Shown: piece after piece, positions 1 through 55,187 of the stretch
Layout of the letters: each line of letters opens with the position of its first letter
Position numbering within the stretch: the first letter of the stretch is position 1
Position numbers and translations under genes: made by a program
Assembly (NCBI GenBank): GCA_963575745.1
Contig: CAUYUJ010000178.1
Coordinates: forward strand, 62,001-117,187
DNA length: 55,187 nt
Reading direction: 5' to 3'
From: Prorocentrum cordatum
Taxonomy: Eukaryota
The notes under the pieces: model-generated
The model's input: only the letters and a program-made list of their open reading frames with translations
Databases searched by the model: none
Told to the model about the DNA's origin: nothing

Positions 1-183
1 TCCAACCCTTCGGCCCCAGAGCTCCCGACCCCTTCATTGGGGATAGTTTTTTGTCCCAGGTCCGTCCGTGTTTGGTCGTCCTGGGGCCCAACGAGCCCCA
101 GAGGACGAGACCAAGAGAAACGCCCGGATCGAAAAGTCATATCGTCGAAGATTCGGGTCCAGTGCCGTTCCCACGCATTTTCC

Positions 184-342
184 TTCCGTCGGGCATGTCC
201 CTCTGCAGGAGGAGAATTCAAAGATAGTCCAAAAATAGTCTGGGGACGGTGCTGTCACTATGTTTGACTAGTTTTGAGTTTTTGTTTGCTATTTTTCATT
301 TTTCGTTCAACATCCGCTTGTAGGAGAACATGCCCGACCTGA
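184..342. mobile_element. MITE family A (TIR TTAAGTCGGGC-like, 8-bp TSD), degenerate copy
   Basis: Inverted ends gtcgggcatgt...acatgcccgac. Flanks cattttcc / cactttcc match 7/8. Homologous to 508-654 and 16117-16271. Confidence 0.75.
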
Positions 343-507
343 CACTTTCCGGACCTGGACATCCGACGCCGTGGCTTTCTCGCACCACGGCTCCGCATGA
401 GGTCTGGACCTCTTCCCCAGGGCCGGGCTTTCAACCCGAGCCGTGGTTCGACGGCCTCGGGGCCCGGCCAAGGCCCCCGGAGGCCGAAGAAGAAGTCAAG
501 CCTGGCG

Positions 508-654
508 TTAAGTCGTGCATGTCCCTCTACAGGAGGAATATTCAAAAATAGTCTGGAGACTTTCTTTCACTATGTTTGACTATTTTTGAGTATTGTGTTG
601 ACTGTTTTCATATGTCGTCCAAAATCCGCCCGTAGGAGGACATGCCCGACCTGA
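508..654. mobile_element. MITE family A (8-bp TSD, hAT-like signature)
   Basis: Runs ttaagtcgtgcatgtcc...ggacatgcccgacctga with a perfect 8-bp TSD gcctggcg (500-507 and 655-662). Confidence 0.85.
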
Positions 655-1096
655 GCCTGGCGCCCGAACGGCGCATCGGCAGAGAAAGCATTGCGCGCGT
701 GAGCTGCGTGGGAAGGGCAAGGAGCAGGAGGAAGGGGAAGAAGAGAAGGGGAGAGGAAGAAAGGACGCCCCAAAACGGCAAAAAACTTACCAGCTTGGGA
801 AGTACATCCATATGTTCCTCATGTTTGGCATCACCTGACCTCGACGTCGATCTGAAGGATTTGTTCCAAGTTTCTGAAGGTACGTCCCTAAGATCGTCAT
901 CGCTTTTTGCTTGCCGATCTTAGGGGCAGGCATCAGTTCACAGACATGCGACGTCTTGATTTTCTCAGGACGGCGCCCCTGGAAGTCCTGACCCTTTCCT
1001 TGGGAGCAGTCTTTCGTCCTGCCTCGTTTTCTGACGGCCCCGAGGCCCGGCGAGGGCCCCCCGGGGCTGACAGTAGCCCCAAAAACTCCCGCCCTA

Positions 1097-1146
<50 letters not shown>

Positions 1147-1328
1147 GTTCCGTCGTGCTTGTTCCCACGGCGGGAGCCTGCGCTGCGCCGGGGGCAGCGT
1201 GGCAGAAGTCGCCTCCTGGGCTGCGCGCCGCCTCGCGCAGCTGCCAAAGGTGCCCGACTGAGCCGGCACCTTGCTGGGGCGCCGGCGGCCGCGCCGTTTC
1301 GCCCCCTGTCATCGGCACGAACGAGATG

Positions 1329-1502
1329 CCCTCGCCCTCCATCTTCCGCACCTTCCGCGCGGCGGGTTCCACGCCGCGGCGGCCGCCGCCGCGGCCGCCA
1401 CTGCGGCTTCCGCCGAGGCCGCAGCAGCGGTTTCGGCGGCGGCGGCGTCCGCAGCGGCGCGGCACCCGCCGCGCGGAGGGTGCGGAAGGTGGAGGGCGAG
1501 GG
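1329..1502. repeat. GC-rich imperfect palindrome (hairpin)
   Basis: ccctcgccctccatcttccgcaccttccgcgcggcgggt... pairs with ...acccgccgcgcggagggtgcggaaggtggagggcgaggg. Confidence 0.8.
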
Positions 1503-1523
1503 TGGGCACGGAGAGAATGGGTA

Positions 1524-1687
1524 CACCCCAGGCGATGCTTAAGAAAACCTAAGTTTTCGTCCAGAGTCTCGATTATTCTTAGGTTTTCAATGTAAATCCC
1601 AAGATTTTGATAGAAGTTCTGGGTTTTATGAAATTTCTGAGACTATGAATTTCTTAACCCATGATTTCTTAAGCATTTCGCAGGGTG
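1524..1687. mobile_element. MITE family B (TA TSD, Tc1/mariner-type signature)
   Basis: TA-caccc...atgcttaagaaa / tttcttaagcat...gggtg-TA. It is the reverse complement of the copies at 22603 and 35910. Confidence 0.85.
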
Positions 1688-2364
1688 TACAATGCCCAAC
1701 AGCAGTTCCTGCTCATTTTGAACAGGGCTCGCTGTCCGCGCCGCCGCGGCCCGTGTCCATTGGAAGCAGAAGGGCGCCTGCCCAACAGCGGCCGCTGTCG
1801 ATTTGGGACAACATTTTCTCCCGGATAGCTCCTCAGAGCTAGGAGAGGCTTGTTAGATCAGAAGCCGGAGCCGCAGGGTAGCCCCAGAGATCGTTTCGGC
1901 AGCGGTCCAGGCTCCCCGGCGCAATTTGCTTGAGCCAGAAACCGTCAACAAAACGACTCGGGATGAAGAACTGGTCCCCGGGAAGGGGTCGAGACCTCTG
2001 GGGACCTAGACCCCCGACGTCATGATTTTTTCATGACGTCGACCCCAAAGGTCTGGACCCCTTCCTCGGGTCCGGTGTTTCGTCCTGGGCCGTTTTTGGA
2101 CGGTCCCCAGGCCCGGTAAGGACCTCCAAAGGCCGAAAATATAGAAAAATGTGCCGTCGTGTTTTTCATGACCCGACGGGGCCTGGGGATCGGCGTCATG
2201 CAAAAATCATGACGTCGGGGGTCTGGGTTGAGATCCTGGCGTCTCAACTGGGAGCAAGGAAAGGCGACACCAACACCAGCAGCGAGGGCCCTCAGAGGCC
2301 GAGAGTAGCGAGAAAACCTCCCATGGTGATTTTCTCATGCTTCGAGGGGGGTCTCGCGATCGCA

Positions 2365-3470
2365 AGGACGAGGACGAGGAGGAGGAGGAGGAGGAGGAGG
2401 AGGAGGAGGAGGAGGAGGAGGGGGAAAAGGAGGAGAAGGGGGAGAAGGAAAGGAGGAGGAGAAGGAAAAGGAGGAGGAGAAGGGGGAGGAGGAGGAGGAG
2501 GAGGAGGAGGAGGAGGAGGGAGGAGGAGGAGGAGGACGAGGAGGACGAGGAGGACGAGGAGGACGAGGAGGAGGAGGAGGAGGAGGAGCAGGAGGTGAGG
2601 CACGTGCGAGGAGGAGGAGGCGCAGGAGGAGGAGCAGCAGAAAGGCGCAGCAGGAGGAGCAGGAGGGCGTGATTTTGTTCATGCCTCGAGGGGGTCTCGC
2701 GATCAGAGGGCGTGCGCGCCATGCGCCCCAGGCGGCACAGCTCGTCGCGCCGCTCGGCGCGCCGGTGGCGGCGAGCACGCTCGGGGCCGCCTAGCCGCGA
2801 GAGCCCGCCGGCGGGGCAGCGCGCTATAGGGGGCGGGGCGGGCATCCCAGGGGGGCACGCAGCGGCTCCCCTCCTCCTCCTCCTCCTCCTCCTCCTCCTC
2901 CTCCTCCTCCTCCTCCTCCTCCTCCTCTCCTCCTCCTCTCCTCCCCTCCTCCTCCTCCTCCTCCTCCTCCTCCTCCTCCTCCTCCTCCTCCTCCTCCTCC
3001 TCCTCCTCCTCCTCCTCCTCCTCCTCCTCCTCCTCCTCCTCCTCCTCCTCCTCCTCCTCCTCCTCCTCCTCTCCCACCTTGGAGGGGTGTGCCTCGCGCT
3101 GCCCCCGACTGGCACCTCCTCGCGAGGACGGGGACTGGGCTCCTGGGCTCCTCTCCTGCGGCCGCGAGCGGCAGCCCGACGGCCCAAACCCCAGCCAAGG
3201 AACGTGCTGAGGAGGAGGAAGGAGGAGGAGGAGGAGGAGGAGGAGGAGGAGCTATTAGCTAGGAGGTAGGAGCTAGGAGCCATGAGCTAGGAGGAGGAGG
3301 AGGAGGAGGAGGAGGAGGAGGGGGAGGAGGAGGAGGAGGAGGAAGGAGGAGGATGAGGAGGAGCTAGGAAGAGGAGGAACTAGGCGCTAGGAGCTAGGAG
3401 CTAGGAGCTAGGAGCTAGGAGCTAGGAGGAGGAGGAGGAGGAGGAGGAGGAGGAGGAGGAGGAGGAGGAG
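2365..3470. repeat. Cluster of (GAG)n / (CTC)n microsatellites plus (GGAGCTA)n
   Basis: GAG tract ~2365-2665, CTC tract ~2870-3073, GAG and GGAGCTA tract ~3210-3470. Confidence 0.95.
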
Positions 3471-3602
3471 GTGTTCTGACAGGGGGGGGCGGCCCACCCC
3501 GCTCAGGAAGGTGCTGGTCCCTGAGATCCGACGGCGCGAAGAACTGGAAGCATCGTGAAGATCGCGGCCAGAGCCCTGGACCCCGTCTTTCTGCGCGCCA
3601 TT

Positions 3603-3789
3603 CCCAGACCCCCTCGAGGCATGACAAAAATCACGACGGGCGTTTGTGTCGTTGTTTTCTGCCTCTGAGGACCATCACCGGGCCTCGGGACCGTCAAACA
3701 GCGACTCGGGATGGAAAACCGGTCCCAGGGAAAGGGTCGAGACATCTGGGGTTCGACGTCATGAAAAAATATGACGTCGGGGGTCTGGG
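3603..3789. mobile_element. MITE family C (TIR CCCAGAC...GTCTGGG), 2-bp TSD tt
   Basis: tt-cccagac...gtctggg-tt. It carries the internal core gggcctcgggaccgtc...gactcgggatg...ccggtccc that is shared by roughly 30 full or partial copies in the window. Confidence 0.85.
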
Positions 3790-4454
3790 TTTTCCGAGCC
3801 AGATCGTTCTGAGAGCATCCCAGGGCCCGAAACCAGGCGAAACCGCCCCGCTCGGAAAAAAACTTGAGACGCCAGGATCTCAGCCCAGACCCCCCACCTC
3901 ATGGCTTTTTCATGTCGTCGATCCCCAGAGGTCTCGACCATTTCCCTGGGACCGGTTTTTCATCCCGAGCCGTTTTGTTGACGGCCCCGAGGCCCGGTGA
4001 GGGCCCTCAGAGGCCGAAAATAGCGAGAAACCTTCCGTCGTGATTTTTGTCGTGACTCGAGGGGCTATCGCGATCGGGGGCCCGTCGCCGATCTACCGGC
4101 GAGGCCTCTCGCTGGCGCCAGGACGATGCTGCCCCGTGGGAGCGGCCCCGCCCCGTTCGGCGGGCCCTGGGCCCCGCGCCGCGGGCCGAGACCTCCGACG
4201 GCATGTGCTTGTTGTTGTCGGCCGGGGCGCTCGTCCTCGAGCTCGGTCTTCTCCTCCTCCGCCGCCTCCGCCTCCGCCGCCGCCGCCGCCGCCTCCGCCT
4301 CCGCCTCCGCCTCCGCCTCCGCCGTTCCGGCGCAGGTTTGCGCTTGCTGCAGCTGGATTCAGAACGGCGACGCTGCAGCGAGCCTTTTGGCTTGTTCACG
4401 AGATCGCCTCCGACTGGAGGCAGAGGAGTAACCAACGACCAAGGCGCCGCCGCC

Positions 4455-4844
4455 ATGGCGCCTTCCCCGCCTCCTCCTGCGGTGCTCCGTGGGCCGAGGC
4501 GGCCAACATGGGGTTGCGGACGATGTGCTGCCTCGGCGAACTGGGCATCGCGGGTCCGCTGCCAGTGCGGGAATGAAGCTCCGATGCGGATCAGGAAGCT
4601 CGCCTGGGAACATCACTATGCGATCGTCAACGGCGAGTCCCCCGCAGAAGGGCAACAAGAAGGATAGGAATGCCAAAAGTGATGCGACATCCAAGAAGTT
4701 GGCTGAGCTGGAGAAGATGCTGCGGACACTTACCGTCGGGAGAAGCCCGAACCCTGCCAAGCCGCCGCCGTGGAGTGCTCCACCACCAGCAGCGTCAGCC
4801 AACAAGGAACCGATCACTGATGATGATGATGATGATGATGATGC

Positions 4845-4877
<33 letters not shown>

Positions 4878-5600
4878 CAAAACCAAGCGCGAGAAGCTGG
4901 CGGTGCAGCTGTCGACGTACGAAAGCATCCTCAAGAACCTTCCTGGCAACGATCCAGATGATCCTGTCAGGCAGGCCACCAACGAGAAGGTGCGTGATAT
5001 CAAGGAACGGCAGAAGTCCTTACGCACGCCTGAGATTGCCTACCGCAGGGTTGCTCAGGACCTGCACAAGGCCAAGATTCAAAGGGACCGCCTCGAGAAG
5101 GAGCTTGCTGACAAAGAGAAGCAACTCAAGGAGCTCCAAGAGTCGGTCGAAGCGCGCAGGACCCACCTGGCAGCAAAGCAGGCTGAGGTCACAGCGCTCG
5201 AGGCGGAGCACAAGCAGTCGGCGGCCGCGATCGCAGCTGACAAGGGCGCCGACGCCATGGAGACCGAGTTCAACATCTCCGTCTCTGCTGAGGATGTGCA
5301 GACGGAAGAGCTCAAGACCTTCCTCGACTCTGACATGTGGTCAACACTCAAGGAGGTCATCATGCAGAAGATCAAGGCAGGCGCGGCCGCTACACAGAAG
5401 GGCCCTACTGTTACCCCCGCTGATCATGATGAAGTGCCTCCTGACTCTCATGGTGCTCGTGCATCCGACTCCGTCTACAAGAGAGCATGCGACGAGCTAT
5501 CTGAAGCAGAGCTCAAGGATCTCTTTGAGCATGGCAAAGCCAATGATTTTTCCAGCTTTCAAAGGGGCCTTCAGGGAGCTTGCGAAGAAGCAGCGTTGTT
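4455..5600 (+). pseudogene. LINE ORF1 (N-terminal RanBP2-type Zn finger, poly-Asp, coiled coil), frameshifted near 4640
   Basis: ATG at 4455 in gccgccATGg context. WGCGRCAASANWASRVRCQCG at 4509-4571, then a frame change into the heptad-rich ORF 4489-6258. The 3' boundary is approximate. Confidence 0.7.
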
Positions 5601-5724
5601 CCTTATGCCCCCCGTGCAATGGACGTCTGAGCTGGGGCAGAGAGGATACGCACCTATTCGCGTCTCTGGATTGCCGATTGCCCAGGGAAAGACGAAGCTG
5701 CCACATCACGATCCGAATCCTGGG

Positions 5725-8700
5725 CACTACGTCGTGGAGTGCTACAACGGCAACGGCGGCAAGCAGACGGTGAAAGAGAAGATTCAGAAGTCCTCCGCAC
5801 ACATCCTCCTGCTGCAGGAAATAGGGTTTTGCGAAGGCGAGCTGGAATCTATGTTCTCATGGACGCATGCTCGAGGATGGAAGATGATGGCAGTTCCCAG
5901 TCGTCCCAGTCGAGCAAGCTCAGTTCGCAACTCCTGCTCTGCTGGAGTTGCCGCTTTGGTTCGCAATGACCTTGGGCTCAGGGCACCAGTTCACCATGAC
6001 CACGTGGTTTTCCCTCATCGCTGCCAGCACGTGATTATCGATATGCCAGGCTGGCCGCCTTTGCATGTGATCAATGCATACCTCAAGGATGGCATCGGCG
6101 TGACGGGGGTAAACAGCGATATTCTTTCTCGTATGGGACTTCTATTTGCTCAGATCCATGTTCCTTTCGTTGCTGGTGCTGACTGGAACATGTCTGTGAC
6201 TGAACTCGAGAGCTCAGGTTTCCCAAAACTGGCCAACATCACCATGGCAGTACCGTAGCAGGTTACATGCCGTGGTGGAACAGGAGCGTCGACCATCGAC
6301 TATTTCGCGTTGAACGATGCTGCGCTGCGAGGTTTTCAGGGCGTGGAGGCCGACATGCGTTGGAGCAAGCGTCCTCACCGACCAGCGTTGCTCAAATTAC
6401 TCGACCACGGGCAGAAGATTCGGCATTTCATATACACGGTCACGCCTGCTCTTCCTGTTGAACGTATTACAGGGCCGCTTCGTGAGGGCCCGACATGGTC
6501 CACACACTGCATCTTGGCGAACACGTGCTTGGACATGGCTCTTGATGAGCACAGTGATGTTGCGGTGGCCTGGGCGCTTCCATCGAGACTGTGGGGACAG
6601 TTCGCGGTCACTGCCGCGATGGAGGTTGCCCATGCGACAGGATGCGATCTAGTGCAAGCAGGTTGTTTTGGGCGCAATTTACACCCGAGGTGGGCAGATG
6701 CAAGCTACCAGGAGAAGCCTGATTTGACGGCTCAAGCGGTGGCTGATGGGTGGCAGTGGTTATCAACAAGTCTAACTACGATTACTCAGCTTTTCAGAGG
6801 AACCCAGCACCTGGAGCAATGTTCTGAAGAGATCGATAATTTCCTTGCCACTCCTTACAGTGGCCAACGGCTAAGCGGAAGATTGGACGCATCGGTTTCG
6901 CAGGCTCGAACGATGGTTGCATGCACACCGATGGATGTAGACGACATCATCCAGTTCGTCGAAGAGATCGCAGATGACGTCGATTTCGCCAGTAAAGCTA
7001 AGATGCGAGATATTACGGAGGCATGGGAATGCCGGTGTATCGAAGCTGCTGCCGAGGGCGCCAGGGCCCTTCATCGGGTGACGAAGGTGCGCAAGATACC
7101 TGTTCCAGCCGTATCGCAAGGTGAAGTTGTCTCGGGCGACCCACGAGACATCGTTCAAGGTGAAGTTGATGCATACCGCAGACTCTGGAAGGCGACCGAC
7201 ACGGCACCTCTCGCATGGATACCAGATCGCACCACATGCCCGAGGCTGTCGCCAGACCAGATCCGAAAAGTTGTGATGACATTCCCCAACGGAACGGCCT
7301 CTTCCTTTGATCATTTTCACCCGCGACATGCCCTGCTCTTGGGAGACTCTGGTTTGGAGGTTCTCAGTTGCATCTGGATGGTACCGGAGGCCATCGGAAT
7401 GCTGCCCAAGCAACTATGCTGGATTCAGATGCCGATGTTAGGCAAGCCCGCCGGAGGCAATCGCTTGATCATCTTGCATGCTGGCATGCACAGGGTCTGG
7501 CAGCGAGCCAGGCGCAGCATGGTCTCTGGAGTGGTAGACAGTTTGGACCGAAAGTTCTGGGGAGCGTCCAGGGGCAGATCAGCAATCGACTGTGCATGGC
7601 TTCAAGCAGCACGAGCTGAAGCCAACCAGGCAGACTCCCTTCACTCAGCATTATGGGTCATCGAGTGGTCCAAGTATTACGAGTCGATTCCATTGCCGTT
7701 GTTGCGTGTGAAGTGTATTCGTGTGGGGGTCCCGACATGTTGGCTCAAGCTGGTGTGCAACACCTGGAGAGCGCCACGAATCATTCGCTGCGGCCGCCAT
7801 CACGCACTGGTCCCACTGTATGCTGAGCACGGTCTTCCAGCTGGAGATAGATGGATTTGCGGATTTTGCGATAAAGATACGTTCAGTGGTGGAAATGGAT
7901 GCCTTTCTCCATCGCTGTCCCACTGTCACCATGCTGGACTACATTGATGACACGGCCATCGGAAATGCCTCGTCCTCGTTCGACATTGCGAAAGGGGTCG
8001 CAGCGCAGTCGTTCACGGAGTTTCGTGACATGCCCAAGTCCACCAATGCCACGCCCAACGTAGACAAGGTAGCGCTCATAGCCTCGTCGAAGGAGCTCGG
8101 CAGGGCCATCTGCCAGGAGGTATGGGTCGGCTTGGACGTGATCAAGGACAGCGTCGCGTACCTGGGGGTGGACGAGACGGCAGGTCTCAAGAGATCCGCT
8201 CGTGGAGCAAGGCCGACACAAAAGAGTAGATTTGCAGCTGCACGTCTGAGGCTTAGGAAAGTCAAGCGTTTTAGACGAGTTGCTCGAGGAGGTGAAAAGG
8301 AGGCCCCGTTCGCCAAAGTCTTTGGAGCTGGGGTTTCACCAGCCAGCAGTTTTGGAGCCGAGGTTACTGGTTTGAGCCTCAGCGAATGGAAGTCCCACCA
8401 GAGACTGCAGGGCTGCGCTTTTTCGCCTGCCCACGGAGGGGTGTCTCTGTCGGCGAAGCTAGTCCTGTTAGGGGACCACAGTTTCAAAATCGCAGTCGCC
8501 CCAGCATTGCAGCGGTGTAGAATGATCTGGTTTGCGACGACACAGCCCCTGAGAGCGCTAGCCAGTCGTGGTGAGTTGTTGCGTCTCTGGGACGCGGCGA
8601 GGCCTCTGGAGGCTGGTCCGCGGTGCGCCTCGAGGGGGGCCTTTGGCTCGCGCGGTGCTAGTGCTCTCAAGGGCGGGTTGGGAGGCCAGGGGCCCACTTG

Positions 8701-10259
8701 AGTGGTGCGATCACAATGGACTGCAGGTCCTAGTGGATCAAACCCCGCCCGCCCTCCTAGCCGAGCAGCTTGCGATGGGAATGCAGCGAGAACATGAGAT
8801 GATATTAGCCAGTAGTTTAGGTCATCCCCCAGGGCAAAGGGCCACCCTGGATCTGATTAGATCTCGCGTGGGGCCGAAGGCTCGGGGGTTAAGCAAGAAA
8901 GCCAAGCTTTTGATTCGGAGCTGTGCATGCAATGGAGTGTGGACCAACGAGAGAGGTTGTCGTGCGGGTTACGCCACCGACGGTCGTTGTTCCTGCGGTC
9001 AGGTCGACACACCCCATCACAGACTCTATGAGTGCACCCGTGAGGACGTGGCCCGAGCTAGAGAAGAGGCTGAAGTCCCAAGGGAGTTCATGGAAGCGGC
9101 TCGTGCAGAGCCCGACCTGGAGATTGTCACCAGGGGCATTGTTGTTTATCCTGACAGCGAGCTGCCAAAACCTTCTGTTTCGTCGGAGGTCGAGATTTTT
9201 GACGTTTCTGGAAGCCCGCTGTCTTTGGAACCTGAAAGGATTTCCGAGTTGTCGGGGGAGGAGATTTTAAGACTTGCCTCGGGCGGCTTATGCTCGAAGC
9301 CTCCGATCCGCGCGCTCCAGCGAGCGTCGTGGGCCATTGCAGTGCTGCCTGCAAGCGGGGATCAGCCCGAGCCCGTTGCTGCAATGCGTGGCGTGGTCCA
9401 CGGTACCTTTCCCCAGACGCCAGCTATGGCGGAGCACGTTGCCATCGCGCTGTGCGGTCAGGTGGCGAACAGGCGAACTGTTCTTGCTGCCGACTGCACG
9501 TCGGCCATACGGATTGCGCAGAGCAGTGTTGAAAAGCAGTTGCAAGCATCTTCGAAGTTTGCAGGCATCCGGCTTTTTGCTCAGTCACTGGAAGGTACGA
9601 TTTTCATCTAACGAATTCGCCATGTTAAAGCACACCGATCCAGTCAGGAGATCGAAGCTCTGGAAATGACGGAGCGTGAATATGCAGTTGCTAATGCCGT
9701 TGTCGATCACCATGCGAAGATGGCATTGTCAGTTGATCCTTCAGCTGATCCTCTTTTCCTTCAGGCTGTGTCGCTCGCTGAGGAGCGCGTGAATCACTTC
9801 GTCAAGCTTGCCTCTCTTGTGCCTCCTTTGTTCGAAGCGTCGCCGAGGTGGACGCGCGCCGCCCCGCGCCGCAGGAACACATCCTCGGCGAGGCAGCAGT
9901 ATCATGACTGGCACAATTATCCCACCCTCGGCTACCAGCGCAGGAGATGCCTTAAATTGGGAGGAGATGACCAGTCGCAGTTGGAGCTGAACGGATGCAT
10001 AGGCGTCCCAGTCGGCATCAGAAGGCTTCTCAAGGACCCCATGGGCCACATCGTCGCGACGGCTGGGACGCGGTTTGATCAACTGGCCTCCTCGGCGATC
10101 GTGAAAGCGAATGCCCCTGAGAAGCGATGCTGGATTTGTATGCGTTGTGGAGCCTGGTCCCAGGGCCGCGCCGTTAAGCTGGCGAAACCCTGCATAAGGC
10201 CAGACGAGAAGCCCATTAAGAAAGGTCAGGAGGTTTTTAAGGCGTTATTACAAGGGTAA
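5725..10259 (+). pseudogene. LINE ORF2 polyprotein (APE endonuclease, reverse transcriptase, CCHC finger, RNase H, C-terminal Cys motif), disrupted
   Basis: In-frame TAG at 6256-6258 inside APE, frameshifts near 7855 and 8635, and in-frame TAA at 9609-9611 inside RNase H. The first RNase H Asp appears replaced (ASGG). C-terminal motif CWICMRCG...PC. Confidence 0.88.
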
Positions 10260-10548
10260 GCCGCCGAACCGTCGAGTACGGGTGCTCTTGGGACGTAGCT
10301 TTGGCCTCCCCTCGCTCGCCTCCTCGGTCGAGTCGGCCCCCTCGGTGAGCATGCCTGACTTTACGGTGGTGCCAGTTGCTTTCTCGGCCTCCAGGGAAGT
10401 ACCCACTTACGAGCAAAGAATGGCGGCCCTGTTGGACCGAATACGTACGAAGGAAGCCAGACAAGCTGGCTAGTCTCTCTGATTTGTTCAGACCTTAATG
10501 CTGTGCACTCCCCCTTTCGAGGGCATCCCATTCCATTTCATTTCATTC

Positions 10549-10845
10549 CGCCTCCCCCTCCTCCGCCTCCGCCTCCGCCTCCTCCTCCTCCTCTCCTCCT
10601 CCTCCTCCGCCTCCTCCTCCTCCTCCTCGTCCTCCTCCTCCTCCTCCTCCTCCTCCTCCTCCTCCTCCTCCTCCTCCTCCTCCGCCTCCGCCTCCTCCTC
10701 CGCCTCCTCTTCCTCCTCCCCGCCTCCTCCTCCTCCTCCGCCTCCTCCTCCTCCTCCTCGTCCTCCTCCTCGTCCGCCTCCTCCTCCGCCTCCTCCTCCT
10801 CCGCCGCCCCCTCATCCTCATGCTTATCCTCCTCCCCCTCCTCCG
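10549..10845. repeat. (CCT)n/(CCGCCT)n microsatellite flanking the LINE 3' end
   Basis: Read directly. A matching CCGCCT tract lies at 4250-4323 on the LINE 5' side. Confidence 0.95.
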
Positions 10846-11273
10846 ATCGACTAGACATAAGAGTGACATTTCGCCGGAGTGGCCTTTGATGCGGACCTAG
10901 TGGCGCCCCCCGATCGCTTAACGCGAAGCGGTAGCAGCGGCTTGCGCGCCCAGGTTTGGCCACCCCGCATCCCCCGTTGAGTCGCGCACCACAGATCATT
11001 CTTGCCAAGGGTCACTCTTACTCTTACGTGTAGCCGGACAGATCGGTGCGGTTCGAAACATGGCGCAGAAGGATGAGGTCTAAGGCTCTGGTCGCGATTT
11101 CCTGACATGTTTCAATAGTTCGCGCCGTCGGATCTCCGGGTCTGGGGCCCAACATCGGGCCCCAGGACCATCAACAGTGGGCCCAGGACGAAGAATTTCC
11201 CCGGGGAAAGCGGTCGGGACCTCCGGGGCCGCGGATTGAAAAAATCAGATCGGCAGATGTCTGGGGGAGGGCT

Positions 11274-11445
11274 ACAGTGGAGGCCCATGCCTAGAAACAC
11301 CCTGCTTGCCTCGAGGGTGCCTTGGTTTTCTTGGATTTCGATGGTTCTGCGATGGAGAGCGCAACACTCCCACGCCAAAACTTAATGGACGTCCTGGGGT
11401 CTCAGGGTGGGGGTTTTTGTGGAAGGTTTCTTGTGGACTGGCCCC
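11274..11445 (+). mobile_element. MITE family D (CAGTGG... terminus, TA flank), 3' end disrupted
   Basis: Starts ta-cagtggaggcccatgcc. Homologous to 32781-32957, 48233-48408 and 51537-51712. Confidence 0.7.
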
Positions 11446-12541
11446 CCAAGCCATCCGACGTCCCGGTTTTTTCAAGACACGGGCCTTTGACCTCCCGACC
11501 ACTTCCCCGGGACCGGTGCTTCATCCCGAGTCGTGTTTCGACGGTCCCGAGGCCCGGCGAGGGCCCCGGGAGGCCGAAAAGTACGAAACAGATCCGTCCC
11601 GATTTTGTCGAGGCGCCCGAGGTCAGCGGAGGTCTGGGGGGGCGGATGGCTCGTCGAGGCGGCGGCGGCACCCCAGCTGCCGCTTCAGGCTGCCCCTCTG
11701 GGCCTTCCGGGGGAGGCGGCTCGTCGCCGCACGCGGCTGGCTTCGCCCCGGAGAACGAGCTACGGGGCGGACCTGGAAGGACCCAGACATCGGGCGCCTC
11801 GAAAAAATCGAGACGGGATGTTTTTCGTCGTTTTCGGCCTCCGGGGGCGCTCGCCGGGCCTCGGGAGCGCCAAAAAACGACTCGGGATGAAAAACCGGTC
11901 CCGGGGAAGTGGTCGGGAGGTCGGGGGCCCACGCATCGGAAACATTGGGGCGGCCGGATGTCTGGGGAGGGGGGGCTAGTGAAGGGAGGGGGGAAGGCGC
12001 CCCTGCTTCTTGGAAGGCGCGGGCCTTCTATCTGTAGATGTGGGGCCGGCGCCTTCCAAGAAGCAGCCCCCTTTCGAAGAAGTCTCCCCCCCTCCCCCTG
12101 CCCCCTTGGGCGCGCCGCCAACCCAGACATCCGGCCGCTCAAATTTGTTCGATGCGTGGGCCCCAGAGGTCTGAACCAGTTCCTCAGGGCCGGGCTGTTC
12201 GCCCTGAGTCGTTTTTTGGGGGCTCCCGAGGCCCGGCGAAGGCCCCCGGAGGCCGAAATCAGCCCAAGTCCGCCCGCTCCAAGGTCTGGGGAGCGTGGGA
12301 TCCCTGGGAAGCTGTGCGGCCGTGGGCCGTGGCGGGAGAGCCGCCGTTGTCTCGTCGGGCCCTCCTCCGAGTCGCCGCCTTCGACCGAGCAGCGGGCGCT
12401 GGGCCGGGCCCATATCCCGTCGCCCTGGGCAGCGCCCGGCGCGGACGGCTCACCTGGGGCAGTGCTCGTTGGGTGTGGGCTCGGGCCCCGGAGGTCCCAC
12501 GCATTGAAAAAATCAGGACGGAGGTTTTTCGCAGCTTCTGG

Positions 12542-12590
<49 letters not shown>

Positions 12591-12598
12591 GTATATAT

Positions 12599-12629
<31 letters not shown>

Positions 12630-14679
12630 GGGGGGGGGGGGGCCCTCGCCGGGCTCCAGGACCGTCAGAGAACGGCTCGGGATGCAAAGCCGGGCCTGGG
12701 GAATGGGTCGAGACTCCCGGGGACGCCGCACTGAAAGCATCACGACGTCGCATCGCTTCGGCCCCTGGGCTCGAACTCGGGCTGGAGCTCCGGGCGCCAG
12801 AGACGGGGGCACCGCAGACGGGCGCACGGGGAACGCCGATATTCCCACGTTTGGCCACGCCCCCGTTTTTTCGGGGGCCCTTGGGCGCCGCGGACCGGGG
12901 GCACCGGAAAGGGGGGCATACGGAACAGCCTAAGCCCCCGTGTAGCTAAACCCCGTTCCCAGACATGCGACGTCCTGACTTTTGTAAGCCCAGACCCCCT
13001 CGAGCAATGAAAAAATCACGACGGGAGGTTTTTCCTAATTTTTGGCCTCTGGGGGCCCTTACTGGCCCTCGGGACCGTCAAAAAACGACTCAGGACGAAG
13101 AACCGGTCCCGGGGGATGGGTCCAGACCGCGGGGGGTCGACGTCATGAAAAATTCATGACGTCGGGGGTCTGGGTTTCCAGACATGCGACGCCCTGACTT
13201 TTGTAAGGGCGGCGTCCCTGGAAGTCCCGACCCTTCCCCCGGGACCGGTTTTTCGTCCCGAGCCGTTTCCTGACGGCCCCGAGGCCCGGCGAGAGCCCCT
13301 CTAGAGGCCGAGGTTGGCCAAAGTCCTCCCGTCCTGATTTTTGTTACCACGTGATCGTGTCGATCCGACGTCTCGATTTTTTCGAGACGCGGGCCCCCGA
13401 CCTCCCGACCACTTCCCCGGGACCGGTTTTTCATCCCGAGTCGTTTTTTGACGGTCCCGAGGCCCGGCGAGGGCCCCTAGAAGCCGAAAGCGGCGAAAAA
13501 CCTCCGTCTTGATTTTTTCAATTCGTTGGATCCCCAGTCGTGGGGCGAGAGGTTGAAAACGACGAGGAACCTCCGCCTCGATCTGTTCCCAGACGACCGA
13601 GGTCTGGGTCTGCGAGGCCCGGTCGCGCCCGTGGGCTCGGGCACTGCGCTCGGGGCCCCCACGACTGGGGATCCAACGCATTGAAAAAATCAAGACGGCG
13701 GTTTTTCGCCGCTTTCGGCTTCTATAGGGGCCCTCGCCGGGCCTCGGGACCGTCAAAAAGCGACTCGGGAGGAAACACCGGTCCTGGGGAACGGGTCGAC
13801 ACTGCCGGAGACCCCGCATTGAAGACATCACGACATCGGATCTCTGAGCCTGCGCGCTCGAGCCCACTGCGCTCCCAGACCTCCGACGTCGTGATTTTTT
13901 CATGACGTCGACCCCCAGAGGTCTGGACCCTTTCCCCGGGACCGGTTTTTCATCCTGAGTCGTTTTTTGACGCTCCCGCGGCCCGGTGAGGACCTCCGGA
14001 GGGCGAAAATAGCGAAAAACCTTCCGTCGTGATTTTTTCACGACTCGAGGGGGTCTGGGCTCGGGCCTGCGCTCGGGCGGCGCGTCTCGGGCCCGCTGCC
14101 GCCGGGCCTCCACGGGCCCAGCTGAGCTCCGCGCCGGCCGGGGCCGCCTGCCGCCCTCGGTCGCGCTCTCTCGGCGCCACTGCCCTCTCCTGGTCGGCTT
14201 GCGTCGGGTTTCGGGCCCCATGGGCCTCGAGAGAGATCCAACGCACTCCAAAAGATCCAGGAAAAAATCCAGATGGAGGTTTCTCGCAGCTTGTGGCCTC
14301 TATATGGGGCCCTCGCCGGGCCCCGGGACCGTCAAGAAAGGACTCGGGAGGAAGAGCCGGTCCTGGGAATGGGTCGAGATTGCCGGAGACCCCGCACTGA
14401 AAAAATCAGATCTCTGGGGGGTTCGGGTTTTCGTCGGGTTTCGGGGTTCGTCGGGTTTTCGTCGGGTTTCGGGCCCACGTTTGGATCGATCTGCAGGTCG
14501 GTCCGGCTCGAGAAGCGACCCCTACGATAGGGGGTCCAGGGCTCCAGAGGTGACTCTTCGCGATGTCTCCACGGTGTCGCGCCATCGGACCTCAGAGGAG
14601 GAGCGAAGGAGCTGCCGCAGCTCCCGCCCGTGCACCCAGACATCCGACGTCTCGAATTTCTCAGCACGAGGGCTCCCGA

Positions 14680-15670
14680 CCGCTTCCCCGGGACCAGTTT
14701 TTCGCCCTGCAGTCGTTTTTCGAGGGTCCCGAGGCCCGGCGAGGGCCCCGCGAGGCCGAAGACGAGGAAAAATGAAGCGCCGCCCCGAGCGTTTCGAGAC
14801 GCCCGATGCCTGAAGAGGGCCCGACAGGAGAGGCGTCGGGAGGGGCGGCGGCGGCGGGAGCGGAGCGGCGTCGGCGACGTCGGCGGCTGCGGCGTCGGGG
14901 GAGCCCCGAGATCCGACGGCGCGAGCAAAGGGAGACATCGCGAGAGGCCACCTCCGCAGCCCTAGAGACCCCCCCCCTCAGAGATCGGACGTCGTGATTC
15001 TTTGCAATCCCAGAGGTCCAACCTATTGAACAAATCGAGAAGGAGGCTTTTCAGAATTTTTGGCCTCTTTAGGGGCCCTCGCCGGGCCCCGGGACCGTCA
15101 AAAAACGACTCAGGATGACAAACCGGTCCTGGGGAATGGGTCGAGACTGCCGGAGACCCCGCATTGACAAAGTCACGCCCATTCCCCAGGACCGGTTTGT
15201 CATCCTGAGTCGTTTTTTGACGGTCCCGGGGCCCGGCGAGGGCCCCTAAAGAGGCCAAAAATTCTGAAAAGCCTCCTTCTCGATTTGTTCAATAGGTTGG
15301 ACCTCTGGGATTGCAAAGAATCACGCCTTCACGATTTGTTCAATAGGTTGGACCTCTGGGATTGCAAAGAATCACGACGTCCGATCTCTGAGGGGGGGGG
15401 TCTCTAGGGCTGCGGAGGTGGCCTCTCGCGATGTCTCCCTTTGCTCGCGCCGTCGGATCTCGGGGCTCCCCCGACGCCGCAGCCGCCGACGTCGCCGACG
15501 CCGCTCCGCTCCCGCCGCCGCCGCCCCTCCCGACGCCTCTCCTGTCGGGCCCTCTTCAGACATCGCGATCGTCTCGAAACACTCGGGGCGGCGCTTTATT
15601 TTTCATCGTCTTCGGCCTCGCGGGGGCCTCGCCGGGCCTCGGGACCCTCGGGGAAGTGGTCGGGAGGTCG
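14680..15670. repeat. ~1 kb inverted duplication (palindrome) with a short spacer at ~15141-15177
   Basis: 14811-15140 is the near-exact reverse complement of 15178-15558. The right arm has an extra ~45-bp tandem duplication. ORFs 14806-14997(+) and 15372-15563(-) translate almost identically. Confidence 0.92.
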
Positions 15671-16116
15671 GGAGGCCCTCCTCCTGAAAAAAGTGCGGAA
15701 CAAATCCGCGCTGATTTTTCCTGCAATTATTACGTTATATCTCTGGGGCCGTGCTGCTTCACTTCTCGAGGCGGGTCGGCCTGTGAGGGCCCCGGGGCCC
15801 GCAGCCCGACGAGGCCGCCCAGCTCGGAGAAGTGGGGGCGCCAGGATCTCGCAGCCCAGACATCGGGCGTCTCGAACAAAATCGAGACGAGGGTTTTTCG
15901 TCGGTTTCGGCCTCTCGGGGCCCTCGCCGGGCCCAGGGACCGTCAAAAAGCGACGCGGGATGAAAAACCGGTCCCGGGGAAGTGATCGGGAGGTCGGGGG
16001 CCCACGTCTCGAAAAAATCGAGACGTCGGATGTCTGGGAGGGGAGGCCGCCGGGAGCGCAGACGTTACCCCCGCGACGTCGTTGTTGGGGCGAAGCGTCT
16101 CGGCGCGCCTATAGAC

Positions 16117-16271
16117 TTAAGTCGGGCCTGTCCCTCTACAGGGGGGATATTCAAAAATAGTCAAAAAATAGTCCGGGGACGATTTTCTGACTTTTTTTGA
16201 GCATTTGGGGGTATTTTGTAAGTCATTTCTTTCGCCAAAAATCCCCTTGTAGGGGGACACGCCCGACTTAA
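16117..16271. mobile_element. MITE family A, intact, 8-bp TSD
   Basis: ttaagtcgggcctgtccctctacagggg...ccccttgtagggggacacgcccgacttaa with a perfect TSD ctatagac (16109-16116 and 16272-16279). Confidence 0.92.
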
Positions 16272-16997
16272 CTATAGACCGACAAAACAATGCTCTAAGG
16301 ACCTTCTGCGGTCTGCACGGAATGTTCTCAGAACATTTCTTGTTGAGACTGTTTTGTTGGAACACATCGGGCGTGTATGTTCTAAGAGCATTGTTGTTGT
16401 TCTTAGAACATTCTCGGATTCTAGAACACGTCGTGCTAGGCCTATAGGATTGCCGTGACGGTCGGTCCCTGCTCACTACATAGCGTCGACGCCCGGAGGT
16501 TCGGGCCCAGACACGATCGCGTCGTGAAAAAATCATGGCGCGAGGTCTTGGGCCATGCTCGGCCTCGGGGGGCCCTCGCCGGGCCTCGAGACCGTCGAAA
16601 AACAGCTCAGGACGAAAAACTGGTCCCGGGGAAAGGGTCGGGACTGCCAGGGACGCCGTCCCGGAGAAAATCGGGACGCCGCCTGTCTGGGGACCTTGCC
16701 CCCAGGCCAAGTCCTTTTCGTTGACGGCCCCGAAGGCCCGGCGAGGGCACCCGGAGGCAGAAAACAGCGCAAAAGCCTCCCGTCGTGATTGTGCTCCTAG
16801 ACATGCGACGTCCTGAGTTTTTCGGGGCGGCGTCCCTGGAAGTCCCGACCCTGTCCCCGGGCCCTGCGTCTCATCCCGAGTCGTTTGTGTTACGGTCCCG
16901 AGGCCCGGCGAGGGCCCCTGGAGGCCGAAAATCGTGAAAAAACCTCCCGTCGTCATTTTGTTCATGATCAAAGGGGGTCTGGGAGGAAGGCCGTCGG

Positions 16998-17232
16998 TCT
17001 ATGCCTCCTATATGGGGTCGGGGCAGATGGGGTCGGAGGATCGCCAGTGCATCGCCGATGCATCGCCGATGCGGCTCGATGTGGAGCCCGATTTGCTTCA
17101 CGTCGACGTCGCCGATGCATCGCCGACGTCGACGATGCATCGTCGGTGCATCGCGGATGCATCGCCGATGTATCGGCGGTGCGGCGCGATTCTCCGACCC
17201 CATCTACTCCGACCCCATCTAGGAGGCCTCTG
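16998..17232. mobile_element. MITE family F (~40-bp TIR, internal catcgccgatg palindromic repeats), 5-bp TSD
   Basis: gcctcctatatggggtcgg...ccgaccccatctaggaggc with TSD gtcgg. An empty version of the same site lies at ~17452-17490, and a second copy at ~26575-26745. Confidence 0.8.
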
Positions 17233-17861
17233 GTCGGGGGAGCTGTCGGGGGAGCCCTGGAAATCCCTACCCTTGCCCCAGGACCGGTTTTTGATCCTGA
17301 GTCGTTTTTCGACGGTCCCGAGGTCTGGCGAGGGCCCCCCGAGGCCGAAAACGGCCAAAACACCTCCCGTCGTGCTTTGTTCATGACTCGAGGGGAGAGC
17401 ATACTGATTTTTAAAAAACGACGCGATCATGTCTGGGTTCATGACTCGAGGGGGTCTGGGAGGAAGGCCGTCGGGGGAGCCGTCGGGGGGGGGGCCGGCG
17501 GGCGGGGATGGGGCGGTCCATAGGCGGCCAGGGCACGGCGTCGCAGCCGCACGGCCCAGCTCCAGCAGCCTGCAGCTGGCGAGCGCAGCCGCACGGCCAC
17601 GTGGGCAACGACGACGACGACGACGAGAAAAGAGGAGGAGGAGGAGGAGGAGGAGGAGGAGGAGACGGAGGAGGAGGAGGAGGAGGTAGGAGGAGGAGGA
17701 GGAGGAGGGAGGGAGAGGAGGGAGGGAGGGAGGCGAGGAGGAGGAGGGAGGAGGAGGAGGAGGAGGAGGAGGAGGAGGAGGAGGAGGAGGGGGGGGAGGA
17801 GGGGGTGCTGTGAGGATCGCTGCGACAGGAGGAGAAACGCCTGGCTGCGAGCCAGCCCCAG

Positions 17862-17965
17862 GACACCTGCGTGGTCCTGAAGCTGAGCCGCCGGCAGCTC
17901 GAGCGCGCGCTGCAGGACTTCCCCGCCGTGCTGGAGATGTTCAACGGGATCCGCGGAGTCAGGAG
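17862..17965 (+). CDS. Exon of a cyclic-nucleotide-binding-domain (CNBD) protein: end of a CNBD
   Basis: Translates DTCVVLKLSRRQLERALQDFPAVLEMFNGIRGVR, which fits beta8 and the B/C helices of a CNBD. cag|G acceptor, ag|gc donor, GC3-rich codons. Confidence 0.7.
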
Positions 17966-18837
17966 GCCGCAGCTCCTCGGGCCACGCTCCCGTGCACATC
18001 CCCCCCCCATCCCCCTCTCCTCCATCCCCATCCCGGCGCCCCCCTCCCCCTCCTCTCTCCTCCTCCTCCTTCTTCCTCCTCCTCCTGCTCCTCCTCCTCC
18101 TCCTTCTGCTCCTGCTCCTGCTCCTCCTCCTCCTCCTGCTCCTCCTCCTCCTCCTCCTGCTCCTCCTCCTCCTCCGCCTCCTCCTCCTCCTGCTCCTCCT
18201 CCTCATCCTCCTCCGCCTTCTCCTCCTCAAGCTCAGCCCACCCTGCCAAATCGATCAGCGAAGCACCTATACCGATCAGAAATCTGAAGAAAGAGCAGCA
18301 ACTTCCATGGATTCCAGATTTCGTGCAAAAAACGGGAATCTGGACTGGACCCTCAACTTGTCTCGGATCTCCGCTGTGCTCGTGGAACTTACGTACATCT
18401 AGACTTGACTGATGTTCAAGACGCTTGGAGTGAAGTCCATTTTCTTAGCGTACATACAGTCAACGCGCCTAGTAAGGACGCGCGCCTTCATCTAGGGTAT
18501 CCTTGTGTCCTTGCCTCTGTGGCCCGTCCTTTGCCATTATCACTGGTCGCCCGCCGCCCAAAAAATCCCAAGTTCGGCCTCCAAGGGTCTTGCGTCCTTA
18601 CCACCCGTCCTTACTATACGTTTTGATTGTAATTGCCTTAACTCTCAGCTGGGGTATATGTGTTTCTGTTCCCTGGGGGCCGTCGCCGCCGCAACTTCTG
18701 CCAGCCTGCGCCCGCGCCGGGGATCCGGCCCGGGGGTTGCCCCCTGCCCGATCTCACCACTGCTCTTCACTCACGAGCACCCCCCTCCCACGCTCGGAGG
18801 GGCCGCCGGCGAGGGCCTTTCATCGCGTCCCTTCGCG

Positions 18838-18970
18838 CACACACACACACACACACACACTTTTTGGCTTCGCAGCGCCGCGCGCAGCGACAGGGCGTCC
18901 AAAGGTCAAGGAAGAGGGCGCGCGCGCGCGTCGAAAGGCCGAGCCCTCAAGCCGCTCAGAACGAGCAGCG

Positions 18971-19055
<85 letters not shown>

Positions 19056-19073
19056 CGGACACACGCACGCACG

Positions 19074-19129
<56 letters not shown>

Positions 19130-19560
19130 CAGACATACACGCACGCACTCTGGGCGTCGCGGACGGACCGGGCCTGGCCACACGTCGCTCGGACGCCCCG
19201 CGGGCGCGCGCGCGCGCCGGCCAAGAAGGATGAGAGTCCGCCGGGCCCTCACGGGGCATTGGCGGGGCAAGCGGAGCAACACACTCACACACACACACAC
19301 ACACACACACTTTTATCGTCGGCGGTTGGGCAGAGGTTGCTGCTCCGGCGATCGGGCATCAGTGGGGCGCCCGCAGAGCACGCGAGGAGAGGAGGAGACC
19401 CCGGCGCGACGGGAAGAGAGGAGGCCGGGCCTGCTGAGGCAAGTCCCGGCTGCGGCGGGGCGGACGCCGGGGGGGGGGAGCCAGCCGCGGCGCCGGGCAG
19501 CAGCTGGGGGGGAACACACACACACACACACAGACACACACACACACACACACACACACG
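18838..19560. repeat. (CA)n and (CACG)n microsatellites
   Basis: Read directly; several separate tracts. Confidence 0.95.
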
Positions 19561-20035
19561 CCGTCTGTGGCAGAAACAGCTCGAAGCTCATGTTGCGGTG
19601 GGCGCTAATCATACTACGCAGACCCATCACAATGTTGCATTGGCTTTTGTTCCGCAGTCCGCCATCCTATCATCTTCGTGCAAGACGATGTAACCTGATT
19701 CCGTCGCACACCATGCTGGCCGCCGCACTGCTGCTTCGCATCGACTTGTGTCATGGATCGTGAGGTCGTTGACGTGCTGCCCGAGATGTGCTGCCATGTG
19801 CACTGGCGCACGCGACGCAACCTGCGCGTGTCGCGCACAGGACGCACCCAGGGCACGTGGCTCATCTGGCGTGTCAGGCGCGCCCAGCACGCTCGGGCAC
19901 TTGGTGCAGCTCGCGAGCACGACGCACCTGGCGCCTGTCCTGCTTCCGGATGGCCGCCCATCGGATGGCGACCATTGCCTGTGTGGAAACTCTCGGGTGG
20001 GAGGAGGGGGGTGGGCACGCGCGAGACAGCTTGCC

Positions 20036-20106
20036 CCTCCTCCTCCTCCTCTTCCTCATCCTCATCCTCCTCCTCCTCCTCTTCCTCATCCTCATCCTCA
20101 TCCTCC

Positions 20107-20143
<37 letters not shown>

Positions 20144-20240
20144 CATCATCATCATCATCGTCATCGTCATCATCATCATCATCATCATCATCAACATCAA
20201 CATCATCATCATCATCAGCAGCAGCAGCATCATCATCCAT
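20036..20240. repeat. (CCT)n-(CAT)n compound microsatellite
   Basis: Read directly. Confidence 0.95.
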
Positions 20241-21700
20241 CTCTCGATCTCCTCTTGCCACTTCCACTCACTTCCCTCCTCTGCTCTTCCTCTCCTTCCT
20301 TCCTCTTCCCTCGCCCTGTCCGCGGGGGGTGGCACTGGCGGCCCTTCCGAGCCGCTCAACAGAGAAGGAGGAGGCCCTCCTGCTCCGCCTCCCCCTCCTC
20401 CTCAGGAGGAGGAGGAGGAAGAGGAGGAGGAGAACAGAGCTCAGGACTCCATCGCCAGTGTATTGTCACTATCTAGACCTTGGAAGCAGTGGTATACGCC
20501 AGTAGTGATGTCCGCTGGCATGAGCCTCGCACTGAAGCGCTCGACATCCCCAACCGCTGCAAGCGTCAACACGGCATCTCCAGAGCCACGTTGCGTGAAG
20601 AGTTGCCTTGGTCCTGGGGAGAGGGGGTTAAGGCAGACTGGCATGCTCTGGATCAGTGTCCCGCTCACTATCCCTACCATTCGGCCTGATGCAAACGCAT
20701 GTGGTGCTCATGAGACCAGAAAGGTCGCATAGCTGCACCACAAGATCGGATGCCATCCCAATGGAGGATCAAAAAGGCGCCTTCCGCCTCCATCCCTCGT
20801 CACGGGAGGGGAGGGGAGGATATCCGAGGGATCCCACATCCGGAGGAAAAAACTTTTGCTGTGGCGCTGGTCGCCTGGAGGTCCCTGTTGATTTTCCGGG
20901 GGGCCCTGGAGACCGAGACAGGCGCAGGTGCGTGGGGAATTGCCCGAAACCTTCCAAATTAGGAGGAGGAGGAGGAGGAGGAGGAGAAAGAGGAGGAGGA
21001 GGAGGAGGAGGAGGAGGAGGAGGAGGAGGGGGAGGGGGAGGGGGAGGGAGATCCGAGGGATCCCACATCAGGAGGAACACCTTCTGCTGCTGCGCCAGTC
21101 ACTTGGAGGTCTCGGTTGATCTTCCGAGGGCCCTTTTGGAGACCGAGACAGGCCCAGATGCGTTGGGAATTGCCCGAAACCTCCCACAAGGGGAAACACA
21201 CACAGCCCCCCAAAATTGATGTGTTTTATTACGCCGATTCGCTTCATTTACGAAGCTTTCTGCAGACCTCCGACATCTGGACTTTATCATTACGGAGTCC
21301 CCAGAGCTCTGGGCCACTTCCTCGGGACGGGTTTTTCGTACCAGGCCGTTTTTTTAGTGTCGCCTGGCCCGGCGAGGGCCCCCAGAGGCCGACAACAACG
21401 AGAAGCCGTCGCTCTGTTCTTGCTCAACACGTTGGAGGTCCGGGCACGTGACCAAACAAAGTAACAACAATAACCCGAATAACAGCAACAACAATTCGAC
21501 TAGGGGATCGACTATAGAATTGATGTACCCCCAAATCGATGTTCTCGTCGAATCTTCGGAAAACCCGTGGAGCGATCCACGAGCATCCTACGAGTTGCTC
21601 GCCCCCTCGACGGAAAAAAATCGAATCCGGGGGGAAGCCCATTCCGCCGTGGATCCCCCACGCTCGGAAAGCAACCAGCGAGGGTCGCCAGGGCCGAGCT

Positions 21701-22068
21701 TCAGGAGGGAAAGAAACACACAGACACAATCAATCGTCGATTCCCAGAAAATATGGGAAAATATGGAAAGTAGGGGGGAAGACGAAAACCCAGGTAAGTG
21801 GGAAAGTGGAGGAAAATGTTGGAAGATATGGGAAGCGGGGGGAAATATCGGAAGTGGGGAAAATATGGGAAGCGGGGAATCGGTTTATTTGTGTGTGTGT
21901 GTGTTTATTTGTGTGTCCCAGGGCTCCTCCTCCTCCTCCTCCTCCTCCTCCTCCTGTTCCTTTTCCTCCTCCTCCTCCTCCTCCTCCTCCTCCTCCTCCT
22001 CCTTTTCCTCCTCCTCCTCCTCCTCCTCCTCCTCCTCCTCCTCCTCCTCCTCCTCCTCCTCCCCTTCA
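21701..22068 (+). mobile_element. MITE family E (tcaggaggg...ccccttca), 5-bp TSD, with a (CCT)n tract inside its right end
   Basis: Perfect TSD gagct (21696-21700 and 22069-22073). Homologous to 31136-31290, 35581-35744 and 51254-51419. Confidence 0.8.
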
Positions 22069-22088
22069 GAGCTCGGCGCCGCCAGGAG

Positions 22089-22124
22089 GGGCTACAGCCT
22101 CGCGGACGTGATGCGCGGCACGCG
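22089..22124 (+). CDS. Probable linker micro-exon of the CNBD gene (GYSLADVMRGTR)
   Basis: Joins in frame to the 17862-17965 exon, and caggagg occurs at both intron boundaries. cg|gt donor. The 3' end is uncertain. Confidence 0.5.
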
Positions 22125-22602
22125 GTCCAAGGCCGGGAAGGCGCTGGCGGCGGGCGGGAGCCCCAAGTCCCCGGCCGAGGCCCGCAGCCGGAGGAGCGCG
22201 CGGCCCGGCCCGGCCGCCCAGCCCTCCAGAGGAGGAGGAGGGAGGAGGAGGGAGGAGGGAGGAGGAGGCGGAGGAGGAGGAGGAGGAGGCGGAGGAGGAG
22301 GAGGATCGAGGAGGAGGAGGAGGAGGGAGGAGGAGGAGGAGGACGAGGACCCCTTCCCCCCTCCAACTGATGGCGGAGAGCACGCCCGCCAGGACGGGTG
22401 GAAGGCTCGCCCGGCTCGCCCGACGGACGCCTGCCTGAAGGGTGTCGCCCAGCGCCCGCCCGTGGGCGCCTCGCTGGCGCGGCTCCGCGCGCCGGCTGTG
22501 GCTGTCCGGGGGGCGTCGGCCCGTCCCCGCCCGCGGCCGCCTCTCGCGGGCACCCCGCGCGCGCGGGCGCCTGCGCTTGTCCCAGTGCACGGTCGGAGGG
22601 TA

Positions 22603-22766
22603 CACCCTGCGAAATGCTTAAGAAATCATGGGTTAAGAAATTCATAGTCTCAGAATTTGAATAAAAACCCAACATTTCCATTAAAAACTTAAGATTTACA
22701 TTGAAACGTTAAGAATAATCGAGACTCTGGCCGAAAACTTAATTTTCTTAAGCATCGCCTAAGGTG
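22603..22766. mobile_element. MITE family B, TA TSD
   Basis: TA-caccctgcgaaatgcttaagaaa...tttcttaagcatcgcctaaggtg-TA. Confidence 0.88.
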
Positions 22767-22815
22767 TACCACCCAGGGCGTTCCCAAAAAGGCGTTACCC
22801 TCAAGGATAGAAGGA

Positions 22816-23008
22816 CCCAGACCCCCTCGAGTCAGGAAAAGATCACGCCGGGAGGTTTTTCGCTATGTTCGGCTTCGGGGGGCCCTTCACGGGCTTCGGG
22901 GCCGTCAGAAAAGGACCCAGGATGAAAAGCTGGCCCCGGGGAAGGGGCCCAGACTTCTGGGGGTCGACGTCATGATAACACCAAAAAACATGACGTCGGG
23001 GGTCTGGG
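22816..23008. mobile_element. MITE family C, 2-bp TSD ga
   Basis: ga-cccagac...gtctggg-ga. Confidence 0.85.
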
Positions 23009-23339
23009 GAGTTGTCATCTCTTCCGCCGCGGAAGGCGGCGGAAGGTCGGCGGAAGTAAAGCGAGGCCGCCTCCGCCTGCGGAAGCTGGGGGAGGCTCGG
23101 CGGAAGGGGGCGAAAATCAAAAATGCGCCCCCAAGAGATGAAAACGATTTTGGGTTCAGGATTTCCGAAATCTGCCACGTAGGTTGCACCATATATTCTC
23201 TTATACTAAAAAAGAACAGATTCTACATCCCCCCGGGAGTATCGGTACCACTTCGTATTGCAATGCGCACACGATTATGCCCCATCGTCCATCCCAAATA
23301 TGAATTCGTACCATCCAGGCAGGCTGGGATCGATCCCCC

Positions 23340-24700
23340 CCCGCCATCCTCTGAATGTTATGCGCGCATTCTCGTTCATCAAAATTCAGCAGTGTTCAAG
23401 AATACCTTACACTAGATGGGACGAAGTGCACGCGCGCGATGTCGCGCGCGAGTGCCGAAATCAGTCAAAATGCGCGAGTTCTGGCGAATTCTTAAGAAAA
23501 CCATCGGTTGTTCAACATGTGCAGAAAATGCAGCCGAACGGCTTTCGCGCGCGCGCATGTCGAAATCGTTCGAACGGTTTTTCGCCCGTGCTGTCGCGAG
23601 GAATGTGTTGGAAAAAGTGGGACGAATGGCACGCGCGTGCGTCGTCGTGCGCGCATGCCGAAATCCTTCAAAAACCGTCGGCTTCGAAAGGAATTCAAAA
23701 TCGAGTGTCTAGAAAACACAGATACAAAACACATGGTTTCGCAACATCAGTTTAAAAACGGTCGTTGCGTTCTTGCGAATTCTCAAGGAAGCCATAAGTT
23801 GTTTTATCATGTTCATTGAACTCTGCCAAACGAGCCACTCGCGGGGCGCACGTCGAACTTCGAACTCCTTCCAAAACCTTCATCACCGACGCGAGGACGC
23901 CGGCATCGTCGTCGGCGTGATCAGCTTCGGCGCCGTCACTGGCCGTGCCGTCGCCGTTGTCATCATCTTCACCAGCACTGCGAATTACTGCCATCATCGA
24001 GTTTACCATCGTCGACGTTGCCATGATACCGCGCCCGCCCAAGTCGCTGACTCGCAGTGAGGTGCCCGCTGGGATGTGCCCACCGGTCAGCGCCACCGCG
24101 GCCGCGTCGGTCACGCCAAGCTAGCTGGCCGCTGTTAGCGCGGCCGCAGACATGCACCAGCCAACACCATGCACTCATCGCAATCGCCGCCGCATGGGCT
24201 TTTGCAAACCAAGTTGCTACTAGTTGGGACGATTGCGCGAGCAGTGGAGTGGACAATTCATTGCGGACAGGAATGTATTGCGCCACATAGATTCACCACG
24301 CGGCGTCCAGCCCGCCAATATGACGACATCGGTGACGATCTCATTGGATTGGACAACATGGGCTGCACCACATTGATTGGACATAGCACATAGCTTGCAC
24401 AATCTGTCCTGGACCAGATAGACTGCACCACGTAGTTGCATTCACGATGTTAAATACACATATATGTATGCATGTACCGCTGGTTGTACGGCGCAAGCTG
24501 CACCACCCAAGTTGCACTGCCTAGTTTGGACAGCGCAGCTCTCATAACATAGAGCTTACAATATTCATTGGACCGCATACAGTACATCACATAGTTATAT
24601 CAAATAGACCACACTACCTTTATTATACGGCAGAGATTGCATCAAAGAGGTTGCAACGTACACCTGATGCACCAGTACATGAGCGCCCCGGGACTGCAAT
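23340..24700 (+). repeat. Dispersed ~1 kb unclassified repeat followed by a degenerate 14-bp (CACATAGATTGCAC)n array
   Basis: Shares blocks such as catcaccgacgcgaggacgcc and gctagctggccgct with ~45560-46240 and ~46400-47650. Confidence 0.75.
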
Positions 24701-24744
24701 AGCTTAGTGTTTCGGGTTCGAGATAGCAAACATCCGGCGCATGC

Positions 24745-24780
<36 letters not shown>

Positions 24781-26574
24781 GTTCTGTGCGCCGTTGTCGT
24801 AGCTGGCTACACACAGTTGTCATGCATGCTGTTTTGTGGGAAATGTGTGTGCGTGATGTTTTCGTCGGTATCCATAGAGGTGGCCCCAGTGCTAGTGCCG
24901 ACCTCTGTTGAGTTATATACAACCAATGAAAGTAGACCGATATCCGTTGGACAAAGTTGTTGGGACCCATTGCAGGGACGCTTCAATGATTGCTGGGGTG
25001 TGGTTCTCAATCATAAGGAAGGTGAGAAAGAGAAGGAGACGTGCATGGAGGAGGCATAGGAGCAGGAGGGAGGGCAAGGCAGCCAGCGATCAGCGATCAG
25101 CCCCATGAGGACGCCACCAGTGAGCAGCCGCCAGCAGCGTGGCAGGCGGCAGAGGGAGCAGAAGAGCGCGCTGGGGTGAGGCTGCGCGTTGACATTTGGA
25201 GAGGGAAGCACATTGAGAGCGCATCGGAGGAGTAGAACGATGTTATCACCATCTCGGTTATGCAGCCAGTGTTGCCTAAGCGGTCACCTGCAGCACAAGT
25301 TCAGAGCGCGGCAAGCCACGACCAGCCGCTTCGGGTTGAGCGTCACGGTGCCCAGGAGAATGTTGACCGAGTCCTCGTTCTTCTACCATGCCAGGACCCT
25401 CGGGATGACCAGAGTTTGGTGCACGAGCTGAGAGGAGAGGAGGAAGAGGCCCGAGGGAGCAGGAGGCGGAGGCAGGGAGGGAGCAAGATAGGGAGCTCAT
25501 TGTCGGGCGTCGGAGGACGAGCAGGAGAGGCACGAGGACCAGGTGGCCTGGGCGAGTGCAAACAGCAAGGCCCGAGTGCAGTCACGTGGGGACGCTTCGC
25601 TGCCTGACCTCCCGGGGCCCGCGCAACCCGCAGGACCACACACACACGCACACACACCAACTAAAAGCAAGGCGAGCCCCCAAGATGTTCGCTGGGGGGT
25701 TCTTCGAAGCCCTCCTGGCTCCTGGGAGGCCTCTTTGGAAGCCGCCGGGCCTCATTGGGAAGGCCCGCGCAGGCCCGCTCACAGACGGCTTCGATCTGCC
25801 CCAGGGGCGCACTGCGCGTCCGTAGCCGCGTCGCGCTCGCGCAAGCTCGTGGGTCGGTTGCCCTTCCCCCTCCAGCTCCCCCTCCTCCTCCGCCTCCTCC
25901 TCCTCCTCCTCCCCTCCTCCTCCTCCTCCCCCTCCTCCTCCTCCTCCTCCTCCTCATCCTCCTCCTCCTCCTCCCCTCCTCCTCCTCCTCTCCTCCTCCT
26001 CCTCCTCCTCCTTCTCCTCCTTCTCCTCCTCCTCCTCCTCACTCCTCCTCCTCAAGGGTGCTGCCAGAAGTGCCCCTGGCCCAAGGTGCCCCGAGGATTT
26101 CCCAAGAGGCCCCCATGGCCTCCAGAGCACCCTGCTGAGGCCCAGAGGGCCCCAGGGGCTCCAGGACGAAGACCCCAAAAACATATGAAAATATATGAAA
26201 TATTGTTATTTGTGTGTATTTATGTGTGTGTGTGTGTCCCAGGGCCCCTTCAATATCGCCCCCCCAAGAGGTGGCAAGGTTTTTTGGTTCAGGGTTTCCG
26301 GAACTCGCCATCTGGGTCACCAGCATTCACCACCAATTGCGATTACTTGTCTTCTACCGACCCCCAGCATTCACCACCAATCACGGCCATCCAGTCTTCA
26401 CCTCCAGTCCTCGACCTATTCCTGTCGACCTCCAGCCTCGAGGGCAAGATCTTCAGCTTCAAGGGCAAGATATCGTGGAAGCTGCCACAATTAAACTTGA
26501 GAGCAAGATCGAGCTGGACCTACGATCGGGCCTCATTGTCTGACGCTCCGACGCTCTGGCGCCTCTGCCCATGT

Positions 26575-26745
26575 TCTAGGCCTCTTAGATGGGGTCCGAG
26601 TAGATGGGTCGGAGGATCGCGCTGCATCGCCGATGCATCGACGATGCGGCTCGATGTGGAGACCGTGTTTCCCCACGCCGACGTCGCCGATGCATCGCCG
26701 ACGTCGGCGATGCGGCGCGATCCTTCGACCCCATCTACTCGGACG
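26575..26745. mobile_element. MITE family F, truncated copy
   Basis: Homologous to 16998-17232. Confidence 0.75.
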
Positions 26746-26829
26746 TCCCGAGCCTTCTTGATCCTCCTCCTCCTCCTCCTCCTCCTCCTCCTCCTCCTCC
26801 TCCTCCTCCTCCTCCTCCTCCTCCCTTTG

Positions 26830-26859
26830 CCTTTCTGGCTCAAGCCGTCCTGGCTCAAG
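26830..26859 (+). other. Two tandem relic dinoflagellate spliced leaders
   Basis: cctttctggctcaag (13/15) and ccgtcctggctcaag (12/15) against CCATTTTGGCTCAAG, the 3' 15 nt of DinoSL. They end 67 nt upstream of ATG 26927. Confidence 0.85.
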
Positions 26860-26926
26860 CCACACGCCACGCCCACGGGGCGCGGCGCGCCAGGACAGGG
26901 CGCGCACCCGAGGCGTGGGCCAGCCG

Positions 26927-29900
26927 ATGTCGGGCTCGCCGCCGCCCGCTGCGGAGTGGACCTCGCCGGCGCCGGCGGCCGAGGCCCGGCCCGCGGCGCC
27001 CGCGCGGGCGGAGTGGCCGCGCTTCGACCGCCCCCAGACCCGCGGCGCGCTGCCGCCGCCGATGGAGTGCTCGAGCCCCCCCGCCTCGCCCCGCCGCGTG
27101 AGCCTCGCCCCGCCCGGGCCGCCGGGCGCGGCCGGCCCCGACCAGGCGGAGCCGCGCGAGGAGGAGGAGGAGGAGGAGGAGGAGGAGGAGGAGGAGGAGG
27201 AGGAGGAGGAGGAGGAGGAGGAGGGAGGAGAGAGGAGGAGGAGGAGAGGAGGAGGAGAGGAGAGGAGAGAGGAGGAGGGAGGAGGAGAGGAGGAGGAGGA
27301 GGAGGGAGGAGGAGGGAGGAGGAAGAGCAGACGTGGAGGAGGAGGAGGAGGAGGAGGAGGAGGAGGAGGAGGAGGCCGGCGCCCCGCAGGAGGCCGGGCC
27401 GTGGGGCACGGTGGGCCCCGAGCGCGTGCGGTCGCCCGGCCCGCGGGCGGCGCACCTGCAGGAGGCGCGGGGCGGCGCCGGCGGCGGCAGCCTTCGCTCG
27501 TCGGCCGCGCCGCGGCCGCGGCCGTCGGGGGCTTCGGGCGCGTGCGCCGCGGGCGGCGCGGGCTTCCGGGACAGGCTCGAGGCGCTGGCGGCCACGCACG
27601 ACCTGGAGGTGGCGGACCTGCGGGGCGAGGTGCGCAGACGTCGGGCGTCTCGGGCAGAAGCGGGGCGGAGGCGTGCCGCCGTGCTCGGCCTCCGCGGGGC
27701 CCTCGCCGGGCCTCGGGGCCGTCAGAAAGCGACTCGGGGTGCGGTCCCGGGGAAGCGGTCGGGAGGTCGGGGGCCCGTGTCTCGAAAAAGTCGAGGCGTC
27801 GGATGTCTGGGGAGGTGGTGGACCTGCGGGGAGGGGTCATCGTCTTGCAGAACCAGGTGGAGCAGTACAGGTCGCTCCTCCACAGGGCGCAGGACAGTTT
27901 CGGGCGGATCTGTGGGGAGCTCCCGTCGGCTGCGGGCGAATGGCCTGCCGTGTCTGACCTGATGCAGGAGATCGCCAGCGAGATGGCGGGCGAGATGCAG
28001 GACGTTTGGGGCAATGCTGCCGACGGCACGCCGAAGGCATCGTGCTGCCCCTCGCAGGTTGGCGTCGTCGCAACGACGCCCGCGCGCAGCGCCACCCAGA
28101 AGCGGGCAACCGCCGTGGCCCTGAACAGCAAGTTGAACAAGGCGACGTCGAGGCAGGTGTCAGCAGTCATGCCGCCCGCAGCTCGAAGGGCTCTGACGCG
28201 CAACCTCTACCAGCAGCAGAAGAAGATCAAGGGCTCCTCGGTAAATCTGGACGGGACCTACCTGCAGCGTTTTGTTGGCCACTGTTCGTTCGACTTGGTT
28301 TGCGCCTGCATGATAATCACAAATTCTATCATCATCGGCGTTGAGGTCCAGTGGCTGACTACGCACGAGACAGAGCTGGCGGCGACCAAAATCTTGGGCC
28401 TGCTGTGCAGCTGCTTCTTCTTCATCGAGCTGGTGCTCCGCATCGTCGCTGATGGCATGCGACACTTCTTCGTCCTCTCCGACAACAGAAACTGGAACTG
28501 GTTCGACTGTGTTCTTGTGGTGATGTCGGTCTTCGACGGCGTGTCGCTGGCGGACGCTGGTGTAGCGGCCTCCACCGTCGGGGCGGGCGCGGGCTTCAAG
28601 ACCATCAAGATATTGAGGATTGTCCGCGTTGTGCGGGTATTCCGCTTCTTTAGCAAGCTCAGCCAGCTGGCGTTCATGATCATAGATTCTGTCAAGTCGT
28701 TGATGTGGGCCCTCGTCCTGTTGGGACTCGTCATTTACGTGTTCGCCATCTTCTTCACGCACTACACCACCGAGCACATCAGGCGCCAGGGGAAGGGTAA
28801 CACGTCCATCCATATCGATGAGCACTTCGGCAACCTGTGGTTGACTCTGTTCACCCTATTCCACACCATGCTCAACGGCATCAGCTGGTACACTCTACCG
28901 TCCGCGCTGTACACCATCCCTGGTTGGACAGGTCCGTTCTTGGCATTCGGATTTGTATGCTATCTGTCGTTCACCATGCTCGTCGTGATGAATATCATTA
29001 CTGGTGTGTTTGTGGACAACGCAGTGCAGACGGCTGGCACGCAGCGGGAGTTTCTGGTGCAGAAAGAGATGGAGGTCAAGGAGCAGTGGCGCAGCGAGAT
29101 GCGCAGCATCTTCCTGGAGATGGACGCCGATCGCTCCGGGACGGTGAGCAGGGAGGAGGTGTCGGACTTCTGCAACCACGAGCGCGTGCAGCACTACCTC
29201 ACCGCGCTCGGGCTGGACGTGCACGACACGGAGCGGCTGTTCGAGCTCCTCGACGTGAACCACGACGGCGAGCTCGACGTGGACGAGTTCCTGGACGGGT
29301 GCCTGCGCCTCAAGGGCGTGGCCCGCAGCATCGACGTCTGCAGCCTCATCCACCAGTCGCGCCCTCAGTGGGCCCCGGAAACGGCAGGGCCGTTCACCGT
29401 TTCCGAAAGAGCGTGCCCCTTGAGAATGGAACCGGCAAAACACCGGCGACCGGGAACGGCAACAGGATTGGAGCCGGAGCGGGGACCCGTGAAAGAACGG
29501 CGACGGAACCGGTAAAAAAACGGCCTTGCCGTTCCCGGGGCCGGAACCGGAACCAGAGCCGGAACCGGTAAAAGAACGGCGTCGGAACCGGCAAAAAAAC
29601 GGCTACTTCCCGTTTCCGGGGCCCACTAAGGTCGCGCCTGCTGTGCCGGCGCGTCGACGGCATCGACTCCACGCTGCGCACGCACCTGGGCAGCGCCAGG
29701 CACTCGGGCATAGCCAGGACCCGGGTAAGGGGACCCGGGTAGTGGTATGGCCCCGAAGCCCCCAAATTGTCCAGAATCACTAAGCCAGGTCTGCCGTAGC
29801 TGGTGTTTTGTCGGGTGGCGGCAGTTCCGGATAGTGGAACGGGGCGGGGGGGGCGTCCCCCAGTACACATCCCCAGACATCCGACGTCTCGATTTTTTCG

Positions 29901-30190
29901 AGACACGGGCCCCGGACGTCCCGACCACTTCCCCAGGGCCGGTTTGTCGCCCCGAGTCGTTTTTTGACGGCCCCGAGGCCCGGCGAGGGCCCCGAGAGGC
30001 CGAAAACGACGAAAAACCTCCGTCTCGATTTTTTCGAGACGCCCGATGTCTGGGTCACTGAACCAGGTACCACTAAACCCAGTTCTGCCAACGCCCGAGG
30101 CACCCCCGGCGCACCCTCCGCAGCCCGAGCAGGGCGGAGCGGCCGCCCTCGGCCCGGTCGGACCCCGCCGGCTTGGCGCAGCAGCGTTAG
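26927..30190 (+). CDS. Single-domain (6TM) voltage-gated cation channel with two C-terminal EF-hands; predicted exons 26927-27160, 27375-27629, 27815-29355, 29631-29699, 30100-30190 (729 aa)
   Basis: S2 FFFIELVLR, S3 WNWFDCVLV, S4 KTIKILRIVRVVRVFR, pore TLFHTMLNGISW, S6 MNIITGVFVD. EF loops DADRSGTVSREE (29123-29158) and DVNHDGELDVDE (29252-29287). The exons sum to 2190 nt, stay in frame and end at TAG 30188-30190. The core exon is well supported; the terminal exons are inferred. Confidence 0.88.
27161..27374 (+). repeat. (GAG)n tract interrupting the channel CDS; candidate GA-AG intron
   Basis: The protein-like frame changes across the tract (214 nt, not a multiple of 3). Boundaries are gag|ga ... 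ag|g. Confidence 0.55.
27633..27811. mobile_element. MITE family C copy forming a predicted GT-AG intron (27630-27814)
   Basis: cgcagac...gtctggg flanked by the direct repeat gaggtg (27627-27632 and 27812-27817). Removing 27630-27814 restores the frame. Confidence 0.85.
29364..29630. mobile_element. TIR element with 8-bp TSD forming a predicted GT-AG intron (29356-29630)
   Basis: TIR ctcagtgggccccggaaacgg / ccgtttccggggcccactaag (20/21) and perfect TSD gtcgcgcc. Internal ggaaccgg repeats. Confidence 0.9.
29703..30099. mobile_element. TIR element with 3-bp TSD forming a predicted GC-AG intron (29700-30099), with a nested MITE C (29872-30054, TSD tc)
   Basis: Ends ctcgggc...gcccgag with an imperfect longer TIR. 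TSD gca at 29700-29702 and 30100-30102. Confidence 0.75.
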
Positions 30191-30226
30191 AGCGCTCACG
30201 TCGCTCTCCTCCTCCCCAGAGATCCC

Positions 30227-30411
30227 CCCAGACCCCCTCGCGTCGTGAAAAATCACGACGGAAGGTTTTTCGCTATTTTCGCCCTCCGGAGGTCCTCACC
30301 GGGCCGCGGGAGCGTCAAAAAACGACTCAGGATGAAAAACCGGTCCCGGGGAAAGGGTCCAGACCTCTGGGGGTCGACGTCATGAAAAAATCACGACGTC
30401 GGGGGTCTGGG
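30227..30411. mobile_element. MITE family C (young subfamily) inserted at the end of another C copy (30412-30597)
   Basis: Near-identical to 32154-32339 and to the reverse complement of 13874-14059. Flanked by the 12-bp duplication cccagagatccc. Confidence 0.88.
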
Positions 30412-31135
30412 CCCAGAGATCCCACGTGTTGCAAAACAAAAATCGAGGCAGAGGTATTTCGAAGTTTTGGGCCCCTGGGGGCCCTCGCCGGGCCCCGGGG
30501 CCGTCAAAGAACGAATCGGGATGAAAAACCGGTCCAGGGGAATGGGTCGAGACTGCCGGGGACCCCGCAGGAAAAATCACGACATCGGATCTCTGGGTCC
30601 TTCCCTCGTTTTTAGCAGGCGGTCCGTTTCCCAGCAGTGCACCCCGCGATGTTGTCGTAGCTTCCATTCCCAGACTATTTTTTTGGCGCTCCGGTGCCAT
30701 CTTGCCGGGCCTTGGCGGCCCACAGCGGCAAGTTGCGTGCGTCGTGCGACCGGCAAGGCGATGGCGCCTGCTCCGATTTGCCCGTCCGAGTGGGCTGCGG
30801 CGTTCTCTCGGGGGGCGGGCGCGCCTGTCGCGGAGGCGGGCGCGGAAGAGAGAGCAGGTGCGGCAGCGTTCCCAGTGACGCGGGGCCTGGCGGCACAGGT
30901 GACGGACATAGTTTGCGCATCCAGGCCATCCAGACTTGATTTGTCGGCGATGTGTTGCGTTCTTTGTATACGGGAGTCCTCCTCGAAACAATGTTGCCTT
31001 GGATCTGTGACATTTGAAGGGGGCCTACCAATCGAATCACATGGGCGATCAGCCCGAGTGTGTCATCGATGTACCATGGCCGCACGCTCATGTGAGCTTA
31101 CGGTTGTTTAGCTTGGCCTAGAGAATTTGAATTGA

Positions 31136-31290
31136 TCAGGAGGGGAAAACACATACAGACACGAGTCATCGTCGATTCCCAGGAAAATATCGGAAAATAG
31201 GGGGAAGACGCAACCCCAGAAAATATTTGAAAATATCGGGAATATTGGGATTCGCACTTTTTTATATGTGTGTATTCCTGGGCCCCTTGA
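31136..31290 (+). mobile_element. MITE family E
   Basis: tcaggagggg...ccccttga with flanks attga/actga (4/5). Confidence 0.7.
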
Positions 31291-32153
31291 ACTGAGCGTG
31301 GTTTAGCTTGGACTAGGTTGTGCCTTGAGGTTTCCGGCATGGAACTGCCGCGCCATTAAGCTAGACTTCTCTCGACTGTCGGGCGAGTCTGCATTGGCCA
31401 GACACAGCCAGCCACGAGTTTGGCCACGCGGCCTGTCACAGGCAGGTGCAGGAGGAGATGGAAGATCAACAGGGCGGGGGGGCGATGAGGATGATGGGGG
31501 ATAGGAGAGGATCATCGCAGACACGCGTTTTCCAGGTTGCGTCATCTGCGGCGGCTTCATTGTAGGACAAGACGCCACACTGGTTTTGGTGCAAACCGCC
31601 GCATTTGCGGCGACTCGACCCAGTCGCGCACGCAAACGCTCTTCCGCCAATTATGTTGATGCCGCGGGCGTGTGAAGCATGCTCTGCGCCTCGGCTGCCA
31701 GTCCCCATTTGCGATCCTTTCCCCCTGCCTGCGTTCCCTCTCTGGTCCTCCAGCTGTCTACCTCCTTGCAGCACATCCAGGTTGCTGACTTCGTCGCAGA
31801 AGTGCGAGTCCCGATCGTCCCCAGAGGGCCGCCATGGAGAAAAACAATGAAAAGAAGTTCTCAAAACAGTTAAACAATGCATGTTGCAAATTTTCGTTAA
31901 ATACAAAAAAAAACACACAAAAAAACACACACCTACAAAAAAAAAAAAAAAAAAAAAAACTTTTCGAGCCTCCCGCCCCGCGGGGCGAAGCACCACGCGA
32001 TCCGCTCGCAAGGCGTACCGAGTCGCATGGGCCGCCGCGGCGACACGCCAAGCAAGGGTGTCCGACCGCACGGCCCTCGTCGCGTCGCCGCCGCTGCTGG
32101 AGGCATCCGGAGGGTGCACTCGGCAGGCGCGGGCGCTCGTCGGGCTCCAGCTA

Positions 32154-32339
32154 CCCAGACCCCCTCGCGTCGTGAAAAAATCACGACGGAAGGTTTTTCG
32201 CTATTTTCGCCCTCCGGAGGTCCTCACCGGGCCGCGGGAGCGTCAAAAAACGACTCAGGATGAAAAACCGGTCCCGGGGAAAGGGTCCAGACCTCTGGGG
32301 GTCGACGTCATGAAAAAATCACGACGTCGGGGGTCTGGG
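32154..32339. mobile_element. MITE family C, 2-bp TSD ta
   Basis: ta-cccagac...gtctggg-ta. Confidence 0.88.
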
Positions 32340-32780
32340 TAGACAGATCGAAGGGCGCTCGCGTGGAGCCTCCTGGAGGTTTCCTGTGAGCCAGGCAGTG
32401 GCGCGCGGGGTGCGCTCGCGCGCAGCGGCGCGCCGCAGCGCCGACCTGCAGCGAGCGAGCCCGAGCAGTCCCGCCCACGATAACCCACCAATCGCCGCGT
32501 GGCGGGGCCCCCGGGCTGCGAAGGCGAGGCGGCAGCCCCCCCCTCACCAACAGAGCACGCCGCCACCACAGTGCAGCGGGGGCGCGCATGAAGAAAACAT
32601 GTGCTTTTCGCCAGGGTATCCTGGTTTCTTCGCTCCTCGCGCTGCGCGTGTCGACTTCTTCCCGCAGCCGTTGAAGGAACTCTTGCGTTCAGGGTGCCTC
32701 AGGTTTCCCTTCAGGTGTACCTCGCGCACGGGTTCTCAGGGTTGGGTTTTTTGCGAGGGTTTCTTGCGGCCGCGCCCGCA

Positions 32781-32957
32781 CTGTAGGGGCCCGACCACAA
32801 GAAGCCTTACACAACAAGCCCAGCCCTGAGACCCCAGGACGTCCATCGATGTTTGGTGCGAGAGCGTCACGCTTGCCATGACAGAACCATCGAGGCCCAG
32901 GAAACCCAGGGCACCCTGGAGGCACGCAGGGTGTTTCTTGGCGTGGGCCCCCACTGT
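32781..32957 (-). mobile_element. MITE family D, reverse orientation
   Basis: Ends ...gggcccccactg-ta and is the reverse complement of 48233-48408. Confidence 0.75.
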
Positions 32958-33481
32958 ACCTATTGGTCGAACATGCGAAGTTTCAAGACGACGAAGGCTC
33001 CCTCGACTTTCTTTCCAATGGCATTCGCCGTCACCGATCCGGTGGGCGTGGGCGTGGGCGTGGGCGGCGGTGCCTTGGTGGAGGTTCCCCTGGTGGTGCC
33101 TCCAAGCTCGGGGAAGCCAGCTCTGGAAGTGGTGTTTAGCCTGCGGCGCGCTGGTGGCGTCCTGGTCGAGGCCAGCGGCGTGCTGTCGGGAGAGAGAGAG
33201 AGAGAGAGAGACGAGCAAGGTCAGTTGAGTTGTAGGGGCGGAGAGGAGGCGGAATCGGAGGAGGAATCGAAAGAGGAGTGCGGGGATCTGACCGTCGCCG
33301 TCGCCGCCCGGCAAGAGCTGCACAGCCGAGCGCGCCTGCGCTCACATCAACACATCAGATCCCGTACGGGGGCACGGGCCTGCCCCACCCCAGGGCCACC
33401 GGCCGCTGCATCCCCCGTCGCCCGTTCGCGACTCTTGTGACGGAGGCTCGTCCGACCCGGAGCTCGATCCAGAGCTCAACC

Positions 33482-33667
33482 CCCAGACATGATCGCGTCG
33501 TAAAAAAAAATCAGGACGGGAGTTTTTGGCCGTTTTCGGCCTCGGGGGGCTCTCGCCGGGCCTCGGGGCGGTCAAAAAACCGTTCAGGATGAGAAGTCGG
33601 TCCCTGGGAAAGGGTCGGGATTTCCAGGGACCCCTTCTTGAACCACTCAGGACGTCGCACGTCTGGG
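33482..33667. mobile_element. MITE family C
   Basis: cccagac...gtctggg with the family core; no clear TSD. Confidence 0.8.
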
Positions 33668-34814
33668 CTCGGAAGTCGTCAAGCGGACAGCAAGAGCCGT
33701 CATGGAAACTTACCTGGAGAGCTGGGCTCCATGGCGCTAGTGCATGTATGCGCTTCCCAGTGCGAGATGTGCATCTGGGCACTGGCACCATGGCGATCTC
33801 AAGGCATCTCTGCGGATGCAGGATCCGGCAGGCGGCGGGATCAGTGGGCGCAGCCCTGGGCACTGGCACGGCCTCGGTGGGCGTGAGTCGATTCCTCCAT
33901 GCGATCTGCGTTGCATCTGCGCTTGCATGGGCTCTACAGGCTGCCACCGCTCAGGCATCAGGAGCGGCCGGGTCGGCCCTTGCTCGAGGAGCGCCCCGCG
34001 CCGACAGCCAGCACGGCCGCCCTGGGCCTGCGCAGGCCTCCCCGACACCCTCGGCTGCGGCTCCGGGGAGGTCGGGGTCGACAGCGGCGCCGGCACAGCC
34101 GCGGTGGATGGCCGCCAGGTGCCGCGAGCAGGCATGACCTGCGCGCTACAGGACCAGGGGAACCAAAAAGGGCATAGACATAAAAATTCGGAGGTCCGCG
34201 CGGACCTCCGAGGGTTCTTATGTTTGTGTCACTTCTTGTTCCCCCTAGATACAGGACGGGCGAGGTGATGAATCGTACGGCAAGCCACTCGATACCCACC
34301 TGCATCATCCAGCAGCCTGCCACCCGAGTGCGAGCCGGCTGCGGCAACACACCGCCGCCGCGACGGTGTTGGCCAAGCGCTCGAGGTCCACGGGGGCAGA
34401 CGTGGACGTGGAGGCGGCGATCCTGGAGCTGCACCGCGACGACGAGCACGGAGTGCTGCCTGAGCGGTGCGTGGACCTCGTCGCGCGGGGGCCGGGCGGC
34501 AGGCTTCGATTCCCCCCCGATCGACGTCGCACGTCCGCTCCCCGTCTGCCGCGGGCGCGGCCCCTTCGGGCTCTGCGCCAGGGGCTGCAGCCCGGAAGGC
34601 CGCGAAGGGCACGGCCAAGCCGTGCGAGAGGCCACCCTCCGCCCCGCCCGCCGCCGAGCAGGGCGCGGCCGCGCGGGCGCGGCCGCGCTGCAGGCGCTCC
34701 TCGCTCTCCGCTGCGAGAGCTGCGTCCTTGGACGGCTCCGGCCCCGCAACGCGGCGGCTGTGAGCGTCCGGTGCCTGAGGCCCGGCCTGGCCTGCACCGG
34801 ACGGGCCTAGAGCT

Positions 34815-34999
34815 CCCAGACAGGATCGCGTCGTAACAACCTCAGCACGGGAGGTTTTTGCCCGCTTTCGGCCTCGGGGGGCCCTCGCCGGGCCTCGGGA
34901 CCGTCAAAAAATGATTCAGGATGTAAAACCGGTCCCGGGGAAAGGGTCGGGGTTTCCAGGGACCCCGTATGGAAAAAATCAGGACGTCGCATGTCTGGG
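34815..34999. mobile_element. MITE family C
   Basis: cccagac...gtctggg with flanks ctagagct / ctagagcc. Confidence 0.85.
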
Positions 35000-35580
35000 C
35001 TAGAGCCGAGAGAAATCCGTTCCAGAGCGTTCCGGAGCGCTCTCAGGGCGGTTTGGAACGCTCTGAAACCGCCGCGCCGTCCGCTGCATCCTCCAAAGCC
35101 GACGACTCTCAGAGGCTTCTGATGCACATCGGCCCGATGTTCGGTGACTACAAAGGGTGTGGTTACGCCAGGGTGTGGTTTGCGATCGGCGCCGTTGGGG
35201 CATTGGGGGCACGACACTGTCCTCGTCGGGCCTTCCCAGAGCGCAGCGAAGAACACTATCGAGGTCCCCGCCCGCCCCCCGGGGTGCTCCCACGGGTACC
35301 CTGTGCAAACCACGCCTTTTGCAAACCACACCCTTCGGAGTCGCCGAGATAGCGGGACGGGAAAATTACCACAGCCACTGCTTCTTGTTTGCGCCGCCTT
35401 CCAGCCGGCCGAAAAAGAAGCAGTGGTTGTGGTCATCTCCCTGGTGCCAAGCTCCACGAAAATGACCACCACCACTGCCTTGCTTCTGCGGGCAGGACGG
35501 CGGCAGCAACAGAAAAGCAGTGGCTGTGGTCGTTTTCACGCCCCGTAGAGATGCTGTCTCGGTTCTGCCTTCGTCTTGCT

Positions 35581-35744
35581 TCAGGAGGGAAAAAAACACA
35601 GAGACACAATTAATCCTCGATTCCCCCGAAAATATGGGAAAACATGGGAAGTGGGGGGGAAGACAGAAACCCAAAAATTTATGGAAAAATACGGGGAATG
35701 TTTTTGTTTGTGTGTATTGATTTGTGTGTCCTGGGGCCCCTTCG
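35581..35744 (+). mobile_element. MITE family E
   Basis: tcaggaggg...ccccttcg with flanks ttgct/ctgct (4/5). Confidence 0.72.
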
Positions 35745-35876
35745 CTGCTGGAGTCCGAGCTCGTCCTCCACGTCGGCCACGCGAGCCCGGCGGCCCTCGA
35801 GGCGGCCGCGGCGCCGCCCCCACGCCAGCGCCACCCCGCACCACCGCCGCCCGCTGCCTGGCCGCCCGGGTTAGGT

Positions 35877-36398
35877 TTGGGTCGGGCCTGTCCCTCTGCA
35901 GGGGGAATACACCCTGCGAAATGCTTAAGAAATCATGGGTTAAGAAATTCATAGTCTCAGAACTTGAATAAAAACCAAACATTTCCGTTAAAATCTTAAG
36001 ATTTACATTGAAACGTTAAGAATAATCGAGACTCTGGCCGAAAACGTAAGTTTTCTTAAGCATCGCCTAAGGTGTATTCAAAAGCAGTCAAAACTAAGAG
36101 GATGGGGACGATGTTTTTATGATTTCAATCGCTTCGCTCATTCCGCCGGCCCAGACAGTCTCAGGCCTGCCGTCTGCCCGAGGGCCTGGTGTCAATGCGG
36201 CGCTTTGGGGGTTCCTGGGGCCGCTTGGGGGACTCCTGGGGCGCTCGGGGGGGCATTTGGAGGAATATTCAAAAGCAGTCAAAAATAAGAGGATGGGGAC
36301 GATGTTTCTATCATTTTGGGGTGTGTGGTTTGCCTCTTGTTCGACTATGTGCCATTCTTCTTCCCAAATCCGCCTGGAGGAGGACGTGCCCGACCTAA
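35877..36398. mobile_element. MITE family A copy interrupted by MITE B (35910-36074) and an internal duplication
   Basis: A ends gtcgggcctgtcc...gtgcccgacctaa with TSD ggttaggt/ggctaggt. B is inserted at the TA of ggaaTAttcaaaa, with the TA duplicated. Confidence 0.85.
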
Positions 36399-36679
36399 GG
36401 CTAGGTGCGAAGCCCGAGCAGAGTGGCACGAGAGCCTCGCCGGTGGGCCCCCGCAGCGTTCTGCCGTCCCCGCGTTTCTGCACCGAGGCGTCGGCTCTCG
36501 GAGGCTGTTGGGCTGAACCGCCACGCCCCAGAGCGCTCTCCCTTTCTCCCTCTCCCTCTCCCTCCCTCTCTCTCTCTCTCTTGGCCGTGCTGATTGAATC
36601 TTGGAGGGCTCCTCCTCCTCCTCCCTCCTCGGGAGCTCTTCCTTAGTGTGGTCAGAAGTCACTTGCAGTCCGCAACGGG

Positions 36680-37935
36680 GTCCACTCCACTCCACTCCAC
36701 TCCTCCTCCTCCTCCTCCTCCTCCTCCCTCCCTCCTCCTCCCTCCTCCTCCTCCTCCCCCTCCTCCTCCTCCTCCTCCGCCTCCTCCTCCTCCTCCTCCT
36801 CCTCCTCCTCCTCCTTCTCCTCCTCCTCTTCCTCTCCACCGGGGTAGCCACGCGTCACGCGTCCAGAGATAGGATTTTTTGTCGGTGGAGGGGGTGAGAG
36901 CCGCTTCCCCGCGGGGAGGAGCAAGAGGCCCGCAGGGGCAGGAGGAGGAGGAGGAGGAGGACGGCGGCGACGACGACGGTGGATGAGGCCAAGAAGAGGG
37001 GAAAGAGGAGAATGGAGGAGGAGGAGGAGGAGGAGGAGGAGGAGCAGGACGAGAAGAACGAGGAGACAGAGCAGAGGAGGAGGAGTAGGAGAGGAGGAGG
37101 AGGAGCAGGAGGAGGAGGGGAGGAGAGGAGGAGAGCAGGCGGATGGAGCAGGAGAGGAGGTACCGAGGAGGAGGAGAAGGAGTAGGAGGAGGAGGTGGAG
37201 GAGCAGAATGGAGAGAAGGTAGCAGAGGAGGAGAGAGGAGGAGGAGGAGGAGGAGGAGATGAGGAAGAGGAGGAGGAGGATGAGGAGGAGGAGGAGGAGG
37301 ATGAGGGGAAGAGAGAGGAGGAGCACGTGCGGAGGAGGAGAAGGAGGAGGAGGAGGAGGAGTAACGAGGAGCATGAAGGAGGAGAGGACGAGCAGGAGGA
37401 GGGAGAGGGAGGAGGAGGAGAAGGAGGGAGGAGGAAGGAGGAGGAGGAGGAGGAGGAGGGGAGGAGAGTAGAGGAGAGGAGAGGAGAGGAGAGGAGAGGA
37501 GGAGGAGATGAGAGGAGAGGAGTAGGAGAAGGAAGAGGAGAGGAGCGGAGAGGAGAGGGAAAGGAGGGGAATGGAAAAAGGGAGAGAGCCAAGGGGAAGG
37601 GGAGGGGAGAGGAGAGGAGAGGAGAGGGGAGGAGAGGAAAAGGAAGAGAGGGGAGGAGGAGCATAGAGGAGAAGGAGGGGAGAGGTGAGGGGAGGGAAGG
37701 GAGGGGGGAAGGGGAGGGGAGGAGGGAGGAGAAGGAGGACAAGGAGAGGAATGGAGAGGAGGGAAGGAAGGAGGGGGGAGGAGGAGAAGGGGAGAAGAGC
37801 CAAGAGCAAAAGAGCAAAGAACAAAGGGGAGGAGGAGGAGGAGGAGGAGGGGCAGAGGAGGAGGAGGGCGAGGAGGAGGAGGCGGAGGAGGACGGAGGCG
37901 AAGGAGGAGGAGGAGGAGGAGCAGAGGAGGAGAAG

Positions 37936-37970
<35 letters not shown>

Positions 37971-38024
37971 GGAGGAGGAGGAGGAGGAGGTGGAGGAAGA
38001 AGGAGGAGCAGGGAGGAGAAGGAG
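36680..38024. repeat. Long (CTC)n tract followed by a ~1.1 kb degenerate (GAG)n/(GGAGA)n purine tract
   Basis: Read directly. Confidence 0.95.
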
Positions 38025-38040
38025 GGGCCGCCGCTGCCAG

Positions 38041-38122
38041 CGCGGAATTCGTGGACAAGATCTGCGAAGACGTTGAGGACGTCTTCTTCGCCCCAGGCGA
38101 GAGAATCGTCAAGGTTGGGGAG
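38041..38122 (+). CDS. CNBD gene exon (alpha-A to beta2): AEFVDKICEDVEDVFFAPGERIVKVGE
   Basis: Classic CNBD pattern F-x-PGE-x-I-x-x-x-GE, with a gag|gc donor. The 5' boundary is approximate. Confidence 0.8.
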
Positions 38123-40064
38123 GCGGCCCGAGCAGCGCCGGTCCTCTTGCGCGCGCGGCAGCACGTGGGGCAGAGAATGGGGAGGACTGCCGAGCTGAAG
38201 GGGGAGGAGGAGGAGGAGGAGGAGGAGGAGGGTCAGTGTAGACCCAAGTCGCATCCAAGATGTTGGAATAAGTTACAACAAACGCTCCCTCAGGCTCCTT
38301 CCTCGGAGGTCTCTCTACAAACATGTATTTCCCGTGCGGGAAGTGCCCCTTTGAAAGCATAGAGCCAACGCCACGAATTATCTTGACTGTTGCGTCTGGA
38401 CCACCTTAAACCTTAAACCGTCCCACTAAACCATGCTTGCGACTCCACCGCGAATCAACGTGACCGTTGCGTCCTGACAGTCCTAAATCGCACCAGAACG
38501 CCAGTCCTGGGACTTCAACCCTACGAACCTTTTGAACGATTGCAAACTTGCCGTCCCAGAACTAGCCGTGCTGGGCGTGGAGCTTGCCGTGCGCAGTCCC
38601 AGAATTAGGTGCTTGGTGGTTGGCGTCGCGTATGTCGACTTCCACAGTGGCGAGTTCGCGCACTTAGCTCCCAACAGCAAGTTTATCAAGGGAGAGGCAG
38701 CTGAGAATGCCCCCGCGGTCCCGGCCACGCGCCGCAGGTGGCAAGGCATGCCAGGCTGGCTCCAGTAAACAGCTACAGAGGAGACAGAGCAGCTTGCATC
38801 CGAGCAGCAGCCCAGAAATCCTCGCGATATCTCATGTCCAGCCCCCCTTTCATGCCCCAGCGTGTACCATTTGATAGGCTGGCCCCTCGCAAATGTCCAG
38901 GTTTCGGTACCGCCCAGCCGGACTCCGTGCAACCGAGGGAGAGGGCAGGTGCAAACATATTAGGCCTCTGGGAGGCTTCTTGGGGGAGAAGAATAAAAGT
39001 CTGGATCTTCAGGAGCCTAGGAGGCCAGCCTATTTTTGGTCACGCGCCTTCGCTTGGCACGTCACAATAGTGGGGCGGGAGGGCGCAAGCGAGATTACAT
39101 ACCATTGAGAGGGGTGCTTACCCAGCCCCATTAGATTCATGCGTCTTCGTAGGGCACGAAAACGGTAACACTTTATCCGCGTCCTATTTGTACAGCCTCG
39201 ACTATCCTCCTCACCCTCCTGCTCCTCCTGCTCCTCCTGCTCCTCCTCCTCCTCCTCCTCCTCCTCCTCCTCCTCCTCCTCCTCCTCCTCCTCCCCATGC
39301 TCCTCCTCCACCTGTTCCTCCTCCTCCCCTTATTCCTCCTGCTCCTCCTCCTCGTCCTCCTCCTCCTCGCCCTCCTCCTCCTCCACGTCCTCCTTCCAAC
39401 TTGACGGCCACCATGGCCGAGGGGTCCCGACCATCTCGGCGCGAATGGGCCCATGGCATAAGCCCCACGGAAGTTCCCGCTCGGGAGGCTTGGGCGCCAT
39501 GCTTGCCGCAACGCGACAACGAACGATGGGGTTTCGTTGTGAGTGAGCGGGATTGCGTATGCGGGTGAATCAGGATGCAAGCGAGCATGGTAGTATGAGT
39601 GTGCCTGAGTCGTCTGAGTGATTCTCGGTATGACTGAATACCAGTGTGAGTGAGTCTGAGTATGAGCCTGGTCTGAGCGAGTCCGAGTGCGAGAGAGTCT
39701 GAGCATGGTGAGTATGATAATGAGTGAGGGAGGGAGGCGGGAGGGAGTGAAGGAGTGAGGCGAAGGCATCTTACGAAGAACAGGAAACTCATGTTTAGGA
39801 TTCCTCCTCCGCCTCCCCCTCCTTCTCCTTCTCATCCTTCTCCCCCACCTCCTCCACCTCCTCGTCCTTTTCTTTCTCCTTCTCCCCATCCTTCTCCGCC
39901 TGACTCTCCTCCTCCCCAAGCAGTCTCTCGAGGCCCTCAGAGGCCTCCAGAAGTTTCCACAGGCACGCGGAAGCCCAAGAGGTAAGGACGATTCGTTTCG
40001 ATATTCCAATATCCTCTTCCAGATCTTCCTCCGACAACGGCGACGGCGGCAGCGACGATATATT

Positions 40065-40495
40065 GACGACGACCTTGTCGACGACGACGACGACGACGAC
40101 TACGACGACGACGACGACGACGGCGACGACGACGGCGACGACGACGACGACCTCGACGACGGCGGCGGCGGCGGCGGCGAGGGCGGGGGGCCCTGAGCCT
40201 CCCGAGGACCCCCTTCCCGCCGGCAGGCGTGCAGGCTTGGCCTCACCCCCTGCTACGTGCTGCTCTGCGGCGAGGCCCCGCCGCCTTCGCCGCCGCTGTC
40301 GTCGTCGTCGTTTCTTCGTCGTCGTCGTCGTCGCCGTTTTCGTCGTCGTCGTTTCGGCGTCGTCGTCGCCGCCGTCGTCGTCGTCGTCTTCGGTTCGTCA
40401 TTGTCTTCGTCGTCCTCGTTTCGTCGTCGTCGCCGTCGTCGACGTTTCGTCGTCGTCGCGAACGTCGTTCAAGACGGCGTCGGCGGCGGTGGCGA
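40065..40495. repeat. (ACG)n and (CGT)n microsatellites on either side of a micro-exon
   Basis: ACG tract ~40065-40180 and CGT tract ~40290-40480. Confidence 0.9.
40227..40274 (+). CDS. CNBD gene micro-exon (beta3): ACRLGLTPCYVLLCGE
   Basis: cag|G acceptor and gag|gc donor, phase 0 at both ends. It supplies the YVLL-x-G strand missing between the neighbouring exons. Confidence 0.75.
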
Positions 40496-40989
40496 CAACC
40501 CTGACGTCCTCCAGTTGTGGAGAATCCATAGAAGGTTTCTCCACAGTTCGGCCTCTGAGGGCCCTCGCCAGGCCCCGGGACCGCCAAAAAGTGACGGGAT
40601 GAGACATCTGCCCCGGAGAGCTCTTCTCAGACGCTGCCGATGTGGTTCCAGGGCCTCCCACGTTCCCGGCAGCACTGACGAGGCCCCAGGGAGGAAAAGC
40701 CACCCCGACCTCCAGACTTGAGATGACTAAACATCCCTCGGCGTTTACCAAACGACCCTGTCCTGTTCGATCCCTTCCTTACGTGCGTTGACGACTGGTT
40801 TCGCTTGACGAAGTGCTTCTTATGAGAGTGGCTACCACGCGCAGCTGCTAACGAGGCCTAGGAGCTCCACGAGCAAGCGCTGGCAGTCGGCCCAGGCTGT
40901 TGTTGTACGTGCTGCCACAGCTGTGGCCCTGGAGGCGATCAGAGACTGCTCACATGGCGGTTGGCCGATCCTGCGATAGATGCTTGGAC

Positions 40990-42155
40990 GTCCTCCTCCT
41001 CTTCCTCCTCCTCCTCCTCCTTCTCCTCCTCCTCCTCCTCCTTCTCCTCTCCTCATCCTCCTCCCTTCTCCTCCTCCTCCCCTCTCTTCCCCCTCCTCCC
41101 CCTCCTCCCCCTCTCCTCCTCCCCCCCTCCGCCTCCTCCCCCTTCTCCTCCCCCTTCTCCTCCCCCTCCTCCTCCCGCTCCTCCTCTCCTCCTCCTCCTC
41201 CTCCTCCTCCTCTCCTCCTCCTCCTCTCCTCCTCCTCATCCTCATCCTCTCCTCTTCTCCTCCTCCTCCTCCTCCTCCTCCTCCTCCTCCTCCTCCCCCC
41301 CTCAGCCTTCGGAGCAGGCCCCACAGGCCGCCCTGCCCTGCTTGATGAACGCCTGCGCTGCCACTCGCCGCTCGCTCTCCGAGGCCGTCGTCGAGGACGA
41401 GTTCTCCCTGAAGGTCGGCACGCTCTGGCCCGGCGACGTGTTCGGGGAGGCGCCGCCCCCCTTGAGCGGCTCGCTTCCTCCGCCCCCCCTCTTTCGGCCG
41501 CGTCTTCCTCCTGCTCCACCCCCCTCCTCCTCCTCCTCCTCCTCCTCCTCCTCCTACTCCTCCTCCCCTCCTCCTCCTCCTCCCTCCTCCTTTCATCATC
41601 ATCCATCATCATCATCAGCATCATCATCAGCTAGCAGCAGCATCAGCATCATCATCGCAGCATCATCATCTATCAGCATCCTCATCTCATCCTCATCCCT
41701 CATCCTCATCTTCATCCTCATCCTCAGCCTCCCCATTCTGCCTCCTCCTCCTCCTCTCCTACTCATCCGCTTCTTCCTCATCCTCCTCCTTCCCCTCCCT
41801 CTCCTCCTCTCCTCCTCCTGCGGCGCAGTGCGGCGCAAAGGCGGTCTCCGCCGCACGCCGCGTCTCCTCCTCCTCCTATTCCTCCGTCCTCCTCCTCCTC
41901 CTCCACTCCTCCTCCTCATCTTCTCCTCCTCCTCCTCTTCCTCCTCCTCCTCCTCCTCCTCCCCTCCCCCCCTCCTCCCCCCTCTCCTCCTACTCTCCTC
42001 CTCCTCCTCCTCCTCCTCACCCCTCCTTCCTCCTCCTCCTCCTCCTCCTCCTCCGCTCCTCCTCCCCACCCTCCTCCTCCTTCTCTCCTCCTCCTCCTTC
42101 TCCTCCTCCTCTTCCTCCTCCTCATCCTCCTCCTCCTGCTCCTCCGCCTCCTCTT
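40990..42155. repeat. (CCT)n and (CAT)n tracts surrounding the 41384 exon
   Basis: Read directly. Confidence 0.92.
41384..41449 (+). CDS. CNBD gene exon (beta4-beta6): AVVEDEFSLKVGTLWPGDVFGE
   Basis: Signature L-x-PGD-x-FGE, with gag|G acceptor and gag|gc donor. Confidence 0.82.
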
Positions 42156-42419
42156 TCAGAATGGTGGCACGATGTGCCCTAACGGCACCCCCTTGTTTAG
42201 GCCTCTCCGCTAGCGCAGACTTCCCTTGCCTCGCCGCCGACGCAAAGAAAGTGATCGGGGAGGCGCCTGCGGGCGGGGCCTGCGGGCCACGGCGCGCCAC
42301 CGCGCCCTGGCCAGAGGTTTTCGTTGGTGGTTCCCCACATGTTTCGTGGGGTTATGGTGTTCTTCCTGCCCGCGTCGCACCCGCGTCGCCTCTTCACCCC
42401 TCCTCCTCCTTCCCCTTCT

Positions 42420-42528
42420 CACACAGCACAGCGCAGCACAGCACACAGCACATACACATACACATACACATACACAAGACACAAGACACAAGCACGCACA
42501 CGCACGCACGCACGCACGCACGCACGCG

Positions 42529-42583
<55 letters not shown>

Positions 42584-42663
42584 CACACACCACGCACACA
42601 CCACGCACAGCAAAGTACAGCACAGCACAACACAACACAGCACAGCACAGCACAGCACAGCAC
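42420..42663. repeat. (CAGCA)n, (CACG)n and (CA)n microsatellites
   Basis: Read directly. Confidence 0.92.
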
Positions 42664-42704
42664 GACCCGCAGGGAGTGAGGATATTTCGCTGGTAGTTTC
42701 AATT

Positions 42705-43350
42705 TCCTCGACACCACAGGGGGGGCGCTGGTTCCCGAGCGCGGCGTCTATGCGGGCCATGGCGCAGGGCATAGCAGGTGTGGCACTTTCTCGACGCCAG
42801 AGGGGGTTTGCAGGGAGTGGTCCCCGAGCGCGGCGTCTATGCGGGCCATGGCGCAGAGCATAGCAGGCGTGGCACTTTCTCGGCACCATAGGGGGTGCGC
42901 AGGGGGTGGTCCCCGAGCGCGGCGTCTATGCGGGCCATGGCGCAGGGCATAGCAGGCGTGGCACTTTCTTGACACCATAGGGGGTGCACAGGGGGTGGTC
43001 CCCGAGCGCGGCGTCTATGCGGGCCATGGCGCAGGGAATATCAGGCGTGGCACTTTCTCGACATCATAGGGGGTGCGCAGGAGGTGGTCCCCGAGCGCGG
43101 CATCTACGCTGGCCATGGCGCAGAGCATAGCAGGCGTGGCACTTTCTCGACGCCAGAGGGGGTGCGCAGGGAGTGGTCCCCGAGCGCGGCGTCTATGCGG
43201 GCCATGGCGCAGGGCATAGCAGGTGTGGCACTTTCTCGGCACCACAGGGGGTGCGCAGGGGGTGGTCCCCGAGCGCGGCGTCTATGCGGGCCATGGCGCA
43301 GGGCATAGCAGGCGTGGCCGTTTCCCGACGCCAGGGGGGGTGCGCAGGGA
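42705..43350. repeat. 89-bp minisatellite, about 7 copies
   Basis: The unit ggtccccgagcgcggcgtctatgcgggccatggcgcag... starts at 42730, 42819, 42908, 42997, 43086, 43175 and 43264. Confidence 0.95.
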
Positions 43351-43523
43351 ACGGCCACCAACATCGTTCTCACATGCTCCGCTCCAGCTATCATCACTCC
43401 AGCCATCATAGAAGTATGTGGGGGTTCCTCGGCAGCGTCATCGTCGACTGTCGCGGGTGTCCGCCGGTGCTCGGCGGTTGCCTCTCGGCTCGCGGTGCTC
43501 TCCGGCCGCCGCGCCTCGCCGAG

Positions 43524-43559
43524 GGCGCTCTCCTGGGGGGGCCCAGCTCGCCCCGCACG
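43524..43559 (+). CDS. CNBD gene micro-exon (phosphate-binding cassette): GALLGGPSSPRT
   Basis: Completes FGE-GALL-x5-PRT. gag|G acceptor and g|gc donor. The 3' end is approximate. Confidence 0.7.
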
Positions 43560-43889
43560 GCCGCCGGGGGCCCGAGCGGTGGCCCGGCGGCCCGAGCTCC
43601 GACGGCACGGCATGACTCCCTGAGCAGCTTGACCGCAAGGCTCGATCCGGCCGTGCCCCAGACAGTGTTTGTCAACGACACCGCAAGGGGTACTTACTAA
43701 CGGGTACTTTGCAATGTTGCCGAAAGTTGCCACTTTAGGGCCTCTTTCTGGCAATGCAGCGTTGCCCGCATCGGGAAGGGGTGGGTTCGCTGGGTCACTG
43801 GCCAAAGTACCCGTTAGTGGAGTCCCCGTTTGAGGGGCGCTGAGTTTGCATTTCGGGGGTCGGGTTCCTGGAGCAGGAGACTGGGCGTG

Positions 43890-44610
43890 TGAGTCGGTCT
43901 GGCGGCGATGTCGTCGCCGTCGCCGTCGCCACCCCGTCGCCGCCTCGTCACCGCCCGTCGTCTGGGCTTGGTGGTCGGTCTGGCGGCTATGTCGTCGCCC
44001 TCGCCTCCACGTCGCCGACGCGTCGCCGCTCGTCGTCGGGGTTTGGGGGCCGGTTTGGCGGCTACGTTGTCGCCGTCGCCGCCCCGTCGCCGCTTCGTCG
44101 CCGCCCGTCGTCTGGCCCTGGGAGGCGGTCTGGCAGCTATGTTGTCGCCATCGCCGCCACGTCGTTGCCACGTAGATTGTACCGCATAGATTGCGCACCA
44201 CAAATGTCGCCCACATTGGTTGCACCACATAGACTGCATCACCTAGATGGCACAACATTGATTGCACAACATAGATTGCATAACATAGATCGCTCCACAT
44301 AGACTGCACGGTATGTACACATCGAATGCACAGCATAGATCCCACAACATAAATTGCATCACATAGGTTACAAAGCACATATTTCACACAAAGATTGCAC
44401 CACATAAGCTGCAATACATAGATTACCCAACATACATTGCACGAAATACACTGTACAGCACAGCTTCATTACATGGATGGCACCACTTAGATTGCACCAC
44501 ATACCTTGCACCCTCTAGATTGTACACCATCGATTGCACAACCTAGACTGCGCCACATCGATTGCACCACCACTTTGATTCCGCCACCTAGGCTGCATCA
44601 CACAGATTGC
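43890..44610. repeat. ~60-75-bp GC-rich tandem repeat followed by a degenerate 14-bp (CACATAGATTGCAC)n array
   Basis: Repeated ggtctggcggc...gtcgtcgcc...ccgcccgtcgtctgg units. Reverse-complement matches lie at ~52095-52150, ~52535-52660 and ~53555-53670. Confidence 0.8.
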
Positions 44611-44908
44611 CAGAGTGAGGGGGCCGAACGGTCATTCACTGTCCATGGGTGCGTGGCTGAAGTGGGGTTCCGCGGTGCGGATTGTTGTTGCGTTGTTTAT
44701 TGGTGTTGGCGTCACCCCACTCGCGACAGGGCCCGCGAGCCCCCCGCGAATCCCATCCCTGCAGGTCAGATTTTTCAAAAACCTGCCAGGGCTCAAAACT
44801 TGAAGGATTTCTGCAGCCACGTCGACCCCACCGGCGGTGTTCGATACCCCAGCGTCGCTTGGATCCGTAGGGGTAGGGTCGCAGGTTCGGGTTGAGCACG
44901 AACAAGAC

Positions 44909-45085
44909 TGATGGGCCTGTTTTCCACCACCACCACCACAAGTTGGAGGGGGGAAGGAGGTGGAGGACGAGGACGAGGAGGAAGAAGAGGAGGAGGAGGA
45001 GGAGGTGGAGGAGGAGGAGGAGGAGGAGGAGGACCCCTCCCCCTCCAATTTCTGGTGGTGGTGGTGGTGGAAAACCAGCCTATCA
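44909..45085. mobile_element. TIR element enclosing a (GAG)n tract
   Basis: tgatgggcctgttttccaccaccacc...ttggaggggg pairs with ccccctccaa...ggtggtggtggaaaaccagcctatca. Flanks aagac/aaggc. Confidence 0.7.
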
Positions 45086-45559
45086 AAGGCCCTAGGTAGT
45101 CACAGCTGGCCTCAACAAGCCCCCCGAGTAGACGAGGGCGGTCTCGGCACCCTGGCACCGCCTCTGGCGGCGCCCCCGGGGCGCTCCGCGACCCCACCCG
45201 CGACCCATCCCGCGACCCACCCGCGACCCGCCCGCAGACACCCGCGACCCACCCCGCGACCACATAGATTCAACAACACAGATTGCACAACCTAGAATAC
45301 ATAACCTACCTTGCACAACATGCATTGTACAGCATAGACCGCACAACAAAGATTGCACCACATAGATTGCACAACCACCCAGGCCCCACCACATACATTT
45401 GCCTTTTCTAAACAAGACTTGGGATCTCCCCCCCTCACGCGCACCCCGAAATCTGTCAAAAACCGAAGGTGTCGCAAGGATGTCACAAGCGAGTGCCCCG
45501 AAAAAATGTACAGAATAATGGTTTGGCAGCATGATTTGTCCAAACAAAAAGTCTGCGCG

Positions 45560-45785
45560 CTTTGACGAATTCGTAAGAATACAATTGGTTTCTCAACGTG
45601 TTCATCGAATGCGGCCAAGCGGTCCTCTCGCGCGCGCGTGTCGGCATCACTCGAACGCTCTTACAATGCGGGCCATTCGCTCGCGTCGGCCGCGCACACA
45701 TGTCGAGATCCCTCCAATACTTGTATCGCCGACGCGTGGACATCATCATCATCATCATCCTCATCCTCATCCTCATCATCATCAG

Positions 45786-45840
<55 letters not shown>

Positions 45841-46632
45841 GGCGTGACCAGCATCGGCGCCGTCATTGGCCTGGCCGTCGTCATCGCCATCGTCGCCACC
45901 AGCATCGCTACGATCATCACCGTATCCGCCGTTGTCGACGTCGCCATGCTACCGCGCCCAGTCGAGTCACCGACTCGCACTGACGTGCCTGCGCGTCAGC
46001 GCGGCCTGCGAAACGCGTTGGGAAGTGACCAGGGGTAAGCGCCGCCGCGGTTGCGTCGGTCGCGCCAGACTAGCCGGCCGCTCTGCGCGCGAGCTTGCGC
46101 ACGCTAGCGCGGCTGCGGCGATGTGCCAGCCAGCGCCAAGCAGCCATCGAAGTCGCCGCCGCATGGGCTTATGCAAACCACGTTGCAGCTGGGTGGGTGG
46201 GATGTTTGCACGAGCATGGGAGATGGTCGCGCGCGGAGCACGGTCGTTGATTCTCCTCTCTAGAAGAATAATGGGACCTAGCATTCCCTATAATTAACCG
46301 TGCCCGTTTTTCGGATTGCAATGTATCTATGATTCTGCCCCATCACCCATCCTAAACATAACCTCAGGCCATCCCAGGCAGGCCAGTATCGACCCCTTTT
46401 CCCTCATCCTTTGTAACATAGTATGCGCGCACATTCGATTATCAAACATCATCCCTGTGCAAGAATAGCTTGCCAGAAACGGGACAAAGTGCACACGCGC
46501 GCGTCGTCGCGCGTGCATGCCAAAATCCGACGAAAAACTTCAATGGTTCTGCCAGGTTTTCAAAATTGAGTCTTAAAAATTCATAATATATTTATCCTAC
46601 TTTTTTCTATATATATATATATATGTATATAT

Positions 46633-46718
<86 letters not shown>

Positions 46719-47650
46719 TTCGCAACAAGAAGTTTCAAATCAAGCTTGCGCCCGGGCTCTTGCAAATTCTGTAGAATTCCAATAAGTCTGCACCGTTTTC
46801 AAACACGCTACCAAACGGGCCTCTCGCGCGCGCGTGGCGCAATCGTTCGAACGCCCCTGCGCGCGTGCTGTCGCAAGAATTTCTTACAAGAGAAAGACGA
46901 AGTGCACACGAGCGCGTCGTCGCGCGCGCACGCCGAAATCCTTCAACCACATTCGCGGTTGTCAGGATGTCAGAATCCACTGTCCCGAAAACATATAAAA
47001 CAAATGGTTTTGCAACGCCAGTTTCTTCTTCCATGCATATAGATGTATACATTTTAAGGAAATCAGCTTTTCAACATGCTCAAAGAAATTCTGCCAATCG
47101 GGCTTTTCGCCACGCATACCGAAATCATTCGGACGCCCTTGCGCGCGCGGCTCGCGCGCCGGCCGCGCGCGCATGTCGAACTCTTTCCAAAATTTCCATC
47201 ACCGACGCGAGGACGCCGTCATCGTTGCCGACGTGATCAGCATCGGCGCCGTCACTGGTTTTGCCGTCGTCGTTGCCATTATCGTCATCAGCACCGTTCG
47301 CTACTATCATCATCGTCGTGTCTACCGTTGTCGACGTTGCCATGATATCATGCCGTACGGAAGTGCCCGCTGGGAAGACGGTCGACGCCACCACGGCCAC
47401 GTCGGTCGCGCCAAACTAGCTGGCCGCTGCGCGCGCGAGCATGCGCGGGCTAGCGCGGCCGCAGAGATGCATCAGCCAATACCAAACACTCATCGCAATC
47501 GCTGCCGCATGGGCGTATGTTAACCAAGCTGCGAGTGGGTGGGTGGCAAGACTGCGCGAGCAGTGGAATTGACGACTCCAAGTTCGACAGGGCGAAGTTG
47601 CACCACTTAGATTGCAGAACACAGCATGCACAACATCGATTGCTTGAGAC
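45560..47650 (+). repeat. Two further copies of the ~1 kb unclassified repeat, with inserted (CAT)n and poly-A
   Basis: Homologous to 23340-24400. (CAT)n at 45741-45840 and an A-run at 46637-46714. Confidence 0.75.
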
Positions 47651-48138
47651 ACATTGTTTGGGGTCCAGGCGGGCTAACATATGGCATACCGTGTTATACA
47701 TATGTACATATATCATTGGATAGCGCTGGCACTCCATATCTACAATGTCTTGCGATCCGCCCCCGATCAAGGCAGGCGCCCTTCACAATGAGGAAGCTTT
47801 CGGACGGCACCATTACAATATACGGAAAGCCGCCGTGGCCCTTGTAGAGCACTCTAGAGCGTCGTTGCGGGAGCGTCGTGGGCCCTTTTTAGAAATAAGA
47901 TATACAGATCGACATATATATATATATATATACACAAAAAAACTTGCTGTACGAGGGATATATCTCTATATATAGGTGTGTTCTGGTCTAGCAAGTGCAG
48001 TGTTGGATCCGATATCGCGCGGGCGACGCTGCTTCCCGTGGCCACCCGTGGCCTCCAGCTGCCGTCCCTGTCGCTATCCCCCGATCCCTGCCCTGACCCC
48101 TACCCTTCCAGTGGAGACCCATGCCGAGGACGAGGACG

Positions 48139-48171
<33 letters not shown>

Positions 48172-48232
48172 GGACGACGACGACGGGCTCCCCGAATGAA
48201 CCCGCCCCCACTGTCCTTCGCCTTTCAGGGTG

Positions 48233-48408
48233 CAGTGGGGGCCCATGCCAAGAAACACCCAGCTTGCCTCCAGGGTGTCCTGGGCTTCTTGGGTTCTGGC
48301 GGCTTCGCGATGGAAGGCGCGACGCTCCCGCACCAAAGATCAGTGGACGTCCTGGGGTCTCAGGGTTGGGTTTCCTGTGCAAGGGTTCTTGTGGTCGAGC
48401 TCCTACTG
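48233..48408 (+). mobile_element. MITE family D
   Basis: Inverted ends cagtgggggccc...gagctcctactg. Confidence 0.75.
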
Positions 48409-49816
48409 TCGATCCCTATCCATATTTGCCTAGCCCTATGTCCCTGCCCGTCGATCTGGGGTAGGGATATATGGCCAGGCATACAGGGATATATGCCCAG
48501 CCCCATATCCATATATGCCCAGCCATATATCCCTCGTGGTCGAGCTCCTACTGTCGATCCCTATATGCCGATCCACCCATCGTGGCCCCCCATTGTGACC
48601 GCTATGGGGGCCCCCCATCGTGACTGCGCGAAGCGCTGAGGACATCCTGCCGCAGGGGCGTCGGTTTCTCCGTCCCGGCTGCTTTTCTCTCACCTCTCCT
48701 GAACCTCCTCCTCCTCCTCCTTAACCTCCTCCTCCTCCTCCTTAACCTCCTCCTCCTCCTCCTGCTCCTTAACCTCCTCCTCCTCCTCCTCCTCCTCATC
48801 CTCCTCTGGGGGCCGATCTCTGCCCCCGCGGCCTCGAAAGATCCCCCGGGGCGAACATGTGCCCCAGGGGAGAGAGTCTTGCCGCAGCTCCGGGGCCGCG
48901 GCTCATGCTTCGAGACGCCGGTCTCTTCTTTAAGCATCGAGACGGTCGCCTCAGACGATACCGCCTCTGCCCGTTTCACGCGTTGATGATCGAGGGGCCT
49001 GAGCAAAGCGTACGCGCGTATAGCCGTGCGTTCTCTTTGGTTCCGTGTGCAGGCTTGCCACGGTGGTGACCCAGGGCGTCCGAAAGAATGAACATTAGCT
49101 TTTGGAAGTCCACGTAGATTTCTTGGATCGGAGCTGGACCCCCCTGACGGCGCCTCCGGCGCCGCAGGAGGAGGGAGAGGAGGAGGTCTCGGGATGATTC
49201 TGACATAAGTTGACAGGGTGATCGGAGCATGCGCAGCAGGGTGAAACTCGCACTTCTTCCTGTCGAATGGTTTCACCGTTTTCGGGGAACCGCGCGCGTG
49301 TCCTGGGCGCTCTGCTGTCCGAGCTGTGCAACGAGAAGAAGGAGCTTCTCACCCCTGCTGCCACGATGCGACGCTTTGTTTTCTCGCCCGCGGCGGCGGC
49401 CCCCCTCATCAGCGGGACCGAGCTGACGATGGCACGGCAGCGGCGATAGACCTTCTGTTGTGCGATCCACCTCTTCTAGCACCTACAAACAAGTCAAGCA
49501 TGAGCGCGTCCCCTTTGCAGTCCTGGACACGCCGTCGGGGCATCCTCTTCCCGATCGCAGGGAGGGAGCCCGGCTTCTGCCTCTCGACGGAGCTGGCGTG
49601 TGCGATCCACTTGTTGTGAAGAGTACAGAGTCGCTGATGGCAGCGCCAGCGGTGCACTCCGCCGCCGTGTCAGGGATTACAGTGGCTCCGGTGGCGCGCT
49701 CAGCAGCTGCTTGCGGGAGCCCAGCGGTGCTGTTCGTGCCGCGGCGCTGCGCGGCGTGACCAACGCTTGCGACACCGGTGAAGGCCGCTCTGGGAGAGGG
49801 CGCGAGCTCCCTGGCC

Positions 49817-49937
49817 TCAAGTCGGGCCTGTCCCTCTACATCTGGGGACTATTTTTTGTTTTTACCATTCTTGAACCTTTTTTGCATCTTTAACGTTTCG
49901 TCCAAAGTCCGCCTGTAGGGGGACAGGCCCGACTTAA
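49817..49937. mobile_element. MITE family A, short copy
   Basis: aagtcgggcctgtccctctaca...tgtagggggacaggcccgactt with flanks ccctggcc/ccccagcc (6/8). Confidence 0.8.
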
Positions 49938-51253
49938 CCCCAGCCTGGAACGCCAACGAAAGGAAGAGCAAGACGACAGGAACAGGAAGAGGAGTAGGAA
50001 GGGGAGGAACATACAAGCAACCATGAGTAGGAGGGGGAGGGGGTCCTCCTCCTACCATGAGTAGGAGGGGAGGACCCAGGAAGACGACATCAACAGGAAG
50101 AGGACCCGCTTGGACTTAACCAGCAAGACGACAGGAAAATTGCCGATGGAGTTCGTGCAATCGCTGGGCTTCGAGCTCGCAGCAAGGACACGACAGGTCG
50201 GCTGGCTCAATCGGCGAAGCGGTTGCGGTGCCCACTACGCCTGGAGGACTGCATCCTCCTCCTCCTCCCTCCCTCTCCTCCTCCTCCTCCTCCTCCTCCT
50301 CTCCTCCTCCTCCTCCTCCTCCCCCTCTCTTTCCTCCTCCTTCTCCTCCTCCTGCTCCCCCTCCTCCTCCTCCTCCTCCTCCTCCTCCTCCTCCTCCTCC
50401 TCCTCCTTCTCCTCCTCTGCACTGCTCCGAGCGGCATGCCATCGAGCAGCGCGCCCGGTTGCCGCAGGACACGTAGCAATACGGACACTGATCGGTGAGG
50501 ATAATCGGAAACTGGAACATCTACATTACCAGTGGCGGGCTGTTGTTCAATCCCAGGGCTTTTTTGAGGGTCGGGGACGACGTCGGGGTGGTGTGGTGTA
50601 TTTTTTCCCCGTTTCCCCGGGGAAACATCGAAAAATGTATACAACAGGATGCAGTATACACCAGAATCCGTTTTCCTGTGCGAATCTCAGTGCGGGACCG
50701 GAAAAAAGCATCGGTGTAGAAAGTTCAGTTCCTTAGATGAGTTGTTGGACCAGCTGTTGTTCGTGGTGTACGTGGCGTGTGTGCAGCCCCCAGATGTCTG
50801 ACGATCCCAGCTGCCCTGACACGCCCGTGCTGAGACACAGCGCGCACCCTGGTCCAGACATCCGTGTGAGCCCGCTGCGTGTTGGCTCGGCACGTGTCTG
50901 CCCACGCTTGGGCGAACGTATCGCGCCAGACCTACAATACGTTCCCGGACATCCGACGTGTCGATTTTTTTTTCGCGACACGGGTCCCCGACCTCCCGAC
51001 CGCTTCCCCGGACCCGGTGTTTTCCACCCCGATCCGTTTTTGACGGTCCCGAGGCCCGGCGAGGGCCCCGAGAGGCCCAGAAGCGCGCAGAGCTCGCGCC
51101 TCGATGGTGTCGAGACTCCCGATGTCGGGGTTGTCAGTCTGCGCGTGGAGCTCCGTGTCGGCACGCCCCGCGCTGCGCAACGGGGCAGCTGAGCTGACGG
51201 TGTGATTTTTAGCCAAGCCCAGCACTGTTCCTCGGTCTCGCTCGGCCCTTGGG

Positions 51254-51419
51254 TCAGGAGGAGGAAAAAAAACACACAGACACAAGGAATCGTCGACTCC
51301 TGGGAAAATATGGGAAAATATGGGAAGTGGGGGGGAAGACAAAAACCCAGTAAACGTTGGAAAATATGGGGAATCCCGTTATCTGTGTGTATTTATTTGT
51401 GTGTTTGTGGGCCCCTTCA
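51254..51419 (+). mobile_element. MITE family E
   Basis: Homologous to 35581-35744. Confidence 0.72.
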
Positions 51420-51536
51420 TATGGGCCCGTTGTCGGGCCCCGCAACGCTCAGAAAAATCACCGGGCGCGTCCCACTGCTCGCCGGGTGCCTGCTCGCAGA
51501 CGCTCGAACCAAAAAGTGCTTCTTCCGTGTAACGTA

Positions 51537-51712
51537 CAGTGGGGGGCCATGCCAAGAGACACCCTGCTTGCCTCCAGGGTGCCCTGGGTTTCTCGGGCTT
51601 CGATGGTTTTGCTGTGGAAAGCGTGACGTTCCCGCACCAAAAGTCAATGGACGCCCTGGGGTCGCAGGGTTGGGTTTCTTGTGGAAGGGTTCTTGTGGTC
51701 GGGCCTCTACTG
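51537..51712 (+). mobile_element. MITE family D
   Basis: ta-cagtggggggcc...gggcctctactg. Confidence 0.78.
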
Positions 51713-52149
51713 TGTCGTAAATCCCCCGCGGCGGATCCAGGCCACTTGCGAGCAGTTACTCTGCGAGTAATGGAACGCGCTCGTCTGAAACATGGACCCA
51801 AGACGAGACACTACCCCTTGTGGAAGGGGTCGGGCGTTCTGGGGTTGGGAAAAATCAGATCGGCGGATGTCTGGGTAGCAGATCAGCCCGTGGGTATACC
51901 AACATCACCCGCGCGGGGCGCATCAACAGGCAGGGCCGGCACAGCCGCGGGTTGCGCCCACGTCGGCGGCGGGATCGCCACCAGCAGAAGAGCGGCACGT
52001 AGTACAAGAACATCGTTTTATTGAAAATCCCCACGCAGAGTGGTTTGAAAGATGTTAACCAGCGTGGATCCAAACAAGTGATTTCTTGCAACCTACGTGG
52101 TGCAATCAGGGGTGGTGCAATCAAGGTGGCGCAAACCATGTGGCGCAAA

Positions 52150-53530
52150 ACAATGCAATGCAAATCAATGTAAACCAATACATGCAGTACAAAGCAATGA
52201 AACGCAATGCAACGCATTGCGACGCAACGCACAGCAACGCCAAGCAATGCAAAGCAGTGCAAAGCTAGGCAACGCAATGCAACGCAATACAACACAGCGC
52301 AGTGCGATGCAAAGCAACGCAACGCAACGCAATGCAGCGCAAAGCTGAGCAGTGGCAAGCACCTCAAAGCAGCGCCACGCGAGCGCAGCGCGAGCGCAGC
52401 GCAGTGGTGCAGTGCGATCACGATGCAGTGCAAAGCCACGTCACGCAGCGCGCAGCAGTGCAGGGCAGCGCAGGGCAACGCAGCTCGAGGCAAGGCCCGG
52501 CAAGACAGCGCGAAGCAGTGTGCAGAAGCAGAGCACGGCGGCGACGGCAGGCGGCGACGGGCGGCCACGAGCTGGCCAGAGCGACGCCCGGGGCCCGGCG
52601 TGCGGCGGCGACGGAGGGCCGCGGCGAGCGGCAGCGGGCGGCCACGGGCCAGCCGGACCGACACCAGGGGGTCGCTTCCTGCAGGAAGCAAGCAAGAACT
52701 CCGAAGTACAAGCGCAGTTTGGGGAACACATGCATGTGCAATATAATCTATCATATAGTATCATATCATATAATATCCATAGAATAGAATAGACTAGAAT
52801 GTACGATAATGTACCATATTGTAGTAATAGAACACAAGATACTATGATATTATATATAATGCGATAACATAATATAATATAATATAATATGGCATCATAT
52901 AACACCATGTACTAGAATGTAACATACGATATCCCAATATAATGGACTATAGCGCAATACAATGTAATAATATAGTATAAAATACTATAACCCTGTATAT
53001 AATATAATATCATATAATATAAGACAAAATAACATAGTATAATATAATATAATCTGCTGTAATATAATATACACACATATACCTATACTGTAATATGACA
53101 TAGTATTATATATCATATTGTATTGTAATATAGTATGATATGATGCACTACACAATATAGTATAATATCATCGAATACCATATAATATTATATACTATAT
53201 TATAATATAGCATGTTAGAATGTAGTATACTATGATATACTATAGTATACTATAACATGATATACATTGATATATCATGTAAAAGCAGGGCCCAGTAGCG
53301 CAGTGCGAGTCCATCCTGCGGAAAGCAATGAATGGCAAGGCAGAGCAGCGCAAGGCCAAGCGGGGCAAAGCAGCAAGAGTCGTCAAAACGCAAGGCAGAG
53401 GATCGCAGAGCAAGGCAAGGCAAGCAGGGCAAAGAAATGTTTAGCCATGCACAGCAGTGCGAAGCAAAACAGTGCAGAGCAACAAAGCAACGCAAGGACT
53501 GCAACGCAACGCAGTGGACTGCAATGCAGT
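52150..53530. repeat. Degenerate pentanucleotide arrays: (GCAAY)n, then AT-rich (AATAT)n at 52740-53280, then (GCAAR)n
   Basis: 5-bp periodicity read directly. Confidence 0.85.
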
Positions 53531-53743
53531 TCGCGGGTGGCACTGCTCGGGCGGCGACGGCGCGGCAGCGGCGGCCACAGAGCCGCCAGACCGACGACAC
53601 AACCCAGACGACGGGCGGCGACGGGGCGGCGACGGCGGCCACATCGCCGCCAGGCCGAAGACGCGGCCCAGTTCCTTAGAACAGAAGTGAGAAACCCCGA
53701 GTGCAAGCACTGTTCGGGAAAAGTACAGGGTGCGCCGATCAGC

Positions 53744-53930
53744 CCCAGACCTGCGACGTCCTGCTGTCTGTTCAGCACGGGGTCCCCGGACGTCCCGATC
53801 CTTTCCCCGGGACAAGTTCTTCATCCTGAGTCGCTCTTTGACGCCCCCGAGGCCCAGCAAGGGCCCCCCGAGGCCGAAAACAGGGGAAAATTGCCGGTCC
53901 TGATTCTTGTACGACGCGATCATGTCTGGG
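53744..53930. mobile_element. MITE family C
   Basis: cccagac...gtctggg with the family core. Confidence 0.8.
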
Positions 53931-53959
53931 AATGTTTTAGCAATAGTGATGCCACGACG

Positions 53960-54660
53960 ACGACGATCACGGAGGCTGTCCAGATCGCCCATGAACTGTT
54001 GGAGCCACGAGTGAGCACTCGCACACGGTCGCCCGTCGTCGCCCAGCGAGCCCCATGGACAGCCCAACGGCGAGCAAAAAGCGATTGCATACGCGACATC
54101 ACCAGACGGCTTAAGACGTCGTATGCGCAGGTCCGTCCGGGCATCAACGAATCCAAACGCTGGCCAGATTCCCTGTATACATAGCGTTATGATGTTCCAA
54201 CCGAGTTGAGCCTTGATCACCAGAATTAATGTCGAGCACCAGGAAAATACCGCAGCTGCAGGATTTTCACGTGTCGGGCCCTGGGAGGCGATAATCGTTC
54301 GACATTGGTTCGATGTTTGTCTGGGTGTTCGAGATTATTTTGGGGAGATGGCCCTTAAGTACGATTGGAACAACCTAAGCATAGCGATACCATCGCCTCG
54401 CTCAATTAGCGCACGCGCTGCATCGCATAAGCTTGCGGGTGGGTCATAGTGAGAAGAAGGGTGTCGAAAGCGTGGATGTGTTGTTACTCATCCCATGAGA
54501 GCCAATGCCAGACCAGAGCATGCCCACGGATTGGCCTCGAACATTTGCACAACCCGAGCGCAACGGCACGGGCAATGACCAGCATCTCTGAAATTCATAC
54601 CAGGCTTCTTGAGCAGCTCGTAATCGACGAAGGTGTTCATTACGAGTCTGTCCCGTGTAG
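53960..54660 (-). pseudogene. Decayed fragment of a second non-LTR retrotransposon (region C-terminal to RT)
   Basis: NEHLRRLRAAQEAWYEFQRCW...VGMLWSG resembles the E-x-x-RR-x-x-x-A-x-x-A-F/W...LLYG block that follows LINE RT domains. Downstream lies DLRIRRLK...WLQQFMGDL. Broken by stops and frameshifts. Confidence 0.55.
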
Positions 54661-54664
54661 CGGC

Positions 54665-55090
54665 CCAGAGAGGCGGAGGGGCAGGAAGCGGAGGCGGAGG
54701 AGGCGGAGGCGGAAGTGAAGGAGAATATTCGGTTCAGTCGTCTTGGAAGGCGCGAGTCACGCTCGCAACTGCCTGGCGGGTGCCGCCCCCAAGAGAAGCG
54801 ACAGCCGAAGGAGGAGGAGGGGGCGGAGGAGGAGGAGGGAGAGGAGTGAAGTCGCACGGAGGAGGAGGAAGAAGAAGAAGAAGAGGAGGAGGAGGAGGAC
54901 GAGGAGGAGGAGGACGAGGAGGAGAAGGAGGAGGGGGAGGAGGAGAAAGAAGAGGGGGAGGAGTGATGAGGAGGAGGAGGAGGGAGAGGAGGAGGAGGAG
55001 GGCGGAGGAGGGGGGGGGTATGGGGGTATGAGGAGGAGGAGGAGGAGGAGGGGGAGGAGGCAGAAGAGAGAGAAGGCCAGAGGCGAGGAG
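54665..55090. repeat. (GAG)n/(GAA)n tracts
   Basis: Read directly. Confidence 0.9.
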
Positions 55091-55187
55091 GCAAAGTTGA
55101 AGGAGTGCAGGAGCGAGGCGGACGAGGAGGAGCGAGTCGGAGCAGGAGCGGAAGCCCGCCCCCCGCGGCGCCAAGCGAGAGGCAGGC

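What the first reader, a model, noticed from the sequence alone, without database searches (positions are those of the whole stretch)
26830..30190. A recycled mRNA being re-intronised: three consecutive introns are three different intact DNA transposons
Seen: the channel gene carries spliced-leader relics and one 1.5 kb exon, as expected of a retrocopy. Its three downstream interruptions are complete TIR elements with 6-, 8- and 3-bp direct repeats. In each case, removing the element plus one repeat copy falls exactly on GT-AG, GT-AG or GC-AG boundaries with G as the next exon base, giving a continuous 729-aa ORF. Known: dinoflagellate genes are recycled through mRNA, and introner TEs create introns by co-opting TSD and TIR bases. 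Inferred: this locus captures intron loss followed by intron gain from several unrelated families.
Basis: partly seen in the sequence, partly recalled or inferred. Interest (0 to 1): 0.9.

Follow-up and report, generated by a model that had tools for sequence, protein, structure and literature searches.

The report
Transposon-made introns in a recycled dinoflagellate gene
An expressed dinoflagellate ion-channel gene that bears the marks of having once been copied back from mRNA has three introns that are each a small transposon plus one copy of its target repeat, a clean example of a process already described genome-wide in dinoflagellates.

Summary
Two tandem spliced-leader relics lie 68 nt before the start codon. 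The three interruptions each equal a hairpin-forming element with terminal inverted repeats plus one flanking repeat copy (6, 8 and 3 bp). Contigs of 4 public runs carry the predicted junctions: introns 2 and 3 in 4 of 4, intron 1 in 3 of 4. The public Prorocentrum cordatum protein model uses the same three junctions.

Corrections:
- The "729-aa ORF" is not reproduced. A fourth intron, GC-AG and made of a (GAG)n tract (27146-27389), is needed and gives 719 aa.
- The elements are non-autonomous and partly degenerate. Intron 3 carries a nested copy of intron 1's family.
- Intron 1's family normally makes 2-bp repeats. Here a 27-nt duplication supplies both splice sites and adds 7 residues that 5 of 5 homologues lack.
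- A non-canonical 379-nt gap removes two further elements from the 3' UTR RNA.

Introner-made introns are published for dinoflagellates and noted for this species. This is a new member of a known kind, of moderate interest.

The parts
26830..26844 (+). Spliced-leader relic 1 (CCTTTCTGGCTCAAG), 13/15 to the 3' part of the dinoflagellate SL
   Evidence: 2 mismatches; SL sequence as printed in PMC5585692
26845..26859 (+). Spliced-leader relic 2 (CCGTCCTGGCTCAAG), 12/15, head-to-tail with relic 1
26927..27145 (+). Coding exon 1 from the first ATG after the relics (MSGSPPP...), 73 codons
   Evidence: The paralogue P0002 has the same MSGSPPP start.
27146..27389 (+). Intron A, 244 nt, GC..AG, next base G, phase 0. 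It is almost wholly a degenerate (GAG)n tract and is not a TIR element.
   Evidence: contigs X15 record 8 and X7 record 22 start aligning at 27387, and the loose end before 27387 equals window 27113-27142; the public model P0001 starts at 27390; its removal joins the ATG frame to the channel frame. The exact cut among the equivalent positions is inferred.
27390..27629 (+). Coding exon 2 (80 codons)
27630..27814 (+). Intron 1, 185 nt, GT..AG, phase 0. Both splice sites lie in the duplicated target GAG|GTG.
   Evidence: joint in X1 and X7 (side 22) and in X15 (side 240). P0001 uses it.
27633..27811 (-). MITE (small non-autonomous hairpin transposon) of the abundant CCCAGAC...GTCTGGG family, 179 nt, TIR 15/20, 82% identical to the copy nested in intron 3
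27605..27631 (+). Left copy of the 27-nt target duplication flanking the MITE (right copy 27811-27837, 89%)
   Evidence: it corresponds to a 7-residue insert unique to this protein.
27815..29355 (+). Coding exon 3, 1541 nt: 6-TM Ion_trans domain plus an EF-hand pair
   Evidence: PF00520 1.9e-27; EF-hand families; contigs with 0 differences.
29356..29630 (+). Intron 2, 275 nt, GT..AG, phase 2. The 5' site is the start of the target repeat; the 3' site is the element's last bases (..CTAAG).
   Evidence: joint in 4 of 4 runs, and zero depth over 29383-29604 in all four..
29364..29630 (+). TIR element, 267 nt, TIR 20/21, 8-bp target repeat GTCGCGCC (29356-29363 and 29631-29638), internal 23-nt and 79-nt sub-repeats. 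No other copy in the window.
29631..29699 (+). Coding exon 4 (69 nt)
29700..30099 (+). Intron 3, 400 nt, GC..AG, phase 2. The 5' site comes from the 3-bp repeat GCA; the 3' site is the element's end (..CCCGAG).
   Evidence: joint 29697->30098 with 6 equivalent letters, in 4 of 4 runs..
29703..30099 (+). Composite host element: terminal 7/7 inverted repeat CTCGGGC/GCCCGAG, about 68% over 44 nt with gaps, carrying a nested MITE
   Evidence: No other copy in the window.
29872..30054 (+). Nested MITE of intron 1's family, TIR 18/20, 2-bp target repeat TC
30100..30190 (+). Coding exon 5, ending in stop TAG at 30188-30190
30223..30601 (+). 379-nt stretch missing from RNA contigs (3' UTR), bounded by the repeat TCCC, with no GY..AG at any equivalent cut. 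It contains MITE A (30227-30411) and most of MITE B (30412-30597).
   Evidence: joint 30222->30602 in 4 of 4 runs, side 99..

Best explanation
This is an expressed gene of a Prorocentrum-type dinoflagellate. It encodes a 719-residue single-domain voltage-gated cation channel with a C-terminal EF-hand pair.

Two tandem spliced-leader relics just upstream show that an ancestor of the locus was reverse-transcribed from mature mRNA. Later, small non-autonomous transposons that fold as hairpins inserted into the coding sequence. Each is removed by the spliceosome because the insertion itself supplied the splice sites.
- Intron 1: the duplicated target contains AG|GT, so the donor lies in the left copy and the acceptor in the right copy.
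- Intron 2: the 8-bp target repeat starts with GT and the element ends in AG.
- Intron 3: the 3-bp repeat gives GC and the element ends in AG.

Splicing therefore restores the pre-insertion reading frame. Intron 1 is the exception: 21 nt of a 27-nt duplication remain and add 7 residues.

Shown here: the anatomy, the junctions in RNA contigs, and the open frame. Inferred: that the spliceosome does the removal, the order retroposition-then-insertion (supported only for intron 1), and that the original retrocopy was intron-free.
For: - Relics: (tandem, 2 and 3 mismatches).
- Protein family: (Ion_trans 1.9e-27, EF-hand families).
- Element anatomy.
- End-to-end hairpins: widest pairs 2-184 of 185, 9-275 of 275 and 4-400 of 400.
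- RNA contigs: introns 2 and 3 joined in 4 of 4 runs and intron 1 in 3 of 4. The bridging contigs have 0 differences from the window (X15 record 8: 240+561 nt; X1 record 7). Depth over 29383-29604 is zero in all four.
- The public model P0001 is 100% identical and uses the same junctions.
- Homologues align without a gap across the intron-2 site in 3 of 5 sequences covering it (P0003, P0004, P0008). P0005 and P0007 diverge there.
- A GY..AG cut at all three joints by chance: about 3e-4.
- With intron A removed the ORF is 719 aa with no internal stop and GC3 of 0.88.
- Of 17 variant sites in other runs' contigs, 8 are synonymous and 9 are not, over 361 synonymous and 1178 non-synonymous sites. 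That gives pN/pS of about 0.34.
- The 7-residue insert at intron 1 is absent from 5 of 5 homologues covering the site.
- Published parallels: classes with an 8-nt GHN6 target repeat and element ends TAAG, 3-nt classes, and AGGH classes in Polarella (10.1101/2020.10.14.339549, Results read). Introner elements are reported as enriched in P. cordatum introns (PMC10666404, passages).
Against: - All runs were contigs, so splicing efficiency, strand and transcript ends are unknown. Three of the four runs are not on record as RNA.
- A spliced mRNA and a transcript of a transposon-free duplicate would look identical at introns 2 and 3.
- At least one close second variant is expressed (5 differences in 28978-29111 in X7 and X15).
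- No other copy of the intron-2 element or of intron 3's host element was found in the window. The metagenome scan gave only chance matches. Their status as repeated families is therefore unproven.
- No genome is held, so empty sites in paralogues and introns elsewhere made by the same families could not be examined.
- The intron-1 junction rests on 22-nt sides in two runs and on one 240-nt side.
- Intron A rests on alignment starts, one loose end, and the public model's start.
Confidence: 0.8

Rival explanations
1. The copy in the window is a dead gene hit by transposons. The joined RNA comes from a near-identical duplicate or allele that never received the insertions (empty sites), not from splicing.
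For: An empty site and a precisely spliced introner give the same RNA sequence at introns 2 and 3. At least two close variants are expressed in the same runs (records 12/13 and 26/27). Dinoflagellate genes are highly duplicated (PMC10666404, passages).
Against: - GT..AG, GT..AG and GC..AG, each followed by G, sit exactly at the boundaries (chance about 3e-4).
- The bridging contigs have 0 differences from the window.
- The RNA keeps 48 of the 54 duplicated nucleotides at intron 1. That fits AG|GT splicing but not a single-copy empty site, if the 27-nt duplication arose with the insertion.
- The frame is intact and variation is biased towards synonymous sites.
Confidence: 0.07
2. The transposon introns are real, but the 'intron loss then re-gain' story does not apply. 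The relics mark an old retroposition shared by the gene family. Alternatively the retrocopy kept introns (retroposition of partly spliced RNA), and the family may simply be intron-poor with sporadic insertions.
For: - Intron A is not a transposon.
- P0002 shares the leader region, so retroposition predates the paralogue split.
- Song et al. report equal intron numbers in retrogenes and other genes and suggest retroposition before splicing is complete (PMC5585692, passages).
Against: Introns 1-3 contain nothing but the element plus its target repeat, so they were created by the insertions. The 1541-nt uninterrupted exon carries the whole channel domain.
Confidence: 0.25
3. The 379-nt 3' UTR gap (30223-30601) is an artefact or a DNA variant rather than RNA processing. 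Possible causes are reverse-transcriptase template switching between the TCCC repeats across two stable hairpins, or a microhomology deletion allele.
For: No GY..AG at any of the 5 equivalent cuts. A 4-nt direct repeat bounds the gap. Two adjacent hairpins span 5-189 and 190-375 of the 379 nt.
Against: The joint is seen in 4 of 4 runs from at least 3 studies. It sits in the same contig as the intron 2 and 3 joints, at a depth similar to the coding contigs. It is not the clean empty site of MITE B.
Confidence: 0.5

Closest known systems
Introner-like elements of dinoflagellates (Roy et al., bioRxiv 10.1101/2020.10.14.339549, Results read; published in Curr Biol 2023, seen only as a citation)
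   Same: Non-autonomous TIR elements whose insertion creates an intron. One splice site comes from the target repeat and the other from the element end. Described classes include 8-nt target repeats GHN6 with ends TAAG/TAGG, 3-nt repeats, and AGGH repeats that supply both sites. GT, GC and GA donors are used, and G follows the acceptor.
   Different: Those classes were defined in Polarella and Symbiodinium from hundreds of copies. Here only single copies of two of the three element types could be seen, and no sequence homology to the published classes could be tested. Intron 1 comes from a general, very abundant family with 2-bp target repeats and an exceptional 27-nt duplication, not from a dedicated intron-making class.
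Introner elements reported in Prorocentrum cordatum introns (Dougan et al. 2023, PMC10666404, passages read)
   Same: Same species name as the 100%-identical public protein. Those authors define introner elements as introns with 8-20-nt inverted repeats and 3-5-nt direct repeats near their ends, and they report enrichment.
   Different: That paper gives genome-wide counts only. Its supplementary note and tables were not read. It draws no link to spliced-leader relics and gives no locus-level description.
Dinoflagellate retrogenes marked by spliced-leader relics (Slamovits and Keeling 2008, recalled and seen cited; Song et al. 2017, PMC5585692, passages read)
   Same: Tandem truncated SL relics within 100 nt upstream of the start codon. 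Multiple relics are read as repeated recycling.
   Different: Song et al. found that retrogenes have about as many introns as other genes and proposed retroposition of unspliced RNA. This locus shows another route for at least three introns: insertion after retroposition.
Identically repeated intron boundaries (Mendez et al. 2015, PMC5032977, abstract and two sections read)
   Same: 2-11 bp repeated at both intron ends and present once in the mRNA, with AG|G conserved.
   Different: Here the repeats are demonstrably target-site duplications of TIR elements.
Non-canonical introner elements of Amoebophrya (Farhat et al. 2021, PMC7789003, passages read)
   Same: The 3' UTR gap has a 4-nt direct repeat at its borders, hairpin-forming inverted repeats, and no GT-AG.
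   Different: Those are in a parasitic early-branching lineage that lacks a detectable U1 snRNA. Here the case is a single one in a core dinoflagellate, seen only in contigs, and an artefact or allele is not excluded.

Membership tests
Introner / introner-like element | Transposon hallmarks: terminal inverted repeats and a target-site duplication at the intron borders | tested here: met
   TIR 15/20, 20/21 and 14/20. Flanking repeats of 6, 8 and 3 bp.
Introner / introner-like element | The intron equals the element plus one target-repeat copy, with splice sites recruited from the repeat and/or the element end, and it is removed from RNA | tested here: met
   Lengths 179+6, 267+8 and 397+3. Joints in contigs of 3 of 4, 4 of 4 and 4 of 4 runs. 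The public model agrees.
Introner / introner-like element | Many similar copies in the genome | tested here: inconclusive
   Intron 1's family has 41 blastn hits and 18 near-full-length copies in 55 kb. The intron-2 element and intron 3's host element have no other copy in the window. No genome is held.
Introner / introner-like element | Copies of the same family form introns in other genes | not testable with these tools
   No genome. Only one clear coding region appears in the window by GC3.
Introner / introner-like element | Absence at the homologous site of relatives (a gain, not an old intron) | tested here: inconclusive
   At protein level only. The 7-residue insert at intron 1 is unique, with 5 of 5 homologues lacking it. 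Paralogue DNA could not be read.
Dinoflagellate retrogene (SL relic) | SL or a relic of 9 nt or more within 500 bp upstream of the ORF (criterion of PMC5585692) | tested here: met
   Two tandem 15-nt relics, 13/15 and 12/15, each with an exact 8-nt GGCTCAAG, 68 nt before the ATG.
Dinoflagellate retrogene (SL relic) | An identified parent with fewer relics and different introns | not testable with these tools
P0002 shares the leader region.
hAT-like MITE (intron 2 element) | 8-bp target-site duplication and short TIRs | tested here: met
   GTCGCGCC on both sides and a 20/21 TIR. That 8 bp points to hAT is from general knowledge; other superfamilies also make 8 bp.
hAT-like MITE (intron 2 element) | An autonomous partner with a hAT transposase and matching TIRs | not testable with these tools
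   No genome is held.
Voltage-gated cation channel superfamily, single-domain form with EF-hands | One Ion_trans (6-TM) domain above Pfam's threshold, plus an EF-hand pair | tested here: met
   PF00520 at 96.5 bits (cut-off 25); EF-hand_1, EF-hand_6 and EF-hand_7 above their cut-offs. The best solved relatives are CaV/NaV repeats and NaChBac.
Amoebophrya-type non-canonical introner (3' UTR gap) | A 3-5-nt direct repeat over the borders, an 8-20-nt inverted repeat near the ends, and no GT-AG | tested here: inconclusive
   Direct repeat TCCC, and no GY..AG. Between the removed ends only 6 nt (CCCAGA/TCTGGG) pair. The 11-nt perfect pair has its left arm in the retained part.

The most novel reading that the evidence does not exclude
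Two things at this locus go beyond the published introner picture.

(1) A core, free-living dinoflagellate may remove a pair of hairpin transposons from an mRNA at a 4-nt direct repeat without any GY-AG. That would be structure-guided or otherwise non-canonical excision, like that proposed for Amoebophrya.

(2) A hyper-abundant transposon family with 2-bp target repeats occasionally integrates with 12- to 27-nt target duplications. Such a long duplication, if it contains AG|GT, turns an ordinary transposon into an intron at once, at the cost of a few added codons.
Probability: 0.25. Interest if true: 0.6.

Novelty: new member of a known kind. Interest (0 to 1): 0.35.

Why it matters
The locus is a compact, checkable illustration of how dinoflagellate genes can regain introns after passing through mRNA. 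One gene shows three different ways of recruiting splice sites: both from the target repeat, donor from the repeat with acceptor from the element, and a GC donor from a 3-bp repeat.

It offers a concrete alternative to the idea that retrogenes carry introns because unspliced RNA was retroposed. My three literature searches found no paper that joins spliced-leader relics and introners explicitly, so the link may be worth a genome-wide test.

The process itself is known and the public annotation already has the junctions, so the locus alone changes little.

Tried and rejected
- Own-genome search: no genome is held for this window.
- Metagenome scan with the 18-nt core of intron 2's TIR: 10 loci, each with a single match and no further similarity to the element. 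These are chance hits.
- Earlier findings of this scan by place, sequence and words: nothing.
- Rfam on 26000-31500: no family.
- tblastn of five homologues against the window: no second channel copy, so there is no paralogue or empty site inside the window.
- GC3 screen for other coding regions, to test whether other copies of the transposon family sit in introns: only this gene stands out.
- Poly(A) remnant at the presumed 3' end (about 31145): only four A in the genome, uninformative.
- Retention of intron 1 as coding sequence: the frame from ATG 26927 is open through the element (862 aa). I rejected this because contigs join across it and intron A restores the frame.
- Parts of the stretch without contig cover and small depths inside introns 1 and 3 were not used. 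Other copies of the transposon family can produce them.
- The X1 joint 29871->30078, with 22 other letters between, hints at another copy of intron 3's host element. Its side is only 21 nt, too weak to count.
The 5' exon and intron A therefore rest on indirect evidence.
Full report
**What is there**

Window 26830-30190 lies in a G+C-rich region. It holds the only long open frame in the 55-kb window with a strong coding signature (GC3 of 0.80 or more). The 1541-nt exon 27815-29355 encodes one Ion_trans domain (PF00520, 1.9e-27) followed by an EF-hand pair. The nearest solved relatives are single repeats of CaV/NaV channels and NaChBac.

A protein 100% identical to this exon is in the public collection as 'unnamed protein product, partial [Prorocentrum cordatum]' (P0001, 646 aa). 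Paralogues of 84% to 56% identity exist in the same species and in metatranscriptomes.

**Spliced-leader relics**

Two head-to-tail 15-nt matches to the 3' part of the dinoflagellate spliced leader lie at 26830-26844 (2 mismatches) and 26845-26859 (3 mismatches). They sit 68 nt before the first ATG, at 26927. The leader sequence is the one printed in PMC5585692.

The number of matches in the window is not significant on its own: 3 against 1.45 expected, and 17 of 100 shuffles reach 3. The exact tandem spacing, equal to the relic unit left when a new leader is spliced onto an old one, and the position fit published retrogene criteria (PMC5585692, passages).

The paralogue P0002 shares the region between the relics and the start, and the MSGSPPP start itself. 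Retroposition therefore predates that duplication.

**The three interruptions**

- *Intron 1* (27630-27814, 185 nt, GT..AG) is a 179-nt MITE (a small non-autonomous hairpin transposon), 27633-27811, plus 6 nt. Its family has termini CCCAGAC...GTCTGGG.
- *Intron 2* (29356-29630, 275 nt, GT..AG) is a 267-nt element with a 20/21 terminal inverted repeat, plus one copy of an exact 8-bp flanking repeat, GTCGCGCC. The donor GT is the start of the repeat. The acceptor AG is the end of the element (..CTAAG).
- *Intron 3* (29700-30099, 400 nt, GC..AG) is a 397-nt composite plus the 3-bp repeat GCA. Its ends are a perfect 7-nt inverted repeat that decays to about 68% over 44 nt. It carries a nested copy (29872-30054, 2-bp repeat TC) of intron 1's family.

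These points rest.

All three fold end to end. The widest pairs are 2-184 of 185, 9-275 of 275 and 4-400 of 400. None encodes a protein, so they are non-autonomous. With terminal repeats of 15/20 and 14/20, two of them are not 'intact' in any strict sense. blastn finds no similarity between the three element types apart from the nested copy.

**RNA evidence**

I laid the contigs of four public runs on 27385-30700. One run is on record as poly(A) RNA, two are guessed to be RNA, and one is of unknown kind.

- The joints 29355^29631 and 29697->30098 were present in 4 of 4 runs. The second has 6 equivalent letters, so the GC..AG cut 29699^30100 fits.
- The joint 27626->27812 (GT..AG with the cut 3 further on) was present in 3 of 4. 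Two of those have only 22 nt on one side and one has 240 nt. The fourth run's contig starts at 27812.
- The bridging contigs differ from the window at 0 positions.
- No run covers 29383-29604, inside intron 2.

Contigs cannot give splicing efficiency, strand or transcript ends.

The public model P0001 uses the same three junctions. Three of five homologues covering the intron-2 site align across it without a gap; P0005 and P0007 diverge there. In a base-composition simulation, a GY..AG cut among the equivalent positions of all three joints has a probability of about 3e-4.

With only the three introns removed, the channel frame is open for 742 codons but has no ATG before codon 226. The upstream ATG at 26927 is in another frame. 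The '729 aa' figure is not reproduced.

One search points to a further intron, 27146-27389:
- Two contigs (X15 record 8, X7 record 22) begin to align at 27387, although the laid stretch starts at 27385.
- The letters before that place equal window 27113-27142.
- The cut 27146-27389 is GC..AG and is followed by G.
- P0001 starts exactly at 27390.
- Removing these 244 nt joins the ATG frame to the channel frame. The result is 719 codons plus a stop at 30188-30190, with GC3 of 0.88.

A contig running colinearly through the 64-nt pure GAG run is also unlikely for a 31-mer assembly. That point rests on my knowledge of such assemblers, not on a call.

This intron is almost wholly a degenerate (GAG)n tract, not an inverted-repeat element. 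The gene therefore has at least four introns, one of which is not a transposon.

**Intron 1 in detail**

Its family is extremely abundant: 41 blastn hits and 18 near-full-length copies in 55 kb. Of those 18, 10 have exactly 2-bp flanking repeats of any sequence.

The intron-1 copy is an exception. The duplicated sequence contains GAG|GTG. The donor lies in the left copy and the acceptor in the right copy.

Splicing removes the element plus 6 nt and leaves 21 extra nt. P0001 accordingly has a 7-residue insert that 5 of 5 homologues covering the site lack, including the 84% paralogue.

The simplest reading is a single insertion event with a long target duplication. An earlier 21-nt tandem duplication followed by an insertion with a 6-bp repeat needs the same number of base changes and cannot be excluded. 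Either way the insertion postdates the split from P0002, which shares the relic-side leader. This is the only direct support for the order 'retroposition, then intron gain'.

**Is the gene alive?**

The frame is intact. Seventeen variant sites appear in other runs' contigs; 8 are synonymous and 9 are not, over 361 synonymous and 1178 non-synonymous sites. That gives pN/pS of about 0.34. Some of these variants may belong to a close paralogue rather than an allele, since two variants coexist in X7 and X15.

**An unexpected joint**

All four runs also join 30222 to 30602 in the 3' UTR, within the same contig that carries the intron 2 and 3 joints. The 379 nt removed hold MITE A (30227-30411) and nearly all of MITE B (30412-30597). 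They are bounded by the direct repeat TCCC. None of the five equivalent cuts has GY..AG.

It is not the empty site of MITE B. With the nested A, B spans 30215-30597 and has the family's usual 2-bp repeat, TC. The RNA keeps the first 8-12 nt of B and lacks 4-8 nt beyond its end. The removed stretch folds into two adjacent hairpins, 5-189 and 190-375 of 379.

Three readings remain open:
- non-canonical excision of the kind described for Amoebophrya introner elements (PMC7789003, passages);
- template switching by reverse transcriptase;
- a microhomology deletion allele.

MITE A is itself flanked by an exact 12-nt repeat that equals B's terminus. This is a second case of a long duplication in this family.

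**Comparison with what is known**

Roy et al. (bioRxiv 10.1101/2020.10.14.339549, Results read) describe intron creation by transposons in Symbiodinium and Polarella. Their classes include 8-nt target repeats of the form GHN6 with element ends TAAG/TAGG, 3-nt repeats, and AGGH repeats that provide both sites. They also report GT, GC and GA donors and a conserved G after the acceptor. Introns 2, 3 and 1 here match those three schemes in turn.

Dougan et al. [quoted passage not shown] Mendez et al. (PMC5032977, abstract and two sections) described the identically repeated intron boundaries that such insertions leave.

Song et al. (PMC5585692, passages) found that genes with relics have about as many introns as others and suggested retroposition of unspliced RNA. 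This locus shows that insertion after retroposition is another route.

Three full-text searches found no paper that explicitly links relic-bearing retrogenes with introner-made introns. That covers only the library searched.

**Verdict**

The anatomy and the junctions are real and far beyond chance. The mechanism, transposons that bring or recruit splice sites, is the published introner mechanism, and the gene model is already public. The locus is a good new example rather than a new kind of thing. The full 'loss then regain' history is shown for one intron only.

Two items deserve follow-up with raw reads and the whole assembly: the non-canonical 3' UTR gap and the long target duplications of a family that normally makes 2-bp repeats.

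Noticed in passing
window 27146-27389: A GC..AG intron made almost wholly of a degenerate (GAG)n tract. If unspliced, it reads as poly-Glu in the ATG frame, so it may be a coding microsatellite that became an intron.
   Followed up: partly
window 30223-30601: A 379-nt stretch with two MITEs is absent from RNA contigs of 4 of 4 runs. It is bounded by TCCC, has no GY..AG, and is not a clean transposon empty site.
   Followed up: partly
window 30215-30226 and 30412-30423: An exact 12-nt repeat, CCCAGAGATCCC, flanks MITE A and equals the terminus of MITE B. With the 27-nt duplication at intron 1, this makes two long target duplications in a family that normally makes 2-bp ones.
   Followed up: partly
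window 11400-17400: A dense array of at least 14 copies and fragments of the CCCAGAC...GTCTGGG family within 6 kb.
   Followed up: no
window 26575-26745 and 16998-17229: A palindromic element of another family lies just upstream of the (CCT)n tract and the relics. It has relatives of 78-87% identity at 17 kb.
   Followed up: no
window 1929-1943, minus strand: TTTCTGGCTCAAG, a leader-like motif with the same T-to-C change as relic 1, lies next to a MITE. It may be another relic, or a hint that this species uses a leader variant.
   Followed up: no
window 28978-29111: Two contig variants (0 and 5 differences) coexist in runs X7 and X15. A close second copy or allele of the gene is expressed.
   Followed up: no
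alignment A1, columns 690-710 (window about 29350): Paralogues P0005 and P0007 diverge and are 6-7 residues longer exactly at the intron-2 site. Their loci may have a different exon border there.
   Followed up: no
window 7735-7749: A third 15-nt leader-like match (2 mismatches) lies inside a lower-GC stretch that looks like an open frame of another kind of sequence. It is probably chance.
   Followed up: no

What the first reader, a model, noticed from the sequence alone, without database searches (positions are those of the whole stretch)
29356..29638. Clean introner: the TSD supplies the GT donor and the TIR supplies the AG acceptor
Seen: a 267-bp element with a 20/21 TIR (CT[C/T]AGTGGGCCCCGGAAACGG) and a perfect TSD GTCGCGCC. 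Splicing 29356-29630 turns the out-of-place ORF tail into SLIHQ-SRLLCRRVDGIDSTLRTHL, a plausible helix after the EF-hands. Because the TIR starts with CT, the element ends in AG in either orientation. Inferred: any insertion whose TSD starts with a usable donor dinucleotide becomes a precise intron.
Basis: partly seen in the sequence, partly recalled or inferred. Interest (0 to 1): 0.8.

Follow-up and report, generated by a model that had tools for sequence, protein, structure and literature searches.

The report
Transposon-made intron in dinoflagellate channel gene
A 267-base mobile element sits inside an ion-channel gene of the dinoflagellate Prorocentrum cordatum and is missing from the message exactly as an intron would be, a way of making introns already well described in related algae.

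Summary
A 267-bp element (29364-29630) has 21-nt terminal inverted repeats (20/21) and a perfect 8-bp target duplication, GTCGCGCC. It interrupts the coding exon of an Ion_trans + EF-hand channel gene. The best protein match (100% identity) is annotated Prorocentrum cordatum.

Assembled contigs from 4 of 4 public runs laid, one on record as polyA RNA, join 29355 to 29631 (GT..AG, 275 nt skipped). The same contigs skip a GC..AG intron further downstream. The public gene model ends with exactly the spliced reading. Close paralogues keep the peptide across the junction.

It is not new. The same design (8-nt TSD of form GHN6, 3' site carried by the element, both orientations) is published for Polarella glacialis classes 6, 8 and 10 and likened there to Aureococcus. 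Introner-type introns are also reported in bulk for P. cordatum.

Untested: other copies of this family, TSD statistics, and an autonomous partner. No genome was available. No DNA run shows that the RNA sources carry the insertion. A non-canonical skip in the 3'UTR of the same contigs is unexplained.

Verdict: real, ordinary, a new member of a known kind.

The parts
27815..29355 (+). Upstream coding exon of the channel gene (Ion_trans domain plus EF-hand pair). It ends in CA of a CAG codon.
   Evidence: Pfam Ion_trans E 1.1e-27 and EF-hand_1 E 8.7e-11 on 28100-29355. tblastn of P0001 covers 27803-29362 at 99.6%. The exon start comes from the intron-0 solution.
29356..29630 (+). The intron: 275 nt, GT..AG, phase 2, followed by exonic G. 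It equals the left TSD copy plus the element.
   Evidence: Joint 29355->29631 'skips 275, GT..AG, 8 shared letters' in one contig each of X1, X2, X8 and X16 (table 5). The P0001 sequence agrees.
29356..29363 (+). Left copy of the 8-bp target-site duplication GTCGCGCC. Its first two bases are the 5' splice site.
   Evidence: (D8).
29364..29630 (+). Non-autonomous TIR element (MITE-like), 267 bp, GC 0.625. No long ORF of known family and no Rfam match.
   Evidence: The folded RNA pairs the two TIRs (MFE -150.2 kcal/mol, z -5.30).
29364..29384 (+). Left terminal inverted repeat, CTCAGTGGGCCCCGGAAACGG.
29470..29623 (+). Internal tandem duplication (period 79, 1.9 copies, 84% matches). It includes a second, inner copy of the subterminal part of the right TIR at 29519-29542.
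   Evidence: TRF; D2, I2.
29610..29630 (-). Right terminal inverted repeat (CTTAGTGGGCCCCGGAAACGG on the minus strand). Its last two plus-strand bases, AG at 29629-29630, are the 3' splice site.
29631..29638 (+). Right copy of the TSD. It is exonic, and its first G gives the AG|G context.
   Evidence: An AGG acceptor motif occurs in 79.7% of P. cordatum introns according to PMC10666404.
29631..29699 (+). Next coding exon (SRLLCRRVDGIDSTLRTHLGSAR...).
   Evidence: Contig pieces 29631-29697 (table 8).
29700..30099 (+). Next intron: 400 nt, GC..AG|G after shifting the reported joint by 2 within its 6 shared letters (AGGCAC at both ends). It holds a copy of an abundant ~185-bp TIR family at 29872-30052.
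   Evidence: joint 29697->30098, 6 shared letters.
30100..30189 (+). Last coding exon, with stop codon TAG at 30187-30189.

Best explanation
A short non-autonomous cut-and-paste DNA transposon (267 bp, 21-nt TIRs, 8-bp TSD) inserted into the coding exon of a single-domain voltage-gated cation channel / EF-hand gene of Prorocentrum cordatum. It now behaves as a spliceosomal intron, that is, an introner-type intron. The 5' splice site GT is the first two bases of the upstream TSD copy. The 3' splice site AG is the last two bases of the element's TIR. The downstream TSD copy stays in the exon, and its first G gives the AG|G context that dinoflagellate acceptors favour. Because the intron is exactly the element plus one TSD copy, splicing restores the pre-insertion mRNA.

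Shown: the anatomy; the exact 29355|29631 join in assembled contigs of four runs; agreement with the public gene model; conservation of the restored peptide in paralogues.

Inferred: that removal is done by the spliceosome in cells that carry the insertion; that the element belongs to a multi-copy family; that it would work in either orientation.
For: Anatomy: (TIR 20/21, TSD 8/8, 0 of 100 shuffles give a TIR match).

Host gene: Ion_trans E 1.1e-27 plus EF-hands.

Junction: one contig in each of 4 of 4 laid runs (X16 on record as polyA RNA-Seq; X1, X2 and X8 of unrecorded kind) joins 29355 to 29631 with GT..AG and 8 shared letters. The same contig (for example X1 record 3, 688 nt, 0 other letters) also skips 29698-30097, which becomes GC..AG after a 2-nt shift. 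That makes it a multi-intron transcript.

Run shares: the 15 best runs hold 0.71-0.74 of the sampled words of 28200-29760. By my arithmetic, exons alone would give about 0.76.

Gene model: P0001 (100% identity, named P. cordatum) ends ...SLIHQSRLLCRRVDGIDSTLRTHLGSARHPRR...AQQR, identical to my spliced translation.

Conservation across the junction: P0002 has SLIHQSRQVCRRLDDMD, P0007 SLIHQSRQLCKRIEEID and P0008 SLIHQQRQLCKRLDEID. The CLRLKG...helix region was found in 72 of 81 homologues.

Retention would be harmful: it gives a stop at 29513-15, and 275 is not a multiple of 3.

Literature: P. cordatum uses GT/GC/GA donors (24.7/51.4/23.8%) and AGG acceptors (79.7%), and 2.4% of its introns carry introner signatures (PMC10666404, passages and supplement passages). 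Polarella classes 6, 8 and 10 have an 8-nt TSD of form GHN6, a 3' site from the element end and both orientations (bioRxiv 10.1101/2020.10.14.339549, parts 1-2 of 4 read).
Against: All laid data are assembled contigs, not raw reads, and no DNA run of the organism was available. I therefore cannot show that the cells which made the RNA carry the insertion at this locus. An insertion-free strain or near-identical paralogue would give the same contig.

The GT at the start of the TSD is weak evidence on its own: 23% of positions in this CDS start G[T/C/A].

The same contigs also skip 379-381 nt in the 3'UTR with non-canonical ends (GA..CT or TC..CT). The two forms differ by 2 nt between runs. So not every skip in these contigs is an ordinary intron.

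A perfect direct repeat flanking a strong hairpin is also the substrate for reverse-transcriptase jumping.

Only one copy of the element was found anywhere, so family status is unproven.

Contigs drop rare variants. X8 and X16 show some depth inside the element (table 2), so unspliced forms or other copies exist.
Confidence: 0.8

Rival explanations
1. The element is not spliced. The window's copy is a recently hit and possibly dead gene copy, and the transcripts come from an insertion-free strain or a near-identical paralogue. In that case the join is an empty site seen in RNA.
For: No DNA run was available, and all holders have at most 0.74 of the words. The perfect TSD and 20/21 TIR point to a young insertion. 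The 3'UTR of the same contigs differs from the window by a 379-381-nt non-canonical skip that comes in two forms across runs, which suggests DNA-level differences between sources. Diverged paralogue contigs are present in all 4 runs (tables 3 and 8). A GT-initial TSD is expected by chance in about 23% of insertions.
Against: X1, X2 and X8 contigs match the window with 0 other letters over more than 2 kb of exons and 366 nt of 3'UTR (table 8). All three CDS interruptions of this gene model have G[T/C]..AG|G ends, while the only non-canonical skip lies in the UTR. Under pure chance, three of three is about 1% by my rough estimate. The transcripts retain 7-9 nt of the 3'UTR element's left end, so they are not from a never-inserted locus. 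The published gene model treats 29356-29630 as an intron. Only one gene copy lies in the window.
Confidence: 0.1
2. The join is a cDNA artefact. Reverse transcriptase jumps across the TIR hairpin between the two 8-nt direct repeats, so the element is in the RNA but missing from the libraries.
For: A strong stem brings the two TSD copies together (MFE -150.2 kcal/mol, z -5.30). There are 8 shared letters at the joint. A neighbouring 3'UTR skip across two hairpins has non-canonical ends and 0-4 shared letters, which looks like such an artefact.
Against: The same join dominates the assembly in 4 of 4 runs from 4 studies. In X1 and X2 the depth in the two bins that hold the element's ends is fully accounted for by contigs ending in the TSD or starting in the next exon, by my arithmetic tables 2 and 8, and the middle bin (29460-29563) reads 0. 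Artefacts are usually a minority of molecules. The ends are canonical GT..AG|G. Introners of exactly this design are documented as efficiently spliced in other dinoflagellates.
Confidence: 0.05
3. Removal happens at the RNA level but is guided by the TIR hairpin rather than by GT/AG recognition, as with Amoebophrya-like or euglenid-like non-conventional introns. The GT..AG here would be a coincidence.
For: The same transcripts lose a TIR-bounded 379-381-nt stretch of the 3'UTR with non-canonical ends. Non-canonical TIR/TSD introns are described in Amoebophrya and euglenids (PMC11282704, passages).
Against: The 3'UTR skip has simpler explanations: a DNA deletion or an RT jump. There is no direct evidence for such a mechanism in core dinoflagellates in what I read.
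Confidence: 0.05

Closest known systems
Polarella glacialis introner-like element classes 6, 8 and 10 (Roy et al., bioRxiv 10.1101/2020.10.14.339549; later Curr Biol 2023, not read)
   Same: 8-nt TSD of form GHN6. [quoted passage not shown] The element can make introns in either orientation. The host is a dinoflagellate with GT/GC/GA donors.
   Different: Different species. Sequence relatedness to those classes was not tested, because their sequences are in supplements I could not open. Copy number here is unknown, against 201-970 introns per class there.
Aureococcus anophagefferens introners (Huff, Zilberman & Roy 2016, Nature; not held, known to me only through and recall)
   Same: [quoted passage not shown] An 8-bp TSD is mentioned for an Aureococcus family in PMC9860276.
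   Different: Stramenopile host. The family shown in PMC9860276 Fig. 2F carries both sites and adds 12 nt to the mRNA, whereas here the mRNA is restored exactly.
Symbiodinium introners (PMC9860276 Fig. 2B; Roy et al. preprint Fig. 1)
   Same: [quoted passage not shown] The element starts with CT right after the TSD.
   Different: 4-nt TSD there, 8-nt here, which implies a different transposase.
Micromonas pusilla introner elements (as summarised in PMC11282704)
   Same: MITE-like, with TSD plus TIR. One splice site comes from the element and one from the TSD.
   Different: 3-nt TSD. The element gives the 5' site and the TSD gives the 3' AG, which is the mirror image. The host is a green alga.
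'IE+' introns of P. cordatum in Dougan et al. 2023 (PMC10666404)
   Same: Same organism. [quoted passage not shown]
   Different: That screen used a generic pattern (IR 8-20 nt, DR 3-5 nt within 30 nt of the ends). No families, TSD lengths or splice-site origins were described. An 8-nt TSD with a 21-nt TIR lies outside its stated pattern.

Membership tests
TIR/TSD (MITE-type) introner that co-opts its 5' splice site from the TSD | Terminal inverted repeats at the element ends | tested here: met
   21-nt TIR, 20/21. The only 2 matches in the window at up to 3 mismatches; 0 of 100 shuffles matched.
TIR/TSD (MITE-type) introner that co-opts its 5' splice site from the TSD | Target-site duplication directly flanking the TIRs | tested here: met
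   GTCGCGCC 8/8 at 29356-63 and 29631-38.
TIR/TSD (MITE-type) introner that co-opts its 5' splice site from the TSD | Intron boundaries are the first bases of the upstream TSD (G[T/C/A]) and the last bases of the element (AG) | tested here: met
   Joint 29355->29631, ends GT..AG, in contigs of 4 of 4 runs.
TIR/TSD (MITE-type) introner that co-opts its 5' splice site from the TSD | Removal restores an intact, conserved reading frame | tested here: met
   The spliced translation equals P0001. The junction peptide is conserved in paralogues.
TIR/TSD (MITE-type) introner that co-opts its 5' splice site from the TSD | Removal happens in RNA of cells whose DNA carries the insertion | not testable with these tools
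TIR/TSD (MITE-type) introner that co-opts its 5' splice site from the TSD | Many similar copies forming introns in unrelated genes | tested here: inconclusive
   1 copy in 55 kb. No genome is held. The metagenome scan gave 10 single chance hits without a second TIR. Prokaryote genomes gave 0 and viral contigs 0. A protein-level search with the element's open frame gave 3 weak hits at 25-30% identity. One X16 contig resembles the element but 'goes back 101', which hints at a variant copy.
TIR/TSD (MITE-type) introner that co-opts its 5' splice site from the TSD | Intron position is lineage-specific, i.e. absent from orthologues and paralogues | not tested
   Only protein sequences of paralogues were available, not their gene structures.
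hAT-superfamily non-autonomous element | 8-bp TSD | tested here: met
   That 8 bp is typical of hAT (and of some other superfamilies) is recalled, not taken from a call.
hAT-superfamily non-autonomous element | Characteristic terminal motif and a related autonomous copy with a hAT transposase | tested here: inconclusive
   The ends read CTYAGTG. A YARNG-like motif (recalled) sits 2 nt inside the ends. No transposase domain was found in the 38 of 121 ORFs of at least 170 aa that I scanned against Pfam. I do not file the element as hAT.
IE+ intron as defined in Dougan 2023 / Farhat 2021 | Inverted repeat of 8-20 nt and direct repeat of 3-5 nt within 30 nt of each intron end | tested here: inconclusive
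   The intron has both kinds of repeat, but they are longer than the stated ranges (21 nt and 8 nt). I cannot tell whether their screen counted it.

The most novel reading that the evidence does not exclude
P. cordatum may clear TIR elements from its messages by a route that does not depend on GT/GC/GA-AG ends. In the same transcripts that lose this element, a TIR-bounded pair of ~185-bp MITEs in the 3'UTR is also missing, with non-canonical ends and two junction forms. If that removal happens in RNA, a core free-living dinoflagellate would have Amoebophrya-like or euglenid-like structure-guided intron removal, and the 'clean' GT..AG introner would be one end of a wider tolerance mechanism for transposons in transcripts.
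Probability: 0.07. Interest if true: 0.7.

Novelty: new member of a known kind. Interest (0 to 1): 0.22.

Why it matters
This is a clear single-locus example of how a cut-and-paste transposon becomes an intron without changing the protein. It occurs in a bloom-forming dinoflagellate whose very long, intron-rich genes are only coarsely characterised for such elements. The published P. cordatum screen looked for 3-5-nt direct repeats, so an 8-bp-TSD family would add a second transposition machinery to its intron makers. That parallels the diversity seen in Polarella. The mechanism itself is established, so this does not change any general view. Its practical value is for annotation: such insertions should be modelled as introns, not as gene truncations. 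It is also a seed for a genome-wide census of this TIR family.

Tried and rejected

Public collections:
- An 18-nt TIR core in JGI metagenome contigs gave 10 loci. Each had a single site, none had a second TIR, and similarity extended at most 26 nt. I read these as chance hits.
- The 21-nt pattern gave 0 hits in prokaryote genome contigs.
- The 18-nt core gave 0 hits in viral contigs.

Protein-level search with the element's only fully open frame (86 aa, minus strand) against 1.84 billion representatives: 3 hits at E between 4e-9 and 6e-4, with 25-30% identity. They look like composition matches and are no evidence for other copies.

Earlier notes of this scan: none by place or by sequence.

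Rfam on 29200-30700: nothing in the element, and two sub-threshold hits elsewhere.

In-window transposase: none among the 38 largest of 121 ORFs.

My first guess of the organism, a haptophyte, was wrong. Protein names point to Prorocentrum cordatum. The ESM Atlas look-up gave only generic Ion_trans/EF-hand clusters.

Huff et al. 2016 could not be read because it is not held. The bioRxiv supplements of Roy et al. are closed, so I could not compare the TIR with the Polarella classes.

'Prorocentrum' does not occur in 13 of the 14 supplementary files of PMC12130899 that I searched. No paper in the library holds 'Prorocentrum' together with 'target site duplication' or 'miniature inverted-repeat'.

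Low or zero contig depth inside intron 2 and in parts of the 3'UTR elements is not used as evidence.

Full report
**1. The observation**

Reading 28800-30200 shows GTCGCGCC at 29356-29363 and again at 29631-29638. The 267 bases between them (29364-29630) begin CTCAGTGGGCCCCGGAAACGG and end with the reverse complement of CTTAGTGGGCCCCGGAAACGG. The repeat finder reports the direct repeat (D8) and the inverted arms (I1, 34 nt at 88% when the flanks are included).

A pattern search with up to 3 mismatches finds only these two sites in the 55,187-base window. None of 100 dinucleotide-preserving shuffles gave a match.

The element has an internal tandem duplication of period 79 (1.9 copies, 84% matches, 29470-29623). 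That duplication includes an inner copy of the subterminal TIR sequence. It has no Rfam match. Its GC content (0.625) is like that of the host exon (0.619).

**2. The host gene and the organism**

The frame that enters the element from the left encodes an Ion_trans domain (E 1.1e-27) followed by an EF-hand pair. Read through, it stops at 29513-29515 inside the element.

A search of the large protein collection with the C-terminal part returned 81 proteins with E at or below 1e-10. The best is P0001: 646 aa, 100% identity, named 'unnamed protein product, partial [Prorocentrum cordatum]', on a 117-kb contig. Several other P. cordatum and dinoflagellate proteins follow. The window is therefore nuclear DNA of this dinoflagellate or a very close relative. 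Its GC of 0.50-0.69 per 2 kb fits the 59.7% reported for that genome (PMC10666404, passages).

tblastn of P0001 against the window gives four pieces and one gene copy.

**3. Is the element removed from the message?**

No whole genome is held, so I used public runs. Of 24 runs listed, 20 hold part of 28200-29760 and 17 hold half or more of its sampled words. The best 15 hold 0.71-0.74. By my arithmetic, about 0.76 is expected if a run holds the exons but neither the element nor the next intron.

I laid Logan contigs of four runs from four studies on 27900-31000. X16 is on record as polyA RNA-Seq; X1, X2 and X8 are of unrecorded kind. In 4 of 4 runs one contig joins 29355 to 29631 ('skips 275, GT..AG', 8 shared letters, 67 letters on the shorter side).

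The same contig goes on to skip 29698-30097. That joint has 6 shared letters; shifted by 2 it becomes 29700-30099, GC..AG followed by G. The contig then skips 379-381 nt in the 3'UTR. X1 record 3 (688 nt) has 0 other letters over all four pieces.

My spliced translation...CSLIHQ|SRLLCRRVDGIDSTLRTHLGSAR|HPRR...AQQR*, is letter for letter the C-terminus of P0001. The deposited gene model therefore already treats 29356-29630 as an intron.

The restored peptide is conserved:
- P0002: SLIHQSRQVCRRLDDMD
- P0007: SLIHQSRQLCKRIEEID
- P0008: SLIHQQRQLCKRLDEID

The CLRLKG-anchored region could be lined up in 72 of 81 homologues; I looked only for that motif, and 9 lacked it. A diverged paralogue contig in all four runs runs through the insertion point without any element (tables 7 and 8).

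**4. How it most likely works**

The intron is exactly one TSD copy plus the element. GT (29356-57) comes from the duplicated target. AG (29629-30) is the end of the TIR. The first G of the retained TSD copy supplies the exonic G of the AG|G context, which 79.7% of P. cordatum acceptors have.

Both ends of the element start with CT, so the opposite orientation would also end in AG. In RNA the two TIRs pair (MFE -150.2 kcal/mol against -124.0 ± 4.9 for shuffles, z -5.30), which brings the two splice sites together.

The intron is phase 2 and 275 nt long, not a multiple of three, so retention would truncate the protein.

*Shown:* the anatomy; the exact join in contigs; agreement with the gene model; conservation.

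*Inferred:* spliceosomal removal in insertion-bearing cells; family membership; function in both orientations.

**5. What weakens the reading**

- The data are contigs, and no DNA run of the organism was among the holders. I cannot show that the RNA sources carry the insertion.
- A TSD beginning G[T/C/A] is expected in 23% of random insertions into this CDS. GT..AG alone is therefore weak evidence.
- The third skip in the same contigs lies in the 3'UTR (stop codon at 30187-89) and is non-canonical. X1 and X8 skip 30221-30601 (GA..CT, no shared letters). X2 and X16 skip 30223-30601 (TC..CT, 4 shared letters).
- That stretch is two adjacent ~185-bp TIR elements, each folding as its own hairpin. 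The first, A (30227-30411), is 99.5% identical to 32154-32339. The second, B (30412-30597), has no close copy. The transcripts keep 7-9 nt of a B-like left end.
- So this skip is not a never-inserted site. It could be a DNA deletion or excision allele in the expressed copy or strain, a reverse-transcriptase jump, or non-canonical RNA removal. I could not decide between these. It shows that a skip in these contigs need not be an ordinary intron.
- Against the 'empty site' rival for the main element, all three interruptions of the CDS (27630-27814 GT..AG|G, 29356-29630 GT..AG|G, 29700-30099 GC..AG|G) are canonical, while the UTR one is not. The exons of X1, X2 and X8 are also identical to the window over more than 2 kb.
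- X8 and X16 have some depth inside the element. One X16 contig resembles the element but 'goes back 101' with 3 extra letters, which would fit a copy with another internal repeat unit. This hints at other copies or at unspliced RNA but proves neither.

**6. Other copies and an autonomous partner**

None was found.
- The window holds one copy.
- The metagenome scan gave 10 single-site hits without a partner TIR.
- Prokaryote genome contigs and viral contigs gave 0 hits.
- The protein-level search with the element's open frame gave 3 weak hits.
- No transposase domain turned up in 38 of 121 ORFs of at least 170 aa.
- A TIR-plus-TSD scan of the window (5,901 inverted pairs) found one other non-repetitive element with an 8-bp TSD, at 16117-16271 (TIR 24 nt, TSD CTATAGAC). 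It belongs to an unrelated, AT-rich family.

**7. Comparison with what is known**

The design is published. [quoted passage not shown] Gozashti et al. [quoted passage not shown]

For P. cordatum itself, Dougan et al. 2023 report introner signatures in 2.4% of introns. They used a generic pattern (IR 8-20 nt, DR 3-5 nt) and did not describe families.

'Prorocentrum' does not occur in the main text or in 13 of the 14 supplementary files of Gozashti et al. 2025 that I searched. No paper in the library combines 'Prorocentrum' with 'target site duplication' or 'miniature inverted-repeat'.

This 8-bp-TSD element is thus a new member of a known kind, in a species where the kind is already reported in bulk. 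Its superfamily is open: 8-bp TSDs are typical of hAT among others (recalled), but neither a terminal motif nor a transposase supports an assignment.

**8. Verdict**

The local interpretation is supported (confidence 0.8 that this is a spliced, transposon-derived intron using the TSD's GT and the TIR's AG). The general rule is plausible from the literature but untested here, and it is not novel. Interest is low to moderate. The unexplained 3'UTR skip is the only item that could lead somewhere new.

Noticed in passing
window 30210-30605: In contigs of 4 of 4 runs the 3'UTR lacks 30221-30601 (X1, X8; GA..CT) or 30223-30601 (X2, X16; TC..CT, 4 shared letters TCCC). The stretch is two adjacent ~185-bp TIR elements: A at 30227-30411 and B at 30412-30597. 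A 12-nt repeat, CCCAGAGATCCC, lies on both sides of A, and TCCT lies at 30210-13 and 30598-601. The transcripts keep 7-9 nt of a B-like left end. The cause could be a DNA deletion or footprint, an RT jump over the hairpins, or non-canonical RNA removal; this is undecided.
   Followed up: partly
window, about 31 places (e.g. 2005-2187, 3603-3789, 12989-13174, 13874-14059, 22816-23008, 32154-32339, 34815-34999): There is an abundant ~185-bp TIR family (CCCAGAC...GTCTGGG with an inner hairpin of the GTCGTGAAAAATCACGAC type). Alignments of at least 120 nt occur at about 31 places in 55 kb. Copies at 32154-32339 and 13874-14059 are 99.5% and 98.4% identical to 30227-30411, so the family seems recently active. 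Several full copies are flanked by 2-nt direct repeats (TA, CT, AG, GA, TT).
   Followed up: partly
window 27630-27814 and 29700-30099: The other two CDS introns of the channel gene also look transposon-made. Intron 27630-27814 (185 nt, GT..AG) is a copy of the ~185-bp family flanked by GAGGTG on both sides. Intron 29700-30099 (GC..AG) is flanked by AGGCAC on both sides and holds a family copy at 29872-30052. In both, AG|GY inside the repeated flank could supply both splice sites, as described for Polarella class 14. The first intron rests on the gene model only, because the laid stretch started at 27900.
   Followed up: partly
window 16109-16279: A 155-bp AT-rich MITE lies at 16117-16271, with 24-nt TIRs (TTAAGTCGGGCC...) and a perfect 8-bp TSD, CTATAGAC. 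It is a second element with an 8-bp TSD in the window. Its ends are TTAAG/CTTAA, so it carries no AG end. Whether it lies in a gene was not checked.
   Followed up: no
window 29503-29603 (run X16): One X16 contig matches the element's interior but 'goes back 101' (29603 to 29503) with 3 extra letters. This would be expected from a copy or allele with an extra unit of the 79-bp internal repeat. X8 and X16 also show some depth in the element's left part.
   Followed up: no
window 17640-22060, 26760-27400, 36600-38300, 40800-42700: There are long GAG/CTC-type trinucleotide tracts (poly-Glu/Ser/Pro in translation) with strong GC and AT skew. They dominate the inverted-repeat and TSD scan as false positives.
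   Followed up: no
window 28343-29363 (runs X1, X2, X8, X16): All four runs hold contigs of diverged paralogues of the channel gene (e.g. 14 differences in 140 nt at 29224-29363, and 30-31 in 365 nt at 28479-28843). This fits the many P. cordatum paralogues in the protein search (P0002-P0012, 77-83% identity).
   Followed up: partly
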